Part shown: piece by piece, positions 1 through 64,000 of the stretch | Position numbering within the stretch: the stretch's first letter is position 1 | Layout of the letters: every line of letters starts with the position of its first letter | Assembly (NCBI GenBank): GCA_012735435.1 | Contig: JAAYHH010000011.1 | Location: forward strand, 14,141-78,140 | Direction: 5' to 3' | DNA: 64,000 nt | DNA from: Bacillota bacterium | Lineage (GTDB): Bacteria; Bacillota; Limnochordia; DTU087 | The notes under the pieces: model-generated | What the model saw: only the letters and a program-made list of their open reading frames with translations | What the model was told of the DNA's origin: nothing | The model's database searches: none | Made by a program: the position numbers and the translations under genes

Positions 1-316
1 CCATGCTTGAAGTGAGGAGTGCTTTTACAGCAACGCCTCCTGTGGGTCCGGTAAGTGGTGGTGTGTCAGGAGAGGAGATCTTTTGCCCAAGCCCTCCGAA
101 GCAGCCGCTAAACAGGGTGCTGACAGCAACAATCACAAGGATAGCAGGGGTGATCTTCCGGTGAGAGAACCTGTCCTTTGGCCTACATTGTGCTAGTGAC
201 ACAAAAAATCGCCTCCTTGTCCCATCAGGGCAAGGCGGCGATTAATACAGCGGCAAACTTCCTGTGCCTTCGCCTTCAGTATAGAAGGCGGTGTCAGGGC
301 TGTCAAGTACTGCCAA

Positions 317-1453
317 TCACTCCGGACCAATGGCGGCAAAGGGGTTCTTATCCAGGGAGGCTATGAGCTTCTCCTTATCTACATGGGTATAGATAGTCGT
401 TGTTGAAATGTGCTCATGGCCAAGAAGCCGCATCAACGTCCGCAAATCCTCGCCATTGAGATAAAGGGCAGTGGCAAAGGTATGGCGCAGCTTGTGAGGT
501 GTTAGCATCAATTTCTTACTCTCCGGCAGGTCGGTGAGCCGCACGTAATCCTTTAGCTTCTGCTGAATAGCTCTAGGTGTAATCCTGGTGTACTTATTCC
601 CGAGAAAAAGCGCCATCCGGTGCCGGCCTTTAGCTTTGTGGCCGGGACGCACCTTCTTGTATTCTGCCACTGCTTCCCGCACTGCGGGAGGCACTGGGAC
701 AGGACGGTTTCTACCGCCTTTCCCGCCGGTAACCCTGTAAAACTCAGTATCCGGTCCTATGTCATCGACATTCATCTGCACGACTTCTCCAATCCGCAGG
801 CCCATACTCAGCATAATCAGAAAAATGGCATAGTCCCGCTGGCACCCGTGCTGCCGGACGGTATTTAGAAAGGTAAGGGCCTCCTGAGCAGTTAAGTGCA
901 TGGGGGCTTCATTGCGGTGAATGGTCTTGGTCTGCAGATCTCGGATTAAAGAGGGGTCTGACAAAAGCTGATGGTCAAAGAGGTAGCTGAAAAACCGCCT
1001 CACGGCCACAATCTTGCGGTTGAGAGTGGTTTGGGTATACCCCAAGGTTTCTTTGAGGAATAGGAAATATCCGACCAGATCATCGGCTGTGACAGCCTCA
1101 AGATCCACGGTAAAACTGTCCAGCAGCCGACTGGCCTCAGGTCCCAGTCTGTTATCGTTGGCTGCAAGGGCAGTTTCCAGCCTGTGATATGCTGTCTTGT
1201 CCTGGGGCGGAGTTACACAGTCGCATCGGCCCAGAACAAGATGCAGTTTAAGAAGGCGCAGGTCCGATCGGTAAGCTTTGGCCGTGTTGAGGCTCCGGTT
1301 GATGCCCAACGCGGCGATAAATCGTTCAACTTGAAGGTCAAAGTCTAACACTGAGAATACCTCCGGTATATCCTTATGTAGTGTTGATTCGCTGCAGCCT
1401 AGGGCGCTTCCTTGGTTTTGACTGATCTTGCTGGAGGGACCCGCAAGAGACAA
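317..1453 (-). CDS. site-specific tyrosine recombinase, XerC/XerD family
   Basis: C-terminal catalytic motif HKLRHTFATALYLNGEDLRTLMRLLGHEHISTTTIYTHV (R..H..R..Y signature of tyrosine recombinases). The N-terminal SAM-like core-binding helices (FIAALGINRSLNTAKAYRSDL ... LVGYFLFLKETLGYTQTTLNRKIVAVRRFFSYL) are arranged as in XerD. About 40 aa of N-terminal extension is probably not translated. Confidence 0.8.
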   Translation of the reverse strand: MSLAGPSSKISQNQGSALGCSESTLHKDIPEVFSVLDFDLQVERFIAALGINRSLNTAKAYRSDLRLLKLHLVLGRCDCVTPPQDKTAYHRLETALAANDNRLGPEASRLLDSFTVDLEAVTADDLVGYFLFLKETLGYTQTTLNRKIVAVRRFFSYLFDHQLLSDPSLIRDLQTKTIHRNEAPMHLTAQEALTFLNTVRQHGCQRDYAIFLIMLSMGLRIGEVVQMNVDDIGPDTEFYRVTGGKGGRNRPVPVPPAVREAVAEYKKVRPGHKAKGRHRMALFLGNKYTRITPRAIQQKLKDYVRLTDLPESKKLMLTPHKLRHTFATALYLNGEDLRTLMRLLGHEHISTTTIYTHVDKEKLIASLDKNPFAAIGPE

Positions 1454-1553
1454 TCAGGGAAGAGCCTTATGTGAAAAGCTTGTAAGACCTTATGATGGTG
1501 TTTATCAGCAGAGCGACAGGACAGTTGGATAGTTATCAATGCCACCAGGATGC

Positions 1554-1955
1554 TTAGGTGTCAGCAGGGCACTGGCGCCTGTAAAGATGCTGATCAAGGC
1601 TGAGGCACAAGATTTTTCTTCTAGATAAATGGCAAACTTCCCTGCATTGCGCAGAAGATATATTATGCGAAGTGGCGAATGTGGTTATTCTGGGTAGTCT
1701 ATTGCCTCCGGCTATGCCTCTAGGTCTTGTCTCATGTCTTGCTAAGCGACCTATCAACTCTTTCCCTCGCATTGCTGTCAATAAGTAATCGTTAGTTTCT
1801 TCCTTTTGAAGTTTCGAATGTATTTGGATGCTAAACGTGAAGCCATGGGTTTTAAAGCGGCTGTAATCCTGTGGTCCAACGGCTTCAATGGAAAGTGTAA
1901 TATCAAATGCCCAGCGTGCCACAGAACCATCAGCTTCATTGGATGGATCGCGCAC
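1554..1955 (-). CDS. hypothetical protein in an AT-rich spacer; possibly a gene remnant
   Basis: 133-aa ORF in a 440-bp AT-rich stretch between yneA and the recombinase. It overlaps a second weak ORF (1778..1993). Codon usage looks poorer than in neighbouring genes. Confidence 0.2.
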   Translation of the reverse strand: MRDPSNEADGSVARWAFDITLSIEAVGPQDYSRFKTHGFTFSIQIHSKLQKEETNDYLLTAMRGKELIGRLARHETRPRGIAGGNRLPRITTFATSHNISSAQCREVCHLSRRKILCLSLDQHLYRRQCPADT

Positions 1956-1992
1956 GGATTATAGCCCAGACACTCACACATGTGTTTCATCA

Positions 1993-2373
1993 TCAGTTGC
2001 GACAGACTGCCATCGACGGAATCATCAGTATCTGTCCCGGCTGTAGATTCACTGACTCCAACTGGTTCAGCTTCCTAATCTCATAAACGGTCTTACGGGG
2101 ATCAGTCCCGGGTTTTGTTCTGCGGGCAATGTCCCAGAGTGTATCTCCTTGACGGACTACCACCGTTTTGTAGCTGGGTTCAGGCATGCTGTTGGATACT
2201 ATCCCAGCACTGACATGGAGCCCAATGAGCACAGCTGCCAGCACTACCAGAAACATACCAAAGAGTTTTGCCCGTAGAGATATGCCGGTACGCCTCTTAA
2301 GAGCCGTTTGGACGTACTTCCCGTGAGATCTAGTATTCATGCCGCCAAACCTTGGTTTTATCATATCAGCCAC
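1993..2373 (-). CDS. yneA: LysM-domain membrane protein, YneA-like SOS cell-division inhibitor
   Basis: One N-terminal TM helix (FGMFLVVLAAVLIGLHV) plus a C-terminal LysM motif (YKTVVVRQGDTLWDIARR...YEIRKLNQL...LQPGQILMIP). It is transcribed divergently from lexA and shares LexA boxes with it, as yneA does in B. subtilis. The likely start is the internal Met (MNTRSHG). Confidence 0.6.
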   Translation of the reverse strand: MADMIKPRFGGMNTRSHGKYVQTALKRRTGISLRAKLFGMFLVVLAAVLIGLHVSAGIVSNSMPEPSYKTVVVRQGDTLWDIARRTKPGTDPRKTVYEIRKLNQLESVNLQPGQILMIPSMAVCRN

Positions 2374-2410
2374 CTCCGGAACAGATGTCCTCTAGAACGG
2401 ATGTCCGTGA

Positions 2411-2424
2411 CGAACATATGTGCT
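2411..2424. promoter_or_regulatory. LexA (Cheo/SOS) box 1, CGAACATATGTGCT
   Basis: Matches the Gram-positive LexA consensus CGAAC-N4-GTTCG with one mismatch. It sits in the lexA/yneA divergent intergenic region. Confidence 0.7.
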
Positions 2425-2439
2425 ATCTATAGAGTAACA

Positions 2440-2454
2440 CGAACAACTGTTTCG
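2440..2454. promoter_or_regulatory. LexA (Cheo/SOS) box 2, CGAACAACTGTTTCG
   Basis: GAAC-N4-GTTT(C) variant of the Cheo box. Confidence 0.6.
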
Positions 2455-2479
2455 GTCAAGACAAAAAATGGTATAAAGA

Positions 2480-2494
2480 CGAACGGGCGTTTGC
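2480..2494. promoter_or_regulatory. LexA (Cheo/SOS) box 3, CGAACGGGCGTTTGC, overlapping the lexA -35
   Basis: GAAC-N4-GTTT motif overlapping the TTGCAA -35 element of the lexA promoter, consistent with autoregulation. Confidence 0.55.
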
Positions 2495-2520
2495 AAAGCC
2501 GTTAATCCCTGTGTTATAAT
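2491..2520 (+). promoter_or_regulatory. sigma-A-type promoter of lexA
   Basis: -35 TTGCAA at 2491-2496, an 18-nt spacer, then -10 TATAAT at 2515-2520 with TGT immediately upstream (extended -10 like). It lies about 45-60 nt upstream of the lexA start. Confidence 0.6.
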
Positions 2521-2561
2521 GGAAAAGACTAACGCTGGAACGGATTTTTCAGGTAACTGCC

Positions 2562-3200
2562 TTGGGAGGGGGCCAGCTCATGCGAGAGCTCACGGAGCGA
2601 CAGAGGGAAGTGCTGGAATTTATCAAGGAACGGGTTCGGGAAAAGGGATATCCCCCATCTGTTCGGGAAATAGGCGAGGCTGTGGGGCTGCGGAGCAGTT
2701 CTACGGTGCATGGACATCTTCGGCGCTTGGAAAGTAAAGGATATATTCGACGGGATCCCACTAAACCCCGGGCAATAGAGATTATCCATGATGATGAGCC
2801 CGCAGAGAGTCCCATGATAAAGGACCTAGTGTCTGTTCCACTTGTAGGAAGTGTTACAGCCGGGCAGCCCATCCTGGCCGTGGAGAACATAGAAGATTAC
2901 GTCCCTCTTCCCAGGGACTTTGCGTCAGATGAGGCTACCTTTATGCTGCGGATCAAGGGAGACAGCATGATCGATGCAGGAATCCTCGATGGCGACTATG
3001 TCGTGGTGCGGCAGCAGCCGGATGCCACCAACGGAGACATCGTAGTGGCACTCTTACAAGATGAAGCCACAGTGAAGCGCTTCTATCGAGAAGCCGATCA
3101 CGTACGGCTGCAGCCTGAGAATCCCCTCTATGATCCCATCATCACTACCGATGTGCAGATCTTGGGGAAAGTCATCGGAGTCCTGCGGAGGCTCCACTGA
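2562..3200 (+). CDS. lexA: LexA repressor
   Basis: N-terminal wHTH ([37 protein letters not shown]) and a C-terminal S24 peptidase domain with the Ala-Gly cleavage site (VTAGQP) and Ser/Lys dyad region ([12 protein letters not shown] ... [13 protein letters not shown]). The likely start is 2580 (MRELT). Confidence 0.95.
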
Positions 3201-3304
3201 AAACTTAGAATGCTCTCGGCACGGAAGCAAGGGGACCAAATCGGATAGTTTCCAGGTTCTCGCCGGCCCCCTGCTTCCCCGGTCGAGCGGTTTATGATAT
3301 AAAC

Positions 3305-3679
3305 CTATGAGGCCGAGTTCTCGTATTCTTCCTTAGTAATGAAAGTGCCGGATTCCAGCTGCTTGTTGACCACCCTATATGCTCCGTCGAATTCTAGGCG
3401 CAGCTGCATTCTGTTGAAACACCTATTGCCTACTATCGTCTTATTGATGAACATTTGGTATCCTTGGCTGCCTGCTTCCTCTCGCTGGATTTCCGATGAT
3501 TTGCGCAGGCGCAAAGCTAGCTTTTCCCCGCATTTGCTGCACTGAACGTAGACCCATACCGCATCCCTGGTAACCTCTACTCCCGGCTGCCTCGGGGCCT
3601 GACCCGCAGATGTCAATTTGTTCACCAGTTTCGCCAGTAAGCTCAATCTTAAACCTCCATAGCCTTTTCTGCTTGCCAT
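3305..3679 (-). CDS. hypothetical protein
   Basis: ORF only. It has a CxxC pair (QCSKCGEK). Its 3' end is convergent with lexA. Confidence 0.3.
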   Translation of the reverse strand: MASRKGYGGLRLSLLAKLVNKLTSAGQAPRQPGVEVTRDAVWVYVQCSKCGEKLALRLRKSSEIQREEAGSQGYQMFINKTIVGNRCFNRMQLRLEFDGAYRVVNKQLESGTFITKEEYENSAS

Positions 3680-4068
3680 TCCTCAGACTCACTTGCCAAA
3701 GCACCCGATGTCCTCAGGACCTGCATCTGCTCCGAAGTCATTCCCAGCAGTGTGAAGAACATCTCCAGTGCCTGTTCTGTGCCCCGGAGCTGGGGATCAG
3801 CATTGTCCTGGGTACCAAAAAGAGGTAGTTTGGCATACTCCGCTGCCGCGGTCTTAAACGCCAAATCTACCCCTCTTGCTTCTACTAGCTCCATCAACTC
3901 AGTGTATTTCTGCCGTCGGCTTTCAGCTTGCACTTTCCAGAAATCGGGGTTGGATGTCAAGCTGCTGGCCAGAAGATCTTGCTTGGCTAGGCGCTTGAAC
4001 TTCTTCAACCCCCTGAGTACATCATCTTTGGCTACTTGTATCATTACGCATCCCCCCTCAATTGCCAT
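3649..4068 (-). CDS. hypothetical protein
   Basis: ORF only. No motif recognised. Confidence 0.3.
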   Translation of the reverse strand: MAIEGGCVMIQVAKDDVLRGLKKFKRLAKQDLLASSLTSNPDFWKVQAESRRQKYTELMELVEARGVDLAFKTAAAEYAKLPLFGTQDNADPQLRGTEQALEMFFTLLGMTSEQMQVLRTSGALASESEEWQAEKAMEV

Positions 4069-4323
4069 CGCTTACTTATTACTTCTACCCGATATTAACA
4101 AATCCTTTCAAGGTAAAGAGCGAATCCCAGCTTACTGGAGACTTTAGACAGCTCTGGGCGATGGTAACTTGCATATTCACGTGGTATAACCTATGCTGCA
4201 ACTGCGGGGAAAAGTAACCTAACATTAGCATTGGTTTGGTTTGCGGGTAATATGTACCCAGAAATCTTTCTTGGAAAACCCTATTTTTTTATAGACGGGC
4301 TGCGGTGCGGATCAGCGGCTGGT

Positions 4324-5010
4324 CTAGAAGGCACCGTGACGCTTAAGCTCACGGACTGCTTGAGGAGCTTGAAGATAGTGATAGATGGCCATGAAGTACT
4401 GCTGCTTTTCTTTATATGCAGCACTTAGGAGCAAATGGGTATACTGGTTTTCCCGGTCCAGTTCCAGTGCGTACTCTAGATGATATAGAGCACGATCAAT
4501 ATCTCCTCCCTGGGCATAGGTGAAGGCACAGAAATTCCGGGTCCAGACGTTGTTTGGGTCTAAACTAATGATCCGTTCAAAATAGCCGGTTGCTTGCTCT
4601 AGATCGCCAAAGGCGTAGCTGCCGAAGGCGGCACAATTGAGAAGCAGCACATCATCTGGAGAGTGACGCAGCTGATTTAGTTTATCCAAGACGAAGCTGG
4701 CGATTTCCTGCCGATATTCCTTATCGCCAGCAATGGACAATTCTTCCATTGCTTGTGCAAGCAACCCCATATTGGCGTAGGCGATTCCCCTTAGCAAACG
4801 GCTCTCTACTGTGTCGCTCTCCTTCTGGTCTTCAATAACTCGGGCCCAGTCTACAACCTGATTCTGAGGCTTGTCCTCGGCATAGACATAATCAGGCAGG
4901 ATGATCCCGGCTGCGGCAAAACAGCAAATAAGGACCATCAAAGATATATTTGCAATTAGCTGCTGCCAGAGATTATGATTTTTCATAACCCCACTCTCCC
5001 TATCCGCCAA
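4324..5010 (-). CDS. membrane-anchored TPR-repeat protein
   Basis: N-terminal TM helix (LMVLICCFAAAGIILP) followed by several TPR-like repeats (AYANMGLLAQAMEEL ..., AAFGSYAFGDLEQATGYFERIISLDPNN ..., AFTYAQGGDIDRALYHLEYALELD ..., LSAAYKEKQQYFMAIYHYLQA). Confidence 0.6.
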   Translation of the reverse strand: MADRESGVMKNHNLWQQLIANISLMVLICCFAAAGIILPDYVYAEDKPQNQVVDWARVIEDQKESDTVESRLLRGIAYANMGLLAQAMEELSIAGDKEYRQEIASFVLDKLNQLRHSPDDVLLLNCAAFGSYAFGDLEQATGYFERIISLDPNNVWTRNFCAFTYAQGGDIDRALYHLEYALELDRENQYTHLLLSAAYKEKQQYFMAIYHYLQAPQAVRELKRHGAF

Positions 5011-5295
5011 ATAACAAATCCACTCCCAAGAATGCTGTCTGCAGCACTACTGAGGCCTGAAATATCCAAATCGCCAACCTGATTAGCACTGCCAGCAGTC
5101 TCAAGCAGCGGTTCTGGTGAACTTCCTCGGACACACTAGATCCCAAAAGGCTCTCCCATGCCCAGACATATACACCAATGCCCAAGAAAACCAAAACCCC
5201 GCTTGCCAGCGCTGTGGACAGCATAACTGTACTTAGATGCATGATCATCCCCCTGGCAGCATATGCGGCTGCCGCACTAGGGGTACTGCCTCAAC

Positions 5296-6063
5296 CTAAT
5301 CCAGATTCCAACTGGCCAATTCCTTCATAAACTCCTCATGGGTCAGCTGGAAGCGGACCGGTGTGATGGAAATCCAACCATCCTTCACTGCCCTGGTGTC
5401 TGAATCGGGGCCTTCATCCATATCAACGGCTTCCCCCGTCAGCCAGTAATACGGCCGTCCCCAAGGGTCCTCCCGCTTTTCTACAAAGTCGCGGTATCTA
5501 CGGATCCCCACCCGGGTGATCTTAATTCCTTTCATCTCCTCTGCCGGCAGTCGAGGCAGATTTATATTCAATAAAGTGTCTTCCGGCAGGCCGTTTTTCA
5601 TAATAGCCCTGGCAGCTCCAGCGGCTAGCTGCGCTGCTTTATCCAATCCCAGCCACTCTTCAGAGTGATCAGATATGGATACTGCTATGGCGGGAATTCC
5701 CATGATTAACCCTTCCACTGCCGCCGATACTGTGCCGGAATACAGGACATCAGTGCCTAGGTTGGGCCCAGCATTTACTCCCGAAACCACTAACTGGGGC
5801 CGGTGTTCCAGCAGCACCTCTACCCCCAGTTTTACACAATCGGCTGGAGTACCATCCAGCTGGAAAGCCTGGACGGCACCGGGGATGCCGCTGATTTCAA
5901 CGGCCCGCAATGGTCGATGCATTGTTACAGCATGTCCCGTTCCGCTTCGCTCCTGATCCGGCGCCACTACACTTACAGTTCCCACTTCACTTAGGGCCCT
6001 GACCAATTCCCGCAGTCCCCTTGATCTAATTCCATCATCATTGGTCACGAGAATGTTCACCAT
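5296..6063 (-). CDS. surE: 5'/3'-nucleotidase SurE
   Basis: N-terminal MVNILVTNDDGIRSRGL is the SurE signature. Length is typical for SurE if the start is taken at MVNIL. Confidence 0.9.
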   Translation of the reverse strand: MVNILVTNDDGIRSRGLRELVRALSEVGTVSVVAPDQERSGTGHAVTMHRPLRAVEISGIPGAVQAFQLDGTPADCVKLGVEVLLEHRPQLVVSGVNAGPNLGTDVLYSGTVSAAVEGLIMGIPAIAVSISDHSEEWLGLDKAAQLAAGAARAIMKNGLPEDTLLNINLPRLPAEEMKGIKITRVGIRRYRDFVEKREDPWGRPYYWLTGEAVDMDEGPDSDTRAVKDGWISITPVRFQLTHEEFMKELASWNLD

Positions 6064-6074
6064 CCGGCCTCCTA

Positions 6075-6728
6075 CTACTGCCAAGTAATTTCTTTTACTT
6101 CTGGTAGAGCAGATAACTCCTGCATCAGCACCTCTAGACGAAGGTTATGGGGAGTTTCCACTTTCATTTCTACGTAGCATTCCCCATCATCGGTTGTATC
6201 TACTTTCATAGTGCGGATGTTAACCCTCTTTTGTCCCAAGAGCGTAGCTATGGCAGCCAGCTGGCCAGGTCGATCGGCAATATGCATCCGTAGAGAACGT
6301 TCCTCATGTGGGAGCAGGTACCTTTCCAGCCTGTTGACCAAGGTCAAGACTGCAAGAATGGTGGTTACAACGGCGCCTAGGTAAAATCCAGCACCAAGAG
6401 CCAGACCGATGCCAGCCACAACCCAAAGGCTGGCTGCCGTGGTAAGCCCCTTGATGCTCGTACCTTCCCTTAGAATGGTACCGGCACCAAGAAAACCGAT
6501 GCCGCTTACCACCTGGGCTGCGAGCCTGGCAGGATCCCGGGTTGTACCTATCCCAGACATCTCGAAGCCGTAGATGGAAATCAGCATAATTAAGGTTGAA
6601 CCTAGGCAAACAAGAATTTGAGTGCGAAATCCAGCGGCCCTGCCGTGGATTTCCCGCTCAAGGCCAATTAAGCCTCCGGCAGCAACGGCTAGAACCAGCC
6701 GTAGAATAATCTCCAATTGAGTCAGCAC
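6075..6728 (-). CDS. MgtC/SapB family membrane protein
   Basis: N-terminal LVLAVAAGGLIGLEREIHGRAAGFRTQILVCLGSTLIM is the MgtC-family motif. It has multiple TM helices and a C-terminal ACT-like part. Confidence 0.8.
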   Translation of the reverse strand: MLTQLEIILRLVLAVAAGGLIGLEREIHGRAAGFRTQILVCLGSTLIMLISIYGFEMSGIGTTRDPARLAAQVVSGIGFLGAGTILREGTSIKGLTTAASLWVVAGIGLALGAGFYLGAVVTTILAVLTLVNRLERYLLPHEERSLRMHIADRPGQLAAIATLLGQKRVNIRTMKVDTTDDGECYVEMKVETPHNLRLEVLMQELSALPEVKEITWQ

Positions 6729-6802
6729 CTAACTGTACCTCCCCCCGTTTTCAGCTCCCCAAAGGTACTCAAACCTCAGCCGGGATGAAGGAATTAGGTT
6801 TC

Positions 6803-7165
6803 TCAGCTTAGTTTGGTGTGGCAATTGGGACAAAATTCGTTCTCAGCATCTACCGCAGCGAAGCAGCGGTAGCAATCCCGCTTTAACGCACCTTTACAGT
6901 GGGGGCAAAAGGCAAGCCAGTCGAGGGCTTTCTTTTTGCAGTAGGGGCAAATGCGCATGGCACCTTTGGGGCGAACTAGAAGATATATGATTAAGACGAT
7001 AGCTGCACCAATGGGGCCTAACGGTCCGAGAAAAAAAAGGCCAACAAGCAGTGCGGTGGCGGCCCACAGGATGGGGTTGGCATCTCGTCCTTTAGCATCA
7101 CTGTAAGTCCAATAAGCAACTGGGCCTGCAAAGACCAGATTGATGGCCAGAGCTGTCCAATTCAT
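6803..7165 (-). CDS. membrane protein with C-terminal double zinc ribbon
   Basis: Two TM helices followed by CPYCKKK...CPHC and CYRC...CPNCH cysteine pairs. Confidence 0.5.
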   Translation of the reverse strand: MNWTALAINLVFAGPVAYWTYSDAKGRDANPILWAATALLVGLFFLGPLGPIGAAIVLIIYLLVRPKGAMRICPYCKKKALDWLAFCPHCKGALKRDCYRCFAAVDAENEFCPNCHTKLS

Positions 7166-7329
7166 GAATGCGGCGCTGTTTTCCAGAGCAATCCTTTAGA
7201 CGCGCCTTCTCCCCTTTCTTTGTAGACATTGGGCCTCCATCCAAAAACGAAGGAAGTCCATATTGCCAGTATTTCGTCAGACAGCCCAAAACCCCTGCCC
7301 TTGAAAGCACATGGTTTTTGCCAGTCCTG

Positions 7330-7980
7330 CTATAGCTGTCTTCCGATCTTAGCCTTAATCCGGCAAAGGGCATTATCAATAGACTTGGTATGGGTACCCA
7401 GCTCTTCGGCCATCTCTTTGTAAGATAACCCGTTGATGTAAAGCTTGAAAACTCTGTACTCAAAATCACTGAGGACTTCTTTTATGTAGCGCTGAGTATG
7501 CTGAAGCCTTTCCCGATCGATAACCAGCGCTTCTGGATCATCTACCCTGTTGTTGGAGAGCACCTCCATCAGGGTTCGGTCTCCCTCGGCATCATAAATG
7601 GGTTTGTGTAAAGATGTGTACGAGTTAAGGGGGATATGCTTCTGCCTGGTAGTGCCCTTGATGGCACTGATAATATTGCGGGTGATGCACAGCTTGGCGA
7701 AGGACCAGAAAGATGAGGAACCTGGAGTAAAATCACGGATTGCCTTGTACAGCCCGATCATCCCTTCTTGCAAGAGATCATCATCCTCAGCTCCCTGCAA
7801 GAAGTAGGGTCGGGTCCATATGTAGACTAACTTCTGATACTTGTACAACAAGTAATCAACTGCATCTTGACGACCAGCCTGGGCTTGCTTCACGATGTCT
7901 TCATCAGGCAAATCCCGGAAGGCCTTGAACCCATCGAAATGATAGTTGAGCGGCAATGCACTACCCATGGACATGACCAC
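7330..7980 (-). CDS. sigH: RNA polymerase sigma factor SigH (Spo0H)
   Basis: Close match to B. subtilis SigH across region 2 to 4: LQEGMIGLYKAIRDF, FAKLCITRNIISAIKGTTRQKHIPLNSYTSL, DRTLMEVL, SYKEMAEELGTHTKSIDNALCRIKAKI. Confidence 0.85.
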   Translation of the reverse strand: MVMSMGSALPLNYHFDGFKAFRDLPDEDIVKQAQAGRQDAVDYLLYKYQKLVYIWTRPYFLQGAEDDDLLQEGMIGLYKAIRDFTPGSSSFWSFAKLCITRNIISAIKGTTRQKHIPLNSYTSLHKPIYDAEGDRTLMEVLSNNRVDDPEALVIDRERLQHTQRYIKEVLSDFEYRVFKLYINGLSYKEMAEELGTHTKSIDNALCRIKAKIGRQL

Positions 7981-8071
7981 TCCTTTGGCTCAAGAAAAAG
8001 AATGCTATGTTATCAATATCTACCAAATTGTACAATTCAACACAAGTACGGCAAATCCTTCAATCCAGCCG

Positions 8072-8128
8072 GAAAACGAAATATGCCCTTCCCGTCTCGT
8101 TCATCAGAACGCAGAACGGTAAGGGCAT
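8072..8128 (-). terminator. putative intrinsic terminator downstream of speD
   Basis: Imperfect roughly 15-bp hairpin (ATGCCCTTCCCGTCTCG ... CAGAACGGTAAGGGCAT) followed on the minus strand by ATTTCGTTTTCC. Confidence 0.45.
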
Positions 8129-8185
8129 GTCACGGACAACTACTCTCTTTGGAGTAACACATATAACTCCAGCTTCGCCTCCTTT

Positions 8186-8569
8186 TTAGGTGGCTTGTGG
8201 ACTCTTCACCATCCCTTGCTTTATCACTCCCCTCTTTACCTCAGAGGAGTCGGTATCCTTGGCCTTAAAGTGCTCGAGCATGTAGTTCAGCGCATTCCAG
8301 GGATCAACTGTATCCCCGCAGGTGAATACGTCAATGGCAGCATACTCGTATTCCGGCCACGTATGAATAGCAAGGTGGGATTCAGAGATCACCACAACAC
8401 CACTTACTCCTTGGGGCGCAAATTTGTGAAATGCAACTTCCCGCACTTCCGCCCCAGCGTGCAGCGCCGCCTGTACCATGATGTTTTCGACCTGATCTCT
8501 GTCGTCCAATACCTTAGGATCACATCCATATGCTTCGCACAGGACGTGACGACCCAAAGCATTTTTCAT
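8186..8569 (-). CDS. speD: S-adenosylmethionine decarboxylase proenzyme, small pyruvoyl type
   Basis: Motif ESHLAIHTWPEYEYAAIDVFTCG, with the self-processing serine in ESH. About 125 aa. Confidence 0.85.
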   Translation of the reverse strand: MKNALGRHVLCEAYGCDPKVLDDRDQVENIMVQAALHAGAEVREVAFHKFAPQGVSGVVVISESHLAIHTWPEYEYAAIDVFTCGDTVDPWNALNYMLEHFKAKDTDSSEVKRGVIKQGMVKSPQAT

Positions 8570-8692
8570 TCCATTCCCAGCCCCCTTCCGGTCTCTCCAC
8601 CCTTCTGTTGATGTGTGGTTTACGACTTTAACAAGAACATTTTAGCAGACCTGCCCTGCATGTCAAGCAGTGCAGGCTTAGCTTACTCCTCC

Positions 8693-9940
8693 TTATGCAG
8701 ACCCTTCGGTTTTTGACACAAGGGATTCCACTACATGCCGAAGAGCCAGCTCTACATGTTCTTTACACAGCCCTCCCTGCAGGTACGCTATATAGGGAGC
8801 CCGCAGCGGCCCATCAGCACTTAATTCTATGGAAGAGCCCTGAATGAAAGTACCCCCAGCCATAATGACGGGGTCTTCATAACCAGGCATATCCCCCGGC
8901 ACCGGCTGAACAAAGCTGTCTACAGGAGAGGCTGCCTGAATGCCCTGACAAAAGGTCAGCAGTGCTTCCTTTGTTGACATCTCCACAGCTTGAACAATAT
9001 CCCCTCTCGGCTCATTCCATCGGGGAGAAACGGGATACCCAAGATCTTCCATGACCTTTGCCGCAAGAACGGCTCCGGCAAGTGCCTCACCCACCACGTG
9101 GGGTGCCATCCACAATCCCTGCAGGATCCAGCGATTTAGCCCAAAGGTTGGTCCCAGCTTGCCCCCTAATCCCGGAGCTGTCATTCGATCAGCGACAGCC
9201 TCGAGGAGATGGGCACTACCAACTACATAGCCGCCCCCCGCCACTAGACCCCCGCCAGGATTTTTGATCAGAGAACCAGCTATTAGGTCCGCTCCCACGT
9301 GGCACGGCTCCTGGGTTTCGACAAATTCTCCGTAGCAATTATCGACGAAGATGATAGTCTTGGGGCTGATTTCTCTCACCAGGGAAACAATAGCTCCGAT
9401 TTCATCAATACTTAGGGCTGGGCGCCAGCTGTAACCCCGGGAGCGCTGAATTAGCGCCATTTTGGTTCCAGGGCTGACAGCAGCCAAAATTCCCTCTTTA
9501 CTCCATCTGCCCTCCTCATCCAGCGGTACCTCTCTATAGGAAATGCCCTGGCACACTAAACTTCGGGGCAAATCACCTTTTATGCCGATGACCTGCTGCA
9601 GGGTATCATAGGGGGCTCCAGTGAGGGAGATTAGCTCATCCCCCGGCTCCAACAAAGCCGCGAGGCAAGTGGCTATGGCGTGGGTTCCAGAAACCAGCTG
9701 AGGTCGAACCAGGGCAGCTTCTCCGCCAAAGATCTGGGCATATATAGACTCAATAGTTTCACGGCCGCTGTCGTTATAGCCGTAGCCGGTGCTGCCGGCA
9801 AAATGATACTCACTCACATGATGGTCTTGAAATGCCGCCAGTACCCGGGCTTGGTTGACCAGCTTAATCCTTTCGATCTCATCCCATTTGGGTCTAACGG
9901 CTGTCTTAGCTTCATGAATCAACTGCTGAACTGATTGCAT
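8693..9940 (-). CDS. PLP-dependent Cys/Met-metabolism family protein (aluminium-resistance/YnbB-like)
   Basis: About 415 aa with a PLP-fold signature. The N-terminal part resembles B. subtilis YnbB-family proteins, and in B. subtilis ynbB lies next to spoVK/ynbA, a synteny echoed here. Confidence 0.6.
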   Translation of the reverse strand: MQSVQQLIHEAKTAVRPKWDEIERIKLVNQARVLAAFQDHHVSEYHFAGSTGYGYNDSGRETIESIYAQIFGGEAALVRPQLVSGTHAIATCLAALLEPGDELISLTGAPYDTLQQVIGIKGDLPRSLVCQGISYREVPLDEEGRWSKEGILAAVSPGTKMALIQRSRGYSWRPALSIDEIGAIVSLVREISPKTIIFVDNCYGEFVETQEPCHVGADLIAGSLIKNPGGGLVAGGGYVVGSAHLLEAVADRMTAPGLGGKLGPTFGLNRWILQGLWMAPHVVGEALAGAVLAAKVMEDLGYPVSPRWNEPRGDIVQAVEMSTKEALLTFCQGIQAASPVDSFVQPVPGDMPGYEDPVIMAGGTFIQGSSIELSADGPLRAPYIAYLQGGLCKEHVELALRHVVESLVSKTEGSA

Positions 9941-10072
9941 ATTATTCTCCTTATACAGTATCGATTCGATTATGAACTTGAGCTCCTGCTGCTTGCTGCT
10001 CTTGGACCAAGACTATTAACCTGCTGAACCAAGACTCTTCATGGAATCTATTGAAACTGGGCCCTTTGTTTC

Positions 10073-11329
10073 TTAAGAAAAGCGAATGCCGGCATCTTTA
10101 AGCCGCTTCAATGCTGCTTCAATCCTTTCCTTCTCGACACAAAGGGATATGCGGATATACCCCTCGCCATACTCACCATACCCATTTCCTGGTGTGACTA
10201 CAACTCCCGTCTTTTCCAAAAGCTCGGCGGCAAACTGTGTGGAGGTATATCCCTTGGGAACAGGGGCCCATACGTATATGGTACCCTTAGGTTTTTCGAT
10301 CTTCCAGCCTAGTTCCTGCAGACCCTCCACCATGAGATCCCGCCGCTCCCTGTAGACCTCTCTCATAACGTCTACAGAATCCTGGGGTCCACGTAAGGCC
10401 TCTATACCTGCCAGTTGGACAGCAGAAAAAACTCCAGAGTCGATATTGCCCTTAACCCTGGCTAAAGCTTCAATGACTTCTGCATTTCCGGCGGCCCAGC
10501 CCAGCCGCCAGCCGGTCATATTGTAGGTCTTGGAAAGGGAATGGAATTCGATGCCGACTTCCTTGGCACCATCGATCTCAAGAAAACTTAAGGGACGATA
10601 GCCGTCGAAGGCTACTTCGCTGTAAGCGGCATCATGACAGACGATGATATCATACTCCCGAGCGAAGGCAACGACATCTTCGTAAAACTCCCTGGGGGCC
10701 ACTGCTCCAGTGGGATTGTTGGGGTAATTGAGAAACATCAGCTTCGCCTGTTTGGCTATATCGGCGGGAATGGCATCAAGGTCCGGCAGGAATCCGTTCC
10801 GTTCCAAAAGGGGCATCTTATAGCTCCTGCCCCCGGCAAACAAGGTACCGGTGTTGTAAGCGGGATAACCGGGATCGGGAACTAAGTTAATATCCCCGGG
10901 ATCCACATAGCACAGGGAAATATGGGCTAGTCCCTCTTTGGAACCAATTAAGGCCACAATCTCAGAAACCGGGTCAAGTTCTACTCCCCGCCCTTCCCGA
11001 TACCAATCGGCTACCGCCTCCCGAAAAGCAAGCATCCCCTCATAGGTGGGATAGCGGTGGGTCCATGGTTCTTCTACCGCCGACTGCAGTCTCTTGATAA
11101 TGTGGGAAGGAGTTGGCCGATCGGGATCGCCTATTCCAAAGTTGATAATATCAACCCCGGCGGCCTTAGCCTTGGCAATCTTTTTGTCTATCTCAGCGAA
11201 CAAATACGGTGGCAGTTGTTGAATACGTTTAGCAGTTTGCATCGAACCCGCGGCCAAGCCAAACGCCAGCTGTTCCTTCACCTTTAGTGAGGAAGGCAGG
11301 ATCGGCCGCCTCCACGCCTCCTTTATCAA
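10073..11329 (-). CDS. dapL: LL-diaminopimelate aminotransferase (DapL type)
   Basis: [42 protein letters not shown] is highly characteristic of DapL. Class I aminotransferase fold. The true start is probably internal (MQTAKRIQQ). Confidence 0.8.
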
Positions 11330-11344
11330 TTCAGTTGTATACTT

Positions 11345-11701
11345 TCAGGGCATAGAAAAAGCTCCCATAAGCAGATTCAATACTTGCCGGAAACATCCTG
11401 CAACTACAGGCCCAAATTCACCGCCTTGAGCTCCAGCTGTCCCATCTTCACTAACTGCTTCCAGGCTGCTATCGTGGTAAACATCGGGAGCACAGTCGGG
11501 CGTCTCTTGATCATGGTCGCTGCCGGCTGCAAGGGATCGGGAATCACAGATGGGACAGCAGCCCTCCTCAAGGCTTCGCCGCCTGGCATCCAAAAGGCCG
11601 TAGGCCATCCCTGCCTGAAACCCCTGGGCAAGTCCCAGCCGGCGGCCCGCCGCAAAACCAGCCAGTATACTCACAAGAATGATCAGTACTATCTTAATCA
11701 C
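11345..11701 (-). CDS. small membrane-anchored Cys-containing hypothetical protein
   Basis: N-terminal TM (IVLIILVSILAGFAAG). CC..C motif. 8-bp overlap with the upstream gene and a 15-bp gap to dapL. Confidence 0.3.
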   Translation of the reverse strand: MIKIVLIILVSILAGFAAGRRLGLAQGFQAGMAYGLLDARRRSLEEGCCPICDSRSLAAGSDHDQETPDCAPDVYHDSSLEAVSEDGTAGAQGGEFGPVVAGCFRQVLNLLMGAFSMP

Positions 11702-12308
11702 CGGTTTGACCTCCCGTTCCTGCTCCCGATTCCTGGATGATTACAACCACCAGGCTGCCCAATAACACCAGCACCAACTTGAGCAGATCTAAATAGGCCG
11801 AGACAGCGACTGCCAACGCGGCTGCTAGGGCAGTTTCGACTACTCCCCACTTAACAGCCCAATTGCCGGCGCCGGTCAGCCGATCCTCCCGCCGATCCCG
11901 CAGATCATCGATGGCCTGTAAAGCAAAAATTGCTGTCCAAGAGGTCAGCATTTCCTGCCAGTCAAAAAAGAGGAAGGCAAGCAGTCCCAAAATTAAAGCC
12001 TCCTGCCATCCTGTCAGACCCAAGCTCAACGGTCGGGTTAAGTCCCCTCGCATTCCCATGGTATAACTAGCCCAGAAAAGGGTTACAGACCAAACCGGGT
12101 GAGCGGCGGCCCCGAGGCTTAAGGCCGCAAGGGCATAGGGTAAAGCACCTTCTTCAAGTTCAGCGGCCCAAGTCCTCTTGCCTATCATTTGATCGAAGGG
12201 AGCATCTAGATAATCATCCATCAGTTTGACAGCGGTGCCGGTAAAAAAACAGGCCAGGGCCGAGCGGATGAGGGAAAGCATGGGAAGGTCAAAGATGGCG
12301 CCAGACAA
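11694..12308 (-). CDS. integral membrane hypothetical protein
   Basis: Several predicted TM helices. Overlaps the 3' end of the GTPase gene by 20 bp. Confidence 0.4.
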   Translation of the reverse strand: MSGAIFDLPMLSLIRSALACFFTGTAVKLMDDYLDAPFDQMIGKRTWAAELEEGALPYALAALSLGAAAHPVWSVTLFWASYTMGMRGDLTRPLSLGLTGWQEALILGLLAFLFFDWQEMLTSWTAIFALQAIDDLRDRREDRLTGAGNWAVKWGVVETALAAALAVAVSAYLDLLKLVLVLLGSLVVVIIQESGAGTGGQTGD

Positions 12309-12897
12309 ATTGTTTCACCTCGGCAAAGCCGGTTTTAAGCAGTGCAGAAATTGGGAGAATTACATGTCCGGGAAACTCCCGGCGAATCTGAACTAAACCG
12401 GCGGCGGCTTCTGGCAGGTCCATTTTGTTGGCGAGAATAGCATATCCTGTCCGCATACCGCCGAATTGAGCAACTTGCCAGTCCACGGGTCCCACAGCCT
12501 CCACTGCGCCCTCCTTACCGACGCTGCTGGCATCAATCAAGTGCAGGATGACGGCAGCTTCCCGAACTTGGGCCAGGGTCTGGGCCATGGCCCGCCTGAC
12601 CATTGATTCTTCGGGAATGCCGTCGGTGAGGCCGCTGGTATCCAGTAGGGCAAAGCGCTTTTTGCCCTTAAGTCCCGGCATCTGAATCTCCAAGCGCTGT
12701 AAACCTAAGGTATGGTGGGGATTTGGACTGGTAAGTTCCTCTACGGCCTCCTTTTGAGTTAAGGTTCGGCGATATGTTTCCCCGTTGGGGGTGGTGAAAT
12801 CTATATCGAGCCGGGAGACCCCGAGGTAGCCGGCAAAGTTGACGGCAAAAAGGGTCTTGCCCACATTAGCTTTGCCGATGATCATGCAAGCTTTCAA
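12289..12897 (-). CDS. small P-loop GTPase (HflX/Era-like G domain only)
   Basis: G1 GKANVGKT, G3 DTSG, G4 NKMD, G5 SAL. A 3-bp gap to spoVK-like occupies the position of ynbA(hflX) in B. subtilis, but this protein is only about 200 aa. Confidence 0.7.
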   Translation of the reverse strand: MKACMIIGKANVGKTLFAVNFAGYLGVSRLDIDFTTPNGETYRRTLTQKEAVEELTSPNPHHTLGLQRLEIQMPGLKGKKRFALLDTSGLTDGIPEESMVRRAMAQTLAQVREAAVILHLIDASSVGKEGAVEAVGPVDWQVAQFGGMRTGYAILANKMDLPEAAAGLVQIRREFPGHVILPISALLKTGFAEVKQFVWRHL

Positions 12898-12899
12898 GC

Positions 12900-13865
12900 T
12901 TACAATCCCTCCCCGAAATCCTCCGCTTCTATATACATCAGGTCTTCCCGGGTCACTTCGCCTGGCTTCTGCACCAACCGGACGGCCTGCCGGCGAATAG
13001 CCAGCTCAATCCAGTTGCGGACGGTGCGGGCATTACCGAAGGTATATGAATCATTACGCAAACCCCTCTGAATCAAAAGGGCCAGCCGCCGGCGCGCTCC
13101 TTCACTCAATCGGTATTGGCGTTTTTCGAGCATCAATTCTGCGATGGCAAGGAGCTCCTGGGCATTGTAATCAGGAAAATCTATATGGATAGGAAACCGA
13201 GACCGCAAACCGGGATTGCTCTGGAGGAAAAAGTTCATTTCCTCGGTGTATCCCGCCAGGATGAGGATGAACTCCTGCTTGTGGTCCTCCATAGCTTTGA
13301 CCAAGGTGTCTATGGCTTCCTTGCCAAAATCCTTTTCGCCGCCCCGGGCAAGGGAGTATGCCTCATCGATAAACAAAATGCCGCCCAGAGCCTTCCTAAT
13401 CTGTTCCCGGGTTTTCTGGGCAGTATGCCCGATATATTCCCCCACTAGGTCTGCCCGTTCCACCTCCACCAGGTGTCCCCTAGGCAGGACTCCCATATGG
13501 CGAAACATGCGGCCTAAAATTCTAGCTACGGTAGTCTTGCCGGTACCGGGATTTCCCCGGAAGATGGTATGGAGAACCAGCGGCTCGGTAACCAGCCGTT
13601 CTTCTGTCCGCCGCTTTTGAATCTGTACAAAGGCTTGAATCTCCCTAACAAGCTGCTTGACCTCTGTTAGGCCGATTAGCCCATCTAATTCAGCCAATAC
13701 ATCCTTTAGCTTCTCCTGGGTTTCCTTAGGCTGGCTGTTTGCAATTTCAACCCGCTCTCCTATAGTTCGAAAAAGGGCAAAGGCTTCGGCCGGCGAAACC
13801 CTGCCCTCCTCCAGCCAGTCCAGGACTTCTTCCACTGTCATCGGGGCTAAATTGCGGTTATGCAT
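12900..13865 (-). CDS. spoVK: AAA+ ATPase, stage V sporulation protein K-like
   Basis: Walker A GNPGTGKT, Walker B ILFIDEAY, second-region ILAGYTEEMNFF. About 320 aa, as in SpoVK. Confidence 0.8.
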   Translation of the reverse strand: MHNRNLAPMTVEEVLDWLEEGRVSPAEAFALFRTIGERVEIANSQPKETQEKLKDVLAELDGLIGLTEVKQLVREIQAFVQIQKRRTEERLVTEPLVLHTIFRGNPGTGKTTVARILGRMFRHMGVLPRGHLVEVERADLVGEYIGHTAQKTREQIRKALGGILFIDEAYSLARGGEKDFGKEAIDTLVKAMEDHKQEFILILAGYTEEMNFFLQSNPGLRSRFPIHIDFPDYNAQELLAIAELMLEKRQYRLSEGARRRLALLIQRGLRNDSYTFGNARTVRNWIELAIRRQAVRLVQKPGEVTREDLMYIEAEDFGEGL

Positions 13866-13945
13866 CCTCCCACCCCACGGATGCTGTGTTTTCGGTGCCT
13901 TATCATATATATGTAAATAGGCTTGTAAATGTGTTGATGATTAGG

Positions 13946-13980
13946 CATAAAAAAAGAAAAGAGCTCCTTCTGCAGCTCCT
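13946..13980 (-). terminator. putative intrinsic terminator after hfq
   Basis: Short GAGCT/AGCTC stem followed on the minus strand by TTTTCTTTTTTTATG. Confidence 0.4.
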
Positions 13981-14011
13981 TTCTTTACAAAACAAAAGAG
14001 TTACGTGGGCT

Positions 14012-14251
14012 TTACTCTCCATTTGAAGGGGTGGCTAGAGTGAAGGGCTTTTGAGGTGTAATCGTTGAAATAGCGTGCTTATAAATCAAGTCATTTCTTC
14101 CGTCGCTTTCCAGCAGTACAGTAAAATTGTCGAAGGCCCGAATAAGTCCCCGCAGCTGCACTCCATTAATCAGATAGATGATGACTGGAATATGTTCCTT
14201 ACGAATCTGATTGAGATAGAAATCCTGCAATCCAATCGCTGTTTTTGCCAT
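14012..14251 (-). CDS. hfq: RNA chaperone Hfq
   Basis: [57 protein letters not shown] covers the Sm1/Sm2 motifs. Start taken at MAKTAIG; the longer ORF extension would overlap miaA. Confidence 0.9.
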
Positions 14252-14313
14252 ACATGCTCCTCCTAATGCTGCCCGACTGCCGTTGATACACCCCCATGCA
14301 TTCGTATTTCCTT

Positions 14314-15249
14314 TCATATGTGAAAATTCCTCCAATAAATGGACACAATCTTGTGTACTGCGTCACGAATATTTAATCGGTCGAGGTCCAGCCATACGAT
14401 TTCCTTGTCCCGCCGGAACCAGGTTAGCTGGCGCTTGGCGTAGCGGCGGGTATCCCGCTTAAGGAGGCGAACAGCCTCCTCCAAATCATACTCTCCCCGC
14501 AGGTAGCCCACCAACTCCTTGTAGCCTAGGGCCTGCATGGCTGTGGAATCATCACTTAGGCCCTGCTGTAAAAGGCCCCTTACCTCATCCAACAGTCCAG
14601 CCTCCATCATGAGATCGACCCTGGCGTTGATGCGCTCATAGAGCCTGGCCCGATTGCGAATGAGTCCAAACTTCACCGATCTATGCCTGGGTCCCCGCTC
14701 CCTTTGCATCTTAAGGTGCTGGGAAAGGGCCTGACCTGTGGAATAGAATACTTCCAGGGCCCTGATAATCCGGCGGCGGTCATTGGGATGAAGCCTCCGG
14801 GCTGTTTCTGGATCCACCTGGGCTAGCTGCGCATGGAGCGCTTTGTTGCCCTTAATATCCGCCATCTCCTCCAACCTAGCCCGGAGCTCCGGATCCTTTC
14901 CTTCGGGGCTAAACACAAATCCCTGCAAGACAGCTTGAATGTAAAGCCCAGTACCCCCAGTCAAGATGGGAGTCTTGTCCCTTTTGGCCAGGTCTGCAAG
15001 AACTTCCTCCACCATGGCCTGGTAATCAGCGACGCTGAACTCATCTTGAGGATCAACTACGTCCAACAGGTGGTGGGGGATCCCCTGGCGTTCCTCTTCT
15101 GTGGGCTTGGCCGTGCCGATATCCAAGCCTCGATAAACCTGCATTGAATCGGCGGAGATAATCTCTCCATCTACCTCTTTTGCTACCTCAATGGCCAGCT
15201 CCGTCTTGCCTACTGCTGTAGGTCCTACAATTACCAATATGGGGCGCAT
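14314..15249 (-). CDS. miaA: tRNA dimethylallyltransferase MiaA
   Basis: P-loop [16 protein letters not shown]. Motifs [16 protein letters not shown] and RR..RALEV. Start taken at [11 protein letters not shown]. Confidence 0.9.
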
Positions 15250-15277
15250 GCCCTTCACTCCCACTGTCGTAATTGAT

Positions 15278-17116
15278 TTAGCGCCTGCCGAACCGCCGAT
15301 GAATATCATCTAGTGCCAGCCGCACTATCACAGGCCTGCCGTGGGGGCAAGTAAAGGGGTTCTTGGTATTTAAGAGGCTGTCGATCAGGTCTTGCATCGA
15401 TGTCGGTGATAGTTTTTCACCGGCCTTGACAGCTCCTTTGCAGGCCATGAGAATTAAGGCATTCTCCCGATAATCATTAGTCTCTCCCTTAGTGATAACT
15501 CCCAACAACAGCTCTTCCAGGTCCTTTGCTCCTATCCCGGAAAGTTGAGCAGGAACCGAACGGACCAGGCAGTCCTTTGAGCCGAACTCCTCAACCTCAA
15601 AGCCCAGCTCCTCTAGCCTAGACGACCATTCCAAGATAGCCGCTGCCGCCGCTGGTCCCAGCTCCAAGTGGATTGGTACAAGGAGGGGCTGGGTCTTAAT
15701 GCGGCTTGTCTCTAGTTCTCCTAGAAAACGTTCATAAAGGATCCGCTCATGGGCTGTGTGCTGATCGATCAGCCATAATTCCTTTTCTGCTTCAACCAAG
15801 ATATATGTTGCCTGAAACTGTCCCAGGATCCGGTGGAATGTGTGCTTAGGAGCAAGGCCAGTGTCGGCATTACCACGATGGGAAGGTGCGGCATCTGGTG
15901 TGGAAACCTTTCGCTTGCTCTCAGTGGTGATGGTGACATCACTAGAGGGCAGCCTGCAGCCAGCTTCGATCCCGGCTGCCTTCTTCGGCCGTACCGGGGG
16001 AATCACCGGGATTGCTCTTCTTTCCAGTGAAGGAGAAGGCGCATCCATGGTCTCCTGCACAAAGCTCGGCTTCCCGGCAGGTTCCGTAGTCTCATCCTGC
16101 CGGGGAAAGGCCCAGGGCTCAAAGGGTGTCGTTGCTTCCAGGGCCTGCTTTACAGCCAGCAGCACCTGCCGGTATACTTCGCTGCTCTCACTTAAGCGGA
16201 TCTCCCGCTTGGTGGGATGTACATTGACATCGACCCTGCTTGGCTCTATGGTCAGTGCCAGCACTCCGATGGGAAAACGGCGCCGGGGAAGCAGGGTTTG
16301 GTAGCCCTTTTCCATGGCACTGGCAAGCAGGGGGCTTTCAACGACCCGCCCGTTGACAAGGAATGTCTGTGCCTGCCTATTGCCCCGGTGAATTTCCGGT
16401 TTGCAAATATATCCGCTGATGGTGAGATAGCCGCTCTCCCGGTAAACAGGAACTAGATGTTTGCCGATGCGGGAGCCGTAAATACTCCACATTACCGCCT
16501 CCATGTTGCCGTCACCCGGCGTAACAAAGATCTCTTCCCCATCAGATACCAATCGAAAGCGGACATTGGGATTAGCTAAGGCCAATCGTCCCACAATATC
16601 AAAGACGTAGCGCCGCTCGCTGGCTGCTTGATTGAGGAATTTATAGCGGGCAGGAGTATTGAAAAAAAGCCTCTGTACAGTAACTGCTGTGCCAATGGGC
16701 GCCCCTACACTCTCCAGACGGATCCTTCTGCCGCCTGAGAAGGCGATCAGTGTTCCCATGGGAGCTTCTTGGGTTCTAGTTACCATCTCCAACTCCGACA
16801 CAGCCGCGATGCTGGGCAGTGCTTCACCCCGAAAGCCCAAGGTGACAATCCTAAAGAGGTCATCGGCTGAGCGGATCTTGCTGGTGGCGTGGCGTTCAAA
16901 GGCCAGGGGTACTTCTTCCGGCGGGATGCCGTGGCCGTTGTCTACGATCCTCAGATACTCCTTACCGCCCTCTCGGATTTCAATATCGATACTGGTGGCT
17001 CCAGCATCCAGGGAGTTTTCCACAATTTCCTTGACAACCGAGGCCGGCCTTTCTACAACTTCGCCGGCGGCGATCTTGTTGGCAGTATTCTCTTCCAAAA
17101 CTATAATTGGAGTCAT
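15278..17116 (-). CDS. mutL: DNA mismatch repair protein MutL
   Basis: GHKL ATPase motifs (VVKEIVENSLDAGAT, IVDNGHGI). C-terminal dimerisation domain. Sits adjacent to mutS. Confidence 0.95.
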   Translation of the reverse strand: MTPIIVLEENTANKIAAGEVVERPASVVKEIVENSLDAGATSIDIEIREGGKEYLRIVDNGHGIPPEEVPLAFERHATSKIRSADDLFRIVTLGFRGEALPSIAAVSELEMVTRTQEAPMGTLIAFSGGRRIRLESVGAPIGTAVTVQRLFFNTPARYKFLNQAASERRYVFDIVGRLALANPNVRFRLVSDGEEIFVTPGDGNMEAVMWSIYGSRIGKHLVPVYRESGYLTISGYICKPEIHRGNRQAQTFLVNGRVVESPLLASAMEKGYQTLLPRRRFPIGVLALTIEPSRVDVNVHPTKREIRLSESSEVYRQVLLAVKQALEATTPFEPWAFPRQDETTEPAGKPSFVQETMDAPSPSLERRAIPVIPPVRPKKAAGIEAGCRLPSSDVTITTESKRKVSTPDAAPSHRGNADTGLAPKHTFHRILGQFQATYILVEAEKELWLIDQHTAHERILYERFLGELETSRIKTQPLLVPIHLELGPAAAAAILEWSSRLEELGFEVEEFGSKDCLVRSVPAQLSGIGAKDLEELLLGVITKGETNDYRENALILMACKGAVKAGEKLSPTSMQDLIDSLLNTKNPFTCPHGRPVIVRLALDDIHRRFGRR

Positions 17117-17119
17117 TCC

Positions 17120-19852
17120 CTATTTCTCCTTACGCAGGCGAGCTTGCCACTCAACAAGTCGATTGAGAGCTTCAAAGGGCGTCATGTGGGTTAGCTCTGC
17201 TGTTTCGATCTCCCTCAGGATCTCAGCTTCCAAGCTGCTTCCCTCCAGCACGTCCTGTGAAGCTGCCAGCTCTTCCTGAAGCTCCAAGTGGGATGAGCGG
17301 TCTGCAGCCCCCTTTGCTGCCATTTCCTTGCTATTATCAGTTCCACGGTCTTCTTGGTCCGCTCCGGTCAAAAAGAACCCATCCAGTCTCAGCTGCTTGT
17401 ACGGCTGTTCAGGCTCCAGATCCTTTAGAACCGACTTTGCCCTTTCCAAAACGCCCTTGGGAAGTCCAGCCAAGCGGGCAACATGAATACCGTAACTTCG
17501 GTCCGCTGCGCCCTCTGCTACCTTGTAGAGGAAGACGACTTCCTTCCCATCCTCCCAGACTTCCATCCTCAGATTCTTGATCCTGGGTCTAGTCAAAGCC
17601 AGTTTTGCCAGCTCGTGGTAATGGGTTGAAAAAATCGTTCTGGCCTTAGTGACATCGTGGATATATTCAGCAATGGCCTGGGCGAGGGCCATGCCGTCAT
17701 AGGTGGAAGTGCCTCTTCCAAGCTCGTCGATGATAATCAAAGAACGGGGTGTGGCTTGACTGAGAGCGATATTCACTTCACTCATTTCCACCATAAAGGT
17801 ACTTTGTCCGGTACCAAGATCATCGGCTGCCCCTACCCTGGTGAAGATCCGGTCAACAAGGCCGATTTGGGCCTTATCAGCCGGTACAAAGGAGCCCATC
17901 TGAGCCATCAAGGTGATCAAGGCCACCATGCGTAAGTAAGTGCTCTTTCCAGCCATATTGGGACCGGTTAGGATTAGCAGCTGGGCTGTTTCATCATCTA
18001 GATAAACATCATTGGGAACAAACTGACCTTGGGGAAGCATTGCTTCCACCACCGGGTGCCGGCCTGCCTTAATATCGATGGACTTATCCTCCCGGATTTC
18101 CGGCCGGCAGTAGCGGCGCCGTACAGCTACCTCTCCAAGGGCCGCCAGGACATCCAACTGGCTGAGGACCCCTGCCAGACGCAAGAGCCGGGAAGCAGCC
18201 CCGTTTACCTGATCACGGATTTCGAGGAAGAGTTCGTACTCAAGCTGAATAGCCCGTTCCTCAGCTCCCAAGATGAGATTTTCCTTCTCCTTCAGCTCCG
18301 GGGTAATATACCGCTCGGAATTGGCCAGAGTCTGCTTTCGCTGGTAATGGTCAGGGACACTGGCTAGATTAGCCTTGGTCACTTCGATGTAATAGCCGAA
18401 CACTTTATTGAAACCGACCTTTAGGCTCTTAATGCCGGTTCTTTCCCGCTCAGCCGCCTCCAAAGCCGCTATCCAATCCTTGCCTTCCCGGGCGGCGGCC
18501 CGCAGCTGATCCAGCTCCTCGCAGTATCCCGGCCGGATGAGGCCGCCATCCCGCACCACGGCTGGAGGCGAATCCACCAAACTCTTCTGTAAAAGCTCAG
18601 CAAGTTCCGGCAGTGGATCTAGACTTTGGGCTAGTTCCTTCAATCTCGGTGCCTTGGCGGCAGCCACTGTTTGGTTTAGATCGGGGATTTTCAAAAGGGA
18701 CCTGCCCAAAGCCACTAGATCTCGGGGATTGGCGCTGCCGTAGGTTATCCGGCCTACTAGTCTCTCCAGATCGTAGATCCCCGACAGCTGCTCCCTCAGT
18801 CTAGTACGCATGGGGGTATCTTTGACCAATTCTTCAACAGCATCCAGCCGCTCTGTAATCTCCTCTTTATCCAGCCTGGGCTGCAGCACCCACTGGCGAA
18901 GCAGCCTGCCCCCCATAGCGGTGACGGTTTCATCCAGGAGCCAAAGTAAAGACCCTTTGTATTCACCATCCCGCAGTGTCTGGGTCAGCTCTAGATTGCG
19001 GCGGGTGGCCGTTTCCATCAGCATGTAGCTTTCCACCGAGTAAACGTTGACGGTAGTAATATGGCTCAGTACCCGCCTCTGGGTATCATTGAGATAAGAC
19101 AGCAGGGCGCCTCCGGCTCGAACAGCAGCGGCAGCATCGTCTAGACCAAAGGAGCTGAGGGATTTGATCCCGAAATGCCGAAGCAGCACTTCACTGGCGT
19201 AGGCATACCGCCAGCCTCGCTCTTCATATGGAGACAGCGTACAGTCGAGGCGTCTAACCGCCTCAGCTTTCCAGCTGGGCTCAGCATCTAAAGAGGGATC
19301 CAAGAGGCATTCTGCCGGAGCCAAACGTTCCAGCTCGTTCCAGAGCTTGTCCTCTGCCCCTGCACCCTGTATTTCTGTCACGGCAAAGTAGCCGGTAGAA
19401 ACATCCACCACCGCTAACCCGTAATATTTCTGATGGCGGCAGACAGCGGTTAAGTAGTTGTTGGCCTTATCATCCAGGAGTTGAGGTTCAATGACGGTTC
19501 CCGGTGTAACTACTCTCACTACTTCCCGTTTCACTACACCTTTGGCCGTCTTAGGGTCTTCTACCTGTTCGCAGATGGCTACCTTGTAGCCGGCCCGCAC
19601 CAGTGCCGCCAAATATCCTTCCACAGCGTGATAAGGCACACCGCACATGGGCAGCTCTTTTCCTTTTCCCATTTCCCGACTGGTTAAGGCAATATCTAAA
19701 ACCCGGGAACCGATCTCTGCATCGGCACCGAACATTTCATAAAAGTCTCCCAGGCGAAAAAGGAGCAGCGCATCTTGATGCTGCTGCTTGATGGAATAGT
19801 ACTGCCTGAGCATCGGTGTGAGATTCTCCATTGTTATCGGTCCCCCTCCCAA
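17120..19852 (-). CDS. mutS: DNA mismatch repair protein MutS
   Basis: N-terminal mismatch-binding TPMLRQYYSIKQ...LLFRLGDFYEMF. Walker A GPNMAGKST. 4-bp gap to mutL. Confidence 0.95.
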   Translation of the reverse strand: MGGGPITMENLTPMLRQYYSIKQQHQDALLLFRLGDFYEMFGADAEIGSRVLDIALTSREMGKGKELPMCGVPYHAVEGYLAALVRAGYKVAICEQVEDPKTAKGVVKREVVRVVTPGTVIEPQLLDDKANNYLTAVCRHQKYYGLAVVDVSTGYFAVTEIQGAGAEDKLWNELERLAPAECLLDPSLDAEPSWKAEAVRRLDCTLSPYEERGWRYAYASEVLLRHFGIKSLSSFGLDDAAAAVRAGGALLSYLNDTQRRVLSHITTVNVYSVESYMLMETATRRNLELTQTLRDGEYKGSLLWLLDETVTAMGGRLLRQWVLQPRLDKEEITERLDAVEELVKDTPMRTRLREQLSGIYDLERLVGRITYGSANPRDLVALGRSLLKIPDLNQTVAAAKAPRLKELAQSLDPLPELAELLQKSLVDSPPAVVRDGGLIRPGYCEELDQLRAAAREGKDWIAALEAAERERTGIKSLKVGFNKVFGYYIEVTKANLASVPDHYQRKQTLANSERYITPELKEKENLILGAEERAIQLEYELFLEIRDQVNGAASRLLRLAGVLSQLDVLAALGEVAVRRRYCRPEIREDKSIDIKAGRHPVVEAMLPQGQFVPNDVYLDDETAQLLILTGPNMAGKSTYLRMVALITLMAQMGSFVPADKAQIGLVDRIFTRVGAADDLGTGQSTFMVEMSEVNIALSQATPRSLIIIDELGRGTSTYDGMALAQAIAEYIHDVTKARTIFSTHYHELAKLALTRPRIKNLRMEVWEDGKEVVFLYKVAEGAADRSYGIHVARLAGLPKGVLERAKSVLKDLEPEQPYKQLRLDGFFLTGADQEDRGTDNSKEMAAKGAADRSSHLELQEELAASQDVLEGSSLEAEILREIETAELTHMTPFEALNRLVEWQARLRKEK

Positions 19853-20038
19853 GATAGTGCTTCTGCAACGGTTCTGACGGCTCCTGCCCCGCTGAGCCGG
19901 CTTGCAGCAAAGAAAAATGCCTTGAGAGTTAATGTCTCAAGGCCGGTTTATCACTGTATGGGCCTTTCGTGGCCTTTAAGATACTGTAATCCTTCGGTGC
20001 TCAAGAGAGGCATCGTCAGCAGTCAGGGCTGCGCCCCT

Positions 20039-20458
20039 TTAGTCGGAAATATCGGGCTCCCGGCCACTATGGATATAGGCAGCCTCCTCGATCCAGTAAG
20101 GGGTCTGTTCGATGATCCCATAAATCTCTTCCTCCTGAGCCCGGTCCAAGGGTTGGGTCAGGTTAGGCAGGGACAGGAACTTAACGGCGTCAATGCTGCA
20201 GAAAACTGCTTCACTGGTAATCTCTGTGACTGCATTGGCAGGTACCGGTACGTGGCGGCCGCTCTTGATGTCATAGACGATCAGGTAGCGGATGGTGTAC
20301 ATCTCAGGCTCTACAAGCTGGCGGACTATGCGCCCGCAGGGGATCTGATCCCGGCTTACAAGCTCCAGCTGCCATATTTCTCGATTGCCTACCTCCAACA
20401 GTGTCCCAGCCGGGACGACGCCTCCAGCTATATCCTTTGCCCCCTGCCGCTTCTCCAT
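20039..20458 (-). CDS. hypothetical protein, PRC-barrel-like
   Basis: 139 aa. Occupies the cotE position between mutS and miaB but shows no CotE similarity. Weak PRC-barrel-like pattern (YDIKSGRHVPVPANAV). Confidence 0.35.
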   Translation of the reverse strand: MEKRQGAKDIAGGVVPAGTLLEVGNREIWQLELVSRDQIPCGRIVRQLVEPEMYTIRYLIVYDIKSGRHVPVPANAVTEITSEAVFCSIDAVKFLSLPNLTQPLDRAQEEEIYGIIEQTPYWIEEAAYIHSGREPDISD

Positions 20459-20487
20459 AGACTGTGCCTCCCTGCCTCAATACCTTC

Positions 20488-21813
20488 CTAGACCAGCTCA
20501 CCCACTAGACTCCAGGTTTGGGCTTCAGTGATCTTCACTCTAACCAGCTCCCCGGTTAAATCTTGACTGCCGGTAAACAGCACGGTTTTAGCTGTCCTGG
20601 TCTTGCCTGTCAGCATCTGGGCATCGCCCTTGCTTGTACCTTCCACCAGGACTTCCACTTCACTTCCCACCAGTGCTTGATTCCGCTCCAGGCTGATCTT
20701 GTTCTGGAGGTCTATCAGCTGGTAAATTCTCTCTTTCTTAACTTCCTCCGGCACCTGATCCGGCATATCTGTCGCCGGTGTACCCTTCCGGGGAGAATAG
20801 ATGAAGGTGAAGGCCGAATCAAATCCTACTTTCTCCACCAAGGAGAGGGTGTCGGCGAAATCGGCATCGGATTCACCGGGAAAACCAACCATGATGTCGG
20901 TAGTCAAGCTGATTCCCGGCACCTCTTGCCGTACCTTCTCTACTATTTCCAGATAATATTCCCGGGTATACCTCCTATTCATGCGCCGCAGCACATTGTT
21001 GCTTCCCGCCTGAACAGGAAGGTGAAGATGCTCGCATACCTTCTCCAAGCGGCCGAGCTGCTGGATCAGTTTGCCACTGATATCCTTGGGATGGGATGTG
21101 GTAAAGCGGATCCGTTGGATGCCTGGGACCCCATTAACCAGCTCCAAAAGATCGGCAAAATCGGTGTCGGACTGCAGATCCTTTCCATAGGAGTTCACAT
21201 TCTGACCCAACAGAGTTACCTCTTTAACGCCCCTAGCGGCCAGGCTCCGGATCTCATCCAAGATGGCCTCGGGGGTACGGCTGCGCTCCCTGCCACGGAC
21301 ATAGGGCACAATGCAGTAAGAGCAGAAGTTGTTGCATCCATGCATGATGGTGACAAAGGCCTTGAAATCGTTGTCCCGGAGCGCCGGTAGACCCTCAATT
21401 GGCTCGCCGGCGTCATCGAGAATCTCAACTACCCGTTCACCAGTTGTACATATCCTATGCAAGAGCTCCGGCAGCCGATGAATATTGTGGGTGCCAAAAA
21501 ACAGGTCCACATGGGGAAGACGCTCCAGCATCACCGGCAGTTCCTCTTTCTGCTGGGGCATGCAGCCGCAAATTCCGATGATCAGCCCAGGATTCTTATC
21601 CTTGAGCTCCTGCAGCTGGCCGACCTGTCCGTAGACCTTTCTCTCTGGGTTCTCCCTGACGCAGCAGGTATTGTATAAAATGAGATCGGCATCCTCCGGG
21701 CTGTCTGTAAAGCTGTAACCCTCTTGCTGAAGCAGCCCCCGGATGGTCTCAGTGTCCCGTTCGTTCATCTGGCAGCCAAAGGTACGAATATAGGCTAGGC
21801 GTTTTTCTACCAT
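20488..21813 (-). CDS. miaB: tRNA-i6A37 methylthiotransferase MiaB
   Basis: MTTase N-terminal domain (YIRTFGCQMNERDTE). Radical-SAM CSYCIVP. C-terminal TRAM domain. Start taken at MVEKRLAYI. Confidence 0.9.
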   Translation of the reverse strand: MVEKRLAYIRTFGCQMNERDTETIRGLLQQEGYSFTDSPEDADLILYNTCCVRENPERKVYGQVGQLQELKDKNPGLIIGICGCMPQQKEELPVMLERLPHVDLFFGTHNIHRLPELLHRICTTGERVVEILDDAGEPIEGLPALRDNDFKAFVTIMHGCNNFCSYCIVPYVRGRERSRTPEAILDEIRSLAARGVKEVTLLGQNVNSYGKDLQSDTDFADLLELVNGVPGIQRIRFTTSHPKDISGKLIQQLGRLEKVCEHLHLPVQAGSNNVLRRMNRRYTREYYLEIVEKVRQEVPGISLTTDIMVGFPGESDADFADTLSLVEKVGFDSAFTFIYSPRKGTPATDMPDQVPEEVKKERIYQLIDLQNKISLERNQALVGSEVEVLVEGTSKGDAQMLTGKTRTAKTVLFTGSQDLTGELVRVKITEAQTWSLVGELV

Positions 21814-21968
21814 AGGCAATCGCCGCAGGAAAGCAGCACACTCTCCTTTCCAAACAACATCATAAGACACCAAGGCAGCAGGCTAGACGAGAGGTCTTCA
21901 CCCTCAAGTCTCCAGCTGCCCTTAGCTTGTCCACTTGTCTACACAGGTATCTGAATTGCCGTTACTCC

Positions 21969-22709
21969 CTAATGATATTGATGCTTTACTTCATCTAACG
22001 CATCGTCATGGTAGGAAGTCTCAGGATCGGCATCTAAGTGATCCACCCTTTGACCCGTCACCATGAACATAACCCGTTCAGCGATGTTGGTTGCATGGTC
22101 GGCAATTCGCTCCAAGTATCTAGCCACAAGCAGCAAATTAATGGCCTGACGGGAAACCTGGTCGCTCCTTCCCTCGAGAACAATACCGATTAATTCATCA
22201 AAAAGCTGCGAGTACATTTCATCAATTGGATCGTCTGCCTGTCTTACAGCTTCCGCCAACTCGAGGTCCCGGTCTACAAAACAAGTCAGGCTGTCTCTAA
22301 CCATGGCCTTGGTCTTTTCAGCCATGATGGGAATATCGATGAGAGGCTTGATCAGAGGCTCCTCCCCAATTCGCAAAGTCAGTTCAGCAATGTTGCAGGC
22401 GTTGTCTCCAATTCTTTCCACATCGGTGGTGATCTGAAAGATTGCCACTACAGTTCGCAAGTCTGAGGCCAAAGGCTGCTGCAAAGCGATTAGGCGCATG
22501 CAGCGCTCCTCTATATCGATCTGCATTTCGTCTACAATGTCGTCCTTCTCCAGCACAGACTGAGCCCCGGCCAAATTCTGAGTACTTAGATAGTGAACAG
22601 CCTCGTGGATCTGCTTTTCTACCAAACTGCCCATCTTGAGCATTTCCGCTTGGATACTTTGTAATTCCCTATGGAAACCTTCCCTTGTCACGTCGAAAGC
22701 CCCCTCCAT
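21969..22709 (-). CDS. phoU: phosphate signalling complex protein PhoU
   Basis: Duplicated PhoU repeats with ERIGDNACNIAE and ERIADHATNIAE. Confidence 0.9.
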   Translation of the reverse strand: MEGAFDVTREGFHRELQSIQAEMLKMGSLVEKQIHEAVHYLSTQNLAGAQSVLEKDDIVDEMQIDIEERCMRLIALQQPLASDLRTVVAIFQITTDVERIGDNACNIAELTLRIGEEPLIKPLIDIPIMAEKTKAMVRDSLTCFVDRDLELAEAVRQADDPIDEMYSQLFDELIGIVLEGRSDQVSRQAINLLLVARYLERIADHATNIAERVMFMVTGQRVDHLDADPETSYHDDALDEVKHQYH

Positions 22710-22723
22710 TTGCTGGAGTCAGT

Positions 22724-23491
22724 CTAACTGAATCTACCAGTGATATAGTCTTCGGTGCGTTTATCCTTGGGCCGTGCAAAAACATCTGAAGTAGGGCCGA
22801 ATTCAACTAAAAACCCTTCCGACAGAAAGGCTATGTAATCGGAAACTCTACCAGCCTGCTGCATGCTGTTGGTAGCCAAAACCAAAGTGTACTCCTGCTT
22901 TAGTTCCAGGATCAGGTCCTCAATTTTCGCTGCCGACACAGGATCGAGGTTATAAGCAGGGTCGTCGATTAGCAGGACCTCAGGCTGTACAGCGAGGGCA
23001 CGGGCAATGCACAGCCTGGCCTTTTGACCCGGGGATAGGTTGAGGGCAAATTCCTGCAGCCTGCCTTTCACCTCATTCCACAGGCCCGCCTGTTTTAGGC
23101 TCCGCTTAACTATTTCATCCAGCTCCCGTCTATCCCTAACCCCGTGGAGCCGGGGGCCATATGCTACGTTTTCGAAGATGCTCTTAGGAAACGGAGAAGG
23201 ATGGCGGGCAATTAACCCTACCCGGCGCCTTACCTCTGTCACATCAGCATCGGGTCCGTAGATGTCATGGCCATCTAGCAGCACTTGTCCTTCTGTTCTA
23301 ACATTATCCCAAAGCTCATTCATGCGGCAAAGGGATCGCAGCAAACTGGACTTGCCTGCCCCGCTGCCGCCAATGACAGCGGTGGCCGCCCCGGAGGGAA
23401 TGTTCAAACTGATGGAGGACAGGGCCTGGAAGTCGCCATAATATACACTCAGATTCCGCACTACCAGCTTAGGGTGTCGCACTAGTACCAT
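22724..23491 (-). CDS. pstB: phosphate ABC transporter ATP-binding protein PstB
   Basis: Walker A GGSGAGKSS, ABC signature LSPGQKARL, Walker B LLIDDP. Confidence 0.9.
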   Translation of the reverse strand: MVLVRHPKLVVRNLSVYYGDFQALSSISLNIPSGAATAVIGGSGAGKSSLLRSLCRMNELWDNVRTEGQVLLDGHDIYGPDADVTEVRRRVGLIARHPSPFPKSIFENVAYGPRLHGVRDRRELDEIVKRSLKQAGLWNEVKGRLQEFALNLSPGQKARLCIARALAVQPEVLLIDDPAYNLDPVSAAKIEDLILELKQEYTLVLATNSMQQAGRVSDYIAFLSEGFLVEFGPTSDVFARPKDKRTEDYITGRFS

Positions 23492-24351
23492 CTACCTCTT
23501 TCTCGTTCATGAACACTGCCAGCCAAAGAATCTCCAGTCCTTTTCAACCTAAGGGCTGCCCCCTGAAGACAGACGGATGTCAGTACCAGCAGCAGAGCAG
23601 TCCCAAAATGGTGTGGACTGGCCACTTCACCAGATTCAACTACCGACCGATACAAGTGGTACGGCAATGTGGATAGGGATTGGCCGTGAAAGCTCGGCCA
23701 AGCAGCTGCGATCATGATCACAGGCGCTGTTTCGCCGCCTACCCGGGCCATTCCCCCCAAAGCTTCCGCGGCTAAGAAGCGTCCGGCACAGGGCATCAGT
23801 GCCCCCCAGGTGGTCTGCCAACGAGAGCCGCCGAGGGCCAGACTGTCTCTGCGAAAAGAAACCGGTACCTCCTTTAGGGCCGAGTATGTCACAGAGACCA
23901 ACTGCGGCAGCAGCCATACCGCCGATGTCAATAGAAAGATCAGTGTCTGTTTCCCTTCTCCGAAGTATGGTGCAAGGGCACCCCAGCCAAATAAACCGTA
24001 TACTATGGGGGGCATCTCTGCAAGGCCTCCGACAGCGGCGAGCATCCACTGCTTCAGACGATTTTCCCTCGCGTATTCGCTCAAGTACACTCCAGCCCCT
24101 ATTGCGAGGGGCAATGCTAAGAGGGCTCCTCCAAACAACAGGGATAAAGTGCGGAACCAGAGGGGCAGCAGTATATTATCGGTCTCAGCAAAAGCACCGT
24201 CTCTGAAAAACCTGACTAGCGGACCGAACCCCCTGAAGACTAGGTATCCTACATAAAAGATCAAAATCCCTGCTGCTAACCAAGAGATCAGTATAATTGA
24301 TGAGTAAATGATTCCACCAGTATATGTCTGGGGGCTGTGCCTGTCTCTCAT
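23482..24351 (-). CDS. pstA: phosphate ABC transporter permease PstA
   Basis: Six-TM permease with an EAA-like loop. 10-bp overlap with pstB. Confidence 0.85.
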   Translation of the reverse strand: MRDRHSPQTYTGGIIYSSIILISWLAAGILIFYVGYLVFRGFGPLVRFFRDGAFAETDNILLPLWFRTLSLLFGGALLALPLAIGAGVYLSEYARENRLKQWMLAAVGGLAEMPPIVYGLFGWGALAPYFGEGKQTLIFLLTSAVWLLPQLVSVTYSALKEVPVSFRRDSLALGGSRWQTTWGALMPCAGRFLAAEALGGMARVGGETAPVIMIAAAWPSFHGQSLSTLPYHLYRSVVESGEVASPHHFGTALLLVLTSVCLQGAALRLKRTGDSLAGSVHERERGRWY

Positions 24352-25235
24352 TCTTGTACCCTCCAGTGACTCTGCATGAAGCGGCGGCCTAGGCTGGAAA
24401 TAGCCAGGGATAAGATCATAATCAACATGGCCATGGGAAAGAGTTCGGAATGGTGCCAGCCCAGCTCTGCTCCCATTACAATCGCCGTCGGCACGGTAAA
24501 CAGCCTGTGGTCCTGACTTGCCGTTAAGCTGCTTCTGGCAGCTGCTTGCCAGAGCATCAGGACGATAGCAGTATCCCCCATGGTTCTGCCCAAACCGAAA
24601 AATCCCGCAGCAGCAATACTGGATCTAGCCGCGGGATAGACAGTATAAACTATAGTCTGCCAACGGCTTGCACCTAGTGCGTAGGATGAAGCCCTTAGAG
24701 ATGGCGAAATTCGCCTGAAATGCTCGATCAAGAAGGATGCAAGAGAGGGATAAACCATCAGTGCCAGAAGAAGGGAAGCAGCTGGATATAGCCTTAGTGG
24801 GGATGTTCCTTGAGAAGACTCATAGTAACCGAGCCAAACCAGCCCGATAAATCCAATAACCACCGAAGGAACTGCGGATAACACTTTTATGGTAGTCCAG
24901 AACATCTTCGCCGGTTTGGAAGGTGCCAATTCGGTTATATATAAAGCAGAAAGAAGGCCGACGGGTAAGGCGACTACCACCGCTCCTGCGGCAATTACTA
25001 GAGAATTAACTACTGCCGTCAAAATCAAATCCAAATCCAGGTCCACCAAGAGTACGGAGCGAACGGCTCCTATGACTACAAAAATCACCACAGCAGCCAA
25101 CACCACGAGGGTTGCTGCGGTTGCTAGCTTAAGAATCGTCTCTGGGCCAAAACGAAATGTCTGACCAGTACTTGCCAGTTTCTCCTTGGTGCTTTCAATA
25201 CCCATGCTGACTCTATTCATACTGTCAGGGCACAA
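24348..25235 (-). CDS. pstC: phosphate ABC transporter permease PstC
   Basis: Permease with an EAA-like motif (ASSYALGASRWQTI). 4-bp overlap with pstA. Confidence 0.85.
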   Translation of the reverse strand: MCPDSMNRVSMGIESTKEKLASTGQTFRFGPETILKLATAATLVVLAAVVIFVVIGAVRSVLLVDLDLDLILTAVVNSLVIAAGAVVVALPVGLLSALYITELAPSKPAKMFWTTIKVLSAVPSVVIGFIGLVWLGYYESSQGTSPLRLYPAASLLLALMVYPSLASFLIEHFRRISPSLRASSYALGASRWQTIVYTVYPAARSSIAAAGFFGLGRTMGDTAIVLMLWQAAARSSLTASQDHRLFTVPTAIVMGAELGWHHSELFPMAMLIMILSLAISSLGRRFMQSHWRVQE

Positions 25236-25588
25236 ACCCAGGGGAGGTTACTGGGTCACGCCATGCCTCCTCTCGGGCCTACAGCAGCCGGGTTGGTAAG
25301 TAATCCAGCTGATATTAGCGGTCTATTGGAACCTGGCATTAGCTGCATAACTCTCAACAGTTAAAGGTGGCCCCCTACCTCACCAAAGGCCACTTACCTA
25401 CACTATTTAATTTTACCATGTTGGTGTTACCTGATTGTTACAAGCGTGCTAACTTCTCGTAACGGGGCAGTCGCCACTTCCATTCCATTTGGTTCAGGTT
25501 CCGTAAAATACATTCGCTTCTACCCCATCAAGGACCTGCCAAGATTTCCCCGAAGCAGGACTGGAAAATGGTTAACGGGCAGGCAATA

Positions 25589-25617
25589 TTGACAATTGTG
25601 GCCAGTCATGGTATATT
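25589..25617 (+). promoter_or_regulatory. strong sigma-A-type promoter
   Basis: TTGACA at 25589-25594, a 17-nt spacer, then TGgTATATT extended -10 ending at 25617. It drives the small plus-strand gene below. Confidence 0.6.
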
Positions 25618-25716
25618 AAAGATGAAAATAACGTGTATACAGGATACATGATGTGTAAGCGTTTGTAGGCGTTCGGATAGATGTCGGCGGGTAGATACTT
25701 TGAAAGGAGTGATCCC

Positions 25717-25887
25717 TTGATAATCTCTGTCGGCAACCGGGAGATTACTATCAAGGTCCGCGAACAGTCAAGACCGGAAATCGCGGAGAGAGTGTACCGT
25801 CAGCTCCTTAGGGAGAGAGAAGTTCAGAAGGATCGGGATGCTGCCTACGCCCGTCTGTTGTTTGGTCAGGGGATTCACTTAAACTAG
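25717..25887 (+). CDS. small charged hypothetical protein, about 57 aa
   Basis: RBS AAAGGAG lies 7 nt upstream of a TTG start. The only ATG in frame (25681) has no RBS. The ORF ends TAG at 25887, is followed by a perfect 12-bp-stem terminator, and is a lone plus-strand unit among minus-strand genes. Confidence 0.45.
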   Translation: MIISVGNREITIKVREQSRPEIAERVYRQLLREREVQKDRDAAYARLLFGQGIHLN

Positions 25888-25917
25888 ACCACTGCAAGCG
25901 TAACAGTATGAAAAAGC

Positions 25918-25975
25918 AAACTGCGATGCTATACCACTCAAGGTACAAGGCATCGCAGTTTGTTTATTCTTTATG
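25918..25975 (+). terminator. rho-independent terminator
   Basis: AAACTGCGATGC ... GCATCGCAGTTT gives a perfect 12-bp stem with a 20-nt loop, followed by GTTTATTCTTTAT. Confidence 0.7.
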
Positions 25976-26017
25976 CAGCAAAAAGATTTCCAAGCTAGGT
26001 ATATGCACTCAGGCTAT

Positions 26018-27574
26018 TTAGTTTACAAACCCGATAATCAACGCCAGTACCGCTGCAATGGTTGCGATATTGGCGGCACTCTTAAGACTCTGATTCTGCT
26101 TCTCAGCATGGGTTCGGTAGCTGTCAAACTCATCCCGCAGCTCCTGCAGCTGCCGCTCCAGCCGCTGTTCCCGCATTAGGGCTGCATTGATCTGGGCAGA
26201 TGATTGTGTAATCACCCGCTCATCAACGGCTGCCAGGGCAGACTCTGTGGCGCTTACCCGCTCCTGCAGTATAGAAACAGCTGCCTGCAGCTCTTCAACG
26301 TAATCCTGCAGATCTGCAAGATCCTTGCTGTCAGCTGCTGCACCCTGCTGCAAGATATTGGTCCTCTTGTCTAAGGCAGCGATCTTCTGAGAAATATTTA
26401 CAAGGTCTGTCTGGACTGCCTCCAAACTCCTAACCAGGTCTTGACGCAGACCGCTGACATCCTTCATCAATTGCCCATCCGCGGCAGCCATAGCTTCTCC
26501 CTGTTTCAAGACTTGATCCTGGAGCGCCTGCACATCTTCGGCAAGTGCAGCCGTCTCCTCAGAGCGGGCAAGTCTTTCCTCCGCTACAGCCTGCTGCAGC
26601 TGTCCAATTTCAGCGGTTAGCTGATCATCCCTCTGGGCGGATTCTTCTTGCCAGCTGCTCAGCTCTTGCTCCATTTGGACAAGCTGCTGGACAACCTCAG
26701 ACAGGCCCTTTTCCACCCGACTGATCTCTTCTGCCAGTTCAGCATCGGCCTCTTGCATGGCGTTCTGCAGTAAGCTTAAAGCCGCATCCCGTTCCGCAAA
26801 GCTGCTCTGGACCTTTACACCCAAAGCCTCCTCCAGCGCTACTAGTGAGTCAGTGTGGAGTGCCAGCATCCGGGTGTGCTCATCTAACCTTGCTTCATTG
26901 GCTTCAACAGCGGCCTCGGTATCGGCCAGGGCTGCTGCCTGTTTGACAAGCTCATCCTCAAGGGCTTGAAGCTTACGGCCCTGGTCAGCAGCCTGCTGCC
27001 TAAGGTCTGCATCAGCAGCTTCGAGGCGCCGGGTGGTATCGGCAACCTGCTGCTGGAGGGCGGCAATTTCCGCCAATATGGCTGCTGCCTGCTCCTGTAT
27101 AGAGGTGCGGATAGCTGCATCTTCCTGCTCCATTGTGTCGATGACCTTAGTCACAGTCTCATCCATTACCTGAACACGACGCTGGGTTTCGGTAACGGAA
27201 GCTGACAGCTCTTCCCTTTGATTATACCACCGTACAAGTTCATCCCTAAACTCGGTAGAAAGTGTCCGGAGCAGTTCCAAATCCTCCTGAGTTACACCCA
27301 GCTGCCCTTTTTCGATGTCCACTAGGAGCCGGCCAACTACTGAAGCCAGCGTATACCTATCGACAGGTCTCTGACCTTGAAAAGTTCCATCGGTATAGAG
27401 AGCAAGATAACCTTCCTGGACTAACTTTTGAACACCCTCATAGGCCCAATGGTCTGCAGGCACATCGCTGATCTGCTGTGCAGTCTGCTGGGCAAAAACA
27501 AGATTCCCCTGACCTACCAACAGCAGCAAAAACAGTAGTACAACTCCTATTCTTCGAATTGTCCTCGACTCCAT
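26018..27574 (-). CDS. Ompα-like envelope tether: signal peptide, single SLH domain, roughly 400-aa coiled coil, C-terminal TM helix
   Basis: Signal peptide (MESRTIRRIGVVLLFLLLLVGQGNLVFA). SLH motif (DVPADHWAYEGVQKLVQEGYL...GTFQGQRPVDRYTLASVVGRLL). A long heptad-rich, Q/E/A/L-dominated segment. C-terminal hydrophobic helix (IATIAAVLALIIGFVN). Confidence 0.7.
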   Translation of the reverse strand: MESRTIRRIGVVLLFLLLLVGQGNLVFAQQTAQQISDVPADHWAYEGVQKLVQEGYLALYTDGTFQGQRPVDRYTLASVVGRLLVDIEKGQLGVTQEDLELLRTLSTEFRDELVRWYNQREELSASVTETQRRVQVMDETVTKVIDTMEQEDAAIRTSIQEQAAAILAEIAALQQQVADTTRRLEAADADLRQQAADQGRKLQALEDELVKQAAALADTEAAVEANEARLDEHTRMLALHTDSLVALEEALGVKVQSSFAERDAALSLLQNAMQEADAELAEEISRVEKGLSEVVQQLVQMEQELSSWQEESAQRDDQLTAEIGQLQQAVAEERLARSEETAALAEDVQALQDQVLKQGEAMAAADGQLMKDVSGLRQDLVRSLEAVQTDLVNISQKIAALDKRTNILQQGAAADSKDLADLQDYVEELQAAVSILQERVSATESALAAVDERVITQSSAQINAALMREQRLERQLQELRDEFDSYRTHAEKQNQSLKSAANIATIAAVLALIIGFVN

Positions 27575-27630
27575 TTCCTCCCGCCCCCTGTCAATCTTCT
27601 TTGCTCCTCAGTGTTTTCCCAGCACCTTTG

Positions 27631-29664
27631 TTACCTGGCAACAGTAACCGGCAGTTCCATGGGTCCCAATTCGATCACCTGTCCACTGGTGGTGGTCAGC
27701 TTGGTACCCAGCAGCTGGATGACACCGGTGCCTTCAGCGCCTGCCACAAACCGGATTGAACACAGGTTACCTGTCAATCGACTGGGTCCCAGCTGTGAAA
27801 GCCCCCGGAGTTTCACCTGGATAATGCCCTGTGACGGCTGCAGCTCCACCTCCATCGGAGCGGCATCTCCCACGGCAGCCGATAGAGGTGCCAGGACCTC
27901 GCCCCGCTCTACTCCAAGGCGGCCGCCGGCTACCCGCATCAGGTCCACTGGAAACTTAAGCAAGAACTCTGCCTCTTCGATGTTCTTCAGATTATAGCCC
28001 CTTATGGCCGTCTTCATAGGCCCTCCCACAACAGCGGGGCCTGTCCCCTCTGCGATGAGTCTGATCATTTGGGGAAGCTGCGGTATGCTGATAAATTCAT
28101 TTACAATCAGCGGTTCGGTGGCACCGGACTCCACCCTCACCGAATAGGGCAGGCTGTCACTGGCCACATCGGTTGGGGTTAAGAACCACTGAACCACAAT
28201 GGACTCCTGTGGACCGAGATCTCCGCAGAGTTTAGTCCGCCCCTCACCAGGGGCCAGCTGAAGCCCCAAGGGTGCCTGCCATTGGGCATGAACCCACGGT
28301 GCATTCATTTCACCGACATTGGTGATGGTGGCCCTAACGGCAAAGGGTACCGGCTGCAGACTTCCATCTTCAACTAAGAGACGGGGCGGTGCGGAGATTT
28401 TCACCTGCAGTTCGGCAGGTTTGGCGATCCTAACTTGCCGCCGCACCCGGTTGGGCTCACTGTTGGCAGCTTCAACCTTTACTTCGTAGCTGATTTCACC
28501 TCTAATATGGTCAGCCACTTCCACTTGCCAGGCCAGCTGTACTGACTCTCCCACTTCCAAATTACCCAGGCTGCCGCCGGCCTCCTGTCCAGGAACCAGG
28601 GACAAGCCGCTGGGCAGTTCAATGGCTATCCTAACATCCCTAGCCTCACCTTCGCCGCTGTTCTCCAGATAGGCGACAATCGGGAACCTTGTCGGTCCGT
28701 CGGGGGCGTGGGAGACTACAGCAGGTGATGTGACTCCCAAGGAAAGCTTTCCGGGAGCAATGGTTATACCGCCAAGCCCGTAGTAAGTTACCCAAGTAAC
28801 GCTCTCGCCGGGACCGAGGGTGACCGGATCCCAAAACATAGCAATCGCCGAATCCAGCTCAAATTCACCCTTCCGGAGGAAAATGCGGCCAGGGTCAAAA
28901 TCAAAATCCCAGATGCTCTCTGCCAAAGCTCCCCAGTTGCTGAAGTACACCCGATCAGGCGGGGTTACCCCTGAACCCCGCAGGGTTCCCTGGGACATAA
29001 CCTGGGGATCGGCCAGGGAGTCGAATGCCTGCCAAAACTCCGGTATAGCTCCTCCGGTAAACAATGTATCGGTAGTAACAGCCTGCTGCTCTACCCTAAA
29101 GGGGGCACCGTCATTGGCGCCCAACATAGTATCCAGCATAAGCCGCATGGCTACGCTGTGGGAAACAGAATCCTCATTGGTCAAAGTATAGGCAATCCGG
29201 GCTGTATCTTGCAGACCAGTGGTGCTGCTTCGGGTAAAGCTGAGGATCTGCTCCGCTTTCACCGGCCCTAGTTTATATACAGTGCTGATGGCATTTCCCT
29301 GGATAACTTCGGGTCCTGAGATCAGCTCCCCGAATGGTCCTTGTCTTCCAGCGGAGGTCTGTGTCGGACCGCCAAATACATAGTTGCGACCGTCTATTTG
29401 GATCGTGGTGTAAGAAGTCCAAGGATCGGCCATGCCGTAAACTAAGGGTTTGTTTTCATCACCGATCCGGTCAGGATCTCCGCCGGTGGTGTTGATGGAG
29501 AACCGGCCGGTGTTTTCTTCGCCTCCGTTGACAATGATGGAAATGTATTCATTGGCGACAATGATATTGCTGCCGACGTTACCTTCGACCATAGCCCGGG
29601 CCTTCTCTACTTCACAGCTAATCAACATGACCGCAGCCAGGGCAATTGCCAACCAGCGCCGCAT
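27631..29664 (-). CDS. large secreted lipoprotein, beta-rich multi-domain (Ig/CARDB-like repeats)
   Basis: Signal peptide with lipobox (MRRWLAIALAAVMLISC). 677 aa rich in G/T/S/V. Repeated segments resemble Ig-like surface domains (…ITNVGEMNAP…, …VKVEAANSEP…). No catalytic motif recognised. Confidence 0.55.
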   Translation of the reverse strand: MRRWLAIALAAVMLISCEVEKARAMVEGNVGSNIIVANEYISIIVNGGEENTGRFSINTTGGDPDRIGDENKPLVYGMADPWTSYTTIQIDGRNYVFGGPTQTSAGRQGPFGELISGPEVIQGNAISTVYKLGPVKAEQILSFTRSSTTGLQDTARIAYTLTNEDSVSHSVAMRLMLDTMLGANDGAPFRVEQQAVTTDTLFTGGAIPEFWQAFDSLADPQVMSQGTLRGSGVTPPDRVYFSNWGALAESIWDFDFDPGRIFLRKGEFELDSAIAMFWDPVTLGPGESVTWVTYYGLGGITIAPGKLSLGVTSPAVVSHAPDGPTRFPIVAYLENSGEGEARDVRIAIELPSGLSLVPGQEAGGSLGNLEVGESVQLAWQVEVADHIRGEISYEVKVEAANSEPNRVRRQVRIAKPAELQVKISAPPRLLVEDGSLQPVPFAVRATITNVGEMNAPWVHAQWQAPLGLQLAPGEGRTKLCGDLGPQESIVVQWFLTPTDVASDSLPYSVRVESGATEPLIVNEFISIPQLPQMIRLIAEGTGPAVVGGPMKTAIRGYNLKNIEEAEFLLKFPVDLMRVAGGRLGVERGEVLAPLSAAVGDAAPMEVELQPSQGIIQVKLRGLSQLGPSRLTGNLCSIRFVAGAEGTGVIQLLGTKLTTTSGQVIELGPMELPVTVAR

Positions 29665-29720
29665 TAATCACCAGCCCCCTAACTGTAGTATCGTTTCATT
29701 GGCGATCTATCGAGGAGCCA

Positions 29721-30647
29721 CTACTCGTTCCGGACATACCTGACACCATCGTAAAGAATCGATACCCTAAACTCCGGCGGACCGCTGAAGGAGACAGTTA
29801 CCGTCAGAATATAATCCTCCAGCAGCGGCTCCATTCGCCATCCGTTCTGGATAGTTAAGCTTGCTACCTGGTCTAGGCTTGCTGCCCCGGAAGACTGGAT
29901 GATGTCAATCCGGGTTGCTCTAGTAGACCCCTTGGGGACATAGGCATCCAGCTTCACAGTGCCTGCCAAGCCCTCGTTAATTGCATTCTTGGGGTACTGA
30001 ATCCGGCCACCGCCTGCTACCAGAGTGCTTGCCGCCGGCAGTGGAGGCAGTGGCGGTGGCGAAGGTGGTGTCGGTTCTGCCTCTTCATCGCTTTCTGTCT
30101 CGGATGAAGAACCGCCTGGTTCGCCGGCAGGGGCAGAATCGCCTCCAGCCATGACAGCATCTTGACCTTGCTCGCTGGTCAGGATTTGCTCCCCATTGCT
30201 GTCAGGCTGCGATAGAGCCTCTTCACTGGCTGCCGGATCCGGCTCAGGTTCAGGCTCAGGCACTACCCTGGTGTCAGGAGTCTTAACTTCCTCTTGGGGA
30301 GCCGGGGTCGTCTCCTGCGGCTTTGGTGCTGGCTCCGGTTCAGTCTTGGTTACCTCGGCCTTGGCAGTTTCAACCGGTTCCGGTTCTTCCTTCGGTGGCG
30401 TGGGTTCCTGACGACGGGGAGTTTGCTGCTGCGGCTGCTGCCTGACCGCTTGGGTTCTAGGCGCTGGCTGCTGGACCTCTACGGGTACAACAGAAATAAT
30501 ACCGCCGCCAGGACCTGCAAAAAGGCCGGGTCCAACCGCAAATTCCCAGCGGGGAAAGACAAAGAACAGCATTGCGTGAAGGATAAGCGAAATCAAGACA
30601 AAGGCTCCAAAGGAGCGGTCTGACTCATCTCCTGTATACATTGCCAC
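29721..30647 (-). CDS. TonB-family protein: N-terminal TM, Pro/Glu-rich spacer, TonB C-terminal domain
   Basis: TM helix AFVLISLILHAMLFFVF. PEPEPEPDP and TPPSPPPLPPLP spacer. C-terminal IQYPKNAINEGLAGTVKLDAYVPKGSTRATRIDIIQSSGAASLDQVA matches the TonB_C pattern (YP..A...G.EG.V.L.......G......I..SSG...LD). Confidence 0.7.
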   Translation of the reverse strand: MAMYTGDESDRSFGAFVLISLILHAMLFFVFPRWEFAVGPGLFAGPGGGIISVVPVEVQQPAPRTQAVRQQPQQQTPRRQEPTPPKEEPEPVETAKAEVTKTEPEPAPKPQETTPAPQEEVKTPDTRVVPEPEPEPDPAASEEALSQPDSNGEQILTSEQGQDAVMAGGDSAPAGEPGGSSSETESDEEAEPTPPSPPPLPPLPAASTLVAGGGRIQYPKNAINEGLAGTVKLDAYVPKGSTRATRIDIIQSSGAASLDQVASLTIQNGWRMEPLLEDYILTVTVSFSGPPEFRVSILYDGVRYVRNE

Positions 30648-30691
30648 ACCACCTCCCCTCGGATTTGGCTGACGCCAAAGGGTGTACCATG

Positions 30692-31105
30692 CTACCTGCC
30701 CCGGGGTTCAACTGCAAGGCCAAAGCGATATCCTCCCAGCTGCCGAACAACATCCATTACTTGAACTATATAATCATAGCGAGCCTCCCGGTCAGCTTTA
30801 ATGACGACAAAAAGGTCCGGCCTTTTCTCCAATGCTTTGCCGACCTCTGACCTTAGAGTATTACTACTGACCTGACGCTCACCCAAGAACATCCGTCCAT
30901 CTTTAGCTACAGAAATGGTGATCTGGCTGCTGGCTTGTCTGTCCCAACTTGCCGCCTTGGGCAGTTCAAGATTCAATCCTGCTGGATGGGTCTTAAAGGT
31001 CGTAGCCAGCATGAAGAACACCAAAACAGAAAAAATAATATCAACCAGCGGCACTATTTGAATCGTTGGCTTTTTGTTGCGGACAGAGCGGCGGGCTATC
31101 ATCAC
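30692..31105 (-). CDS. exbD: ExbD/TolR biopolymer transport protein
   Basis: N-terminal KKPTIQIVPLVDIIFSVLVFFM motif. Single TM plus periplasmic domain. 4-bp overlap with exbB. Confidence 0.85.
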   Translation of the reverse strand: MMIARRSVRNKKPTIQIVPLVDIIFSVLVFFMLATTFKTHPAGLNLELPKAASWDRQASSQITISVAKDGRMFLGERQVSSNTLRSEVGKALEKRPDLFVVIKADREARYDYIVQVMDVVRQLGGYRFGLAVEPRGR

Positions 31106-31716
31106 ACATCACCCCTCGCCTCAAAGATGGCCAACAGCTCCGAAGAGCGTTTGTTGATATCAACCACTAGGCGGTCGATTAATCCCGAAAGGTAAGAATA
31201 AATCAGAGTACCCGGAATGGCGATTACTAAGCCGGTTGCAGTTGTAATTAGGGCTTCTGCAATTCCTGTGCTTAAGGCAAGGGTATCATCTAAGCCGCCA
31301 ACCGCTGAAATCACTTGAAAACTATTGATAATACCTGTTACTGTACCTAAGAGACCAAGCAACGGTGCAGCGGTGATGATTGCATCGAGAAGTCCCAGCC
31401 GGCGTTCCATACGGAAGACCTCTTCATAGGCCACTTCTTCCAAGCGCTCTCGGATAAACTGCTTGTCCTTATCATAATGGGCTATCCCCGCCGCCAGTAC
31501 AGCCGCAACCGGGCCTCTGGTTTTCTTTGCTATCTGGATAGCTTCCAGGATTTTGCCTTGCTGAAGAGCCAGTTTAATGTCATCCATCAAATCCTCTGTA
31601 TCTACTCGACAGCGAAGCAAGTAGACCAGCCTTTCGAGAGAGACAGCTACCATCAATACAGAGCAAAGCAGCAACGGGATCATTACCGGGCCGCCCCGAA
31701 TGATCAAATCCAGCAT
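31102..31716 (-). CDS. exbB: ExbB/TolQ/MotA family proton-channel protein
   Basis: Three-TM MotA/TolQ/ExbB topology with LLGLLGTVTGIINSF and conserved C-terminal helices. Start taken at MLDLIIRGG, which has a GGAGG RBS 8 nt upstream. The 27-nt longer ORF start has no RBS. Confidence 0.85.
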   Translation of the reverse strand: MLDLIIRGGPVMIPLLLCSVLMVAVSLERLVYLLRCRVDTEDLMDDIKLALQQGKILEAIQIAKKTRGPVAAVLAAGIAHYDKDKQFIRERLEEVAYEEVFRMERRLGLLDAIITAAPLLGLLGTVTGIINSFQVISAVGGLDDTLALSTGIAEALITTATGLVIAIPGTLIYSYLSGLIDRLVVDINKRSSELLAIFEARGDV

Positions 31717-31997
31717 TCTATATACCTCCACTCCGTCCCACATTCATTGGGTAAGACTATTCGACAATCAGGTACCATATCCTTCCTGGCTATTCCCTTG
31801 AGAAACTCCCACGAGAATTTCCTCTAAAGGCCTACGTGCTTCCCTGATTTTCCCCTCTTGGCATTTTCGACAAGGCAAGAGACAACTCCTGCCGTCAAAA
31901 GTCCATCTGAAACAAAGAAAGACGTGGATATGAATAGGGAAATGTCCCCAGGATATGCTACCATCAAGATGCTTTTCGACGGGAGATGGGATCTATA

Positions 31998-32213
31998 ATG
32001 GATAGGGAATTAGAAGCAGTTCGGGATCGAGCCATGGACCAGCTCAAGCATGATTTAATAAAAGAGATGGGCTTGTGGGACCTAGTGCAGACCGAAGGCT
32101 GGGGAGCACTGCCGGCCAAGGACTGCGGCCGTATCGGTGGGAAGATGGCAACGAGGCTCAGCCCCAACATCCTCCGGAAAATAGCTGACATGAGCCAAAC
32201 ACAGGGCAAGTAG
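31998..32213 (+). CDS. small acid-soluble spore protein, alpha/beta type (putative)
   Basis: AMDQLKHDLIKEMGL...GALPAKDCGRIGGKMATRLSPNILRKIADM parallels the SASP alpha/beta core (QMK.EIA.ELG...LPAR.NG.VGG.MTK.LV.MAE). RBS GGGAGATGGG just upstream. Possible forespore-type promoter (GAATA ... TATGCTA) at 31932-31960. Confidence 0.55.
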   Translation: MDRELEAVRDRAMDQLKHDLIKEMGLWDLVQTEGWGALPAKDCGRIGGKMATRLSPNILRKIADMSQTQGK

Positions 32214-32232
32214 GAAGCGGGCTGTTGATGGC

Positions 32233-32266
32233 AACAAAAAAGGCGGTGACCCTGTCGTCTACCGCC
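32233..32266 (-). terminator. rho-independent terminator after the GNAT gene
   Basis: GGCGGT ... ACCGCC stem (32242-32266) followed on the minus strand by TTTTTTGTTG. Confidence 0.55.
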
Positions 32267-32278
32267 CTGGGGATCTTC

Positions 32279-32845
32279 TCAGCCTGCCAAGAGCCTGTAC
32301 TGGGGATGAATTTCATAAAATTCGTCTCTTAGGATGCGCATCAAATAGATTTCCCTCAGCTCCTCGGAACTCCGTGTTCGAATGAGCTTACCCTCTTTCT
32401 TAAATCCGGCCTTCTCATAACAGCGAATCGCAGGGCGATTGGTGCTGGCGACACGCAAGTATACGCGGGAAAGCTTCATTTCACCAAAGGCATAACACAG
32501 GAGGGCTGTAACGCTCTCCAATCCATAACCTTTTCCCCGATAATCACCTTCGCCGATGCGGATTCGAAGCTCTGCATCGCCGCTGCGCCAGGCAATGTGG
32601 TCTAACTCAATATCACCGATGGGAACTCCATTTCGGGTGGTAATTACCAGCCGTCGGATATGGCGGTTGCTGCGCTGTTTTTCATACCACTCCTGACAAT
32701 CCGCCAGGGTTTCAGGATAACCATCATCCTCCATATAATGTCCTACTTCTGGGTCCTTGGTCCATTTAACTATCTCGGGAAAATCCGACGGCATAATCGG
32801 CCGGAGGATGATCCTCTCCCCTTCAATTTTCATGTCTGCTGCCAC
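32279..32845 (-). CDS. GNAT family N-acetyltransferase (RimJ/RimL-like)
   Basis: GNAT fold motifs (IGDIELD...RIGEGDYRGKGYGLESV...AFGEMKLSRVYL). Confidence 0.8.
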   Translation of the reverse strand: MAADMKIEGERIILRPIMPSDFPEIVKWTKDPEVGHYMEDDGYPETLADCQEWYEKQRSNRHIRRLVITTRNGVPIGDIELDHIAWRSGDAELRIRIGEGDYRGKGYGLESVTALLCYAFGEMKLSRVYLRVASTNRPAIRCYEKAGFKKEGKLIRTRSSEELREIYLMRILRDEFYEIHPQYRLLAG

Positions 32846-33014
32846 CTCTTTGCCTACAGCATCTGCTGCGTTGTTTAAGCCGCGAAATCTGGTTCGTCTA
32901 CAGTTACTAGCGGGCGATTCCTAAGTTAAGGCTTCTACTTAGATTTCTACTTAATCAGAGCCTAACCTTTAGGCAATAGCAGCCAGTCATGCCACGTGAC
33001 AGCAAAGGTGACAA

Positions 33015-33779
33015 CTATTCCATCAGGGACTCCCGCAGTAGGCCGGTAATCCGTTTCTCCAGTCTTGATACCTGCCCTTGGGAAATCCCCAGCATTTCCG
33101 CCACTTCAGTTTGGGTTCGCTCTTGTATAAAACGCAGGACCACAATGGCCCGATCCCTGGGGGACAGCTCCTCACAAGCCTGCTTCAGGGCGTAGTTTTC
33201 TATCCACGTGTCCGATTCCGGCTCTACTCCCAGCTTGTCTTCCAGATGAAGGGCGCTTTCACTGTCTTCGTGAATGACTTCGTGGATGGATAGTATAGGA
33301 GCCACTGCCTCCAAGGCCTCAACTACTTCCTCCCGCTCCATGCCCAGTAAGTCACCGATTTCCCCTGGGGTTGGCGCTCTGCCCAAGCGCTGCTCCAAAC
33401 TATCCCTTGCCCTGATGGCTGCCGCGGCTTTCTCCCGCAAGGTACGGCCAAGCTTAATAGCCCCTTCCTCCCGGAGAAAGCGGCGGATTTCCCCCATGAT
33501 CACCGGCACCGCATAGGTGGAGAATTGAACACCGTAGGAAAGATCAAAGTTATCAATTGCTTTGACAAGTCCGATGCAGGCTACCTGGAACAAATCATCA
33601 AGTTCTCCTCTGCCGCTGAAGCGCTGAGCGATGGACATGGCCAGCCGCAGGTTGGCCTCAATCAGCTGCTCCCTTGCTTCAGCATTGCCAGCCTGTGCTT
33701 CAGCCAGCAGGCTCTGGACTTCCTCTGAGGTTAAGCTCAAAGCTGGAGGCAGTTGGATCTTGCCTGAAGGCTCTTGCAT
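33015..33779 (-). CDS. sigF: sporulation sigma factor SigF
   Basis: Sigma-70 regions 2 to 4 (LIEANLRLAMSIAQRFSGRGELDDLFQVACIGLVKAIDNFD; TQTEVAEMLGISQGQVSRLEKR). Lies immediately downstream of spoIIAA-spoIIAB. Confidence 0.9.
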   Translation of the reverse strand: MQEPSGKIQLPPALSLTSEEVQSLLAEAQAGNAEAREQLIEANLRLAMSIAQRFSGRGELDDLFQVACIGLVKAIDNFDLSYGVQFSTYAVPVIMGEIRRFLREEGAIKLGRTLREKAAAAIRARDSLEQRLGRAPTPGEIGDLLGMEREEVVEALEAVAPILSIHEVIHEDSESALHLEDKLGVEPESDTWIENYALKQACEELSPRDRAIVVLRFIQERTQTEVAEMLGISQGQVSRLEKRITGLLRESLME

Positions 33780-33791
33780 AGTGCTCTCTCC

Positions 33792-34238
33792 CTAAGAATG
33801 CACTCGGGCCTGAGTCGGTGACTTGATCATGAACAAAGAGGTTCCTCTACCCGGCTCTGAATCGATCTCCAGCTTGTCCATGTATTCCCGTACAAAGACA
33901 AGACCCAGCCCCATTCGTTCTTCCGGTTCTGTGGTAAAAGCTGGTTCCAAGGCCTGTTCTACATCGGCTATACCGCGCCCCTCGTCCTTCACCGTTATTT
34001 CCAATCGATCATTGGTCAGCCGGCAGGTAACGGTGATCTCGCCCTCCGTGCCCTTATAGCCGTGGATCACCGCATTGGATACCGCTTCCGATACTGCAAT
34101 CTTGATCTCATCAAGTTCATCGAGGGTAAACTCCAGCTGTGATGCGAAGAGAGCAACAGCGGTTCGGGCAAAACCTATGTTGGCCGCCTTGCTGGGAAAC
34201 CGCATTACCACCTTGTTTTCGACAGTTTCCATCATCAT
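33792..34238 (-). CDS. spoIIAB: anti-sigma F factor SpoIIAB (Ser kinase)
   Basis: GHKL kinase motifs (EAVSNAVIHGY, VKDEGRGI, GLGLVFV). About 146 aa. Confidence 0.9.
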   Translation of the reverse strand: MMMETVENKVVMRFPSKAANIGFARTAVALFASQLEFTLDELDEIKIAVSEAVSNAVIHGYKGTEGEITVTCRLTNDRLEITVKDEGRGIADVEQALEPAFTTEPEERMGLGLVFVREYMDKLEIDSEPGRGTSLFMIKSPTQARVHS

Positions 34239-34597
34239 CTTCCCCCAATCTGAGCCAGTGCTTGTTCTTCAGTATCGGCAAACTGCATAATCCGTTCCAT
34301 GCCGGCCATTCTCAGCACCCGCCGTACTGGATCCACAGCCTTAAGGGCTACCACTTTCCCTGCCCGGGCTTGAATCTGTTTGTACCGCCCCAAGAGAACT
34401 CCGAGACCTGAACTGTCGATAAAGTCAACATTCTCCAGATCCCAAATCAAGTGATGAACCTTGGAATTCTCCGCCAAGGCCGCGTCCACCCGTTCCTTGA
34501 CCTCAGCAGCCGTAGCTAGGTCCAGCTCGCCTCCTAAAGATACAATCAATGCCCTTCCCTTCCGCCTAATCTCTATATCCACCCTCTGCCCCTCCAA
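34235..34597 (-). CDS. spoIIAA: anti-sigma F factor antagonist SpoIIAA (STAS)
   Basis: STAS domain with the phosphorylatable Ser context (DLENVDFIDSSGLGVLLGRY). 4-bp overlap with spoIIAB. Confidence 0.9.
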   Translation of the reverse strand: MEGQRVDIEIRRKGRALIVSLGGELDLATAAEVKERVDAALAENSKVHHLIWDLENVDFIDSSGLGVLLGRYKQIQARAGKVVALKAVDPVRRVLRMAGMERIMQFADTEEQALAQIGGR

Positions 34598-34719
34598 AAA
34601 TTAATGCAACCAAAGCAACTGCAATAAAAGTTAGGTGTCCGTTAAATGTATTTTCACGCACATCTGATAAATTCCTGCTAGACAGCTAAACCGTTGCTGC
34701 AAGTCGCAGCAAGCAGTCC

Positions 34720-34755
34720 AGCCAAAAGCAGAAAGAGGAGCCTCTAAGCTCCTCT
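34720..34755 (-). terminator. putative terminator/attenuator between dacF and spoIIAA
   Basis: AGAGGAGC ... GCTCCTCT 8-bp stem followed on the minus strand by TTCTGCTTTTGG. Confidence 0.4.
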
Positions 34756-34825
34756 TTGCACTTAACTGCCTTATGGGCACTATTAGTTGCAGTAATTATG
34801 CCCTGTCAAGGACCTTGGTCCCAGG

Positions 34826-36091
34826 TTATCGATTAGGCGATTGGCCCGGCACGATGCTTTGCAGCAGCCGTTTGGACATTCTAAGCAGCATTTGAACTAT
34901 ATTGGCCCTTTCCACATCACTGTCAGCCACTATTTCCACTCTGGCAATCTCCATGCCGCTGCGTTTTACCACCAGCTCACCTAAAACTTCGCCTTTCCGT
35001 AAAGGCGCAACCAACTCTTTTTTCCAATCAATTTCCCGGGTCAATTCTCCTTGACTGCCCCTGGGCACGCCCACGGTAAGTTCTTCTACAGTACTGACAG
35101 ACACCTTTTCTTCTTTACCCCATGAAACCACCGCCTCCCCCAGGGGTTCCCCCGGCCGGGCAATAGTTACCGGCTCATAGGTGCGAAAACCGTAGTCCAG
35201 CAAGGTCACAGTGTCCTTTCTGCGAGCCTCCTTGGTAGGAGCACCAAGGACCACTGAAATCAGCCGCATGCCGTCTCGCTCTGCTGTGGCCGCTAAACAG
35301 AAACCCGCTTCTGATGTCATGCCGGTCTTAATGCCGTCTAAGCCCGGATACCCGTAGCGTCTACCGGACTGCAGAACCCGGTCAAGGAGCTCATTGAGGG
35401 TATATAGGTGGGGTTTGCCCGTGGTGTCGGGACGCATGGTATATTCATGGGTCGACACCAGCTCAATCAGGTGGGGAACCCGTACGGCATGGCGGGATAG
35501 CAGTGCCAAATCATAGGCAGAGGAGTGGTGCTCTGCATCCAAGCCCAGGGTCCTGGGGGGCAGTCCGCTGGCATTGCTGAAAACTGTATTCTTCATCCCC
35601 AGCTCCTGTGCCCTGCGGTTCATCTCGGCTGCAAAATTTGCTTCAGAGCCTGACAAATACTCCGCTACAGCGACAGCGGCGTCATTTGCAGAACCCACTG
35701 CAATGGCGTAGAGCATGTCTTTCATCGTCATTTGCTCTCCGACTTCCAGCCAAATCTGGGAGCCTCCCATATTGGCAGCATATTCACTGGTGGTAACTAT
35801 ATCATCGAAAGAGGCCTTGCCAGCTTCTATCGCCTCTAGTGCCAGCACTAAGGTCATTATCTTGGTGATACTTGCCATGGGAAGAGGAAGATGCATGTCT
35901 TTTTCGTATATCACCTCGCCTGATCTGGCCTCCATAAGGACAGCTGCCTTTGCCGAGATGTCGAGTTCTTGGCCCCGGACTGGCACGACACCAAGGGTGC
36001 TAAGGCAGAGTGCAGTCAGCAAGATGATAGCGGCGGTTCTCTTCTGGACAAATGGCAATTGAATCCCTCCTCTGCCATATCTCTTCTGCAT
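34826..36091 (-). CDS. dacF: D-alanyl-D-alanine carboxypeptidase (sporulation DacF-like)
   Basis: Signal peptide. SxxK (ASITK), SxN, KTG motifs. C-terminal PBP5 beta-sandwich. Upstream of the spoIIA operon, as in B. subtilis. Confidence 0.85.
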   Translation of the reverse strand: MQKRYGRGGIQLPFVQKRTAAIILLTALCLSTLGVVPVRGQELDISAKAAVLMEARSGEVIYEKDMHLPLPMASITKIMTLVLALEAIEAGKASFDDIVTTSEYAANMGGSQIWLEVGEQMTMKDMLYAIAVGSANDAAVAVAEYLSGSEANFAAEMNRRAQELGMKNTVFSNASGLPPRTLGLDAEHHSSAYDLALLSRHAVRVPHLIELVSTHEYTMRPDTTGKPHLYTLNELLDRVLQSGRRYGYPGLDGIKTGMTSEAGFCLAATAERDGMRLISVVLGAPTKEARRKDTVTLLDYGFRTYEPVTIARPGEPLGEAVVSWGKEEKVSVSTVEELTVGVPRGSQGELTREIDWKKELVAPLRKGEVLGELVVKRSGMEIARVEIVADSDVERANIVQMLLRMSKRLLQSIVPGQSPNR

Positions 36092-36151
36092 TCTTTCTTC
36101 TGCTGCTACATTTTATAAGCTATGTCTTGGCGGCTGTGGTTATGCCGGGAC

Positions 36152-37468
36152 TTACCTGGAAACACGAGCCAAGATCAGAGAAAGGGGCTTAGTCGGGAGA
36201 TCCCCTATCTCAATGGAAGCCTCTACCTTTCCAACAGCAGTTTCAACTACTTCAGGGGTAGGTCCATAGACCTTTGCTATCACCTGTCCTGCTTCGATTT
36301 TATCGCCTACCTTCACCATTATTTCTAAACCTGCACTTAGGTGAATGTCGTCCTCTATCCGCTGCCTGCCAGCACCCAGCTCCATGGCAATTAAGCCGAT
36401 CTTCTTGGTGTGTATGCGGGTGACATAACCAGATTTCGGCGCAACAGCATCTGAACATACCGGTGCCTGAGGCAGAAGTCCAGGCTCTTCGATAATCGTG
36501 GGATCACCGCCCTGCGCTGCAATCATTGCCCGGAATTTTTCTATCGGCAGACCCTTCTCCATGACCTCCACCAGCAGGTGCCGGCCTTCTTCGGGGGTGT
36601 TTGCTTTCTCTGCCTGAACCAACATCTCGGCTCCCAAGGCCAAGCAGAGTTCAGTCAAATCCTCAGGACCCGCTCCCTGGAGGGTAGCGATGGCTTCCCG
36701 GACCTCCAGGGCATTGCCGACGGCATAACCCAAGGGCTGATCCATATTGGTGACTAAGGCTGTAGTGCGGCGTCCGGTCTTGGCTCCGATATCCACCATG
36801 GTCTCTGCCAAGAGCTTCGCCCTAGATAGCTCCTCCATGAAGGCTCCGCTGCCTGCTTTCACATCTAAGACGATGCGGCTTGCTCCAGCGGCTATCTTCT
36901 TGCTCATAATGGAGCTGGCAATCAAGGGGATGGAATCTACCGTGGCGGTTACATCCCGGAGAGCATACAGCTTCTTATCAGCCGGCACTAGATTGCCGGT
37001 CTGCCCCACAACGGCAAGTCCAGCTTCTTCAACAGCTCGAATAAACTCCGTTCTGGTCAAATCGAAGCGAAATCCCGGGATGGAACTCAGCTTGTCCAGG
37101 GTGCCGCCGGTATGTCCCAACCCGCGCCCCGACATCTTGGCTATTTTGACTCCGGCTGCCGCAACCCACGGAAGCAGTACTAAGGTGGTCTTATCCCCTA
37201 CTCCCCCGGTGGAGTGCTTGTCTACCAGTTCGTCTCCAAACTCCGGCCACGTCAGTAATTCTCCGGAGTCGACCATGGCCATGGTAAGTTCTGCAGTGGC
37301 TTCTGCGCTCAGTCCCTTGAAGTAAACAGCCATACACCAGGCCGCCATCTGGTAATCTGGTATGCGGCCCTCTGTATATCCATCGATCAGGAATCGAATT
37401 TCCTCCCGGGAAAGCCCAAGGCCGTCCCGGGTCTTGGTAATGATATCATACACCCTCACGGCATTCAC
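36152..37468 (-). CDS. pdp: pyrimidine-nucleoside (thymidine) phosphorylase
   Basis: N-terminal glycosyltransferase-3 helical domain. Phosphate-binding KHSTGGVGDK. C-terminal PYNP domain. Confidence 0.9.
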   Translation of the reverse strand: MNAVRVYDIITKTRDGLGLSREEIRFLIDGYTEGRIPDYQMAAWCMAVYFKGLSAEATAELTMAMVDSGELLTWPEFGDELVDKHSTGGVGDKTTLVLLPWVAAAGVKIAKMSGRGLGHTGGTLDKLSSIPGFRFDLTRTEFIRAVEEAGLAVVGQTGNLVPADKKLYALRDVTATVDSIPLIASSIMSKKIAAGASRIVLDVKAGSGAFMEELSRAKLLAETMVDIGAKTGRRTTALVTNMDQPLGYAVGNALEVREAIATLQGAGPEDLTELCLALGAEMLVQAEKANTPEEGRHLLVEVMEKGLPIEKFRAMIAAQGGDPTIIEEPGLLPQAPVCSDAVAPKSGYVTRIHTKKIGLIAMELGAGRQRIEDDIHLSAGLEIMVKVGDKIEAGQVIAKVYGPTPEVVETAVGKVEASIEIGDLPTKPLSLILARVSR

Positions 37469-37477
37469 CCTTCCCCT

Positions 37478-38674
37478 TTACTCTAGCCTGGCGGCCAAGA
37501 GATTCCAAAAACTGGTGCCTGGTCCCTCCCAAGAAAGGCCGAAGAATTCGGTGATGGATGCACCTACATCGGCAAAGGTCTGCCGGACTCCAACGGGAAT
37601 ACATCCGGTGAGGCGTTTACTGGTCACCAACAAAGGCACATACTCCCGGGAATGATCTGTACTCTCTGTTGTTGGATCGCAGCCGTGATCCGCGGTAATT
37701 ATGAGAAGATCACTGGGAGCCAGCTTTTCCAAAATAGGTTCCAGCTTGGAATCCAGCTCCTCAAGGCCCCTGGCGTAGCCTTCTGCATCGTTCCTATGTC
37801 CCCACAGTGTGTCAAAATCAACAAAGTTGGCAAAGATGAGGCCCTCATCCCGCAGCTCATCCATGGCCTCAAGCACTGCTTCCTGAACCTCATTGTTGTT
37901 GTGGGCCGGAAAAGCCTTGGTAATACCTCTGCCTGCGAAAATATCGGGAATCTTGCCGATGCCGTAAACAGCATAGCCGGCCTCCTTCAGGCGATCCAGT
38001 ACGGTGGGTCTTACCGGAGGCAAGCTGAAATCCCGGCGGCGATCGGTCCTTTGAAAGGCACCGGGTTCCCCGATAAAGGGCCTGGCTATGACCCGACCAA
38101 CTCCATGCTCACCCTGCAGCAGTCCTCTGGCTATTTCACAGAGCTCATACAGCCTGTCCAAGCTGATGACCTCCTCGTGGGCTGCAATTTGGAACACGCT
38201 GTCTGCCGAAGTGTAGACTATGGGGAAGCCTGTTGCCATATGCTGTTTCCCCAGCTCTTTAATAATTTCAGTGCCGGATGCCGGCTTGTTCCCTAGAACC
38301 CTTGTGCCGATCAGCTCTTCAAAGGCGCTGATTATTTCCTCGGGAAACCCATTGGGATAGACCGGGAAGGGCCTGTCTAGAATAACTCCCATTATCTCCC
38401 AATGACCGGTGGTTGTATCCTTGCCGGGAGACTTTTCTGCCATTTTGCCCCACGCTGCCTTGCAGGCTTTGTTGGGATTAACCCCTGTGATGGGCACGAT
38501 GTTGCCCAGTCCCAATTTCTCCAGGTTAGGCAGATGAAGCCCTCCCACTGCCTCAGCCACATTGGGCAAAGTAGCACTTCCTTCATCGCCGTATTCTGCG
38601 GCATCCGGCAGCTCGCCAACTCCTACGCTGTCTAAAATCAAGACTATGATTCTGCGCTTGTCCATACTGTCCAC
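37478..38674 (-). CDS. deoB: phosphopentomutase
   Basis: [16 protein letters not shown] and DHGCDPT metal-binding motifs. About 398 aa. Confidence 0.9.
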
Positions 38675-38891
38675 CCCTGGTCCCAGAATCCCTAGGGGCT
38701 GGTGTCCTCCTCTCTATCAACGTCTAGACACCGTTCTTCCAGCAGTACCCCTTTTGATTAATTATAGCCCCAAGGTTAGAGTCCCTTGCAGTGAATGAAG
38801 GCATCTGACTGCTTGCCATCATACCATTGACACTTCTGTAAACACTTCTAGGCCGCCGGCTGGTTACCTGCTCCAGGACCGCCCTGGATTT

Positions 38892-39146
38892 TTACCACCA
38901 AGCCGCAAAGAAAGAAGCCGCAAGTGATACCTGCGGCTTATCCAGGAGTCTGCAGCTTGAAGGCAAGAACTCCTCCGGCAAGATGGGCGGTTCGGTCTCT
39001 TCCTTGTCAACTCTGGGCCAACCGCTGATTAGCCAAAGGGCGAGGATGATAATCACCAAAATGATCAGCGGTTTGGCAACTGCCCTTAGGCGCCGGCCTA
39101 ATCCCCGCAAGGAGATCACCCAAATCACCGCTATCCCCCATTTCAC
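38892..39146 (-). CDS. small membrane hypothetical protein (doubtful)
   Basis: 84-aa ORF with one TM. Its 3' end overlaps a terminator-like hairpin (AAGCCGCA ... TGCGGCTT at 38917-38941, followed on the minus strand by CTTCTTTCTTTG), so the ORF may be spurious and the hairpin may be the spoIIM terminator. Confidence 0.25.
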   Translation of the reverse strand: MKWGIAVIWVISLRGLGRRLRAVAKPLIILVIIILALWLISGWPRVDKEETEPPILPEEFLPSSCRLLDKPQVSLAASFFAAWW

Positions 39147-39182
39147 CCAAAAATCTTGGAGAACTACTGCCGGAGCGGTTGA

Positions 39183-39863
39183 CTAAAGGTAACGGGATGC
39201 CGTTTCAATAAGTGTCGGTGTGACGAAGGTCTCCACCAGGGTCGCTGCGCCCATTAATCCACATGCTCCAATTGTCAGCAGGGTGGTTCGGAAAAATTGC
39301 TGGTACATGTTGATGTCCCGGCGTCCCATAAGGGTTCGCAAAGCAGACCAGGAAAAACTCAAGGATGCACCGCCGGCCAAGATGATGGCCGGGACCACCA
39401 GGAGATTATGTGGAACCACCGATACAACTGCCAAGGCAATGCCTTTGAAGACCATTTCCTCCACCATGAAACCTACGGTAAATCCCAAAACAAAGCCCCG
39501 CAGGAAGAGTAGGGCCAGAACGAAGGGTGCTCCCAATACCGATAAGCCCAAAAGCCATATCAGCCCTACAGTCTTGGTAACGTTTTGAACAAAGGTCTGG
39601 CGGACAGCGGTGGGTGAGCCGGCGGCTTCAGTTTCGGGAAAGGCTTCAAAGAAGGTCTGAATATAGCCTGCCAGATCATTTCGCTGTTCGGCACTTAGGG
39701 CTTTGACGGCAAAGGCGCCGCTGATGGTACCCATGATAAATACTACAAGAACAAACATATATGCGGCAGTGCGGCGGCGAAAATAGCCTTGGAAAGCTCC
39801 CCGTACTTGTCTGGCCATGGCAGTGCCTCCTCTTTGCCCCGACTGCAATTCCCTTCTTGTCAC
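39183..39863 (-). CDS. spoIIM: stage II sporulation protein M-like membrane protein
   Basis: Polytopic membrane protein of about 215-225 aa located next to the deoB/pdp/dacF/spoIIA block, as spoIIM is in B. subtilis. Assignment is mainly by size, topology and context. Confidence 0.55.
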   Translation of the reverse strand: MTRRELQSGQRGGTAMARQVRGAFQGYFRRRTAAYMFVLVVFIMGTISGAFAVKALSAEQRNDLAGYIQTFFEAFPETEAAGSPTAVRQTFVQNVTKTVGLIWLLGLSVLGAPFVLALLFLRGFVLGFTVGFMVEEMVFKGIALAVVSVVPHNLLVVPAIILAGGASLSFSWSALRTLMGRRDINMYQQFFRTTLLTIGACGLMGAATLVETFVTPTLIETASRYL

Positions 39864-39903
39864 ACCATCCTTATGCGTTTTTTGGGCGCTTTATGCTAGG
39901 GAG

Positions 39904-40503
39904 TTACAGCAGGTGGGAAACATCATTGACGCTGACCAATTCAAGATCCTCAAGATTAGTGCCTTGGACAATGCTGATGCCGCCGTTGTCCAAAATGTGC
40001 TGGGGGTGACTCTGACCTTCAATCCACGCCAAGAGCGCCCGCAGAAGCCCGCCGTGGGATACTACGATTCCCGTCTGCCCTGGATATTGGGTCAGTACCC
40101 AATCCAAGGCCTTGATGCTCCTTTCCCTCAATTCTGCCAAGGTTTCACCGCCGCCGGGGGCGGCCGACATGGGGTCTTCCCTGGTCTTCTGCCATTCTTC
40201 AGGATACAGCTCCTGAATCTCAGCTCTGGTCAGGCCCTCCCAGCGCCCGTAATTCCGCTCCCGCCAGAGGAGACAGCTGATTACCGGAAGCGCCAGTTTA
40301 CGCCCTATGGGGGCTGCTGTGTCCAGGGCCCGGGTCAGATCACTGCTGATTATGAAACTGGCCTTTACCTCAGCTAGATGCTCCGCCGTCCGCTCCGCTT
40401 GCTCGCGGCCTTTATCGGTCAGGGGGATGTCTGTCTGCCCTTGGTATCGCTTTGCTTGGTTCCACTCAGTCTCGCCATGCCTGACGAGATAGATCGTAGT
40501 CAT
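39904..40503 (-). CDS. histidine phosphatase family protein (phosphoglycerate mutase / alpha-ribazole phosphatase-like)
   Basis: RHGETEWN catalytic motif at the N-terminus. About 199 aa. Confidence 0.8.
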   Translation of the reverse strand: MTTIYLVRHGETEWNQAKRYQGQTDIPLTDKGREQAERTAEHLAEVKASFIISSDLTRALDTAAPIGRKLALPVISCLLWRERNYGRWEGLTRAEIQELYPEEWQKTREDPMSAAPGGGETLAELRERSIKALDWVLTQYPGQTGIVVSHGGLLRALLAWIEGQSHPQHILDNGGISIVQGTNLEDLELVSVNDVSHLL

Positions 40504-40518
40504 TTCATCGACTCTCCT

Positions 40519-41805
40519 TCAGCATTCCTGGTGGTTCTTGACGCGGCCGTAACGCCCACCCCCGCCCTCGGCTAGAGCAAGACGCCCTTCCCTGGCAGCA
40601 GCGATGTTTTCAGCCACCTTGGTTCCAACCACATCCTCCAGCTCCCCAAGGGATGTTCCGTGGAGTATCTCCATCTCGGTGCCGAAGGCCTCCAGAAGCT
40701 TATTTAGGGTTTTCTTGCCGACACCGGGAATGAACTCCAAGGGAACTTGGTGAATATAAGGAGGACGGTTTGGGGGATGTACGGGTTCATTTTCATCGGC
40801 GATGGCGGTGATGCGATCCAGCACCCCTACAACGACCTTATCGCTGTCACACCTGCTGCATTGATAAACCGGGGGAGCACCCTCAACTACCCTTTCACAC
40901 TTAAGGCAAAAGGTCCGGTGATACTTGCCCAAGCGTGGCTCTAGACCGTAATTGGCCAGAATTATGTTTTCCGGGTCACCAGCAAGTGCTTTGCAAAAAT
41001 GGGCAAAGTCAGGTTTTATCAGCTTTAGCTTGTTGTATTCCCGGGCAATTTTGGGAAGGGAATGGGCATCTGAATTGCTCAAAAACCGTACATTGGATAA
41101 TTCATGGATTCTATCAGCCAAGTAGGTATCGGAACTTAACCCCAGCTCCAAGGCAGTAAAGTCTACGCCAATTTCAGCTAAGCGCCTTACGCAGTTGCCG
41201 TAAACGCTCTTGAAGGGGGTGAAGGCATGGGCCGGCAAGAAAATCCCTGAAAGTTCACGTACTACGAACTCATTGACTTCCTGAATCTCGAGACTAGCCC
41301 GCTGAGAGCTCAGGGAAATATTGGTAATAGCCCCAGATAAGAATTGGCTTAGCTCCTCCATGGTCTTCAAGGAAGGGGTAAAGGCGAGGAAATGGGCACT
41401 TCCTCCTTGAGGTCCCCCGAGCTCAATCTCTGCCCCTAGAAGCAGGGTGACCTTCCCCAGATAATCCAAGCCTCCACCTGGAAGAGCTGTCAAGTCGCCT
41501 CTATCAACCAATGCCCGAAGGTCAGCCAATACAGCTGGAGAAGCGCAGTCGACGATGCCGGCGATTTGTATTCCTTTGCGTTCTGAGCATTCCTTTAGTA
41601 TTCCTTCTACAGTTAAGGCGGGTGAGGCAGTAATTTTCACCGGAGCTCCGCACCCGGCCCGGCCGATATGGATGTGCAAGTCAGCAAAAAAGATCAATAA
41701 AAATACCTCCTGGTTCCAAGACAAGGCTGCAGTTGGACGAAGCCTTTGTGCTCCTTCAATTGCTACATCCACTGCAAAATACCAAAAAGGCGCCATACCT
41801 GTCAA
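40519..41805 (-). CDS. PHP-domain nuclease, endonuclease Q-like (PHP, Zn ribbon, C-terminal HhH)
   Basis: DLHIHIG PHP motif near the N-terminus, a CLKCERV...CSRCD zinc ribbon, and a C-terminal helix-hairpin-helix (IPGVGKKTLNKLLEAFG). The start codon is uncertain. Confidence 0.5.
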   Translation of the reverse strand: MTGMAPFWYFAVDVAIEGAQRLRPTAALSWNQEVFLLIFFADLHIHIGRAGCGAPVKITASPALTVEGILKECSERKGIQIAGIVDCASPAVLADLRALVDRGDLTALPGGGLDYLGKVTLLLGAEIELGGPQGGSAHFLAFTPSLKTMEELSQFLSGAITNISLSSQRASLEIQEVNEFVVRELSGIFLPAHAFTPFKSVYGNCVRRLAEIGVDFTALELGLSSDTYLADRIHELSNVRFLSNSDAHSLPKIAREYNKLKLIKPDFAHFCKALAGDPENIILANYGLEPRLGKYHRTFCLKCERVVEGAPPVYQCSRCDSDKVVVGVLDRITAIADENEPVHPPNRPPYIHQVPLEFIPGVGKKTLNKLLEAFGTEMEILHGTSLGELEDVVGTKVAENIAAAREGRLALAEGGGGRYGRVKNHQEC

Positions 41806-41869
41806 GGCAGTGTTTAGCAGAAACCTGCCGCAACAGGATGACGCTGGTTCTCCTGTGCTGATTCGATCA

Positions 41870-42982
41870 TCACTTATTTTTGTCTAATAGCCACCGGGCT
41901 GCCAGCCACCCCGCGGCCCCGCCGGCCCGGAAAAAGGCTGGGTCATCTGACGGCCTCCTTCCCATGGAGGTGACCTCCACCTGGTATTCTTCAAGGAGCT
42001 CTAGGGTTCGGTCTTCTTGTATCCAGTAGATATGGTGGCGGCGGTCAAGACCTAGCTCCTCTATCTGCTGCTGCAGGTGCATGCCTTCATCGCCTCCTAA
42101 TTGGGGCAAAGGAAGGTGACAGGCAGTATGGCAGAGCCGCATAAGGACAGTGCAGGTGTGGTGGCTTAAACCGTAGTGGCGCGGCCGCTTGTCTGCCAAA
42201 CTAATCCTAGGCACTGCGATTGCCCTTCCCCCTAAAGAATTGACGGCATCTAGAATAGGAGCTGTTTCCAGGGCTGTTGTGCCAAAGAGTGTTCCAGTAC
42301 CCACAACCCCAGGCCCCATGGCGACGACGCAGGCGTCTGCCTTGGCAGCGTGCTTTGCTGCTAGAAGTCCTGAATAGATGTTCACGGCTTCGAGATCACC
42401 GCCAAAGGCATGCCCAACAGTAATGGCCATAGTGATCAGACCTTTTTCTTTAAGGGACGCCGTCAGTTTGCTGAAAGCCAGCGGCAAAGCAGCGCCGTCG
42501 GTCATCAGGTATGCCAAGCGGGTTGGCCCCGGGGCGAAATGGTTAAATACCACAGCTATCGGTGCGATCAGACTGTGGAGGCTTGCTACCATGACCGGCA
42601 TACCGGCCAGGGAGTCAGCTTCTTGGAGTGTTGAGTGATATGGGCTCTTTTCTTCTTCCACTGACAAAGTGGCTAGCTGCAGGGGTGTATACCGAAGTTT
42701 CATGATATGACCGTTTAATTTGGGAGAATGCTTTGCCTTAAGGGGCTCTTTAACGCGCTGTTGGGGAATAGAGCTGATGACAAAGTGTACCCCGCCGGTT
42801 CCCAAATCTAAATCAACCGCGGTGGTGTTAAGCTCCACCAAATCTCCCGGGGAAACATCTCGGCTAAGCTGCCGGTAATTAACGGCGGAGATTAACTCAC
42901 CTTCGATTTCTACTTCCAGTTCTTGAATATGTACAGTGGTTTTATTGACTTTATTCACCTTGCCCCAGGTTCGGTTGAGCAT
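41870..42982 (-). CDS. conserved hypothetical protein (DUF3866-like)
   Basis: 370 aa, soluble, no catalytic motif recognised. Sits immediately upstream of the EndoQ-like gene with a 64-bp gap. Confidence 0.4.
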   Translation of the reverse strand: MLNRTWGKVNKVNKTTVHIQELEVEIEGELISAVNYRQLSRDVSPGDLVELNTTAVDLDLGTGGVHFVISSIPQQRVKEPLKAKHSPKLNGHIMKLRYTPLQLATLSVEEEKSPYHSTLQEADSLAGMPVMVASLHSLIAPIAVVFNHFAPGPTRLAYLMTDGAALPLAFSKLTASLKEKGLITMAITVGHAFGGDLEAVNIYSGLLAAKHAAKADACVVAMGPGVVGTGTLFGTTALETAPILDAVNSLGGRAIAVPRISLADKRPRHYGLSHHTCTVLMRLCHTACHLPLPQLGGDEGMHLQQQIEELGLDRRHHIYWIQEDRTLELLEEYQVEVTSMGRRPSDDPAFFRAGGAAGWLAARWLLDKNK

Positions 42983-43152
42983 AGTTATCCCTCCGAACCG
43001 CCCTAGCGGTAGTGAAAAACATTGCCTTAACTAGAATTGCCGTGAACGGCGGGAAAGATGCGGATAGCACAGCTAGAGCGTGGATATTCTCGAACATCCT
43101 ATGCCAATCTGCGGCAATGGAGAAGGGCATACCCTAGGGCCTGGAAAACTAG

Positions 43153-43191
43153 CCAAAAAAATAAAATTCCGCTGGGTGGGGATCCCCGCGG
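43153..43191 (-). terminator. rho-independent terminator after pnp
   Basis: CCGCGGGGATCCCCACCCAGCGG GC-rich hairpin followed on the minus strand by AATTTTATTTTTTTGG. Confidence 0.65.
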
Positions 43192-43255
43192 AAACTTGCA
43201 GTACTATTTTCCAACAGCCTCCTGCCTTATCTAACCGTTACTTACTCGTGTAGGT

Positions 43256-43285
43256 TCTGCATATCCAGATAACCGGATATGCAGA
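43256..43285 (-). other. perfect 11-bp hairpin just 3' of pnp (processing or pause site?)
   Basis: TCTGCATATCC-agataacc-GGATATGCAGA with no U-tract. Located 33 nt downstream of the pnp stop. Confidence 0.4.
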
Positions 43286-43317
43286 CCTTTCCGCCGATTT
43301 TGCCGGTAATCAGCCGC

Positions 43318-45459
43318 TTAGGATCGCGGCCGCTTTCCCCGGCCGTTGCGGCCCCTCTTGTTCTCAGTTACCTCCAATGCTTCGGGACGGGCCAGATTGA
43401 TTCTACCCATACGGTCAATTTCGATTACCTTTACGGTAACAGTCTCTCCAACCTGGACCACATCTTCCACTTTGTCTACCCGGCCTTTGGCCAGCTTCGA
43501 GATATGGAGCAGCCCTTCCTTGCCTGGAAGCAGTTCCACAAAGGCACCGAAGTCCACGATTCGCTTCACCGTTCCCAAGTAAGTTTCGCCTACCTCCACA
43601 TCCTTCACCAAGAGCTCAATCATCTTTTGAGCCCGGTCCCCTGCTTCTTGGTCGGTGGCAGCTACATAAACCCTGCCGTCATCTTCTATATCAATGGTGA
43701 CACCAGTTTCGTCGATGATCTTCCTGATGGTCTTGCCCCCTGGGCCGATGACATCCCTGATCTTGTCCACAGGAATCTCCATAGTGAAAATCCGGGGAGC
43801 GTAGGGTGACAACTCCTCCCTGGGACGCTCGATGATCTCCAGCATTTTCCGGAGAATGTACATTCTCCCTTCCCTGGCTTGAGCCAAGGCCTGCTGCAGG
43901 ACGTCCCAGATAACGCCTTGGATTTTGATATCCATCTGTAAAGCGGTAATGCCCCGTTCCGTTCCAGCGACTTTGAAATCCATATCTCCCAAGGCATCCT
44001 CCATACCCTGGATGTCGGAGAGAATGGAAAACTCATCGCCGTCTTTGACCAATCCCATGGCGATGCCTGCCACTGGGCGCTCAATGGGAACACCGGCATC
44101 CATGAGGGCCAGGGTACTGCCGCAGACGCTGGCCATGGAGGAAGAGCCGTTGGATTCCAAGACCTCTGACACCAAGCGGATGGTATACGGGAATTCTTCT
44201 TCTCCAGGAATCATCGGCAGAAGCGCCCGTTCCGCCAAAGCACCATGACCGATCTCCCGGCGGCCGGGACCCCGTATGGGACGGACTTCACCGACGCTAA
44301 AGGACGGGAAATTGTAATGGTGGATATAGCGCTTGCTGTCTTCGTAACCTAGATCATCCAGGAGCTGTTCATCGGACTTGACGCCCAGTGTACAGGTTGT
44401 GAGAACCTGGGTCTGCCCCCGGGTAAAGACAGCCGATCCATGGGCCCTAGGCAAGATGCCCACTTCACAGGTTATCTGCCGAATCTCATCCAATCCTCGG
44501 CCATCGGGTCTTCGCTTTTCATGGATAATCATGTTTCGGACGATTTCCTTAATCAAGGCTGCAATCACCCGATCAAGGGCCTGTTCCTTTTCAGCAAAGA
44601 CCTCTTCTCCAAATTCCTCCAAGTACTCTGCGTGGAGGGTCAGACGGACATTGTCCACATCTTCTTCCCGACTCAGCTTATCAGCGTTGCGCAGGGCTTC
44701 CTGAAGTCGGGCTGTTCCCCTTTCCCGCACCCACTGGTCCACGTCAGCATCAATGTCCGGTAGCTCAAATTCCTTCTTGGGCTGTCCAATCTGTCTAACT
44801 ATTTCCTCTTGAAATTCCACCAGAGTTATTACATATTGGTGCCCAAACTTGATGGCCTCAAGGACAATCTCCTCAGGGACTTCATTGGCCCCTGCTTCCA
44901 CCATGGTCACCGCATCTTTGGTGCCGGCGACAACTAAGTGGAGATCGCTTTTCATCTGCTGCTCATAGGTGGGGTTGATGACAAACTCGCCGTCGACTCG
45001 GCCGACGATGACGCCGCCTACAGGTCCGTTGAAGGGAATATCGGAGATGGATAAGGCAGCGGAAGCTCCTACGAGGGCCGTAATGTCAGGAGCATTGTCT
45101 TGGTCTACGGAGAGAATTGTAGCCACAATCTGGACATCGTTGCGCATACCCTCGGGAAACAGTGGTCTCAAAGGGCGATCAATCATCCTTGCTGCGAGAA
45201 TAGCTGCTTCACCGGGACGACCTTCCCGGCGTCCCCAGCCGCCCGGCACCTTCCCAACTGCATACATTCGCTCTTCGTAGTCAACCAACAAAGGGAAAAA
45301 ATCTATACCCTCTCGAGGTTCTTTGGACATGGTAGCTGTCACTAGTACTACGGTATCCCCATAGCGCATAAGTACGCTGCCGTTGGCCTGTTTTGCCAGG
45401 GCGCCGGTCTCGACGGTTAGTGTTCTCCCTCCCAGTTCCAGCTGAAATTCCTGTTTCAT
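43318..45459 (-). CDS. pnp: polynucleotide phosphorylase
   Basis: Two RNase PH domains, a KH domain and an S1 domain ([29 protein letters not shown]). Start taken at [14 protein letters not shown]. Confidence 0.95.
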
Positions 45460-45605
45460 TCTTCGTACCTCCTTAGGGTTCAATGGCCACTCTCGCCCGG
45501 CATTGACTCGTTCCTCCTGATCAAGTGTACCGGCCGTTATGATAAGTATCTTCTTGTTTTCCCACGGGCATTCCAGCCCGGGAAAGTCAGAGTGGTCATG
45601 TGAAG

Positions 45606-45628
45606 AAGGAGCGGGGTTACCGCTCCTT
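45606..45628 (-). other. stem-loop between rpsO and pnp (partial terminator / pnp leader element)
   Basis: AAGGAGCGG-ggtta-CCGCTCCTT 9-bp stem directly after the rpsO stop. The downstream tract is U-poor, which would allow read-through into pnp. Confidence 0.4.
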
Positions 45629-45637
45629 CACTTACGA

Positions 45638-45916
45638 TTACCCTCGTATGCCGAGTTTGGCGATAAGGGTTCGATACCGTTCAATGTCTCGTTCCCGAAG
45701 ATAGTCAAGCAGCCCTTTTCTCTGACCAATCATTTTCAGCATGCCCCGTCGGGAATGGTAGTCCTTCTTGTGTACCTTGAGGTGCTCAGTTAGATCACTG
45801 ATCCTCTTGGTGAGAATCGCTATCTGCACCTCAGGTGATCCAGTATCAGAGTCGTGGAGCTTATACTCATCGATGATTTGACGCTTGATATCTTTGTCCA
45901 GAGCCACTAACTTCAC
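45638..45916 (-). CDS. rpsO: 30S ribosomal protein S15
   Basis: [50 protein letters not shown] is the S15 signature. Confidence 0.9.
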
Positions 45917-46014
45917 CTCCTATACTTGAAATCCCCCCAGCCCAGAACGGCGTTGGAGGAGTTCGCCGAACCGAGTCAAGGGTTCCAAACACCGTATTCA
46001 CTATATCATAAAGC

Positions 46015-47034
46015 TTAGAGGCTGTAAATCTTTTCTGCAGGGGCAGAGCCGCTCTTGCTTTCTACGCCGGTTTGGAAGAGTCTGCGGGCATTCTGGATAT
46101 CCCAGGCAACTTGCCTTTGCAGTTCCTCGCTGCTGGCGAATTTTTGGATAGGGCGAAGATACCGGTGGAATGAAACCTCTAGCTCTTTGCCGTAATAAGC
46201 TGCCTTATGGTCCAGCACATGCACTTCTACTGCCCGGACCTTTCCATCAAAGGTTGGTTTCATGCTGATACTCAAAACACCTATCAGCTCCTGCCGGCGG
46301 GCGGCGAGCTTGCCTCCATCCTCAGCTCCTATCTCCCTCACCGTAACTGCGTAAACTCCATCTTTAGGTATCAGCCGATCTTCATTCACTTCCAGATTGG
46401 CGGTGGGAAACCCCAATTTTCTGCCCCGGCCGTCGCCTTGGATAACCGGACCGGCTAGACGGTAAGGACGGCCCAGGAGCTTGCCAGCTGTTTCTACATC
46501 TCCTTCTTGGAGCAGCCCCCTAATCCGGGTGCTGGATACTTTTTCACCATCGACAATCACAGAAGGCACTGTGGTCACCGATTGTATCCCCCAGCGGGAG
46601 CCTTCTTTCCGCAGGAACTCGGTGGTGCCTCGGCCCTTGTATCCAAAGGTAAAATCCCCTCCGGCCGCTACCGCCGCAACTCCCAGCCGGTCCACTAAAA
46701 TCTTCTTGATGAACTCTTCAGGTTCCAATCCAGCCAGCCCTTCATCGAAGATCAACTCTACAACAGCTTCGATACCAAGTTCCCACATGTATTGTCTCCG
46801 CTCATCCGCTCCTGTCAACAGCGGCGGCACTTCATCTGGCTTGACAATGGAAAGAGGATGGCGGTCAAAGGTGACTAGTGCCGGTGTCAGTCCTAGGGAA
46901 GCTCCAAGTTCCACTACTTGGGCTGCAATGGCCTGATGCCCCAGGTGCATTCCATCGAAAAAGCCCAATCCGGCTGCCATCCCTGTATTGAGCGCACTGC
47001 TGGTAATTCTGCCATCCCGCCAATAAATCTGCAA
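46015..47034 (-). CDS. ribF: bifunctional riboflavin kinase / FMN adenylyltransferase
   Basis: N-terminal FAD synthetase (GFFDGMHLGHQ) and C-terminal riboflavin kinase (PTANL) motifs. Confidence 0.9.
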   Translation of the reverse strand: MQIYWRDGRITSSALNTGMAAGLGFFDGMHLGHQAIAAQVVELGASLGLTPALVTFDRHPLSIVKPDEVPPLLTGADERRQYMWELGIEAVVELIFDEGLAGLEPEEFIKKILVDRLGVAAVAAGGDFTFGYKGRGTTEFLRKEGSRWGIQSVTTVPSVIVDGEKVSSTRIRGLLQEGDVETAGKLLGRPYRLAGPVIQGDGRGRKLGFPTANLEVNEDRLIPKDGVYAVTVREIGAEDGGKLAARRQELIGVLSISMKPTFDGKVRAVEVHVLDHKAAYYGKELEVSFHRYLRPIQKFASSEELQRQVAWDIQNARRLFQTGVESKSGSAPAEKIYSL

Positions 47035-47069
47035 ACCACACTCACCCCTGGTTCAGGTTCCAACTCTTG

Positions 47070-48071
47070 TTATTCCGAGGCCGAAGGAAGCAGCCTTACC
47101 GGCTGCAGCACTCCACCCGCTTTTCCCCGGGGAGTACGGCCAACCCCTAGAAATCTGCCTTGGCCGTCATATACCCGCAGCAGGCTGGTGGCCATTGGAT
47201 CTTCTTCGACACTTGCAGTCACTTCAACGTTAACGGGCTCAAGCCACTTCTTTACTTCCTTCACCGGTACAAAGCCGCCGTGACGCAGACGCCTGGCTGC
47301 TTTGCCGCTTAGCACAGCTCCAGGGAGATGACCTACTCCCCGATCCATAGGAATCAAGGCTGAGGGATTCGGAAGTGTACTTGCTTCTGTTTTTGCTTTC
47401 GTTTTCGGACCCGACTCCATTAGTTCCTCCAATGTGAGGGCATCCTGCAGCGACCAGGGGCCAACTCCTGTTCGAATCAAGAACGACATATGACTCGGCA
47501 CCTGGAGATATTCCCCCAGGTCTTGGCAGAGAGTGCGGATGTATGTGCCCTTTGAGCACGTAACATCGAAAAGGAATGTGTCTCCATACCCCCACTCTCC
47601 CCGGCGCCATTGGCCTACGGGATCAAGTCTAAGAATCTTCACCCGTCTAGCCTTTCTCTCAACTGTCTTTCCCTGCCGAGCCAATTGATAAAGGCGCTGT
47701 CCCTGATGCTTCACCGCTGAAACCATAGGCGGAATCTGCTCTATTTCTCCCCGAAAAGCATTAAGGGCCTTAAGCAGCTGTTCATCGGTAAAGGAAAACT
47801 CCCAGTCTTCTTTTACTACTTTACCGCCGGCGTCTTGGGTATCTGTGGATTTTCCAAACCAAAGCTCCGCTCGATAAGCCTTGATATGATCCTCCATGTA
47901 TGGAATCAATCTGGTTGCATTCCCTACACACACTACCAGGATGCCGGCTGCACCCGGGTCAAGGGTGCCTGTATGCCCCACTCGCCTTTCGCCGAGCTGC
48001 CGTCTAACGACATTTACCACATCATGGGATGTCATTCCCGGGGGTTTGAGAAGCACCAAAATGCCGTCCAT
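47070..48071 (-). CDS. truB: tRNA pseudouridine(55) synthase TruB
   Basis: MDGILVLLKPPGMTSHDVV...GHTGTLDPGAAGILVVCVG with the catalytic Asp in GTLDP. C-terminal PUA domain. The longer ORF extension (to 48218) is rejected. Confidence 0.9.
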   Translation of the reverse strand: MDGILVLLKPPGMTSHDVVNVVRRQLGERRVGHTGTLDPGAAGILVVCVGNATRLIPYMEDHIKAYRAELWFGKSTDTQDAGGKVVKEDWEFSFTDEQLLKALNAFRGEIEQIPPMVSAVKHQGQRLYQLARQGKTVERKARRVKILRLDPVGQWRRGEWGYGDTFLFDVTCSKGTYIRTLCQDLGEYLQVPSHMSFLIRTGVGPWSLQDALTLEELMESGPKTKAKTEASTLPNPSALIPMDRGVGHLPGAVLSGKAARRLRHGGFVPVKEVKKWLEPVNVEVTASVEEDPMATSLLRVYDGQGRFLGVGRTPRGKAGGVLQPVRLLPSASE

Positions 48072-49083
48072 CCTGGTCTTCGCCCCCCTTTCCCCCTGAC
48101 TGGTTGGAGAAGTCAGATGCCAGCAGGTTGGCGGCTGTCTCCAACACAAGGGCTTTGGCCTCCGGTAACGGCTTGTTAATTGTACACCCTGCCGCGTACA
48201 TATGGCCGCCGCCCCCAAATAAACCAGCTAGTTTGCTCGCGTCTATATTATCCCGGGAGCGAAAACTAACCTTGGTTCTTTCTGCTTCCAGCTCTCTAAA
48301 CATAATTGCCAGCTTTACCGTCTTGATCATTCGGGGATACTTAATCAGATCTTCCGACTTCTGACCGCTCCACTGTCTTTCACCGAGCATGGTTCTGGTT
48401 ACGGTAATCCAGCTCATCTCGCCCCGGGGACTGATCTCCAAGGTGTCCAGAGCTGCCCGCATGAGGTCAACTTCTTCGTAAGCCCTGTTTTCATATAGGT
48501 GTACAGCTATCTCGGCAGGGTTTGCTCCACATTTAACCAGTTCACTTGCGATGGACAGTACCCTGCTGTTGGTATTGCTGTAGCGAAAGGTTCCTGTATC
48601 CCCGGATAACGCGGCATACAGGTTGACAGCCATGGCCTCGGTCAGGGGGACATGCAGGTACTCAGTGATCAGCTCGTAGATGATTTCTCCAGTGGCTGCA
48701 GCCTTTGGGTTAATGTAAAAGGCCTGGCCAAAGCCTGGATTTGTCCCGTGGTGATCAATATTGATTACCGGCACGCCTGACCGCAGGTATGGAACTAGTC
48801 CGCCGCACCTATCCGGTTCACAGTCTGCAACAATAACTGCATCCACGGAGGGACTAAGATTCTCGCTGAAAACCTTGCATGATTCTATACCAGGCAGGAA
48901 ATCAAACCAATCTCCTAATGGGTCAGGAGAAACGCAGACGGCCCCCTTGCCTATCGCCTGCAAAGCCTGCTGGAGGGCCAACCCAGACCCGACGCTGTCG
49001 GGGTCCGGGTCGACATGCCAAGTAATTAAGAATTTCTTGTATGCTCTTATTGCTTGAGCTACTTGTTCAAGGGAACCCACCAC
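48022..49083 (-). CDS. nrnA: DHH-family phosphoesterase NrnA-like (oligoribonuclease / pAp phosphatase)
   Basis: DHH motifs (HVDPDPDSVGS, DHH at INIDHH) and a DHHA1 region (GGGH). The C-terminal roughly 35-aa tail overlaps the truB start by 50 bp. Confidence 0.8.
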   Translation of the reverse strand: MVGSLEQVAQAIRAYKKFLITWHVDPDPDSVGSGLALQQALQAIGKGAVCVSPDPLGDWFDFLPGIESCKVFSENLSPSVDAVIVADCEPDRCGGLVPYLRSGVPVINIDHHGTNPGFGQAFYINPKAAATGEIIYELITEYLHVPLTEAMAVNLYAALSGDTGTFRYSNTNSRVLSIASELVKCGANPAEIAVHLYENRAYEEVDLMRAALDTLEISPRGEMSWITVTRTMLGERQWSGQKSEDLIKYPRMIKTVKLAIMFRELEAERTKVSFRSRDNIDASKLAGLFGGGGHMYAAGCTINKPLPEAKALVLETAANLLASDFSNQSGGKGGEDQDGRHFGASQTPGNDIP

Positions 49084-49487
49084 TATAAATCTTCTCCTAG
49101 AGTTGAAGCTGTATCTTGGTCCTCAGAATCAGAGCTCTCCTCCCTGAGCTCTCTGAGAAGCTGGGAGATGCGGGCGCCTCTCTCTATGGATTCATCCCAT
49201 CGGAAGACAATCTCCGGAGTATGCCGTAAGCGTATCCGTTGGCCGATTTCTGAGCGAATATAGCCAGTAGCCCGCTCAAGTCCCTCCATAGCTGCTCTCT
49301 TTGTATCATCGTCCCCTAACACACTTACAAATATCTTAACATGACGGAGATCCCGGGAAACTTCCGCATCTGTCACTGTAACAAAGGCGACCCGCGGATC
49401 CTTCATTTTCCGAATGATATCGCTTGCCTCCTGCTTAATCGCTTCCCGGACTCTTTGTACCCGCTGGTGGGTGGCCATATTCCTCAT
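49083..49487 (-). CDS. rbfA: ribosome-binding factor A
   Basis: RVQRVREAIKQEASDIIRKMKDPRVAFVTVTDAEVSRDLRHVKIFVSV is the RbfA KH-like domain. Acidic C-terminal tail. Confidence 0.9.
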   Translation of the reverse strand: MRNMATHQRVQRVREAIKQEASDIIRKMKDPRVAFVTVTDAEVSRDLRHVKIFVSVLGDDDTKRAAMEGLERATGYIRSEIGQRIRLRHTPEIVFRWDESIERGARISQLLRELREESSDSEDQDTASTLGEDL

Positions 49488-49519
49488 CCCCTTCTTCAGC
49501 CCTTAGTGGTGATTATCGG

Positions 49520-51709
49520 CTAGAGTGTCCGCTTTACCTCCTTGAGGACAAAGACTTCAATTTCATCGCCTTCCTTGATGTCGTTGAAGCGTTCTATGCC
49601 GATTCCACACTCATAGCCTTGGGAAACTTCCCTAACGTCATCCTTAAATCGCTTGAGGGAGGAAATCTTGCCTTCATGGATCACTACATTATTGCGCAGC
49701 AGCCGCACTTGGGCATTGCGGAGGACCTTACCATCGTCAACATAGCATCCTGCTACAACTCCTACGTTGGGAACCCTAAATGTTGCCCGCACCGATGCTC
49801 TTCCCAGAACCTCTTCCACATAATCAGGTTCAAGGAGTCCCTCCATAGCTGCCTTCACATCATCAATCGCGTCATAGATGACCCGATAAGTCCGAATGTC
49901 CACCTTCTCCCGTTCTGCCACCCGGCTGGCAATAACATCGGGGCGAACGTTAAAGCCGATGATCACAGCATCGGAGGTAGCTGCCAAGAGGACATCACTT
50001 TCGGTTATGCCTCCAACGGCGTCATGGATCACCTTTACCTGCACTTCATCGGTGGACAGGCGTTCCAAAGCCTGACGAACAGCTTCTACTGAGCCCTGCA
50101 CATCAGCCTTAATGATCAAGTTGAAATCCTTAACTTCACCTTGTTTGATACGCTCAAACAGACCATCGAGGGTGATGGGTGCAGTTCTGCTTAGCTCTGC
50201 TGCCCGTTTCTCCTCTTGCTTCTGGGCTGCAATCTGTCTTGCTAGCTTCTCATCCTCAAGAGCCACAAGTTCATCTCCGGCCTCCGGCACATCGGAAAGG
50301 CCAACTACCTCCACCGGAGTTGACGGACCGGCTTCTTCCAGACGCCTGCCGGAAGCATCGTTCATGGCCCGCACTCTTCCGGAAACACTACCGGCAATTA
50401 CGGCATCGCCCACCCGCAAGGTTCCGTTGCGGATCAAGACGGTGGCCACAGGTCCCCGGCCTTTATCCAACTTGGCCTCCACAATGGTGCCCCTAGCTAA
50501 CCTGTCGGGATTTGCCTTGAGCTCCTGGAGATCTGCCACCAATAGGATCATTTCCAGCAGATCATCTATGCCTTCTTTTCGTAGTGCTGAAATATTTACG
50601 CAAACTGTATCGCCGCCCCACTCCTCTGGAACCAGACCCAGTTCAGCCAAGCTCTGTTTTACCCGGTCCGGATTTGCCTCGGGGCGATCCATTTTATTGA
50701 TGGCAACAATAATAGGCACATCGGCTGCTTGGGCATGGCTGATAGCCTCCCGGGTTTGCGGCATCACGCCATCATCAGCAGCTACGACTAAGACAGCAAT
50801 ATCGGTAACCTGTGCACCCCGGGAACGCATGGCGGTAAAGGCCTCATGGCCGGGAGTGTCTAGGAATGTGATTTTCCGCCCCTCAAGCTCCACCTGATAC
50901 GCGCCGATATGCTGGGTAATTCCACCAGCTTCCTGCTGGGTTACCCGACTCTCCCGGATGGCATCCAACAGTGTTGTCTTGCCGTGATCTACATGTCCCA
51001 TAATAGTGACGATAGGCGGGCGAGGCTGAAGCTTTTCAGGCGGGTCCTCAACATCGGCCAAAGGATCCACTGTCTCGATCTCTGGAAGTATTACCTTGAA
51101 ACCGAGGTCCTCCGCTACTGTAGCAGCAGCCTCCCAGCTGATGCTCTGGGGAACTGTTGCCATTATACCTATGCCCATCAGCTTCTTGATGATGGTGGCA
51201 GCGGGGATGCTCATGCGGCTCGCCAGTTCCTTCACAGTAATGCTTTCCGGAATCTCGATCTCCTTAGGCCTTTGCGGAGCAGACTTTGGACTGCGAGAAG
51301 AAGGCTGGCGCCTCAAATCTTTCCGGCCCTTCCGCCGATGCCGCCTGCCGGTTGAAGCATCTTCATCATCGGCCGCGATTTGAGCCTGTGCCGCAGCCTT
51401 TGAAGGACGTTTAGAGGAGGTCTTAGGCTTTTTCCCATCTGCTTCTGCCTGCATCGTCTTGCTCTGCACCGGCTCCTCTCTCTTTGCCTTTTTCTGTGCC
51501 GGTTTTTCTTTCGGTTCTGCTGCCTTGGGCTTCTTTTGCTTCTTATCTTTTTCCTGGGCGAAGTGTTCTCTGACTAGATCGGCCACGTCTTCCTCCAGAG
51601 TGCTCATGTGATTCTTGACATCTGCTCCCAGATCTTGCAGAACCTCAACAAGCTGCTTACTTTTCATTTCAAGTTCTTTAGCTAGTTCGTAAACTCGAAC
51701 CTTTCCCAT
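49520..51709 (-). CDS. infB: translation initiation factor IF-2
   Basis: G domain ([24 protein letters not shown]). C-terminal beta-barrels. Lys-rich N-terminal region. Confidence 0.95.
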
Positions 51710-51738
51710 TAACCATCACCCCTACCTTGGTCCGCGAA

Positions 51739-52068
51739 TTACTCTACTCTTCCATCGTTGCCCTCTGCCTCCGTTTTCCTGGTATTCACAGCCTTCATAA
51801 TCGCCTGGGCCATTCCGGCATCCTTGACGCAGAGAACTGCCCGGGCAGGTTTGCCAATAGCCGCTCCCAACTGTTCCTTGGTCCCCATGTATATGACGGG
51901 AACTCCCTTGGCTGCCTTCTCAAAGGTCGCCTTTGTTCCGGCACTGGCATCGCAAGCCAGCACCACCAACTCTATACGCCTTCGCCGCAAAGCTGCCAGA
52001 CAGCTGTTGTACCCAGAAATCAAGTTTCCGCTTGCCTGGGCGAATCCCAGCAAACTCAGTGCCTTCAC
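51739..52068 (-). CDS. ylxQ: ribosomal protein L7Ae-family protein YlxQ
   Basis: L7Ae fold segment KALSLLGFAQASGNLISGYNSCLAALRRRRIELVVLACDASAGTKATF. GTG start at 52068 overlaps the ylxR TGA stop (GTGA). The 149-aa ORF-track version is an artefactual extension. Confidence 0.7.
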   Translation of the reverse strand: MKALSLLGFAQASGNLISGYNSCLAALRRRRIELVVLACDASAGTKATFEKAAKGVPVIYMGTKEQLGAAIGKPARAVLCVKDAGMAQAIMKAVNTRKTEAEGNDGRVE

Positions 52069-52337
52069 ATGACTCTCTCCAGTTCCTCTCTGAGTCTCTC
52101 GATAGTTTCCGGGGCGATGGCCACCTCCAGGGCTCTTTCCAGCTGCTTTTTTTTCAATGCCCGTTCCATACAGGCCGTATCGGGGCACATGTAAGCACCC
52201 CTGCCGGATTGCTTCCCGGTGGGATCAAGCAAGATCTCCCCTTCGGGGGTTCTTACGACACGAATTAGATCCCGCTTAGGGCGCACGGTACGACAGCCGA
52301 TACATGTTCTCTGTGGAATCTTCCGCTGTTTCGCCAC
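52065..52337 (-). CDS. ylxR: YlxR/RnpM (DUF448) RNA-binding protein
   Basis: PQRTCIGCRTVRPKRDLIRVV...SGRGAYMCPDTAC is the YlxR motif. Lies between nusA and ylxQ, as in B. subtilis. Confidence 0.85.
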   Translation of the reverse strand: MAKQRKIPQRTCIGCRTVRPKRDLIRVVRTPEGEILLDPTGKQSGRGAYMCPDTACMERALKKKQLERALEVAIAPETIERLREELERVM

Positions 52338-52375
52338 CCTGCCATCACTCCTTCACAACCCGCTGTCTGCAGTTC

Positions 52376-54139
52376 TCATTCATCGAATTCCCAACGCAAA
52401 TCGGCCAAGTCCTTGAGAGTCTTCTTGTCTTTACCCTGCTGCTTGTTGTCTTCTTCACTCTCATCCTGGAACTTAACTTTGAGGTCATCCAACCGTCCCG
52501 CAAGGGTAAAACCGCTCTCATCATCCTCAGGTCCTGCAACATACTCAGAAATTTCCACTTCGTCCTGCTGCTGATCTCCGGAAAACAAAGTGGGCAGCGG
52601 TTCTTCTTCAATTAGTTCTTCCTCAAGCAGAGATTCTAGATCCTGTTTGCGGGTCTTGCGGCTCCTTGCCTTACCCAGCCCGGCGGCCGGTTTGGGCGTC
52701 CGCCTCCGCCAGAGGGTATCTTCATCCAATTCGGTTTCTATCTCCTCGGGCTCTTCATCCAGCTCATCGACGTCATCATCTAGAGCTGCCTGCTCCAAGG
52801 GTTCTGATTCGTCATCGGCATAAACCGAGAGCTCTTCTTCGTGCTCTTCCTCCAGCGGCAGTTCCTCGAGATAGTCGGATTCATCAGCTTCCTCTGGAGC
52901 AGTTTCCTCATCCAATTCCTGCTCATCGTCAGCTGCCGTCAGCTCACCATCCTCACTGACTGTATCGCCTTCTTCAAGTTCACTATCCGCTGCAACTACT
53001 GCCGCAAGGTCTTCATCTTGAGCCGTTAGGTCTTCCTCGCCGGAGACCTCGTCAATCTCCTCGTCCTTAGGTGTTGCCCGTTCAAAGGCTTCCTTGGCCA
53101 GGATCTGGGCCATTTGCTCCTGGCTCTTGATATCTATTCTCCATCCGGTAAGCCGTGCCGCCAGCCTGGCGTTTTGTCCTTCTTTCCCGATGGCCAGGGA
53201 CAGATGATTGTCCGGCACCACGGCTCTAGCCGTTTTGGTCGATTCATCCAGGTAGGTCTTAACTACATGGGCTGGGCTCAGGGCATTGGCTACAAACTCT
53301 TCTTCTATTGGCGCCCAGGGGATAATGTCAATCTTTTCACCCCGCAGCTCCGATACAACAGCCTGGACCCGCATGCCCCTTGGACCTACACATGCGCCCA
53401 CAGGATCGACATTTGGGTCCCGAGAATAAACTGCTATCTTGGTGCGGGCGCCGGCTTCCCTGGCCACTGCCTTGATCTCCACTGTTCCATCGTAGATTTC
53501 TGGAACTTCCATTTCAAACAAGCGCAGCACCAGGCCCGGATGTGTTCGGGAGACTGCTATATGGGGTCCCTTGCCGGTTTGTCGAACTTCGCTGATGTAG
53601 ACCTTGATTCTGGTCCCCTGGGTGAGCGGTTCGCCCGGCATTTGATCAGACGGGGCCAAAACCGCCTCTGCCTTGCCCAGGTCAATAATCACATTGCGGT
53701 TTTCCCTGCGCTGAACAATGCCGGTGACGACGTCTCCTTCCCTATTCTTAAATTCATCATAGATGAGCGCCCTCTCGGCTTCCCGAATCCTCTGGATAAC
53801 CACCTGTTTGGCAGTTTGAGCAGCTATGCGGCCGAAATCCTCGGGGGTTACCTCTACATCGACGACATCATCCAGCTTGTAGTTGGGGTCCATAGCCTGG
53901 GCTTCCTGCAAACTGATCTGCAGGGAATCATCGGTTACTTCGTCAACTACAACCTTGCGGGCGTAGACATTGATTTCCCCCGTGTTTTCATCAACTTCTA
54001 CCCTCACGTTTTGGGCTGTCCCATAGTTGCGCTTATAAGCCGTAGTGATGGCAGCCTCTATGGCTTCTAATATGATTTCTTTAGTAATTCCCCGCTCTTT
54101 TTCCAACTCGTTAAGAGCGCTCATCACTTCGAAGTTCAT
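52376..54139 (-). CDS. nusA: transcription termination/antitermination factor NusA with a roughly 240-aa acidic C-terminal extension
   Basis: NusA N-terminal, S1 and KH1/KH2 domains (ACVGPRGMRVQAVVSELRGEKIDII; LAIGKEGQNARLAARLTGWRIDI). These are followed by a long D/E-rich low-complexity tail. Confidence 0.9.
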   Translation of the reverse strand: MNFEVMSALNELEKERGITKEIILEAIEAAITTAYKRNYGTAQNVRVEVDENTGEINVYARKVVVDEVTDDSLQISLQEAQAMDPNYKLDDVVDVEVTPEDFGRIAAQTAKQVVIQRIREAERALIYDEFKNREGDVVTGIVQRRENRNVIIDLGKAEAVLAPSDQMPGEPLTQGTRIKVYISEVRQTGKGPHIAVSRTHPGLVLRLFEMEVPEIYDGTVEIKAVAREAGARTKIAVYSRDPNVDPVGACVGPRGMRVQAVVSELRGEKIDIIPWAPIEEEFVANALSPAHVVKTYLDESTKTARAVVPDNHLSLAIGKEGQNARLAARLTGWRIDIKSQEQMAQILAKEAFERATPKDEEIDEVSGEEDLTAQDEDLAAVVAADSELEEGDTVSEDGELTAADDEQELDEETAPEEADESDYLEELPLEEEHEEELSVYADDESEPLEQAALDDDVDELDEEPEEIETELDEDTLWRRRTPKPAAGLGKARSRKTRKQDLESLLEEELIEEEPLPTLFSGDQQQDEVEISEYVAGPEDDESGFTLAGRLDDLKVKFQDESEEDNKQQGKDKKTLKDLADLRWEFDE

Positions 54140-54161
54140 TTAAGTGCCCTCCTGTTTCCAG

Positions 54162-54626
54162 CTAAAACTCGATAGCCAGGTTGGCCTTTGCTACCTGGTC
54201 CCGAGGAATCCTAGTAATTTCGCCTCCGGATTCAACTACCACAGCGCCATCTTCCAATCCCACAAGCTTTCCTTCCCATACCTTCTTACCCTGATAGGGA
54301 GCATAGGTCTTGATATGTACCAATCGTCCCGCAAACCTGGTAAAGTGTTCATCACGGGTGAGAGGCCTTTCCAGACCGGGTGAAGATACCTCCAGGGAAT
54401 AGCTGCCGGGAATGGGATCGACTTCATCCAGCCGCGAGCTGAGGCGGCGGCTTACCTTCTCACAATCATCCAGCCCAACTCCGCCTTCTTTGTCGATGAA
54501 CACCCTCAAGATCCAGTCAGGGCCTTCCTTGGTATATTCAACGTCAACTAATTCCAGCTCTGGGTAGTCGGTTAAAATCTCCTCTGTCAGCTGAGTAGTT
54601 ATCCGCTCTATCTCTTGTCGAGCCAT
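54162..54626 (-). CDS. rimP: ribosome maturation factor RimP
   Basis: LELVDVEYTKEGPDWILRVFIDKEGGVGLDDCEKVSRRLSSRLD is the RimP signature. 22-bp gap to nusA. Confidence 0.9.
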   Translation of the reverse strand: MARQEIERITTQLTEEILTDYPELELVDVEYTKEGPDWILRVFIDKEGGVGLDDCEKVSRRLSSRLDEVDPIPGSYSLEVSSPGLERPLTRDEHFTRFAGRLVHIKTYAPYQGKKVWEGKLVGLEDGAVVVESGGEITRIPRDQVAKANLAIEF

Positions 54627-54944
54627 CTTTCAGCCTCCGTTTCTTTTCTTAACACCCCAATATATGTAAAACACGCTCACCATGAGTCTAAGCAAACTGG
54701 CGGTAGAGGCCCTCAACTATAGCCTGCCGCGTTACCCCTTTTACTACGAAAGAGTGGGACTCACCCACTCTTCCAAAAAAAACTACCGGCGCTGTGAAAA
54801 ATTCAGAGCCGCGCTTTGCTCCCCATCTTAACGGTAGTGGGGATACTCCGCGGCACTTTCCGTTGCTAGTATACCACTTTTCCGCATCATTGACAAGGCT
54901 TTCGGCAGCCGAAAGCGGCTAAAAAGTGCAAACAGCGGATATGT

Positions 54945-57900
54945 TTAGAAAAGTGACAGCTGGGAGGTTTTGGGAAGCCCGGCTAGTGCTCCGTGGGCAC
55001 CTAGGGTTTCAATGACCGTTCGACTGACGCCGCACCTCATCCTGATATCCTCCCATGATGCAAAGGGTCCCTCTTCCCTGCCCTGGGCCAGCATCAGGGC
55101 TGCCCCTTCCCCTACTCCCGGTACAATTGCCAGGGGCGGCCTCAGCTCTTCCCCTTCGATCACAAAGCGGTTGGGATGGGACTTGTATATGTCAACGGTA
55201 TGAAAATCTATTCCCCGGAGCATGGCCTCCATAACGACTTCAGCCACTGTCAGCAGACTTTTCTCTTTAGCAGTGGCGCTGCCGCCTTTGGCGGAAATGG
55301 AATGGATGATCTCCTTTACACCTGCAAGGCCGCCCGTGATCAGCTGAACCTCGAAGGTATTAACCCGGGTAGAAAAATAGGCAGCGTAATAGGCCAGGGG
55401 ATAATGTACCTTAAAGTACGCTATCCGGAAGGCCATGGTCACATATGCCACTGCATGGGCCTTGGGGAATAGGTAGCTGATCTTTTTGCAGGAGTCGATG
55501 TACCACTGGGGGACTCCTACTTTTTCCATGGCCTCAACGTCTTCAGGTCTTAATCCCCTTCCCTTCCGGACCCTTTCCATGATTACGAAGGCGGTCTCTG
55601 GTTCCATCCCCTTTTGAATAAGGTAATTCATGATGTCATCCCGGGTGGCGATGGCCTGGCTAAGGTCAGCAGTTCCGTTCTTGATCAACTCTTGAGCATT
55701 ATTGGTCCAGACATTGGTTCCATGGGAAAACCCGCTGATACGCACCAGTTCTCCAAAGGACTTGGGCCGGGTTTCCTCAAGCATCTGCCGGACAAAACGG
55801 GTGCCGAACTCAGGAACGCCCAAAGTCCCAACGGTAGTGCCAAGATCATCGGGGCTTATCCCTAAGGCCTCCACACTGGAGAAGATGCTCATGGTAGCAG
55901 GGTCATCAAGCGGTATATCCAGGACCGGCACTCCAGTCATATCCTCCAGCATCCGGAGCATTGTGGGATCGTCATGGCCGAGAATATCCAATTTCACCAG
56001 GTTGTCGCTGATGGCATTGTAATCAAAATGGGTAGTGATGGTGCCGCTGGCAGCATCATTGGCCGGGTACTGTACCGGTGAAAACTCGTTGATATCCCGG
56101 CCTTCGGGAACCACAATCATGCCGCCGGGGTGCTGGCCGGTGGTACGCCGCACTCCAGTACAGCCCTTGACCAGCCGGTTGATTTCAGCGGTTCTGGCAG
56201 TTTGCCCTTTGCTTTCTAAGTATTTGCACACAAAGCCGTAGCTGGTCTTCTCCGCCAGTGTGCCGATGGTGCCCGCCCGGAACACGTATTCTTTGCCGAA
56301 AAGCTCCTCTGTGTACTTATGAACACAGGCCTGATATTCCCCGGAAAAATTGAGATCTATATCAGGCACCTTTTCCCCGTGAAAGCCCATGAAAACCTCA
56401 AAGGGGATATCAAAGCCCAATTTTCGGTATTGTGTACCGCATTGACAGTGCTTGTCTGGCAGGTCGATACCAGTTTGTACTGAACCATCGGTAATAAATT
56501 CCGCATGGTGGCACTGGGGACAAACATAATGGGGCGGCAGGGGATTTACCTCGGTCACCCCGCAGAGGGTAGCCACCAGTGATGAGCCCACAGAACCCCG
56601 GGAACCTACCAGATAACCATCGCTGAGGGATTTTTTTACCAGCTTGTGGGCAATCAGATAGAGAACAGCAAATCCGTTGCCGACAATGGCATTTAGTTCC
56701 TTCTCAATCCGCTCCTTGACCAGCGGGGGCAGCGGATCACCATACAGCTTCCGGGCGTTGGCATAGGTCATCTCGGTGATCTGCTCTTCAGCTCCTTCGA
56801 TCTTGGGGGCATGCAGGCCGTCGGGGATGGGCCGCAGCTCTTCGATCATTTCCGCGATGCGATTGGGCCCGTGGATCACCACTTCCCTGGCAGTCTCTTC
56901 ATCGAGATACGCGAACTCCGCCAGCATTTCCTCAGTTGTCCGGAAAAACAAAGGTGCCTGCCTTTCAGCATCTTCATATCCTTGACCGGCCATCAGGATG
57001 CGGCGGTAGATTTCATCCCATGGATGCAGGTAGTGGACATCGCAGGTAGCCACCACCGGTTTTCCCAGACGCTCTCCTAGAGCAACAATACCCCGGTTGA
57101 TCTCCTCTAGGTCTTCTTGTGACTGGACTTTATCACCGATCATGAAGGCATTGTTGCCCAACGGCTGGATTTCCAGGTAATCATAGAAATCGGCTATTTT
57201 CATCAGCCGTTCTTCATCGCTGCCTTGCAGGAAAGCTTGGTACACTTCACCAGCTTCACATGCGGAACCGATGATGAGACCCTCTCGATACTTCTCAATC
57301 AATCGGCGGGGCAGACGGGGCCGGCGGTAGAAATACTTTAGATGGGATAGGGATACCAGTCTATACAGGTTGTGCAGGCCCTGCTGATTTCTAGCCAAAA
57401 GTACTATGTGATAGGAGGGAGCCCTGGGGTCATCCCCATCGATGAGATACCCTTCCATCCCGTAAATTATCTTGATGCCGGCCTTCTTGCCGGCGAAGTA
57501 AGCCTCGGGAAAAGCTTGGACGACGCCGTGATCCGTGATGGCAACTGCCTTGTGGCCCCAGCTTGCTGCCAATTGGATAATCTCTCCGACATCGACAGTT
57601 CCGTCCATAGCAGACATCTTGGTATGAAGATGCAGCTCAACCCGCTTTTCAGGGGCCTCATCCCGCCGAACAAATTCAGCGAGGGGCTCCTGGATCTCTA
57701 TGTCGTTGGGCAGCATAGTGAGCTCCTGGGTATAGCGATCCCACTGGACGGAGCCCCTCACCCGCAGCCAGACGCCCGGGCTGAGTTCCGGTGCCAGCCG
57801 GGGAGCATCTTCATCTTCGAAAAGCTTAAGGGTAATAGAATCGCGATAGTCGGTGAGGTCGATCATTACCAAGCGCCGACCGCTCCGGAGTTCCTTTTCC

Positions 57901-58433
57901 TCGACCTTGATGATTTCACCGGCAGTGACGTAGGAACGCTCTTCGTCGGTGATCTCAGCTATAGAACGGGGTTCCTCCCGGATAGACCGTCCCTTCAATA
58001 CGCCCCTTGAGCCTTTCTTGGCAGAGACTTCAGTTTGCTTGGGCGGGGGATCTTCGATGGCTTGGCGACTAGCCCGTTCCATTACATATGACATATAGGT
58101 AGCTTCGTCGGCAAGGAGGAGATCACTGATCGGAGGTTCAAGAGACTTGTGGTTTTCGCCAACAGCTACGTCAAAGGAAACTGACCGCACCCCTGGCAGA
58201 AATTTCACCAGGGCTTGACTTAAGGTGTCCAATTCTCGGCGACACAGTTCCCCTCCAGCTGCTAAACAGATTTTCCACTCCTGGCGTTGGCAGTGAACCA
58301 AGATTCTTTCTACAACAGCTCGGGCGGCTGTTCCTTCACAGCTTACTGGAAGTTGAGCCGCCCGCAGGAAATCTGATAGGGATTGCCCTTTGGTTCGGGG
58401 AGTTACTACATATACAGTTGCATTACCAGCCAC
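54945..58433 (-). CDS. polC: DNA polymerase III alpha subunit, PolC type, apparently lacking the inserted 3'-5' exonuclease domain
   Basis: PolC-specific N-terminal/OB region (RSGRRLVMIDLTDYRDSITLKLF). PHP motif (VELHLHTKMSAMDG ... VAITDHGVVQAFPEAY ... IIYGMEGYLIDGDDPRAPSYHIVLLARNQQGLHNLYRLVSLSH) with no intervening DEDDh exonuclease. PolC-type Zn module and polymerase core (LVGSRGSVGSSLVATLCGVTEVNPLPPHYVCPQCHHAEF). Conserved rimP/proS synteny. 1162 aa, versus roughly 1430 aa for B. subtilis PolC. Confidence 0.85.
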   Translation of the reverse strand: MAGNATVYVVTPRTKGQSLSDFLRAAQLPVSCEGTAARAVVERILVHCQRQEWKICLAAGGELCRRELDTLSQALVKFLPGVRSVSFDVAVGENHKSLEPPISDLLLADEATYMSYVMERASRQAIEDPPPKQTEVSAKKGSRGVLKGRSIREEPRSIAEITDEERSYVTAGEIIKVEEKELRSGRRLVMIDLTDYRDSITLKLFEDEDAPRLAPELSPGVWLRVRGSVQWDRYTQELTMLPNDIEIQEPLAEFVRRDEAPEKRVELHLHTKMSAMDGTVDVGEIIQLAASWGHKAVAITDHGVVQAFPEAYFAGKKAGIKIIYGMEGYLIDGDDPRAPSYHIVLLARNQQGLHNLYRLVSLSHLKYFYRRPRLPRRLIEKYREGLIIGSACEAGEVYQAFLQGSDEERLMKIADFYDYLEIQPLGNNAFMIGDKVQSQEDLEEINRGIVALGERLGKPVVATCDVHYLHPWDEIYRRILMAGQGYEDAERQAPLFFRTTEEMLAEFAYLDEETAREVVIHGPNRIAEMIEELRPIPDGLHAPKIEGAEEQITEMTYANARKLYGDPLPPLVKERIEKELNAIVGNGFAVLYLIAHKLVKKSLSDGYLVGSRGSVGSSLVATLCGVTEVNPLPPHYVCPQCHHAEFITDGSVQTGIDLPDKHCQCGTQYRKLGFDIPFEVFMGFHGEKVPDIDLNFSGEYQACVHKYTEELFGKEYVFRAGTIGTLAEKTSYGFVCKYLESKGQTARTAEINRLVKGCTGVRRTTGQHPGGMIVVPEGRDINEFSPVQYPANDAASGTITTHFDYNAISDNLVKLDILGHDDPTMLRMLEDMTGVPVLDIPLDDPATMSIFSSVEALGISPDDLGTTVGTLGVPEFGTRFVRQMLEETRPKSFGELVRISGFSHGTNVWTNNAQELIKNGTADLSQAIATRDDIMNYLIQKGMEPETAFVIMERVRKGRGLRPEDVEAMEKVGVPQWYIDSCKKISYLFPKAHAVAYVTMAFRIAYFKVHYPLAYYAAYFSTRVNTFEVQLITGGLAGVKEIIHSISAKGGSATAKEKSLLTVAEVVMEAMLRGIDFHTVDIYKSHPNRFVIEGEELRPPLAIVPGVGEGAALMLAQGREEGPFASWEDIRMRCGVSRTVIETLGAHGALAGLPKTSQLSLF

Positions 58434-58464
58434 TTTCAGGATCCTTTCCAGTTGCAGTAAGTTC

Positions 58465-59175
58465 TTACTTAGGTCCCAAAACTTTTATAATCTCCCAGTA
58501 CATCTTGAGACGGTTTCGTGCCCCTGGAATAAATCCTTGCTTTTCCTCTTTCATGACGTGGGACACATCTTTAAGCAGTACCTTTTCCACTCGAATGCCA
58601 TTGGCAGCCACATACTTGGAGATGGCTACTTCTACGCCGTACCGGCTATCTTCCAGCTGGGGGATGTCCTCGAGGATCTCCCGGCGGATAGCTCTCTGGC
58701 CCGAGAGAAAAGGCGTTATCTTCTGGGCTATAGTAGTCGGCGCCCGTCCGCCTGCAAATATCCCCACAGTCATATCTGTCCTGCCGGAAACCACCGGCTC
58801 CAGCAGGTCGTAACAGTGGGCTTCAGTGAGCCCAACTAAGTCTGCATCTACAAACAGCAATATGTCGGCTGAGGTTGCCTTGGCCCCAGCCTTCATCGCG
58901 CCGCCCTTGCCCCGGTTGGGATAGAGACTGATCACCCTTGCTCCGAGGCTGCTGGCCACTTGAGCAGTACGATCCGATGACCCATCATTGACCACGATCA
59001 CTTCATCGATGGCCTTGCACCTTTGCAGCACCTGGAGTATACTGCCGATGGTATATTCCTCGTTGTAAGCAGGAACCACGGCAGCAACCTTAGGCTTACT
59101 TGCTGCTATTTCTCCGCTACTGCGTGCGCACACACTCGGACTCCGCGATGGCTCTTGTGATTCGGTCTTGAACAT
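58465..59175 (-). CDS. family 2 glycosyltransferase (DPM1/GtrB-like)
   Basis: VVPAYNEEYTIGSIL...VIVVNDGSSDRT...VDADL are GT-A motifs including DxD. The ORF-track start overlaps proS by 59 bp, so the real start is probably an internal GTG (VAAVVPAYNEE). Confidence 0.75.
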   Translation of the reverse strand: MFKTESQEPSRSPSVCARSSGEIAASKPKVAAVVPAYNEEYTIGSILQVLQRCKAIDEVIVVNDGSSDRTAQVASSLGARVISLYPNRGKGGAMKAGAKATSADILLFVDADLVGLTEAHCYDLLEPVVSGRTDMTVGIFAGGRAPTTIAQKITPFLSGQRAIRREILEDIPQLEDSRYGVEVAISKYVAANGIRVEKVLLKDVSHVMKEEKQGFIPGARNRLKMYWEIIKVLGPK

Positions 59176-60874
59176 GACTCACCACTTCATTCAATGAGAT
59201 CAAATACTCTTCACCGGTGGCCCGCCAGCGGATTTCAACTTGTCCATCCGCCAAGCCCCGGGGCCCGACGGTAATCCTAAGGGGAAATCCAATTAAGTCA
59301 GCATCCTTGAACTTCACACCTGGACGTTCATCTCTATCGTCGATAACCGCTTCTACTCCTGCTTTGGTAAGCTCCCGGTAAATCCTCTCCGCTGTGGTTC
59401 TCTGCTGTTCATCCCGATAACTAACCGGAACAATATCTACATGATAAGGTGCAACACTGATGGGCCAGCATATACCGTCATCATCATGGCACTGCTCGAT
59501 GATGGCTGCCATTGTCCGGCTGATTCCGATGCCGTAGCAGCCCATGATCAGCGGCCGCTCGACACCATCTTCGTCGGTAAATGTGGCACCCAACGGCTCG
59601 CTGTATTTGGTTCCCAATTTGAAAACCTGTCCAACCTCAATACCTCTAGCACCCTGCAGAACGCCCTTGCCGCATGGGCATGGGTCACCGGGCTGGGCCT
59701 TGCGGATATCGACAACTTTATCTGGTACAAAATCCCGTCCCGGCTTAACACCCTGGAGGTGAACATCTACTGCATTGCCGCCCGCGATGCCGCCTTCTAT
59801 GGCCATCACCGCCGGATCAGTGATAATCTTGCAGTGCTTTAAGCCTATGGGTCCGGCAAATCCCCGGGGAGCTCCAGTCACCTCTTCGATGGTCTTATCG
59901 TCGGCAAGCTCAACCTCGAGGCAGCCAATTGCCCTGGCCAGCTTGATTTCATTCACCTCATGGTCTCCCCGCAGTACTGCGGCTACCACTTGATCGCCGC
60001 CTCGATAGATCAAAGTTTTTATCATTTCGCTGGCAGGCCGGTTAAAGAACTTCTCCAAATCCTCAATGGTCCTGACATCTGGAGTTGCGACTTCAACCAA
60101 GGGTTCCTCTCGGCCTGTGGGTTCAGCAGGCGGCGTAAGGCATTCGGCCTTCTCAACATTCGCGGCATAATCGCAGCTTGAGCAGTAGACGATTTCCGCT
60201 TCGCCTGCATCGGCTAAAGCCATGAATTCGTGGGTCTGATCTCCGCCAATAGCGCCAGAATCGGCCTCAACCGGCCTGGTAGTAAGGCCGCAGCGGGCGA
60301 AAATTCGCTCATAGGCATGGAACATTGTCCAATAGCTCTTATCCAGACCCTCCTCATCCCGGTCAAAGGAGTAGAGGTCCTTCATAATGAACTCTCTTCC
60401 TCGCATGACTCCAAATCGGGGGCGAATTTCATCTCGGTATTTATTCTGGATCTGATATAACATTAGAGGCAGCTGCCTGTAGGAGCGTACCTCATTCCTG
60501 ACCAACGCAGTTGTGATTTCCTCATGGGTAGGACCTAAACAAAACTGCCGCTCATGGCGATCGATCAGTTTAAACATCTCTTCGCCGTAATCATCCCAGC
60601 GGCCTGTCTCATGCCACAATTCTGCAGGCTGGACAATAGGCAAGAGAACCTCCTGGCCTCCGGCAGCATCCATTTCTTCCCGCACGATCTGCATAATTTT
60701 CTGCAATACCCGGAATCCCAAAGGCAGATAGGAATAAATCCCAGCCGCGACCTTTCGCATCATCGCAGCCCTCAGCATTAATCGGTGGCTTGCGATTTCA
60801 GCTTCTGCAGGAACTTCCCGTAAAGTCGGCATCAACAGCTTCGACATTCTCAATTTCAACACCCCCGAAATCAA
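59117..60874 (-). CDS. proS: prolyl-tRNA synthetase (bacterial type with INS editing domain)
   Basis: Class II aaRS motifs. Editing insertion. Anticodon-binding domain. N-terminal PTLREVPAEAEIASHRLMLRAAMMRKVAAGIYSYLPLG. Confidence 0.9.
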   Translation of the reverse strand: MISGVLKLRMSKLLMPTLREVPAEAEIASHRLMLRAAMMRKVAAGIYSYLPLGFRVLQKIMQIVREEMDAAGGQEVLLPIVQPAELWHETGRWDDYGEEMFKLIDRHERQFCLGPTHEEITTALVRNEVRSYRQLPLMLYQIQNKYRDEIRPRFGVMRGREFIMKDLYSFDRDEEGLDKSYWTMFHAYERIFARCGLTTRPVEADSGAIGGDQTHEFMALADAGEAEIVYCSSCDYAANVEKAECLTPPAEPTGREEPLVEVATPDVRTIEDLEKFFNRPASEMIKTLIYRGGDQVVAAVLRGDHEVNEIKLARAIGCLEVELADDKTIEEVTGAPRGFAGPIGLKHCKIITDPAVMAIEGGIAGGNAVDVHLQGVKPGRDFVPDKVVDIRKAQPGDPCPCGKGVLQGARGIEVGQVFKLGTKYSEPLGATFTDEDGVERPLIMGCYGIGISRTMAAIIEQCHDDDGICWPISVAPYHVDIVPVSYRDEQQRTTAERIYRELTKAGVEAVIDDRDERPGVKFKDADLIGFPLRITVGPRGLADGQVEIRWRATGEEYLISLNEVVSHVQDRITRAIAESECVRTQ

Positions 60875-60927
60875 AACAATTGTAACAGACCGTCAGAATC
60901 CCTGTCAATATCGGGGAAACGGCCCAA

Positions 60928-62070
60928 TTACCGGTTGGAGCCCTTCATATCCTTGGCCAAGTCTTCTACGGCCTTAACCAGCACATCCACTGCATCTTCT
61001 GCCGGAAACTGTCCCATTAACTTCCCTTTTCGAAAAAGCACAACCTTATCCCTACCGCCGGCAATGCCGATATCCGCATCTTTGGCCTCACCGGGTCCAT
61101 TGACTACACAGCCCATCACCGCTACCTTGAGGGGCACCGTTAGGTTCTGGAGGCGGGATTCCACTTGCTTGGCAATCTTGATAAGGTTAATCTGACAGCG
61201 TCCGCAGGTGGGACAGGATACAATCTCAATCCCACGTTGCCGAAGGCCCAGGGACTGCAGAATACCGTATGCAACCTTCACTTCCTCCACCGGATCGCCG
61301 GTCAAGGAAACCCGGATGGTATCCCCAAGGCCCATGGCGAGAATAATACCGATTCCCACGGAAGACTTGATGGTCCCGTGGAAAGTTGTCCCTGCTTCAG
61401 TAATTCCCACATGGAGAGGGTACTCCACTCGACTGGCAATCAGTTGATACGCCTGGACAGTGGTGGCAACATCGGAGGCCTTCAAGGAAACGACGATATC
61501 GTAAAAAGATTCATTCTCCAGGATCTTGATGTGCTGCAGTGCGCTTTCCACCAAGGCCTCCGGCACCCGGCCCCCGTATTTATCCAAGAGGGGTTTAGCC
61601 AGAGAGCCGGCATTTACCCCGATGCGGATTGGTATATTTCGCTCTTTAGCGGCAGACACCACTGCTTCCACTCGCTCCCGGCTTCCTATATTGCCGGGGT
61701 TGATTCGCAGTTTGCTGACACCGGCCTCCACCGCCTGTAGTGCCAGCCTGTAGTCAAAATGAATATCAGCAACAAGGGGCAGGTCAGCCTCCCTGCAGAT
61801 CTTTGACAGCGCAGCCGCAGCCTCTTGATCGGGAACCGCAAGCCGCACCAGCTCGCAGCCTGCCTCTTTGAGGGAAGCGATCTGGGCTAGAGTGGCCTTA
61901 ACATCCCGAGTATCGGTGTTGGTCATGGATTGCACAGCTATAGGTGCACCGCCTCCAATTGGCACGTCTCTAACACGGACACATCGAGTGCTGCTGCGAA
62001 GGACAATATCCCCCTGGGAAGCGTTGAACTTAATTAAAGGCATCATTGCTTGATTCAGCTCGTCTTTCAA
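60928..62070 (-). CDS. ispG: 4-hydroxy-3-methylbut-2-enyl diphosphate synthase IspG (GcpE)
   Basis: TIM-barrel portion (PIAVQSMTNTDTRDV) and the [4Fe-4S] cysteine motif (CPTCGRC). Confidence 0.9.
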   Translation of the reverse strand: MKDELNQAMMPLIKFNASQGDIVLRSSTRCVRVRDVPIGGGAPIAVQSMTNTDTRDVKATLAQIASLKEAGCELVRLAVPDQEAAAALSKICREADLPLVADIHFDYRLALQAVEAGVSKLRINPGNIGSRERVEAVVSAAKERNIPIRIGVNAGSLAKPLLDKYGGRVPEALVESALQHIKILENESFYDIVVSLKASDVATTVQAYQLIASRVEYPLHVGITEAGTTFHGTIKSSVGIGIILAMGLGDTIRVSLTGDPVEEVKVAYGILQSLGLRQRGIEIVSCPTCGRCQINLIKIAKQVESRLQNLTVPLKVAVMGCVVNGPGEAKDADIGIAGGRDKVVLFRKGKLMGQFPAEDAVDVLVKAVEDLAKDMKGSNR

Positions 62071-62187
62071 CTGGTGCTACCCTCCCTTCCAGGAAGACTG
62101 GGGAAAGCCCCTGAAGTTAATGCAAAGCCTATTCAGAACATAGCTGTTCTACCGCTGTACTTTTTGCCGCTCTCCGCCGAGCCTGGA

Positions 62188-63240
62188 TCAAAGAATACTC
62201 AACCGGGCCAGGTCCTTATAGGTGGCAAAAAGCATTAACAAGAGCAGGAAAGCCAAGCCGATAAACTGTACCAGGCCCTTCTGCTCAGGCTCCAAGGGAC
62301 GGCCCCTCACTGCCTCCCAAAGGAGCATCACCAGCCAGCCGCCGTCTAAGACCGGAATGGGCAGGAAGTTGAATAATCCCAAGTTGATGCTGAGCACCGC
62401 TGCTATGAACAAAACAAACATTATGCCCCGGTTGGCAGATTCGCCCACTATCTGGAAAATTCCTATGGGACCGGCAATATCCGGTTCGATCCTTCCGGTG
62501 ATCATCCGCACAATGGAGATCACAATATCCCTGGATACGAAATAGGTTTGCCTAAGGCCGGTATAGAGTGACTCTCCCAGGGACTGCCTCGGTTTTTCCA
62601 CCATCCCCACGCCCAGCCGAGCCCGGTTAAGTTCCGGGTCTAGTTGCGGCGTAATTGTCAGATGCAGCGTTCTATCTTCCCTGACAATTGTAATGGGAAT
62701 CTCTTCATCGGGGTAGCGGGCAACTATTCTGTTGATTTCCCCGATGGAGGTGATTTTCTCTCCAGCTACCTCGGTAACCACATCACCGGGGAGCAGCCCA
62801 ATCTGGGCAGCCGGCGAACCAGGCTCAACTATTTGTACTGTTGGGGGGATGAAGACCAACCCCATGTACAGTGCAAAAAGGAGGACAGCCAGGATAAAGT
62901 TCATGATGGGTCCTGCAGCTATCACCGCCAGCCGCTGCCAAAGGCTCTTTTGATTGAAGCTTCCCTCATCTTCATCGGGGATTATCTCATCTTCATCCTC
63001 GGGGATATCCATACCCGCCAGCTTAACAAATCCGCCGAAGGGCAGGATCCGCAGACTGTAAACGGTATCTTGTCTTCGCCGCTTCCACACAGCAGGGCCA
63101 AAGCCCAGGGCAAATTCATAGACCTTTACTCCCACAGCCTTAGCAGCAAGAAAGTGTCCCAACTCATGGACAAATATCGTCGGACCCAAAACAAGCACAA
63201 AGGCTAAGAGCAGATTCAAGGCAACCATCCTTTCTGCCAA
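62188..63240 (-). CDS. rseP: RIP zinc metalloprotease RseP/RasP (site-2 protease)
   Basis: HELGHFLAAK HExxH motif. PDZ domain. LDG motif in a C-terminal TM. Confidence 0.9.
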   Translation of the reverse strand: MAERMVALNLLLAFVLVLGPTIFVHELGHFLAAKAVGVKVYEFALGFGPAVWKRRRQDTVYSLRILPFGGFVKLAGMDIPEDEDEIIPDEDEGSFNQKSLWQRLAVIAAGPIMNFILAVLLFALYMGLVFIPPTVQIVEPGSPAAQIGLLPGDVVTEVAGEKITSIGEINRIVARYPDEEIPITIVREDRTLHLTITPQLDPELNRARLGVGMVEKPRQSLGESLYTGLRQTYFVSRDIVISIVRMITGRIEPDIAGPIGIFQIVGESANRGIMFVLFIAAVLSINLGLFNFLPIPVLDGGWLVMLLWEAVRGRPLEPEQKGLVQFIGLAFLLLLMLFATYKDLARLSIL

Positions 63241-63252
63241 GTGCCGACCAGG

Positions 63253-64000
63253 CTAAACGCCCAGCATCCTAAACAGGTACTCGCGACCTTCAGCGTCTGC
63301 CTCCAGTATATCTTCAAGGTCGGGTTTCATTACCCCTTGGTGCTGTTCCAAAGCTGCTTCGATCAGACGGGGAATATCGGTAAAACCGATCCGCCCCTGC
63401 ATAAAGGCCTGCACCGCCACCTCGTTGGCAGCGTTTAACACTGTGGGAAAGGTACCTCCTGCAGCCAACGCTTCATAGGCCAAGGGGAGACAGGGAAATC
63501 GCTCAGCATCGGGAGCCTCAAAGTCTAGCCGGCCCACTTCGGTCAAGGAAAGTCTTTCCACCGGACTGCTCAGCCTCTCCGGGAATGTCAGAGCGTACTG
63601 GATAGGCAGCCGCATATCGGCAACTCCCAGCTGAGCTATGACGCTTCCGTCACTGAGCTCAACTAATGAATGGACGATGCTTTGGGGATGGATCACCACC
63701 TCAATGCGGTCCGGCGGCACTTGGAACAGCCAGTGGGCTTCAATGACCTCCAAACCCTTGTTCATGAGGGTGGCAGAATCGATGGTGATTTTCCCGCCCA
63801 TGTTCCAGGTGGGATGGGCCAGGGCTTCTTCAACGGTAACTCGCTCCAGCTCATCCTTGGTACTCTCTCGGAAAGGACCTCCGGAGGCAGTTAGAATTAC
63901 TTTATGCAAATCCCGGTCCCCTACACCCTGCAGGCACTGGAAGATGGCGCTGTGTTCGCTGTCGACTGGAAGGAGCCGAACATTGTGCTCTCTGACTGCA
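63253..64000 (-). CDS. dxr: 1-deoxy-D-xylulose 5-phosphate reductoisomerase (C-terminal part; the 5' end lies beyond the window)
   Basis: The frame stays open to the window edge, reading ...[35 protein letters not shown]..., which is the Dxr catalytic/C-terminal region. Confidence 0.9.

What the first reader, a model, noticed from the sequence alone, without database searches (positions are those of the whole stretch)
26018..31743. ExbB-ExbD-TonB-like energizer co-operonic with a large lipoprotein and an Ompα-like SLH/coiled-coil tether
Five minus-strand genes are packed with 4-bp overlaps or gaps of 45-57 bp: exbB(MotA/TolQ), exbD, a TonB-family protein (TM, Pro-rich spacer, TonB_C), a 677-aa secreted lipoprotein (lipobox LISC) built of Ig/CARDB-like beta domains, and a 518-aa protein with the same architecture as Thermotoga Ompα (signal peptide, single SLH domain, roughly 400-residue coiled coil, C-terminal TM helix). 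No TonB-dependent beta-barrel receptor is encoded nearby. The surrounding genes (spoIIA operon, sigH, SASP, spoVK) place this in an endospore former. A Ton-type PMF motor plus a rod-like PG-to-membrane spacer is expected only in diderm envelopes. The cluster therefore either marks a diderm-type (Negativicutes/Halanaerobiales/Limnochordia-like) envelope, or is an uncharacterised PMF-energised surface system in which the lipoprotein is the cargo or partner.
Basis: partly seen in the sequence, partly recalled or inferred. Interest (0 to 1): 0.8.

Follow-up and report, generated by a model that had tools for sequence, protein, structure and literature searches.

The report
Orphan Ton-like motor with wall-tether operon
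This is a five-gene operon, conserved across several double-membraned relatives of Gram-positive bacteria, that couples a proton-driven Ton/Tol-type motor not to a nutrient receptor but to a secreted sugar-binding-like protein and a cell-wall-binding coiled-coil anchor. Its function is unknown and it may do the job that Tol-Pal does in classical Gram-negatives.

Summary
Five co-directional minus-strand genes (31716 to 26018) encode ExbB, ExbD, a TonB-type transducer, a 677-aa secreted beta-rich protein (X), and an Omp-alpha-like protein with a signal peptide, an OmpM-type SLH domain, a ~400-aa coiled coil and a C-terminal anchor.

Corrections:
- X's lipobox occurs only in the closest relatives (>=83% identity).
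- X is a galactose-mutarotase-like supersandwich, two Ig-like domains and a cohesin fold.
- exbB probably starts at 31716.

The window most likely comes from a Limnochordia MAG. The same five genes, in the same order, are present in all 59 related loci whose contig is long enough. They also occur in cultured Halanaerobiales (Halothermothrix orenii, Halanaerobium praevalens), in Margulisbacteria and in an Armatimonadetes-labelled MAG.

Published work found no TonB-dependent receptors in H. orenii, and no Ton system in diderm Firmicutes other than Negativicutes. Tol-Pal is confined to Gracilicutes.

A sigma-H-type promoter (AGGA-N17-GAAT) precedes the operon in 67 of 68 loci, and a strong terminator follows it.

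Best reading (confidence ~0.45): a PMF-driven envelope-maintenance system that works like Tol-Pal on a wall-to-membrane tether. It is a new variant of the Ton/Tol kind. I found no description of it in the searchable literature.

The parts
31759..31783 (-). Sigma-H-type promoter, AGGATATGGTACCTGATTGTCGAAT (AGGA-N17-GAAT), about 43 nt upstream of the exbB start codon
   Evidence: This is the only match in the window to the clade motif GGATATGGTA-N5-YTGTCGAATA, with 0 expected by chance. The looser sigma-H consensus AGGAWWW-N10-13-RNNGAAT has 3 matches, one of them before sigH. It is invariant in 12 close loci even where the upstream gene differs. AGGA-N16-18-GAA is present in 67 of 68 loci against a background of 0.05 per 150 nt. 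The motif definition comes from PMC12456013. The same motif lies before the window's sigH gene and its spoIIA operon.
31102..31716 (-). exbB/tolQ-type proton-channel subunit (204 aa; the open frame extends to 31743)
   Evidence: PF01618, E 2e-32. NCBIfam scores are tolQ 94.6 bits and exbB 80.6 bits, both below their equivalog cut-offs. The TM2/TM3 motifs PLLGLLGTVTG and GIAEALITTATG are conserved in 70 homologues. Start site.
30692..31105 (-). exbD/tolR-type subunit (137 aa), overlapping exbB by 4 bp
   Evidence: PF02472, E 3e-28. NCBIfam scores are tolR 73 bits and exbD 58 bits, both below cut-off. The transmembrane Asp22 is conserved in >=95% of 70 homologues.
29721..30647 (-). TonB/TolA-type force transducer (308 aa): N-terminal TM helix with SxxxH (S20, H24), Pro/Glu/Lys-rich linker at ~55-205, TonB_C domain at 216-294 with a YP motif
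   Evidence: PF03544 scores 36.8 bits against a cut-off of 24.6. SxxxH is present in 68 of 68 complete homologues. S20, H24 and the YP motif are conserved. Similarity to solved TonB C-terminal domains is only weak, E 0.3.
27631..29664 (-). Protein X (677 aa): signal peptide (with a lipobox LISC in this clade only), conserved N-terminal supersandwich domain (res ~31-305; nt 28750-29574), two Ig-like domains (res ~307-526), cohesin-fold domain (res ~533-677)
26018..27574 (-). Omp-alpha-like tether (518 aa): signal peptide (1-28), OmpM/SlpA-type SLH domain (35-73), ~400-aa coiled coil (96-495), C-terminal hydrophobic anchor (~497-516)
   Evidence: SLH PF00395. Sequence matches to D. radiodurans SlpA (7zgx, E 2e-10) and the V. 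parvula OmpM1 stalk (8bz2/8bym, E ~1e-9). Heptad-type periodicity. The C-terminal anchor is present in all 69 homologues. Charge bias around the anchor.
25911..25961 (-). Intrinsic-terminator-like hairpin followed by a U-run, 57 nt after the stop codon of the last gene; it probably works in both directions, because the neighbouring small ORF converges on it
   Evidence: Sequence read. The RNA fold is -30.7 kcal/mol, z -7.5, with 0 of 200 shuffles as stable.

Best explanation
The five genes form one operon that encodes a complete Ton/Tol-type energiser. The parts are an ExbB pentamer with an ExbD dimer as the proton channel, and a TonB-like transducer that docks on it through its SxxxH helix and reaches across the periplasm on a proline-rich linker. 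The target is not a TonB-dependent receptor. It is the two envelope proteins that always follow in the operon.

Protein X is exported. It carries a glycan-binding-type supersandwich, two Ig-like spacers and a cohesin-type protein-binding module. The fifth protein very probably forms a parallel coiled coil (trimeric by analogy with OmpM). It binds peptidoglycan or its secondary polymer through an OmpM-type SLH head and holds a membrane through its C-terminal helix.

I propose that the motor uses the proton-motive force to pull on X, on the tether or on both. This would detach, reposition or load the wall-to-membrane tether while the envelope grows, divides or is remodelled at the onset of stationary phase and sporulation. 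That is work of the kind TolQRA-TolB-Pal does in Gracilicutes, which these lineages lack.

Shown here: the gene content, the domain architectures, the motor and transducer motifs, the conserved synteny across phyla, and the promoter and terminator signals.

Inferred: co-transcription, the physical contacts, which membrane holds the anchor, and the Tol-Pal-like role.
For: 1. Functional unit. All five genes are colinear in 59 of 59 related loci whose contig covers the positions: 56 by phmmer, and three more with divergent TonB-like ORFs that carry SxxxH. Median gaps are -2 to 18 bp. The same module occurs in:
- H. orenii and H. praevalens;
- Marinamargulisbacteria and relatives;
- an unknown taxon;
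- an Armatimonadetes-labelled MAG.

2. Working motor. ExbD Asp22, the ExbB TM motifs, and the TonB SxxxH and YP motifs are conserved.

3. No receptor. None is in the window and none appears in any fetched flank. Mavromatis 2009 found no TonB-dependent receptor in the complete H. orenii genome and suggested a different function. Williams-Jones 2025 detected Ton systems only in Negativicutes among diderm Firmicutes, and Tol-Pal only in Gracilicutes.

4. Link to the cell wall. The SLH head and the start of the stalk are homologous to the OM-to-PG tethers OmpM and SlpA, and the Arg-Tyr of the TRYE ligand motif is kept. In Halanaerobiales a SleB-type cell-wall hydrolase gene (PF07486) directly follows gene 5.

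5. Operon boundaries. A conserved promoter lies upstream and a strong terminator downstream. The promoter and terminator sites found inside the cluster number no more than shuffled sequence gives.
Against: - No experiment and no complex prediction links the proteins; every contact is inferred from synteny.
- By sequence the transducer's C-terminal domain is TonB-type (TonB_C, YP motif), which would equally suit a still-unrecognised outer-membrane channel.
- X has neither a TolB-like beta-propeller nor any other resemblance to TolB, and the tether is unrelated to Pal.
- The coiled-coil proteins range from about 140-160 aa to 1447 aa in total length. This length does not co-vary with TonB length (rho 0.04-0.09), which is hard to fit to a simple periplasm-spanning geometry.
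- The Armatimonadetes-labelled version of gene 5 lacks SLH.
- Where X sits (periplasm or surface) and which membrane holds the anchor are unknown.
- The absence of receptors in this particular genome was not tested. It rests on the window and on two papers about related organisms.
Confidence: 0.45

Rival explanations
1. It is a true Ton import system. The TonB-like protein would energise an outer-membrane channel encoded elsewhere, which is either too divergent to recognise or a porin such as OmpM. X would be a substrate-capturing (glycan-binding) accessory protein and the coiled-coil protein a scaffold.
For: - The C-terminal domain matches TonB_C above threshold and has the YP motif.
- X's N-terminal domain has a fold typical of carbohydrate-binding or carbohydrate-processing modules.
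- Mavromatis 2009 left open that the receptors might be too divergent to detect.
Against: - No beta-barrel gene is linked to the module in about 90 loci from at least three phyla.
- This reading does not explain the invariant partnership with a wall-binding, membrane-anchored coiled coil, nor the SleB-type hydrolase in Halanaerobiales.
- Two independent surveys found no TonB-dependent receptors in these Firmicute classes.
Confidence: 0.2
2. It is a sporulation or germination device of diderm spore-formers. It would be switched on by sigma-H to remodel or re-tether membranes and wall around the asymmetric septum or forespore.
For: - A sigma-H-type promoter is present in 67 of 68 loci and in H. 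orenii. The same motif precedes the window's sigH and spoIIA genes.
- In 33-39 Limnochordia loci the module sits directly after dacF-spoIIAA-spoIIAB-sigF, and in ~19 it sits before spoVAC/spoVAD-like genes.
- In Halanaerobiales it lies between spoVS-spmA-spmB and a SleB-type hydrolase.
Against: - The module exists in Margulisbacteria and in an Armatimonadetes-labelled MAG. To my knowledge these phyla do not form endospores; this was not tested here.
- In Halanaerobium praevalens, spmAB and the sigma-H motif are replaced by a two-component system, yet the module is intact.
- Sigma-H also drives non-sporulation genes in Firmicutes (PMC12456013). The promoter may therefore be a lineage-specific regulatory overlay rather than the core function.
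Confidence: 0.15
3. It is a surface-display or 'cellulosome-anchor'-type system. X would use its cohesin module to dock dockerin-bearing enzymes, the SLH protein would fix the assembly to the wall, and the motor would help export or assembly.
For: - Database names such as 'cellulosome anchor protein' and 'cohesin domain-containing protein'.
- X's N-terminal domain also heads RHS toxins and PKD-rich surface proteins.
Against: - The names derive only from the cohesin-like domain, and no dockerin partner was seen in any locus.
- The cohesin region is the least conserved part of X.
- The SLH head is of the periplasmic OmpM/SlpA stalk type.
- Marine Margulisbacteria with ~2-Mb genomes carry the module next to lptFG and holB, which is not a polysaccharide-degradation context.
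Confidence: 0.08
4. It is a force generator for surface motility or filament dynamics, analogous to the Agl-Glt gliding machinery: a TolQR-like motor, TonB-like proteins and periplasmic or outer-membrane partners.
For: - The general architecture: a motor, a TonB-like transducer and envelope proteins with no receptor.
- The very long coiled coils in some members, up to 1447 aa.
Against: - No homologues of Glt or other motility components are in the loci.
- The newly cultured Limnochordia strain was immotile under all conditions tested (PMC11456536).
- The module consists of only five genes.
Confidence: 0.04

Closest known systems
Tol-Pal system (TolQ-TolR-TolA-TolB-Pal-CpoB) of Gracilicutes
   Same: - An operon that begins with a MotA/ExbB-family and an ExbD/TolR-family gene, followed by a TonB/TolA-type transducer with SxxxH.
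- These are followed by a soluble exported beta-rich protein and then by a protein that binds both peptidoglycan and a membrane.
- No receptor is involved.
- NCBIfam scores are slightly higher for tolQ and tolR than for exbB and exbD.
   Different: - All tol equivalog scores are far below their cut-offs.
- X has a supersandwich, Ig-like domains and a cohesin fold, not the TolB beta-propeller.
- The wall binder is an SLH, coiled-coil and TM-helix protein, not an OmpA-like lipoprotein.
- There is no CpoB or YbgC.
- The transducer's C-terminal domain matches TonB_C, not TolA.
- The taxa are Terrabacteria, where Tol-Pal has not been found.
Ton system (ExbB-ExbD-TonB plus TonB-dependent transporters)
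   Same: ExbB, ExbD and a TonB-type protein carrying all the hallmark motifs and the TonB_C domain.
   Different: No TonB-dependent transporter is linked, and none was detected in H. orenii. Unlike most tonB genes, which often lie apart from their motor genes, this one is always locked into a five-gene module with two non-receptor proteins.
Thermotoga Omp-alpha and the OmpM/SlpA superfamily of OM-to-peptidoglycan tethers
   Same: A signal peptide, a single N-terminal SLH domain and a long coiled coil, with sequence similarity to the SlpA and OmpM1 SLH-plus-stalk region. As in Omp-alpha there is no beta-barrel. Omp-alpha has a 45-50 nm coiled coil (PMC10160955).
   Different: - The Omp-alpha/Omp-beta split has been reported for Thermotogae, Bipolaricaulota and Fraserbacteria, with Omp-alpha next to a beta-barrel gene. 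Here the partner genes are a Ton-type motor and X.
- The coil length is extremely variable.
- Diderm Firmicutes are reported to have canonical OmpM as well, so this protein would be an additional tether and not the main one.
vWA-type motor-driven force transducers (Williams-Jones et al. 2025)
   Same: A recently recognised example of TolQR/ExbBD-like motors coupled to non-canonical periplasmic partners of unknown function.
   Different: Those transducers replace the TonB/TolA C-terminal domain with a vWA fold and occur in Proteobacteria, PVC and Bacteroidetes. Here the transducer is TonB-like and the novelty lies in the two downstream partners.

Membership tests
Ton system | ExbB (MotA/TolQ/ExbB family) with conserved TM2/TM3 motifs | tested here: met
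   PF01618, E 2e-32; the motifs are conserved in 70 homologues.
Ton system | ExbD with the essential transmembrane aspartate | tested here: met
   PF02472, E 3e-28; Asp22 is conserved in >=95% of homologues.
Ton system | TonB: N-terminal TM helix with SxxxH, proline-rich linker, TonB_C domain | tested here: met
   PF03544 scores 36.8 bits against a cut-off of 24.6. SxxxH is present in 68 of 68 homologues. The YP motif is conserved.
Ton system | A TonB-dependent outer-membrane transporter (plug plus 22-strand barrel) as the target | tested here: not met
   None is in the window or in any related locus. None was detected in the complete H. orenii genome (PMC2626281). Ton systems were not detected in diderm Firmicutes other than Negativicutes (PMC12204202). 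The whole genome of this MAG could not be searched.
Tol-Pal system | TolQ and TolR equivalogs | tested here: inconclusive
   tolQ and tolR are the best NCBIfam hits, but at 94.6 against a cut-off of 221 bits and 73.2 against 127 bits.
Tol-Pal system | TolB (N-terminal alpha/beta domain plus six-bladed beta-propeller) | tested here: not met
   X is a supersandwich, two Ig-like domains and a cohesin fold, and it has no TolB or PD40 Pfam hit.
Tol-Pal system | Pal (OmpA-like peptidoglycan-binding outer-membrane lipoprotein) | tested here: not met
   Gene 5 is an SLH, coiled-coil and TM-helix protein with no OmpA domain.
Tol-Pal system | Role in outer-membrane constriction and stability | not testable with these tools
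   This needs genetics and imaging in a carrier organism.
Omp-alpha-type tether | Signal peptide, single SLH domain, long coiled coil and no beta-barrel, with a C-terminal hydrophobic segment | tested here: met
Omp-alpha-type tether | Adjacent Omp-beta-type beta-barrel gene | tested here: not met
   The neighbours are exbB, exbD, tonB and X upstream. Downstream lie a terminator and pst genes in the window, or a hydrolase in Halanaerobiales.
Omp-alpha-type tether | Anchored in the outer membrane with the SLH head on peptidoglycan | not testable with these tools
   The only indirect hint is the charge bias: 2.9 K/R before the anchor and 0.3 after it, which is atypical for an inner-membrane stop-transfer helix.
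OmpM/SlpA superfamily | SLH plus coiled-coil stalk plus C-terminal beta-barrel | tested here: not met
   The SLH and stalk are homologous, but the C-terminus is a single ~19-aa hydrophobic helix and not a barrel.
Cohesin module | Cohesin jelly-roll fold | tested here: met
Cohesin module | A dockerin-bearing partner | not tested
   No dockerin gene was seen in the loci, and the genomes were not searched.
Bacterial lipoprotein (for X) | Conserved lipobox cysteine after the signal peptide | tested here: inconclusive
   L-I-S-C is present in the window and in P0001-P0004. It is absent from all homologues below ~80% identity, which have signal-peptidase-I sites.

The most novel reading that the evidence does not exclude
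The module is the ancient Terrabacterial counterpart of Tol-Pal. It would be a proton-driven machine, already present before Bacillota, Margulisbacteria and Armatimonadota diverged. It would actively load, release or move a helix-anchored, SLH-based wall-to-membrane tether through the adaptor protein X, and so couple the energised inner membrane to outer-membrane attachment and constriction in bacteria that lack Pal, Lpp and TolB. In spore-forming Firmicutes it would have been placed under sigma-H control.
Probability: 0.3. Interest if true: 0.85.

Novelty: new variant of a known kind. Interest (0 to 1): 0.72.

Why it matters
Two open questions become directly testable.

First, diderm Terrabacteria lack Tol-Pal, Lpp and Pal. 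How they keep the outer membrane attached and make it constrict with the septum is unknown beyond the passive tether OmpM.

Second, an 'orphan' ExbB-ExbD-TonB without any receptor has been on record for Halothermothrix orenii since 2009 with no explanation.

The work here shows that this orphan motor is always locked to two specific envelope proteins, one of them a wall-binding OmpM-type stalk on a helical anchor. It also shows that the module is shared by at least three phyla. That gives a defined five-protein system to delete, localise and reconstitute.

If it proves to be a force-driven tethering system, energised control of outer-membrane attachment would be much older and more general than the Gracilicute Tol-Pal system. 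It would also bear on models of how Firmicutes lost the outer membrane.

Separately, X's 275-residue N-terminal domain has no Pfam model although it has more than 2600 representative sequences (at 50% identity clustering). It also heads RHS toxins and large surface proteins, so it deserves a family definition.

Tried and rejected
1. Length co-variation between the TonB-like protein and the coiled-coil protein, as evidence that both span the same gap. Result: none (Spearman 0.04-0.09, n=60-61). The impression came only from the short Margulisbacteria versions.

2. Anti-phage defence (Zor-like MotAB systems). There were no PADLOC hits apart from coiled-coil noise.

3. Sporulation as the core function. 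Rejected because the module occurs in phyla not known to sporulate, and in H. praevalens without the sigma-H motif.

4. X as a conserved lipoprotein. Rejected at family level.

5. Sequence comparison of the TonB-like protein with solved structures. Only marginal hits, E 0.3, so a TonB-versus-TolA assignment by sequence to PDB entries is not possible.

6. Rfam and tRNA scans of the window found nothing.

7. The generic sigma-70 promoter and terminator scan gave counts no higher than shuffled sequence. It missed both the sigma-H-type promoter and the long-loop terminator.

8. Foldseek against AFDB50 was not available.

9. Taib et al. 2020 could not be read, so I could not check whether its outer-membrane marker set lists these genes.

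10. I did not attempt complex prediction with fused chains.

11. Whether Negativicutes carry the module could not be settled. None appeared among the listed hits, but the lists are truncated.


Full report
**What is in the window**

Five minus-strand ORFs lie at the stated coordinates:
- 31743/31716-31102
- 31105-30692
- 30647-29721
- 29664-27631
- 27574-26018

exbB and exbD overlap by 4 bp. The other gaps are 44, 56 and 56 bp.

NCBIfam ranks tolQ above exbB and tolR above exbD, but all scores are far below the equivalog cut-offs. The motor therefore belongs to the Ton/Tol clade without being assignable to either system.

The exbB frame opens at 31743. However, the ATG at 31716 has GGAGG 8 nt upstream and is the start shared by most relatives, giving 204 aa.

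**The last protein is Omp-alpha-like**

- It has a signal peptide ending VFA|Q.
- Its SLH domain and the first part of the following helix match the SLH-plus-stalk region of Deinococcus SlpA (7zgx, E 2e-10) and Veillonella OmpM1 (8bz2/8bym, E ~1e-9).
- Residues 96-495 contain no proline and 2% glycine, and 53% of residues are A, E, L or Q. The dominant hydrophobic period is 3.55 residues, with power 3.59 against at most 1.28 in 500 shuffles.
- The protein ends in a ~19-residue hydrophobic segment with about one residue after it.

**The 677-aa protein (X)**

- two Ig-like sandwiches, one of which is the Pfam NPCBM_assoc hit;

The N-terminal domain is by far the most conserved part. 64 columns within residues 38-307 are invariant across 32 homologues at 42-83% identity.

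The lipobox L-I-S-C is present only in the window and its closest relatives (>=83% identity). All other homologues have ordinary signal-peptidase-I sites, and the window protein also has ARA|M. 'Lipoprotein' is therefore not a property of the family.

**Operon signals**

The cluster is bracketed by opposite-strand genes: an SASP gene upstream and a 68-aa ORF downstream.

57 nt after the last stop codon lies a hairpin followed by a U-run. It folds at -30.7 kcal/mol, z -7.5.

Upstream of exbB is AGGATATGGTACCTGATTGTCGAAT (31783-31759).
- It is invariant in 12 close loci, even where the upstream gene differs.
- In relaxed form (AGGA-N16-18-GAA) it is present in 67 of 68 related loci, mostly 64-75 nt before the start codon. 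The background rate is 0.05 per 150 nt.
- AGGA/GAAT with a 17-18 nt spacer is the SigH motif of Bacillus, Clostridioides and Sporomusa (PMC12456013).
- The window supplies its own controls. The sigH gene (NF006148, 260 bits against a cut-off of 208) and the spoIIA operon both carry the motif.
- H. orenii has AGGA-N17-GAAT before its exbB. H. praevalens does not.

Co-transcription itself is inferred, not shown.

**Whose genome**

The window matches ENA metagenome contigs exactly. It lies in a housekeeping and sporulation region: nusA-infB...pnp, spoIIM, dacF-spoIIAA-spoIIAB-sigF, then the cluster, then pstCAB-phoU-miaB-mutSL, spoVK and sigH.

In a neighbour-joining tree of ExbB+ExbD+X, the window's clade nests among Limnochordia-labelled MAGs, with Halanaerobiales outside. 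Limnochordia and Halanaerobiales are documented diderm Firmicutes (PMC11456536; Witwinowski preprint).

**Conservation**

354 GTDB species genomes encode a close relative of X.

Of the 80 loci fetched:
- 56 show all five genes colinear;
- 21 are cut by a contig end;
- the remaining 3 have a divergent TonB-like ORF with SxxxH in the expected place.

So 59 of 59 informative loci have the module.

X is present in many cultured Halanaerobiales. The complete H. orenii genome has spoVS-spmA-spmB-PHP-exbB-exbD-tonB-X-SLH-(SleB-type hydrolase). H. praevalens has the same core after a two-component system.

A phmmer search with X's N-terminal domain, followed by contig look-ups, found the same five genes in:
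- Candidatus Marinamargulisbacteria and relatives, in the context LOG-exbB-exbD-tonB-X-SLH-holB-rpsU-lptFG;
- an unidentified taxon;
- an Armatimonadetes-labelled MAG.

There the fifth proteins are short (141-193 aa) but keep the signal peptide, the coil and the extreme C-terminal anchor. The Armatimonadetes-labelled one lacks SLH.

The motor and transducer motifs are conserved throughout: ExbD Asp22, the ExbB TM motifs, and TonB SxxxH and YP.

**What it is not**

No TonB-dependent receptor is in the window or in any locus. Mavromatis et al. 2009 noted ExbB, ExbD and TonB together in H. orenii, found no receptors, and suggested a different function. Williams-Jones et al. 2025 detected Ton systems only in Negativicutes among diderm Firmicutes, and Tol-Pal only in Gracilicutes.

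Antunes 2016 does not mention these genes in the Firmicute outer-membrane locus. No paper in the searchable library combines Terrabacteria, SLH and ExbB/TonB in this sense. There are no PADLOC hits.

**How it most likely works**

The conserved logic is a motor, a transducer, an exported adaptor-like protein, and a wall-and-membrane binder. It occurs in lineages without receptors and without Tol-Pal, and in Halanaerobiales a cell-wall hydrolase gene follows it. This points to an envelope-maintenance machine that works like Tol-Pal.

In this model the PMF-energised TonB-like protein acts on X, on the tether or on both, to load, release or reposition a wall-to-membrane connection. I put this at about 0.45.

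It fails membership of Tol-Pal (no TolB, Pal or CpoB) and of the Ton system (no receptor). It is best filed as a new variant of the Ton/Tol kind.

Rivals:
- A true import system with an unrecognised channel, 0.2.
- A sporulation-specific device, 0.15. This is weakened by the module's presence in Margulisbacteria and Armatimonadetes and in H. praevalens without the promoter.
- Cohesin-based surface display, 0.08.
- A motility-type force generator, 0.04.

**Unexplained**

- The coiled-coil proteins range from about 140-160 aa to 1447 aa in total length, with no correlation to TonB length.
- The tail anchor has its positive charges on the N-terminal (exported) side: 2.9 K/R before it against 0.3 after it. 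This is atypical for an inner-membrane stop-transfer helix. It fits an Omp-alpha-like outer-membrane anchor but does not prove one.
- X's N-terminal domain also occurs at the head of RHS-repeat toxins and PKD-rich surface proteins, including records labelled Pseudomonadota and Thorarchaeota. It is therefore a general, still unnamed, extracytoplasmic module.

**Verdict**

The finding is a conserved, uncharacterised Ton/Tol-like module of diderm Terrabacteria. Interest 0.72.

Noticed in passing
window 31759-31783 (-), 8035-8059 (-), about 34654-34680 (-): Three sigma-H-type promoters (AGGA-N17-GAA[T/A]) lie in one window: before the exbB operon, before the sigH gene itself (suggesting autoregulation) and before spoIIAA. 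The one before exbB is conserved in 67 of 68 related loci and in Halothermothrix orenii.
   Followed up: yes
window 28750-29574 (-); proteins P0355, P0372, P0374, P0364, P0376: The 275-aa N-terminal domain of X has no Pfam or NCBIfam model. Yet it has 2614 representative sequences at E<=1e-3. At 45-49% identity it also heads RHS-repeat toxins (with DUF6531) and PKD/Ig-rich surface proteins, including records labelled Pseudomonadota and Thorarchaeota.
   Followed up: partly
L084 12786-13379; L085 10788-11372; L082 10586-11209: In Halanaerobiales a SleB/CwlJ-type cell-wall hydrolase gene (PF07486) directly follows the SLH gene, with a gap of 3-67 bp. It may be a sixth operon member there. It is absent from the window.
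   Followed up: partly
L084 6821-7633; L082 4378-5199; 30 Limnochordia loci (for example L014 4754-5650): A PHP-domain protein of ~270-300 aa sits just upstream of exbB in Orenia, in H. orenii and in 30 Limnochordia loci, but not in the window, where a GNAT acetyltransferase and an SASP gene take that place. In H. praevalens a response regulator and histidine kinase pair occupies the position.
   Followed up: partly
L041 (JBLNCC010000096.1) and L092 (JBHPEX010000003.1): Two public MAG records carrying the module look mislabelled. L041 is called Betaproteobacteria, but its cluster proteins group with unlabelled Bacillota MAGs. L092 is called Thermoproteota archaeon, but it has a bacterial Margulisbacteria-like context (LOG, holB, rpsU, Lnt).
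   Followed up: partly
window 54945-58433 (-): The PolC-like DNA polymerase III alpha subunit upstream of rimP-nusA is only 1162 aa. It has OB-fold, PHP, pol3-alpha, finger and HHH domains but no detectable exonuclease (RNase_T) domain in the Pfam scan.
   Followed up: no
window 25589-25887 (+): A 68-aa ORF with no family match converges on the operon's terminator. It is preceded by a near-consensus sigma-70 promoter with an extended -10 (TTGACA-17-TATATT with TG, 11 of 12 matches), and the hairpin at 25911-25961 could terminate both transcripts.
   Followed up: no
window 317-1453 (-) and 2562-3200 (+): A phage-type tyrosine integrase and a LexA repressor lie at the low end of the window, which may mark the edge of an integrated element. 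I did not examine this further.
   Followed up: no
L028 10186-13305; L029 9942-14285; L046 10017-12683: In three Limnochordia loci the SLH coiled-coil protein is 888-1447 aa, two to three times the usual length, while the rest of the module is ordinary.
   Followed up: no

What the first reader, a model, noticed from the sequence alone, without database searches (positions are those of the whole stretch)
26018..27574. Ompα-like rod protein: SLH head, very long coiled coil, C-terminal membrane anchor
Taken alone, this architecture is rare in sporulating Firmicutes. After signal-peptide cleavage, the N-terminal SLH domain should bind peptidoglycan or a secondary polymer. About 400 residues follow that show heptad periodicity (LxxLxxE..., a Q/A/E/L-rich segment from about residue 95 to 495). 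The protein ends in one hydrophobic helix. If the segment forms a continuous coiled coil it would span several tens of nanometres, enough to bridge a periplasm-like compartment. It is not an OmpM-type protein, because there is no C-terminal beta-barrel.
Basis: partly seen in the sequence, partly recalled or inferred. Interest (0 to 1): 0.6.

Follow-up and report, generated by a model that had tools for sequence, protein, structure and literature searches.

The report
Cell-envelope rod protein in motor operon
This gene encodes a long rod-shaped envelope protein with a cell-wall-binding head and a membrane-anchor tail, and it is always the last gene of a conserved five-gene operon with a proton-driven TolQR/ExbBD-TonB-type motor in two-membraned Firmicutes, so it may belong to an undescribed energised system that holds the outer membrane to the wall.

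Summary
ORF 26018-27574 (-) encodes a 518-aa protein with a signal peptide, one SLH domain, about 390 helical residues (96-250 and 259-495, locally heptad-periodic) and a 19-residue hydrophobic helix ending one residue before the stop. That is the Thermotoga Ompα architecture. The SLH-plus-stalk module matches the outer-membrane tethers SlpA and OmpM (E 1e-8 to 2e-10), but there is no β-barrel.

The gene is the last of an operon: exbB/tolQ-like, exbD/tolR-like, tonB/tolA-like, a 677-aa secreted all-β protein ("X677"), then the SLH rod. A σH-type promoter precedes it and a strong terminator follows. Sixty of 61 species loci with enough flank keep this order. They come from Limnochordia and Halobacteroidaceae, both diderm Firmicutes. 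Rod proteins range from 222 to 1447 aa, and 69 of 72 keep the C-terminal helix.

Best reading (inferred): a probably trimeric rod linking peptidoglycan to a membrane, most likely the outer one, that works with the motor as a Tol-Pal-like system. These lineages are reported to lack Tol-Pal. Which membrane holds the helix, the oligomeric state and any coupling to the motor are untested.

I found no paper describing this cassette. I rate it a new variant of a known kind, interest about 0.7.

The parts
31759..31783 (-). σH-type promoter (AGGA-N17-GAAT) upstream of the first gene of the operon
   Evidence: The sequence is AGGATATGGTACCTGATTGTCGAAT. The same element lies at a fixed distance upstream of exbB in 57 of 66 orthologous loci, against 2.5 +/- 1.5 in shuffles and 1 on the reverse strand. 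The same motif lies upstream of the window's own sigH gene (8035-8059). The SigH consensus AGGA/GAAT with a 17-18 nt spacer is taken from PMC12456013.
31102..31743 (-). ExbB/TolQ-like proton-channel subunit; the likely true start is the ATG at 31716 (MLDLI...)
   Evidence: Pfam MotA_ExbB, E 2e-32. In NCBIfam the best hit is TolQ at 94.6 bits, against ExbB at 80.6 bits; both are below the equivalog cut-offs. The start was inspected.
30692..31105 (-). ExbD/TolR-like subunit; overlaps exbB by 4 nt
   Evidence: In NCBIfam the best hit is TolR at 73.2 bits, against ExbD at 58.3 bits, both below cut-off. Pfam ExbD is recorded on the orthologues.
29721..30647 (-). TonB/TolA-like force transducer: N-terminal TM helix with an S-x3-H motif, a linker that is 21% Pro, and a C-terminal TonB_C domain
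   Evidence: Pfam TonB_C, E 5e-9, residues 216-294. Weak tolA_full and tonB_Cterm hits. Sequence and Pro fraction.
27631..29664 (-). X677: a secreted 677-aa all-β protein with a conserved N-terminal domain of about 270 aa that matches no Pfam family, then Ig-like (NEW3/CARDB) domains and a cohesin-like C-terminal domain
   Evidence: Pfam NPCBM_assoc only. More than 705 homologues at 43-50% identity. AlphaFold2 pLDDT 82.8, all β. Foldseek finds only strings of Ig-like domains and a type II cohesin, not a β-propeller. The N-terminal domain family has 2,614 cluster representatives.
26018..27574 (-). The finding: the SLH, coiled-coil rod and C-terminal helix protein (518 aa)
27491..27574 (-). Signal peptide, residues 1-28 (cleavage inferred at VFA|QQ)
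   Evidence: Hydropathy and sequence. The N-terminal hydrophobic segment is conserved in the alignment. No signal-peptide predictor was available.
27224..27472 (-). SLH domain (residues 35-73 by Pfam) plus the conserved 'neck' LSTEFRDELVRWY (residues 105-117) that starts the stalk
   Evidence: Pfam. Invariant columns D37 V38 H42 W43 A44 Y45 ... D72 R73. Matches D. radiodurans SlpA (E 2e-10, residues 30-239) and V. parvula OmpM (E 1e-9 to 1e-8, residues 31-113). NCBIfam por_somb matches residues 32-128.
26825..27289 (-). Rod helix 1, residues 96-250 (about 23 nm)
   Evidence: AlphaFold2; local heptad periodicity.
26801..26824 (-). Conserved non-helical break, residues 251-258 (LGVKVQSS); it aligns with the ENWAGEK motif of other Limnochordia
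   Evidence: AlphaFold2 break with pLDDT below 50. The motif is found in 37 of 71 orthologues at a nearly constant 162-220 residues after the SLH motif.
26090..26800 (-). Rod helix 2, residues 259-495 (about 35 nm). It includes the conserved membrane-proximal segment, residues 458-487 (SSAQINAALMREQRLERQLQELRDEFDSYR; nt 26114-26203)
   Evidence: AlphaFold2; conservation in the alignment; coordinates.
26024..26080 (-). C-terminal hydrophobic helix, residues 499-517, followed by one residue and the stop codon
   Evidence: Kyte-Doolittle mean 2.2. Across the family the uncharged run has a median of 18 residues, a median of 1 residue follows it, and K/R are concentrated on the rod side.
25911..25961 (-). 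Intrinsic terminator hairpin with a U-run, closing the operon
   Evidence: Minimum free energy -30.7 kcal/mol, z = -7.5 against shuffles; sequence.

Best explanation
The protein is an Ompα-type envelope rod of a diderm (two-membraned), spore-forming Firmicute of the Limnochordia group.

Shown:
- It is exported by a Sec signal peptide.
- It carries one SLH domain of the OmpM/SlpA kind.
- It then has about 390 helical residues with local heptad periodicity.
- It ends in a hydrophobic helix.
- It is the fifth gene of an operon (exbB/tolQ-like, exbD/tolR-like, tonB/tolA-like, X677, SLH rod) conserved in Limnochordia and Halobacteroidaceae. A σH-type promoter precedes the operon and a terminator follows it.

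Inferred:
- Three chains form a parallel coiled coil, so that three SLH domains make the usual three-fold wall-binding wheel, as in SlpA and OmpM.
- The SLH head binds peptidoglycan or a wall polymer attached to it.
- The three C-terminal helices form a small bundle in a membrane, most likely the outer membrane as described for Ompα. The rod then acts as a tether and spacer between wall and outer membrane.
- Because it is always co-encoded with a proton-driven motor, a TonB/TolA-like transducer and the secreted protein X677, its attachment is probably controlled or remodelled by that motor. This would parallel the way TolQRA-TolB controls the wall-binding anchor Pal in Proteobacteria, and the gene order here parallels tolQ-tolR-tolA-tolB-pal.
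For: Architecture.

Homology of the head and stalk to solved outer-membrane tethers:
- D. radiodurans SlpA 7zgx, E 2e-10.
- V. parvula OmpM 8bz2/8bys/8bym, E 1e-9 to 1e-8.
- By contrast the monoderm S-layer protein Sap scores only E 0.06.
- The cyanobacterial SLH-porin model por_somb also matches residues 32-128.
- The ligand-site Arg of the SLH motif is invariant (R73).

Family conservation:
- 78 of 79 orthologues have the SLH motif, and 69 of 72 have the C-terminal helix with 0-9 residues after it.
- The helix is short (median 18 uncharged residues), and 61% carry small-xxx-small repeats.
- Positive charges sit on the rod side: 2.4 K/R in the 10 residues before the helix against 0.45 after it. 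This is the opposite of what a stop-transfer anchor in the cytoplasmic membrane would show.

Operon:
- Genes are tightly spaced or overlapping.
- There is a promoter upstream of exbB and a terminator after the rod gene.
- The same five genes in the same order occur in 60 of 61 species loci with enough flank, and the rod gene starts a median 15 bp after X677.
- The order is also kept in relatives only 31-33% identical whose flanking genes differ.

Lineage:
- The loci are Limnochordia MAGs plus Orenia, Halanaerobacter and Halanaerobiaceae.
- These lineages are diderm (PMC11456536, PMC11448272).
- They are reported to lack Lpp and Pal (10.1101/2021.05.31.446380).
- Tol-Pal is reported only in Gracilicutes, and Ton systems among Firmicutes were detected only in Negativicutes (PMC12204202).
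- The motor subunits score higher as TolQ/TolR than as ExbB/ExbD in both the window and Orenia.
- Constant adjacency of the transducer gene to its motor is described as a tolA trait, not a tonB trait (PMC12204202).

Precedent for this architecture in an outer membrane: Ompα is enriched in the Thermotoga toga and forms fibres of about 50 nm between wall and toga (PMC10160955).
Against: - Nothing here locates the protein. A very hydrophobic C-terminal helix on a Sec substrate would normally stay in the cytoplasmic membrane, and no route for α-helical proteins to the outer membrane is known.
- Rod length varies from 222 to 1447 aa. It does not co-vary with the length of the TonB-like linker (Spearman -0.18, p 0.16), and the longest rods go with the shortest transducers. 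That is hard to fit with a simple perpendicular ruler that the transducer must span.
- X677 is a string of β-sandwich domains, not a TolB-like β-propeller. The anchor has no OmpA-like domain and no lipid anchor, so this is not Tol-Pal by homology.
- TolQ/TolR scores are far below the equivalog cut-offs.
- I could not check whole genomes for TonB-dependent receptors, OmpM, csaB or outer-membrane markers. The 64-kb window contains none of them.
- The oligomeric state is inferred from homologues only; the prediction was a monomer with pTM 0.25.
- Only the best 80 of 354 matching species genomes were listed, so the phyletic range is incompletely known. In particular I cannot say whether Negativicutes or any monoderm lineage carries the cassette.
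Confidence: 0.45

Rival explanations
1. Inner-membrane anchored rod. The C-terminal helix acts as an ordinary stop-transfer anchor in the cytoplasmic membrane, next to the ExbBD-like motor. The rod reaches outward, and its SLH head grips the peptidoglycan. The protein would then be a wall-to-inner-membrane strut or a stator anchor for the motor, comparable to the wall-binding domains of MotB or TolR.
For: - A Sec signal peptide plus a terminal helix of high hydropathy (2.2) is the textbook recipe for a type I inner-membrane protein.
- The conserved 30-residue segment just before the helix (residues 458-487) could be a docking site for the inner-membrane motor encoded in the same operon.
- The short Halobacteroidaceae rods (about 110 residues, roughly 16 nm) would fit an inner-membrane-to-wall distance.
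Against: - Positive charges lie on the rod side of the helix, and the cytoplasmic side would have a median of one residue, with no K/R at all in 55% of orthologues. This is against the positive-inside rule.
- Typical rods of 35-60 nm, and some far longer, greatly exceed an inner-membrane-to-wall gap.
- The head and stalk are homologous to outer-membrane tethers.
- The only characterised protein with this architecture, Ompα, fractionates with the toga (PMC10160955).
Confidence: 0.22
2. Passive tether with no mechanistic link to the motor. The exbB-exbD-tonB genes are simply the cell's ordinary Ton system for receptor-mediated uptake. X677 and the SLH rod are envelope proteins kept beside them by inherited gene order.
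For: - The domains match ExbB, ExbD and TonB_C as well as their Tol counterparts.
- Much of the surrounding synteny (dacF-spoIIA-GNAT upstream) is also conserved in 40 of 54 loci, which shows strong conservation of gene order in general in this group.
Against: - The five genes stay together when the flanks differ and across two lineages, Limnochordia and Halanaerobiales, that are described as separate deep-branching Firmicute lineages (PMC11456536).
- Spacing is operon-like, with one conserved promoter and one terminator.
- A survey found Ton systems (tonB plus receptors) among Firmicutes only in Negativicutes, and found that tonB is rarely next to its motor (PMC12204202).
Confidence: 0.13
3. 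Sporulation-stage tether. The operon is switched on by σH at the onset of sporulation. The rod is inserted by Sec into the engulfing mother-cell membrane, which becomes the outer spore membrane and, in diderm Firmicutes, the future outer membrane. An α-helical anchor would then end up in an 'outer' membrane with the rod and SLH head in the intermembrane space.
For: - A conserved σH-type promoter.
- The operon lies directly downstream of dacF-spoIIAA-spoIIAB-sigF in 40 of 54 loci, and next to spoVA in another.
[quoted passage not shown] This would solve the sorting problem for the helix.
Against: - In the diderm Firmicute Sporomusa, SigH-type motifs precede 16% of transcription start sites, including envelope and metabolic genes, so the motif is not specific to sporulation (PMC12456013).
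- Orenia lacks both the spoIIA adjacency and an obvious motif.
- Thermotoga has Ompα without sporulating.
- An outer-membrane tether would be needed during growth as well.
Confidence: 0.08
4. Surface-display scaffold. X677 (annotated 'cellulosome anchor' or 'cohesin domain protein') and the SLH protein form a wall-anchored display system for enzymes, as in cellulosomal anchoring scaffoldins.
For: - Database names and weak Cohesin, NEW3 and CARDB hits on X677.
- A structural match to a type II cohesin dyad (3l8q, E 4e-8).
- SLH domains anchor cellulosomes in Clostridia (established knowledge).
Against: - The system lies in a fixed housekeeping neighbourhood and is always joined to a TolQR/TonB-like motor.
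- No dockerin-bearing or glycoside hydrolase genes are in the operon.
- In a diderm cell the SLH head is periplasmic, not on the surface.
- The cohesin signal is faint.
Confidence: 0.04

Closest known systems
Ompα (OmpA1) of Thermotoga maritima and its paralogues
   Same: [quoted passage not shown] The predicted rod here is about 58 nm.
   Different: - The phylum differs: Firmicutes (Limnochordia, Halobacteroidaceae) rather than Thermotogae, Bipolaricaulota or Fraserbacteria, the only groups for which the split system was reported (10.1101/2021.05.31.446380).
- No sequence similarity beyond the SLH module was seen.
- There is no neighbouring β-barrel (Ompβ) gene.
- The gene is embedded in an exbB-exbD-tonB-X677 operon.
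- A mid-rod break and a membrane-proximal segment are conserved.
- The host lineages have an LPS outer membrane or its gene markers and are reported to carry OmpM (PMC11448272, PMC11456536, PMC9388160), rather than a mostly proteinaceous toga.
OmpM (Veillonella, Selenomonas) and SlpA (Deinococcus, Thermus): trimeric outer-membrane-to-peptidoglycan tethers
   Same: The N-terminal single SLH domain and the start of the coiled-coil stalk are homologous (E 2e-10 to 1e-8). The expected role is the same: the SLH head binds the wall and the stalk acts as a spacer.
   Different: There is no C-terminal β-barrel. The chain stays helical to residue 495 and ends in one hydrophobic helix. The stalk is several times longer than the part that aligns.
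Tol-Pal system (TolQ-TolR-TolA-TolB-Pal) of Gracilicutes
   Same: The gene order and logic match: proton channel pair, membrane-anchored Pro-rich transducer with a TonB_C/TolA-III-like domain, a secreted periplasmic protein, then a wall-binding membrane-anchored protein. The motor subunits score best as TolQ/TolR. The transducer gene is always next to the motor genes, a tolA trait (PMC12204202).
   Different: The fourth protein is a string of β-sandwich domains, not a β-propeller. The fifth binds the wall through SLH rather than an OmpA-like domain, and it is anchored by a C-terminal helix on a long rod rather than by an N-terminal lipid. There is no ybgC or cpoB. All Tol family scores are below the curated cut-offs.
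ExbB-ExbD-TonB (Ton) system
   Same: It has MotA_ExbB, ExbD and TonB_C domains, an S-x3-H motif in the transducer helix, and a Pro-rich linker.
   Different: No TonB-dependent receptor is in the operon or the window. The system is always joined to X677 and the SLH rod. Ton systems were reported as not detected in these Firmicute lineages (PMC12204202); I did not verify this here.

Membership tests
Ompα-type rod (Thermotoga OmpA1) | Sec signal peptide followed by a single N-terminal SLH domain | tested here: met
   Pfam SLH residues 35-73, E 1e-7. The N-terminal hydrophobic segment with a VFA|QQ site comes from sequence inspection. The feature is conserved in the family.
Ompα-type rod (Thermotoga OmpA1) | Long central coiled-coil rod (tens of nm) | tested here: met
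   AlphaFold2 helices 96-250 and 259-495. Local heptad periodicity is above shuffles. Continuity across residues 251-258 and the oligomeric state are not established.
Ompα-type rod (Thermotoga OmpA1) | Transmembrane helix at the extreme C-terminus | tested here: met
   Residues 499-517, hydropathy 2.2, one residue after. Present in 69 of 72 orthologues.
Ompα-type rod (Thermotoga OmpA1) | Detectable sequence homology to Thermotoga Ompα beyond the SLH domain | tested here: inconclusive
That search is word-seeded and weak on coiled coils, and no Ompα sequence was available for a direct comparison.
Ompα-type rod (Thermotoga OmpA1) | Partner β-barrel (Ompβ) gene adjacent (bipartite tether) | tested here: not met
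   The neighbours are X677 (Ig-like β-sandwiches) and pstC. This feature is poorly conserved even in Thermotogae (PMC10160955).
Ompα-type rod (Thermotoga OmpA1) | Located between wall and outer membrane, with the helix in the outer membrane | not testable with these tools
   This needs fractionation, immuno-EM or cryo-ET. The only indirect hints are the charge distribution around the helix and homology of the head to outer-membrane tethers.
OmpM / SlpA superfamily | N-terminal SLH domain continuous with a coiled-coil stalk, homologous to OmpM/SlpA | tested here: met
   SlpA 7zgx, E 2e-10 over residues 30-239. OmpM 8bz2/8bys/8bym, E 1e-9 to 1e-8 over residues 31-113. por_somb matches residues 32-128.
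OmpM / SlpA superfamily | C-terminal outer-membrane β-barrel | tested here: not met
   No β-strand is predicted anywhere in the protein; it is helical to residue 495 and then has a terminal helix. No porin family hit.
OmpM / SlpA superfamily | Homotrimer giving a three-SLH wheel | not testable with these tools
   Only monomer prediction was available. The trimer is inferred from homologues (PMC9388160, PMC10628300).
Tol-Pal system | TolQ-TolR motor genes followed directly by the transducer gene | tested here: met
   The order exbB/tolQ-like, exbD/tolR-like, tonB/tolA-like holds in 60 of 61 loci. The best NCBIfam hits are TolQ and TolR, but below cut-off.
Tol-Pal system | TolB: periplasmic β-propeller protein | tested here: not met
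   X677 is predicted as consecutive β-sandwich domains and matches Ig-like and cohesin structures only.
Tol-Pal system | Pal: lipoprotein with an OmpA-like peptidoglycan-binding domain | tested here: not met
   The wall-binding protein has an SLH domain, no Cys (so no lipobox), and a C-terminal helix.
Ton system | TonB-dependent outer-membrane receptor as the client | not tested
   None was seen in the window or in the Pfam-annotated neighbour genes of five related loci. Whole genomes could not be searched. A literature survey reports none detected in these lineages (PMC12204202).
C-terminal sorting signals (LPXTG/sortase, PEP-CTERM, GlyGly-CTERM and similar) | Signature motif immediately before the hydrophobic tail, then a basic tail | tested here: not met
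   No sorting-signal model was hit at E <= 10 for three family tails. No LPXTG, PEP or GG motif is present in the sequence. A median of one residue follows the helix, and 55% of orthologues have no K/R there.

The most novel reading that the evidence does not exclude
The five-gene cassette is an energised outer-membrane-tethering machine of diderm Firmicutes, a non-homologous counterpart of Tol-Pal. A TolQR-like proton motor and a TonB/TolA-like arm act through the secreted protein X677 to attach, release or reposition a trimeric SLH rod. That rod is anchored in the outer membrane by an α-helical bundle. The cell would use this, for example, to pull the outer membrane inward at division or to re-tether it during the sporulation and germination membrane transitions.
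Probability: 0.3. Interest if true: 0.85.

Novelty: new variant of a known kind. Interest (0 to 1): 0.7.

Why it matters
Diderm Firmicutes are the main model for how bacteria lost, or gained, the outer membrane. They are reported to lack Lpp, Pal and Tol-Pal, and to rely on OmpM.

A second, Ompα-like tether in these lineages would extend the 'split' tether architecture beyond Thermotogae and their neighbours. Because it is hard-wired to a proton-driven TolQR/TonB-type motor, it would also offer a candidate answer to an open question: how Terrabacteria couple the outer membrane to the wall and to energy during division.

It would further give a second, independent case of an α-helical anchor proposed to sit in an outer membrane, a sorting problem that is still unsolved.

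The cassette exists in cultured strains (Orenia marismortui, O. metallireducens, Halanaerobacter jeridensis), so the idea can be tested directly.

X677 also defines a large uncharacterised domain family with 2,614 cluster representatives.

Tried and rejected
- **Fold search of the rod model against the PDB.** It returned only meaningless short helical matches, as expected for a monomeric long helix.
- **Fold search of X677 against the PDB.** It returned generic strings of Ig-like domains and a cohesin. It gave no clue to the function of the conserved N-terminal domain, but it does exclude a TolB-like propeller.
- **Anti-phage defence system (Zorya-like MotAB with a long coil).** Rejected. PADLOC gave no hits beyond weak coiled-coil noise, and the locus is a housekeeping neighbourhood present in hundreds of species genomes.
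- **Cytoplasmic SMC-like protein.** The weak SMC, ASRP, JetC and LmuB hits are coiled-coil composition matches. The signal peptide and SLH domain argue against a cytoplasmic location.
- **Sortase or other cleaved C-terminal signal.** Rejected.
- **Lipoprotein.** Rejected; the protein has no Cys.
- **Rod as a ruler that the TonB-like arm must match.** No co-variation of lengths was found.
- **csaB or outer-membrane marker genes in the window.** None found.
- **Global heptad phase coherence across the whole rod.** Not present; only local periodicity is seen.
- **Simple σ70 promoter and terminator scan.** It missed both the σH-type promoter and the terminator, whose loop is too long for the scanner. 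Both were found by reading the sequence and by comparison across loci.
- **Literature searches for the cassette.** No paper describing it was found.


Full report
**1. What is in the sequence**

The ORF at 26018..27574 (minus strand) is real. It has an ATG start preceded by GGGAGG, encodes 518 aa, and no competing long ORF overlaps it.

- Residues 1-28 look like a Sec signal peptide: a basic n-region, a Leu/Val core and a VFA|QQ site. This comes from sequence inspection, because no predictor was available.
- There is no cysteine, so the protein is not a lipoprotein.
- Pfam finds one SLH domain at residues 35-73, above its gathering score.
- From residue 71 to the end there is no proline. Residues 95-495 are rich in Ala, Glu, Leu and Gln.
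- Heptad periodicity is significant but local. Two thirds of 35-residue windows beat the 95th percentile of shuffles, and best-register a/d occupancy is 0.73 against 0.63 +/- 0.017. Phase is not kept along the whole rod.
- AlphaFold2 with a 19-sequence alignment predicts helices 96-250 and 259-495, separated by a low-confidence break at 251-258. That is about 23 + 35 nm at the textbook rise of a coiled coil.
- The last 19-20 residues are a strongly hydrophobic helix with a single residue after it.

**2. It is a conserved family, and the head is of the outer-membrane-tether kind**

Homologues share the same plan:
- a signal peptide, the SLH domain and a conserved 'neck' (LSTEFRDELVRWY);
- a central coil full of insertions and deletions;
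- a conserved stretch of about 30 residues just before the membrane helix (AALMREQRLERQLQELxDEF);
- the terminal helix.

Against all solved structures, the best matches are Deinococcus SlpA (E 2e-10, covering SLH plus stalk) and Veillonella OmpM (E 1e-9 to 1e-8). The three-SLH S-layer protein Sap of Bacillus anthracis is near noise. A cyanobacterial SLH-porin model also matches residues 32-128. The N-terminal module is thus homologous to the trimeric outer-membrane tethers, which carry one SLH per chain. This is the basis for inferring a trimer; it is not shown.

The C-terminus differs. There is no β-barrel, only one helix. This is the published definition of Thermotoga Ompα (PMC9388160). Ompα forms fibres of about 50 nm between wall and toga and is enriched in the toga fraction (PMC10160955).

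**3. The genomic context is the main new result**

On the minus strand the gene order is:
- dacF, spoIIAA, spoIIAB, sigF, a GNAT acetyltransferase, and an oppositely oriented SASP gene;
- then exbB/tolQ-like, exbD/tolR-like, a TonB_C protein with a Pro-rich linker, a 677-aa secreted protein (X677), and the SLH rod;
- then a strong terminator hairpin (-30.7 kcal/mol, z -7.5), an oppositely oriented small ORF, and the pst-phoU operon.

Relatives of the rod protein that are only 31-33% identical sit in the same exbB-exbD-tonB-X677-rod block, although their flanking genes differ.

X677 is much better conserved than the rod, with more than 705 homologues at 43-50% identity. I therefore used X677 to scan one genome per species. 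354 species genomes encode it, and the best 80 were fetched. In those loci:
- 60 of 61 with enough flank carry ExbB, ExbD, X677 and the rod gene in the same order and on the same strand.
- A TonB-like gene or a Pro-rich ORF occupies the slot between ExbD and X677.
- The rod gene starts a median 15 bp after X677.

The loci are Limnochordia or 'Bacillota' MAGs from digesters, sediments and hot environments, plus Halanaerobiales: Orenia metallireducens, Halanaerobacter and a Halanaerobiaceae MAG. A further search found the short form in Orenia marismortui and Halanaerobacter jeridensis.

Both lineages are diderm Firmicutes (PMC11448272). For Limnochordia this is shown by thin sections of isolates and by outer-membrane marker genes in all 46 UBA genomes examined (PMC11456536, summarising Taib et al. 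2020).

**4. Family statistics**

- Among 72 complete orthologues, length runs from 222 aa (Halobacteroidaceae, rods of about 110 residues) through a median of 431 aa to 1447 aa.
- 78 of 79 keep the SLH motif, and 69 of 72 keep the terminal helix.
- The uncharged run has a median of 18 residues, and a median of one residue follows it.
- Lys/Arg cluster on the rod side (2.4 in the preceding 10 residues, with at least two in 86% of orthologues) rather than after the helix (0.45).
- 61% have small-xxx-small repeats, which suit helix packing.
- No sorting-signal model matches.
- A conserved non-helical motif (ENWAGEK; LGVKVQSS in this clade) sits 162-220 residues after the SLH motif in 37 of 71 orthologues. 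The distance from that motif to the membrane helix varies.
- Rod length does not co-vary with the length of the TonB-like protein (rho -0.18, p 0.16).

**5. Regulation**

Upstream of exbB lies AGGATATGGTACCTGATTGTCGAAT (31759-31783, minus strand).

- The element AGGA-N17-GAA occurs at a fixed distance in 57 of 66 orthologous upstream regions. Shuffles give 2.5 +/- 1.5, and the opposite strand gives 1.
- Most of the remaining loci have slightly degenerate copies.
- It matches the SigH promoter consensus (AGGA and GAAT, 17-18 nt apart; PMC12456013).
- The same motif precedes the window's own sigH gene. That gene is at 7330-7980 (NF006148, 260 bits); the motif is at 8035-8059.
- A near-match precedes spoIIAA (34652-34676).

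In Sporomusa, SigH-type motifs precede 16% of transcription start sites, including envelope genes (PMC12456013). The promoter therefore does not prove a sporulation-only role.

**6. How it most likely works**

Shown:
- the architecture;
- homology of the head to outer-membrane tethers;
- the conserved operon with a TolQR/ExbBD-type motor and a TonB/TolA-type transducer;
- occurrence in diderm Firmicute lineages, among the 80 of 354 matching genomes that were listed.

Inferred:
- Three chains form a parallel coiled coil.
- The SLH wheel binds peptidoglycan or an attached polymer. The key Arg (R73) is invariant.
- The terminal helices form a bundle in a membrane.

I favour the outer membrane for three reasons: the Ompα precedent, the head homology, and the charge pattern around the helix, which is opposite to that of a stop-transfer anchor. 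The alternative, a plain inner-membrane anchor, cannot be excluded.

The operon strongly suggests functional coupling. Its order parallels tolQ-tolR-tolA-tolB-pal. The motor subunits score better as TolQ/TolR than as ExbB/ExbD in both the window and Orenia, although far below the curated cut-offs. A recent survey states the following (PMC12204202):
- Tol-Pal is confined to Gracilicutes.
- tolA, unlike tonB, is always next to its motor.
- Among Firmicutes, Ton systems were detected only in Negativicutes.
- Further outer-membrane-stabilising systems probably remain to be found.

Diderm Firmicutes are also reported to lack Lpp and Pal (10.1101/2021.05.31.446380). By homology, however, this is not Tol-Pal. 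X677 is a chain of β-sandwich domains with a novel N-terminal domain of about 270 residues, not a β-propeller. The anchor has neither an OmpA-like domain nor a lipid.

**7. Rivals**

- (a) An inner-membrane-anchored strut or stator anchor.
- (b) A passive tether merely co-located with an ordinary Ton system.
- (c) A sporulation-stage tether, inserted into the mother-cell membrane that becomes the outer spore membrane (PMC13018214). This would neatly explain an α-helical anchor in an 'outer' membrane. It is hinted at by the σH promoter and by the spoIIA neighbourhood in 40 of 54 loci.
- (d) A cohesin-based surface scaffold, as the database names suggest.

Evidence for and against each is given in the structured fields.

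**8. Novelty**

The architecture is known (Ompα) and the head is known (OmpM/SlpA). In the literature I could search, the split Ompα-type tether is reported only for Thermotogae, Bipolaricaulota and Fraserbacteria. Limnochordia and Halanaerobiales are discussed only as OmpM carriers. I found no paper describing the exbB-exbD-tonB-X677-SLH-rod cassette.

I rate it a new variant of a known kind, with a realistic chance that the cassette as a whole is a new type of energised tethering system.

**9. Limits**

- No whole genomes could be examined, so OmpM, BamA, TonB-dependent receptors and csaB were not checked.
- Only 80 of the 354 matching species were listed, so the status of Negativicutes and of monoderm lineages is unknown.
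- The window itself carries no outer-membrane marker and no taxonomic label. Its closest relatives are digester MAGs labelled only 'Bacillota', and the Limnochordia assignment rests on shared synteny with labelled MAGs.
- Structure prediction was for a monomer only.

Noticed in passing
window 31759-31783 (-); also 8035-8059 (-) and 34652-34676 (-): A σH-type promoter motif (AGGA-N17-GAAT) lies upstream of exbB. It is conserved in 57 of 66 orthologous loci. The same motif lies about 55 nt upstream of the window's sigH gene, which suggests autoregulation, and a near-match lies upstream of spoIIAA.
   Followed up: yes
window 27631-29664 (-), residues about 30-305: The N-terminal domain of X677, about 270 residues, has many invariant Asp, Trp, Asn and Gly positions and matches no Pfam or NCBIfam family. 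It defines a large family: 2,614 50%-identity cluster representatives at E <= 1e-3, some within proteins of 900-1700 aa. Its function is unknown.
   Followed up: partly
window 26801-26824 (-) and orthologues (e.g. L005, L019, L036): A conserved non-helical motif interrupts the rod: LENWAGEKxAVFAxLQ in many Limnochordia, LGVKVQSSFAE in this clade. It lies at a nearly fixed distance (162-220 residues) from the SLH motif, while the distance to the membrane helix varies. It could be a hinge or a binding site.
   Followed up: partly
loci L031, L032, L049 versus L071, L078, L085: The rod protein ranges from 222 aa (Halobacteroidaceae) to 882-1447 aa in a few Limnochordia. The longest rods are paired with the shortest TonB-like proteins (263-276 aa). 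No explanation fits a simple periplasmic ruler.
   Followed up: partly
window 32279-36091 (-) and 40 of 54 related loci: The block dacF-spoIIAA-spoIIAB-sigF-GNAT lies directly upstream of the cassette in most Limnochordia loci. In one genome (L003) spoVAC-spoVAD-spoVAE follow the cassette instead. The cassette therefore sits inside the classical spoIIA/spoVA neighbourhood.
   Followed up: partly
window 25681-25887 (+), promoter-like site 25589-25617 (+): A 68-aa ORF with no family match lies between the rod gene and pstC, on the opposite strand. It is preceded by the best σ70-like site of the region (TTGACA-17-TATATT with an extended TG). A small unannotated gene occupies the same position in a relative (L001, 56 aa).
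   Followed up: no
window 31986-32213 (+): A 75-aa α/β-type small acid-soluble spore protein gene (Pfam SASP, E 4e-8) lies between the GNAT gene and exbB, on the opposite strand. It is also present in the relative L001.
   Followed up: no
window 54945-58433 (-): The PolC-type DNA polymerase III ORF is only 1162 aa. Its best aligned stretch (residues 338-1162) covers positions 612-1444 of the 1445-position PolC model, so the N-terminal part may be shortened, split or mis-started.
   Followed up: no
window 317-1453 (-) and 2562-3200 (+): A tyrosine recombinase of the phage-integrase family and a LexA repressor lie at the left end of the window. No mobile element was delineated.
   Followed up: no
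window 40519-41805 (-) and 41870-42982 (-): A 428-aa protein has only weak helix-hairpin-helix hits. It sits next to a DUF3866 protein, and spoIIM lies nearby at 39183-39863. Function unknown.
   Followed up: no
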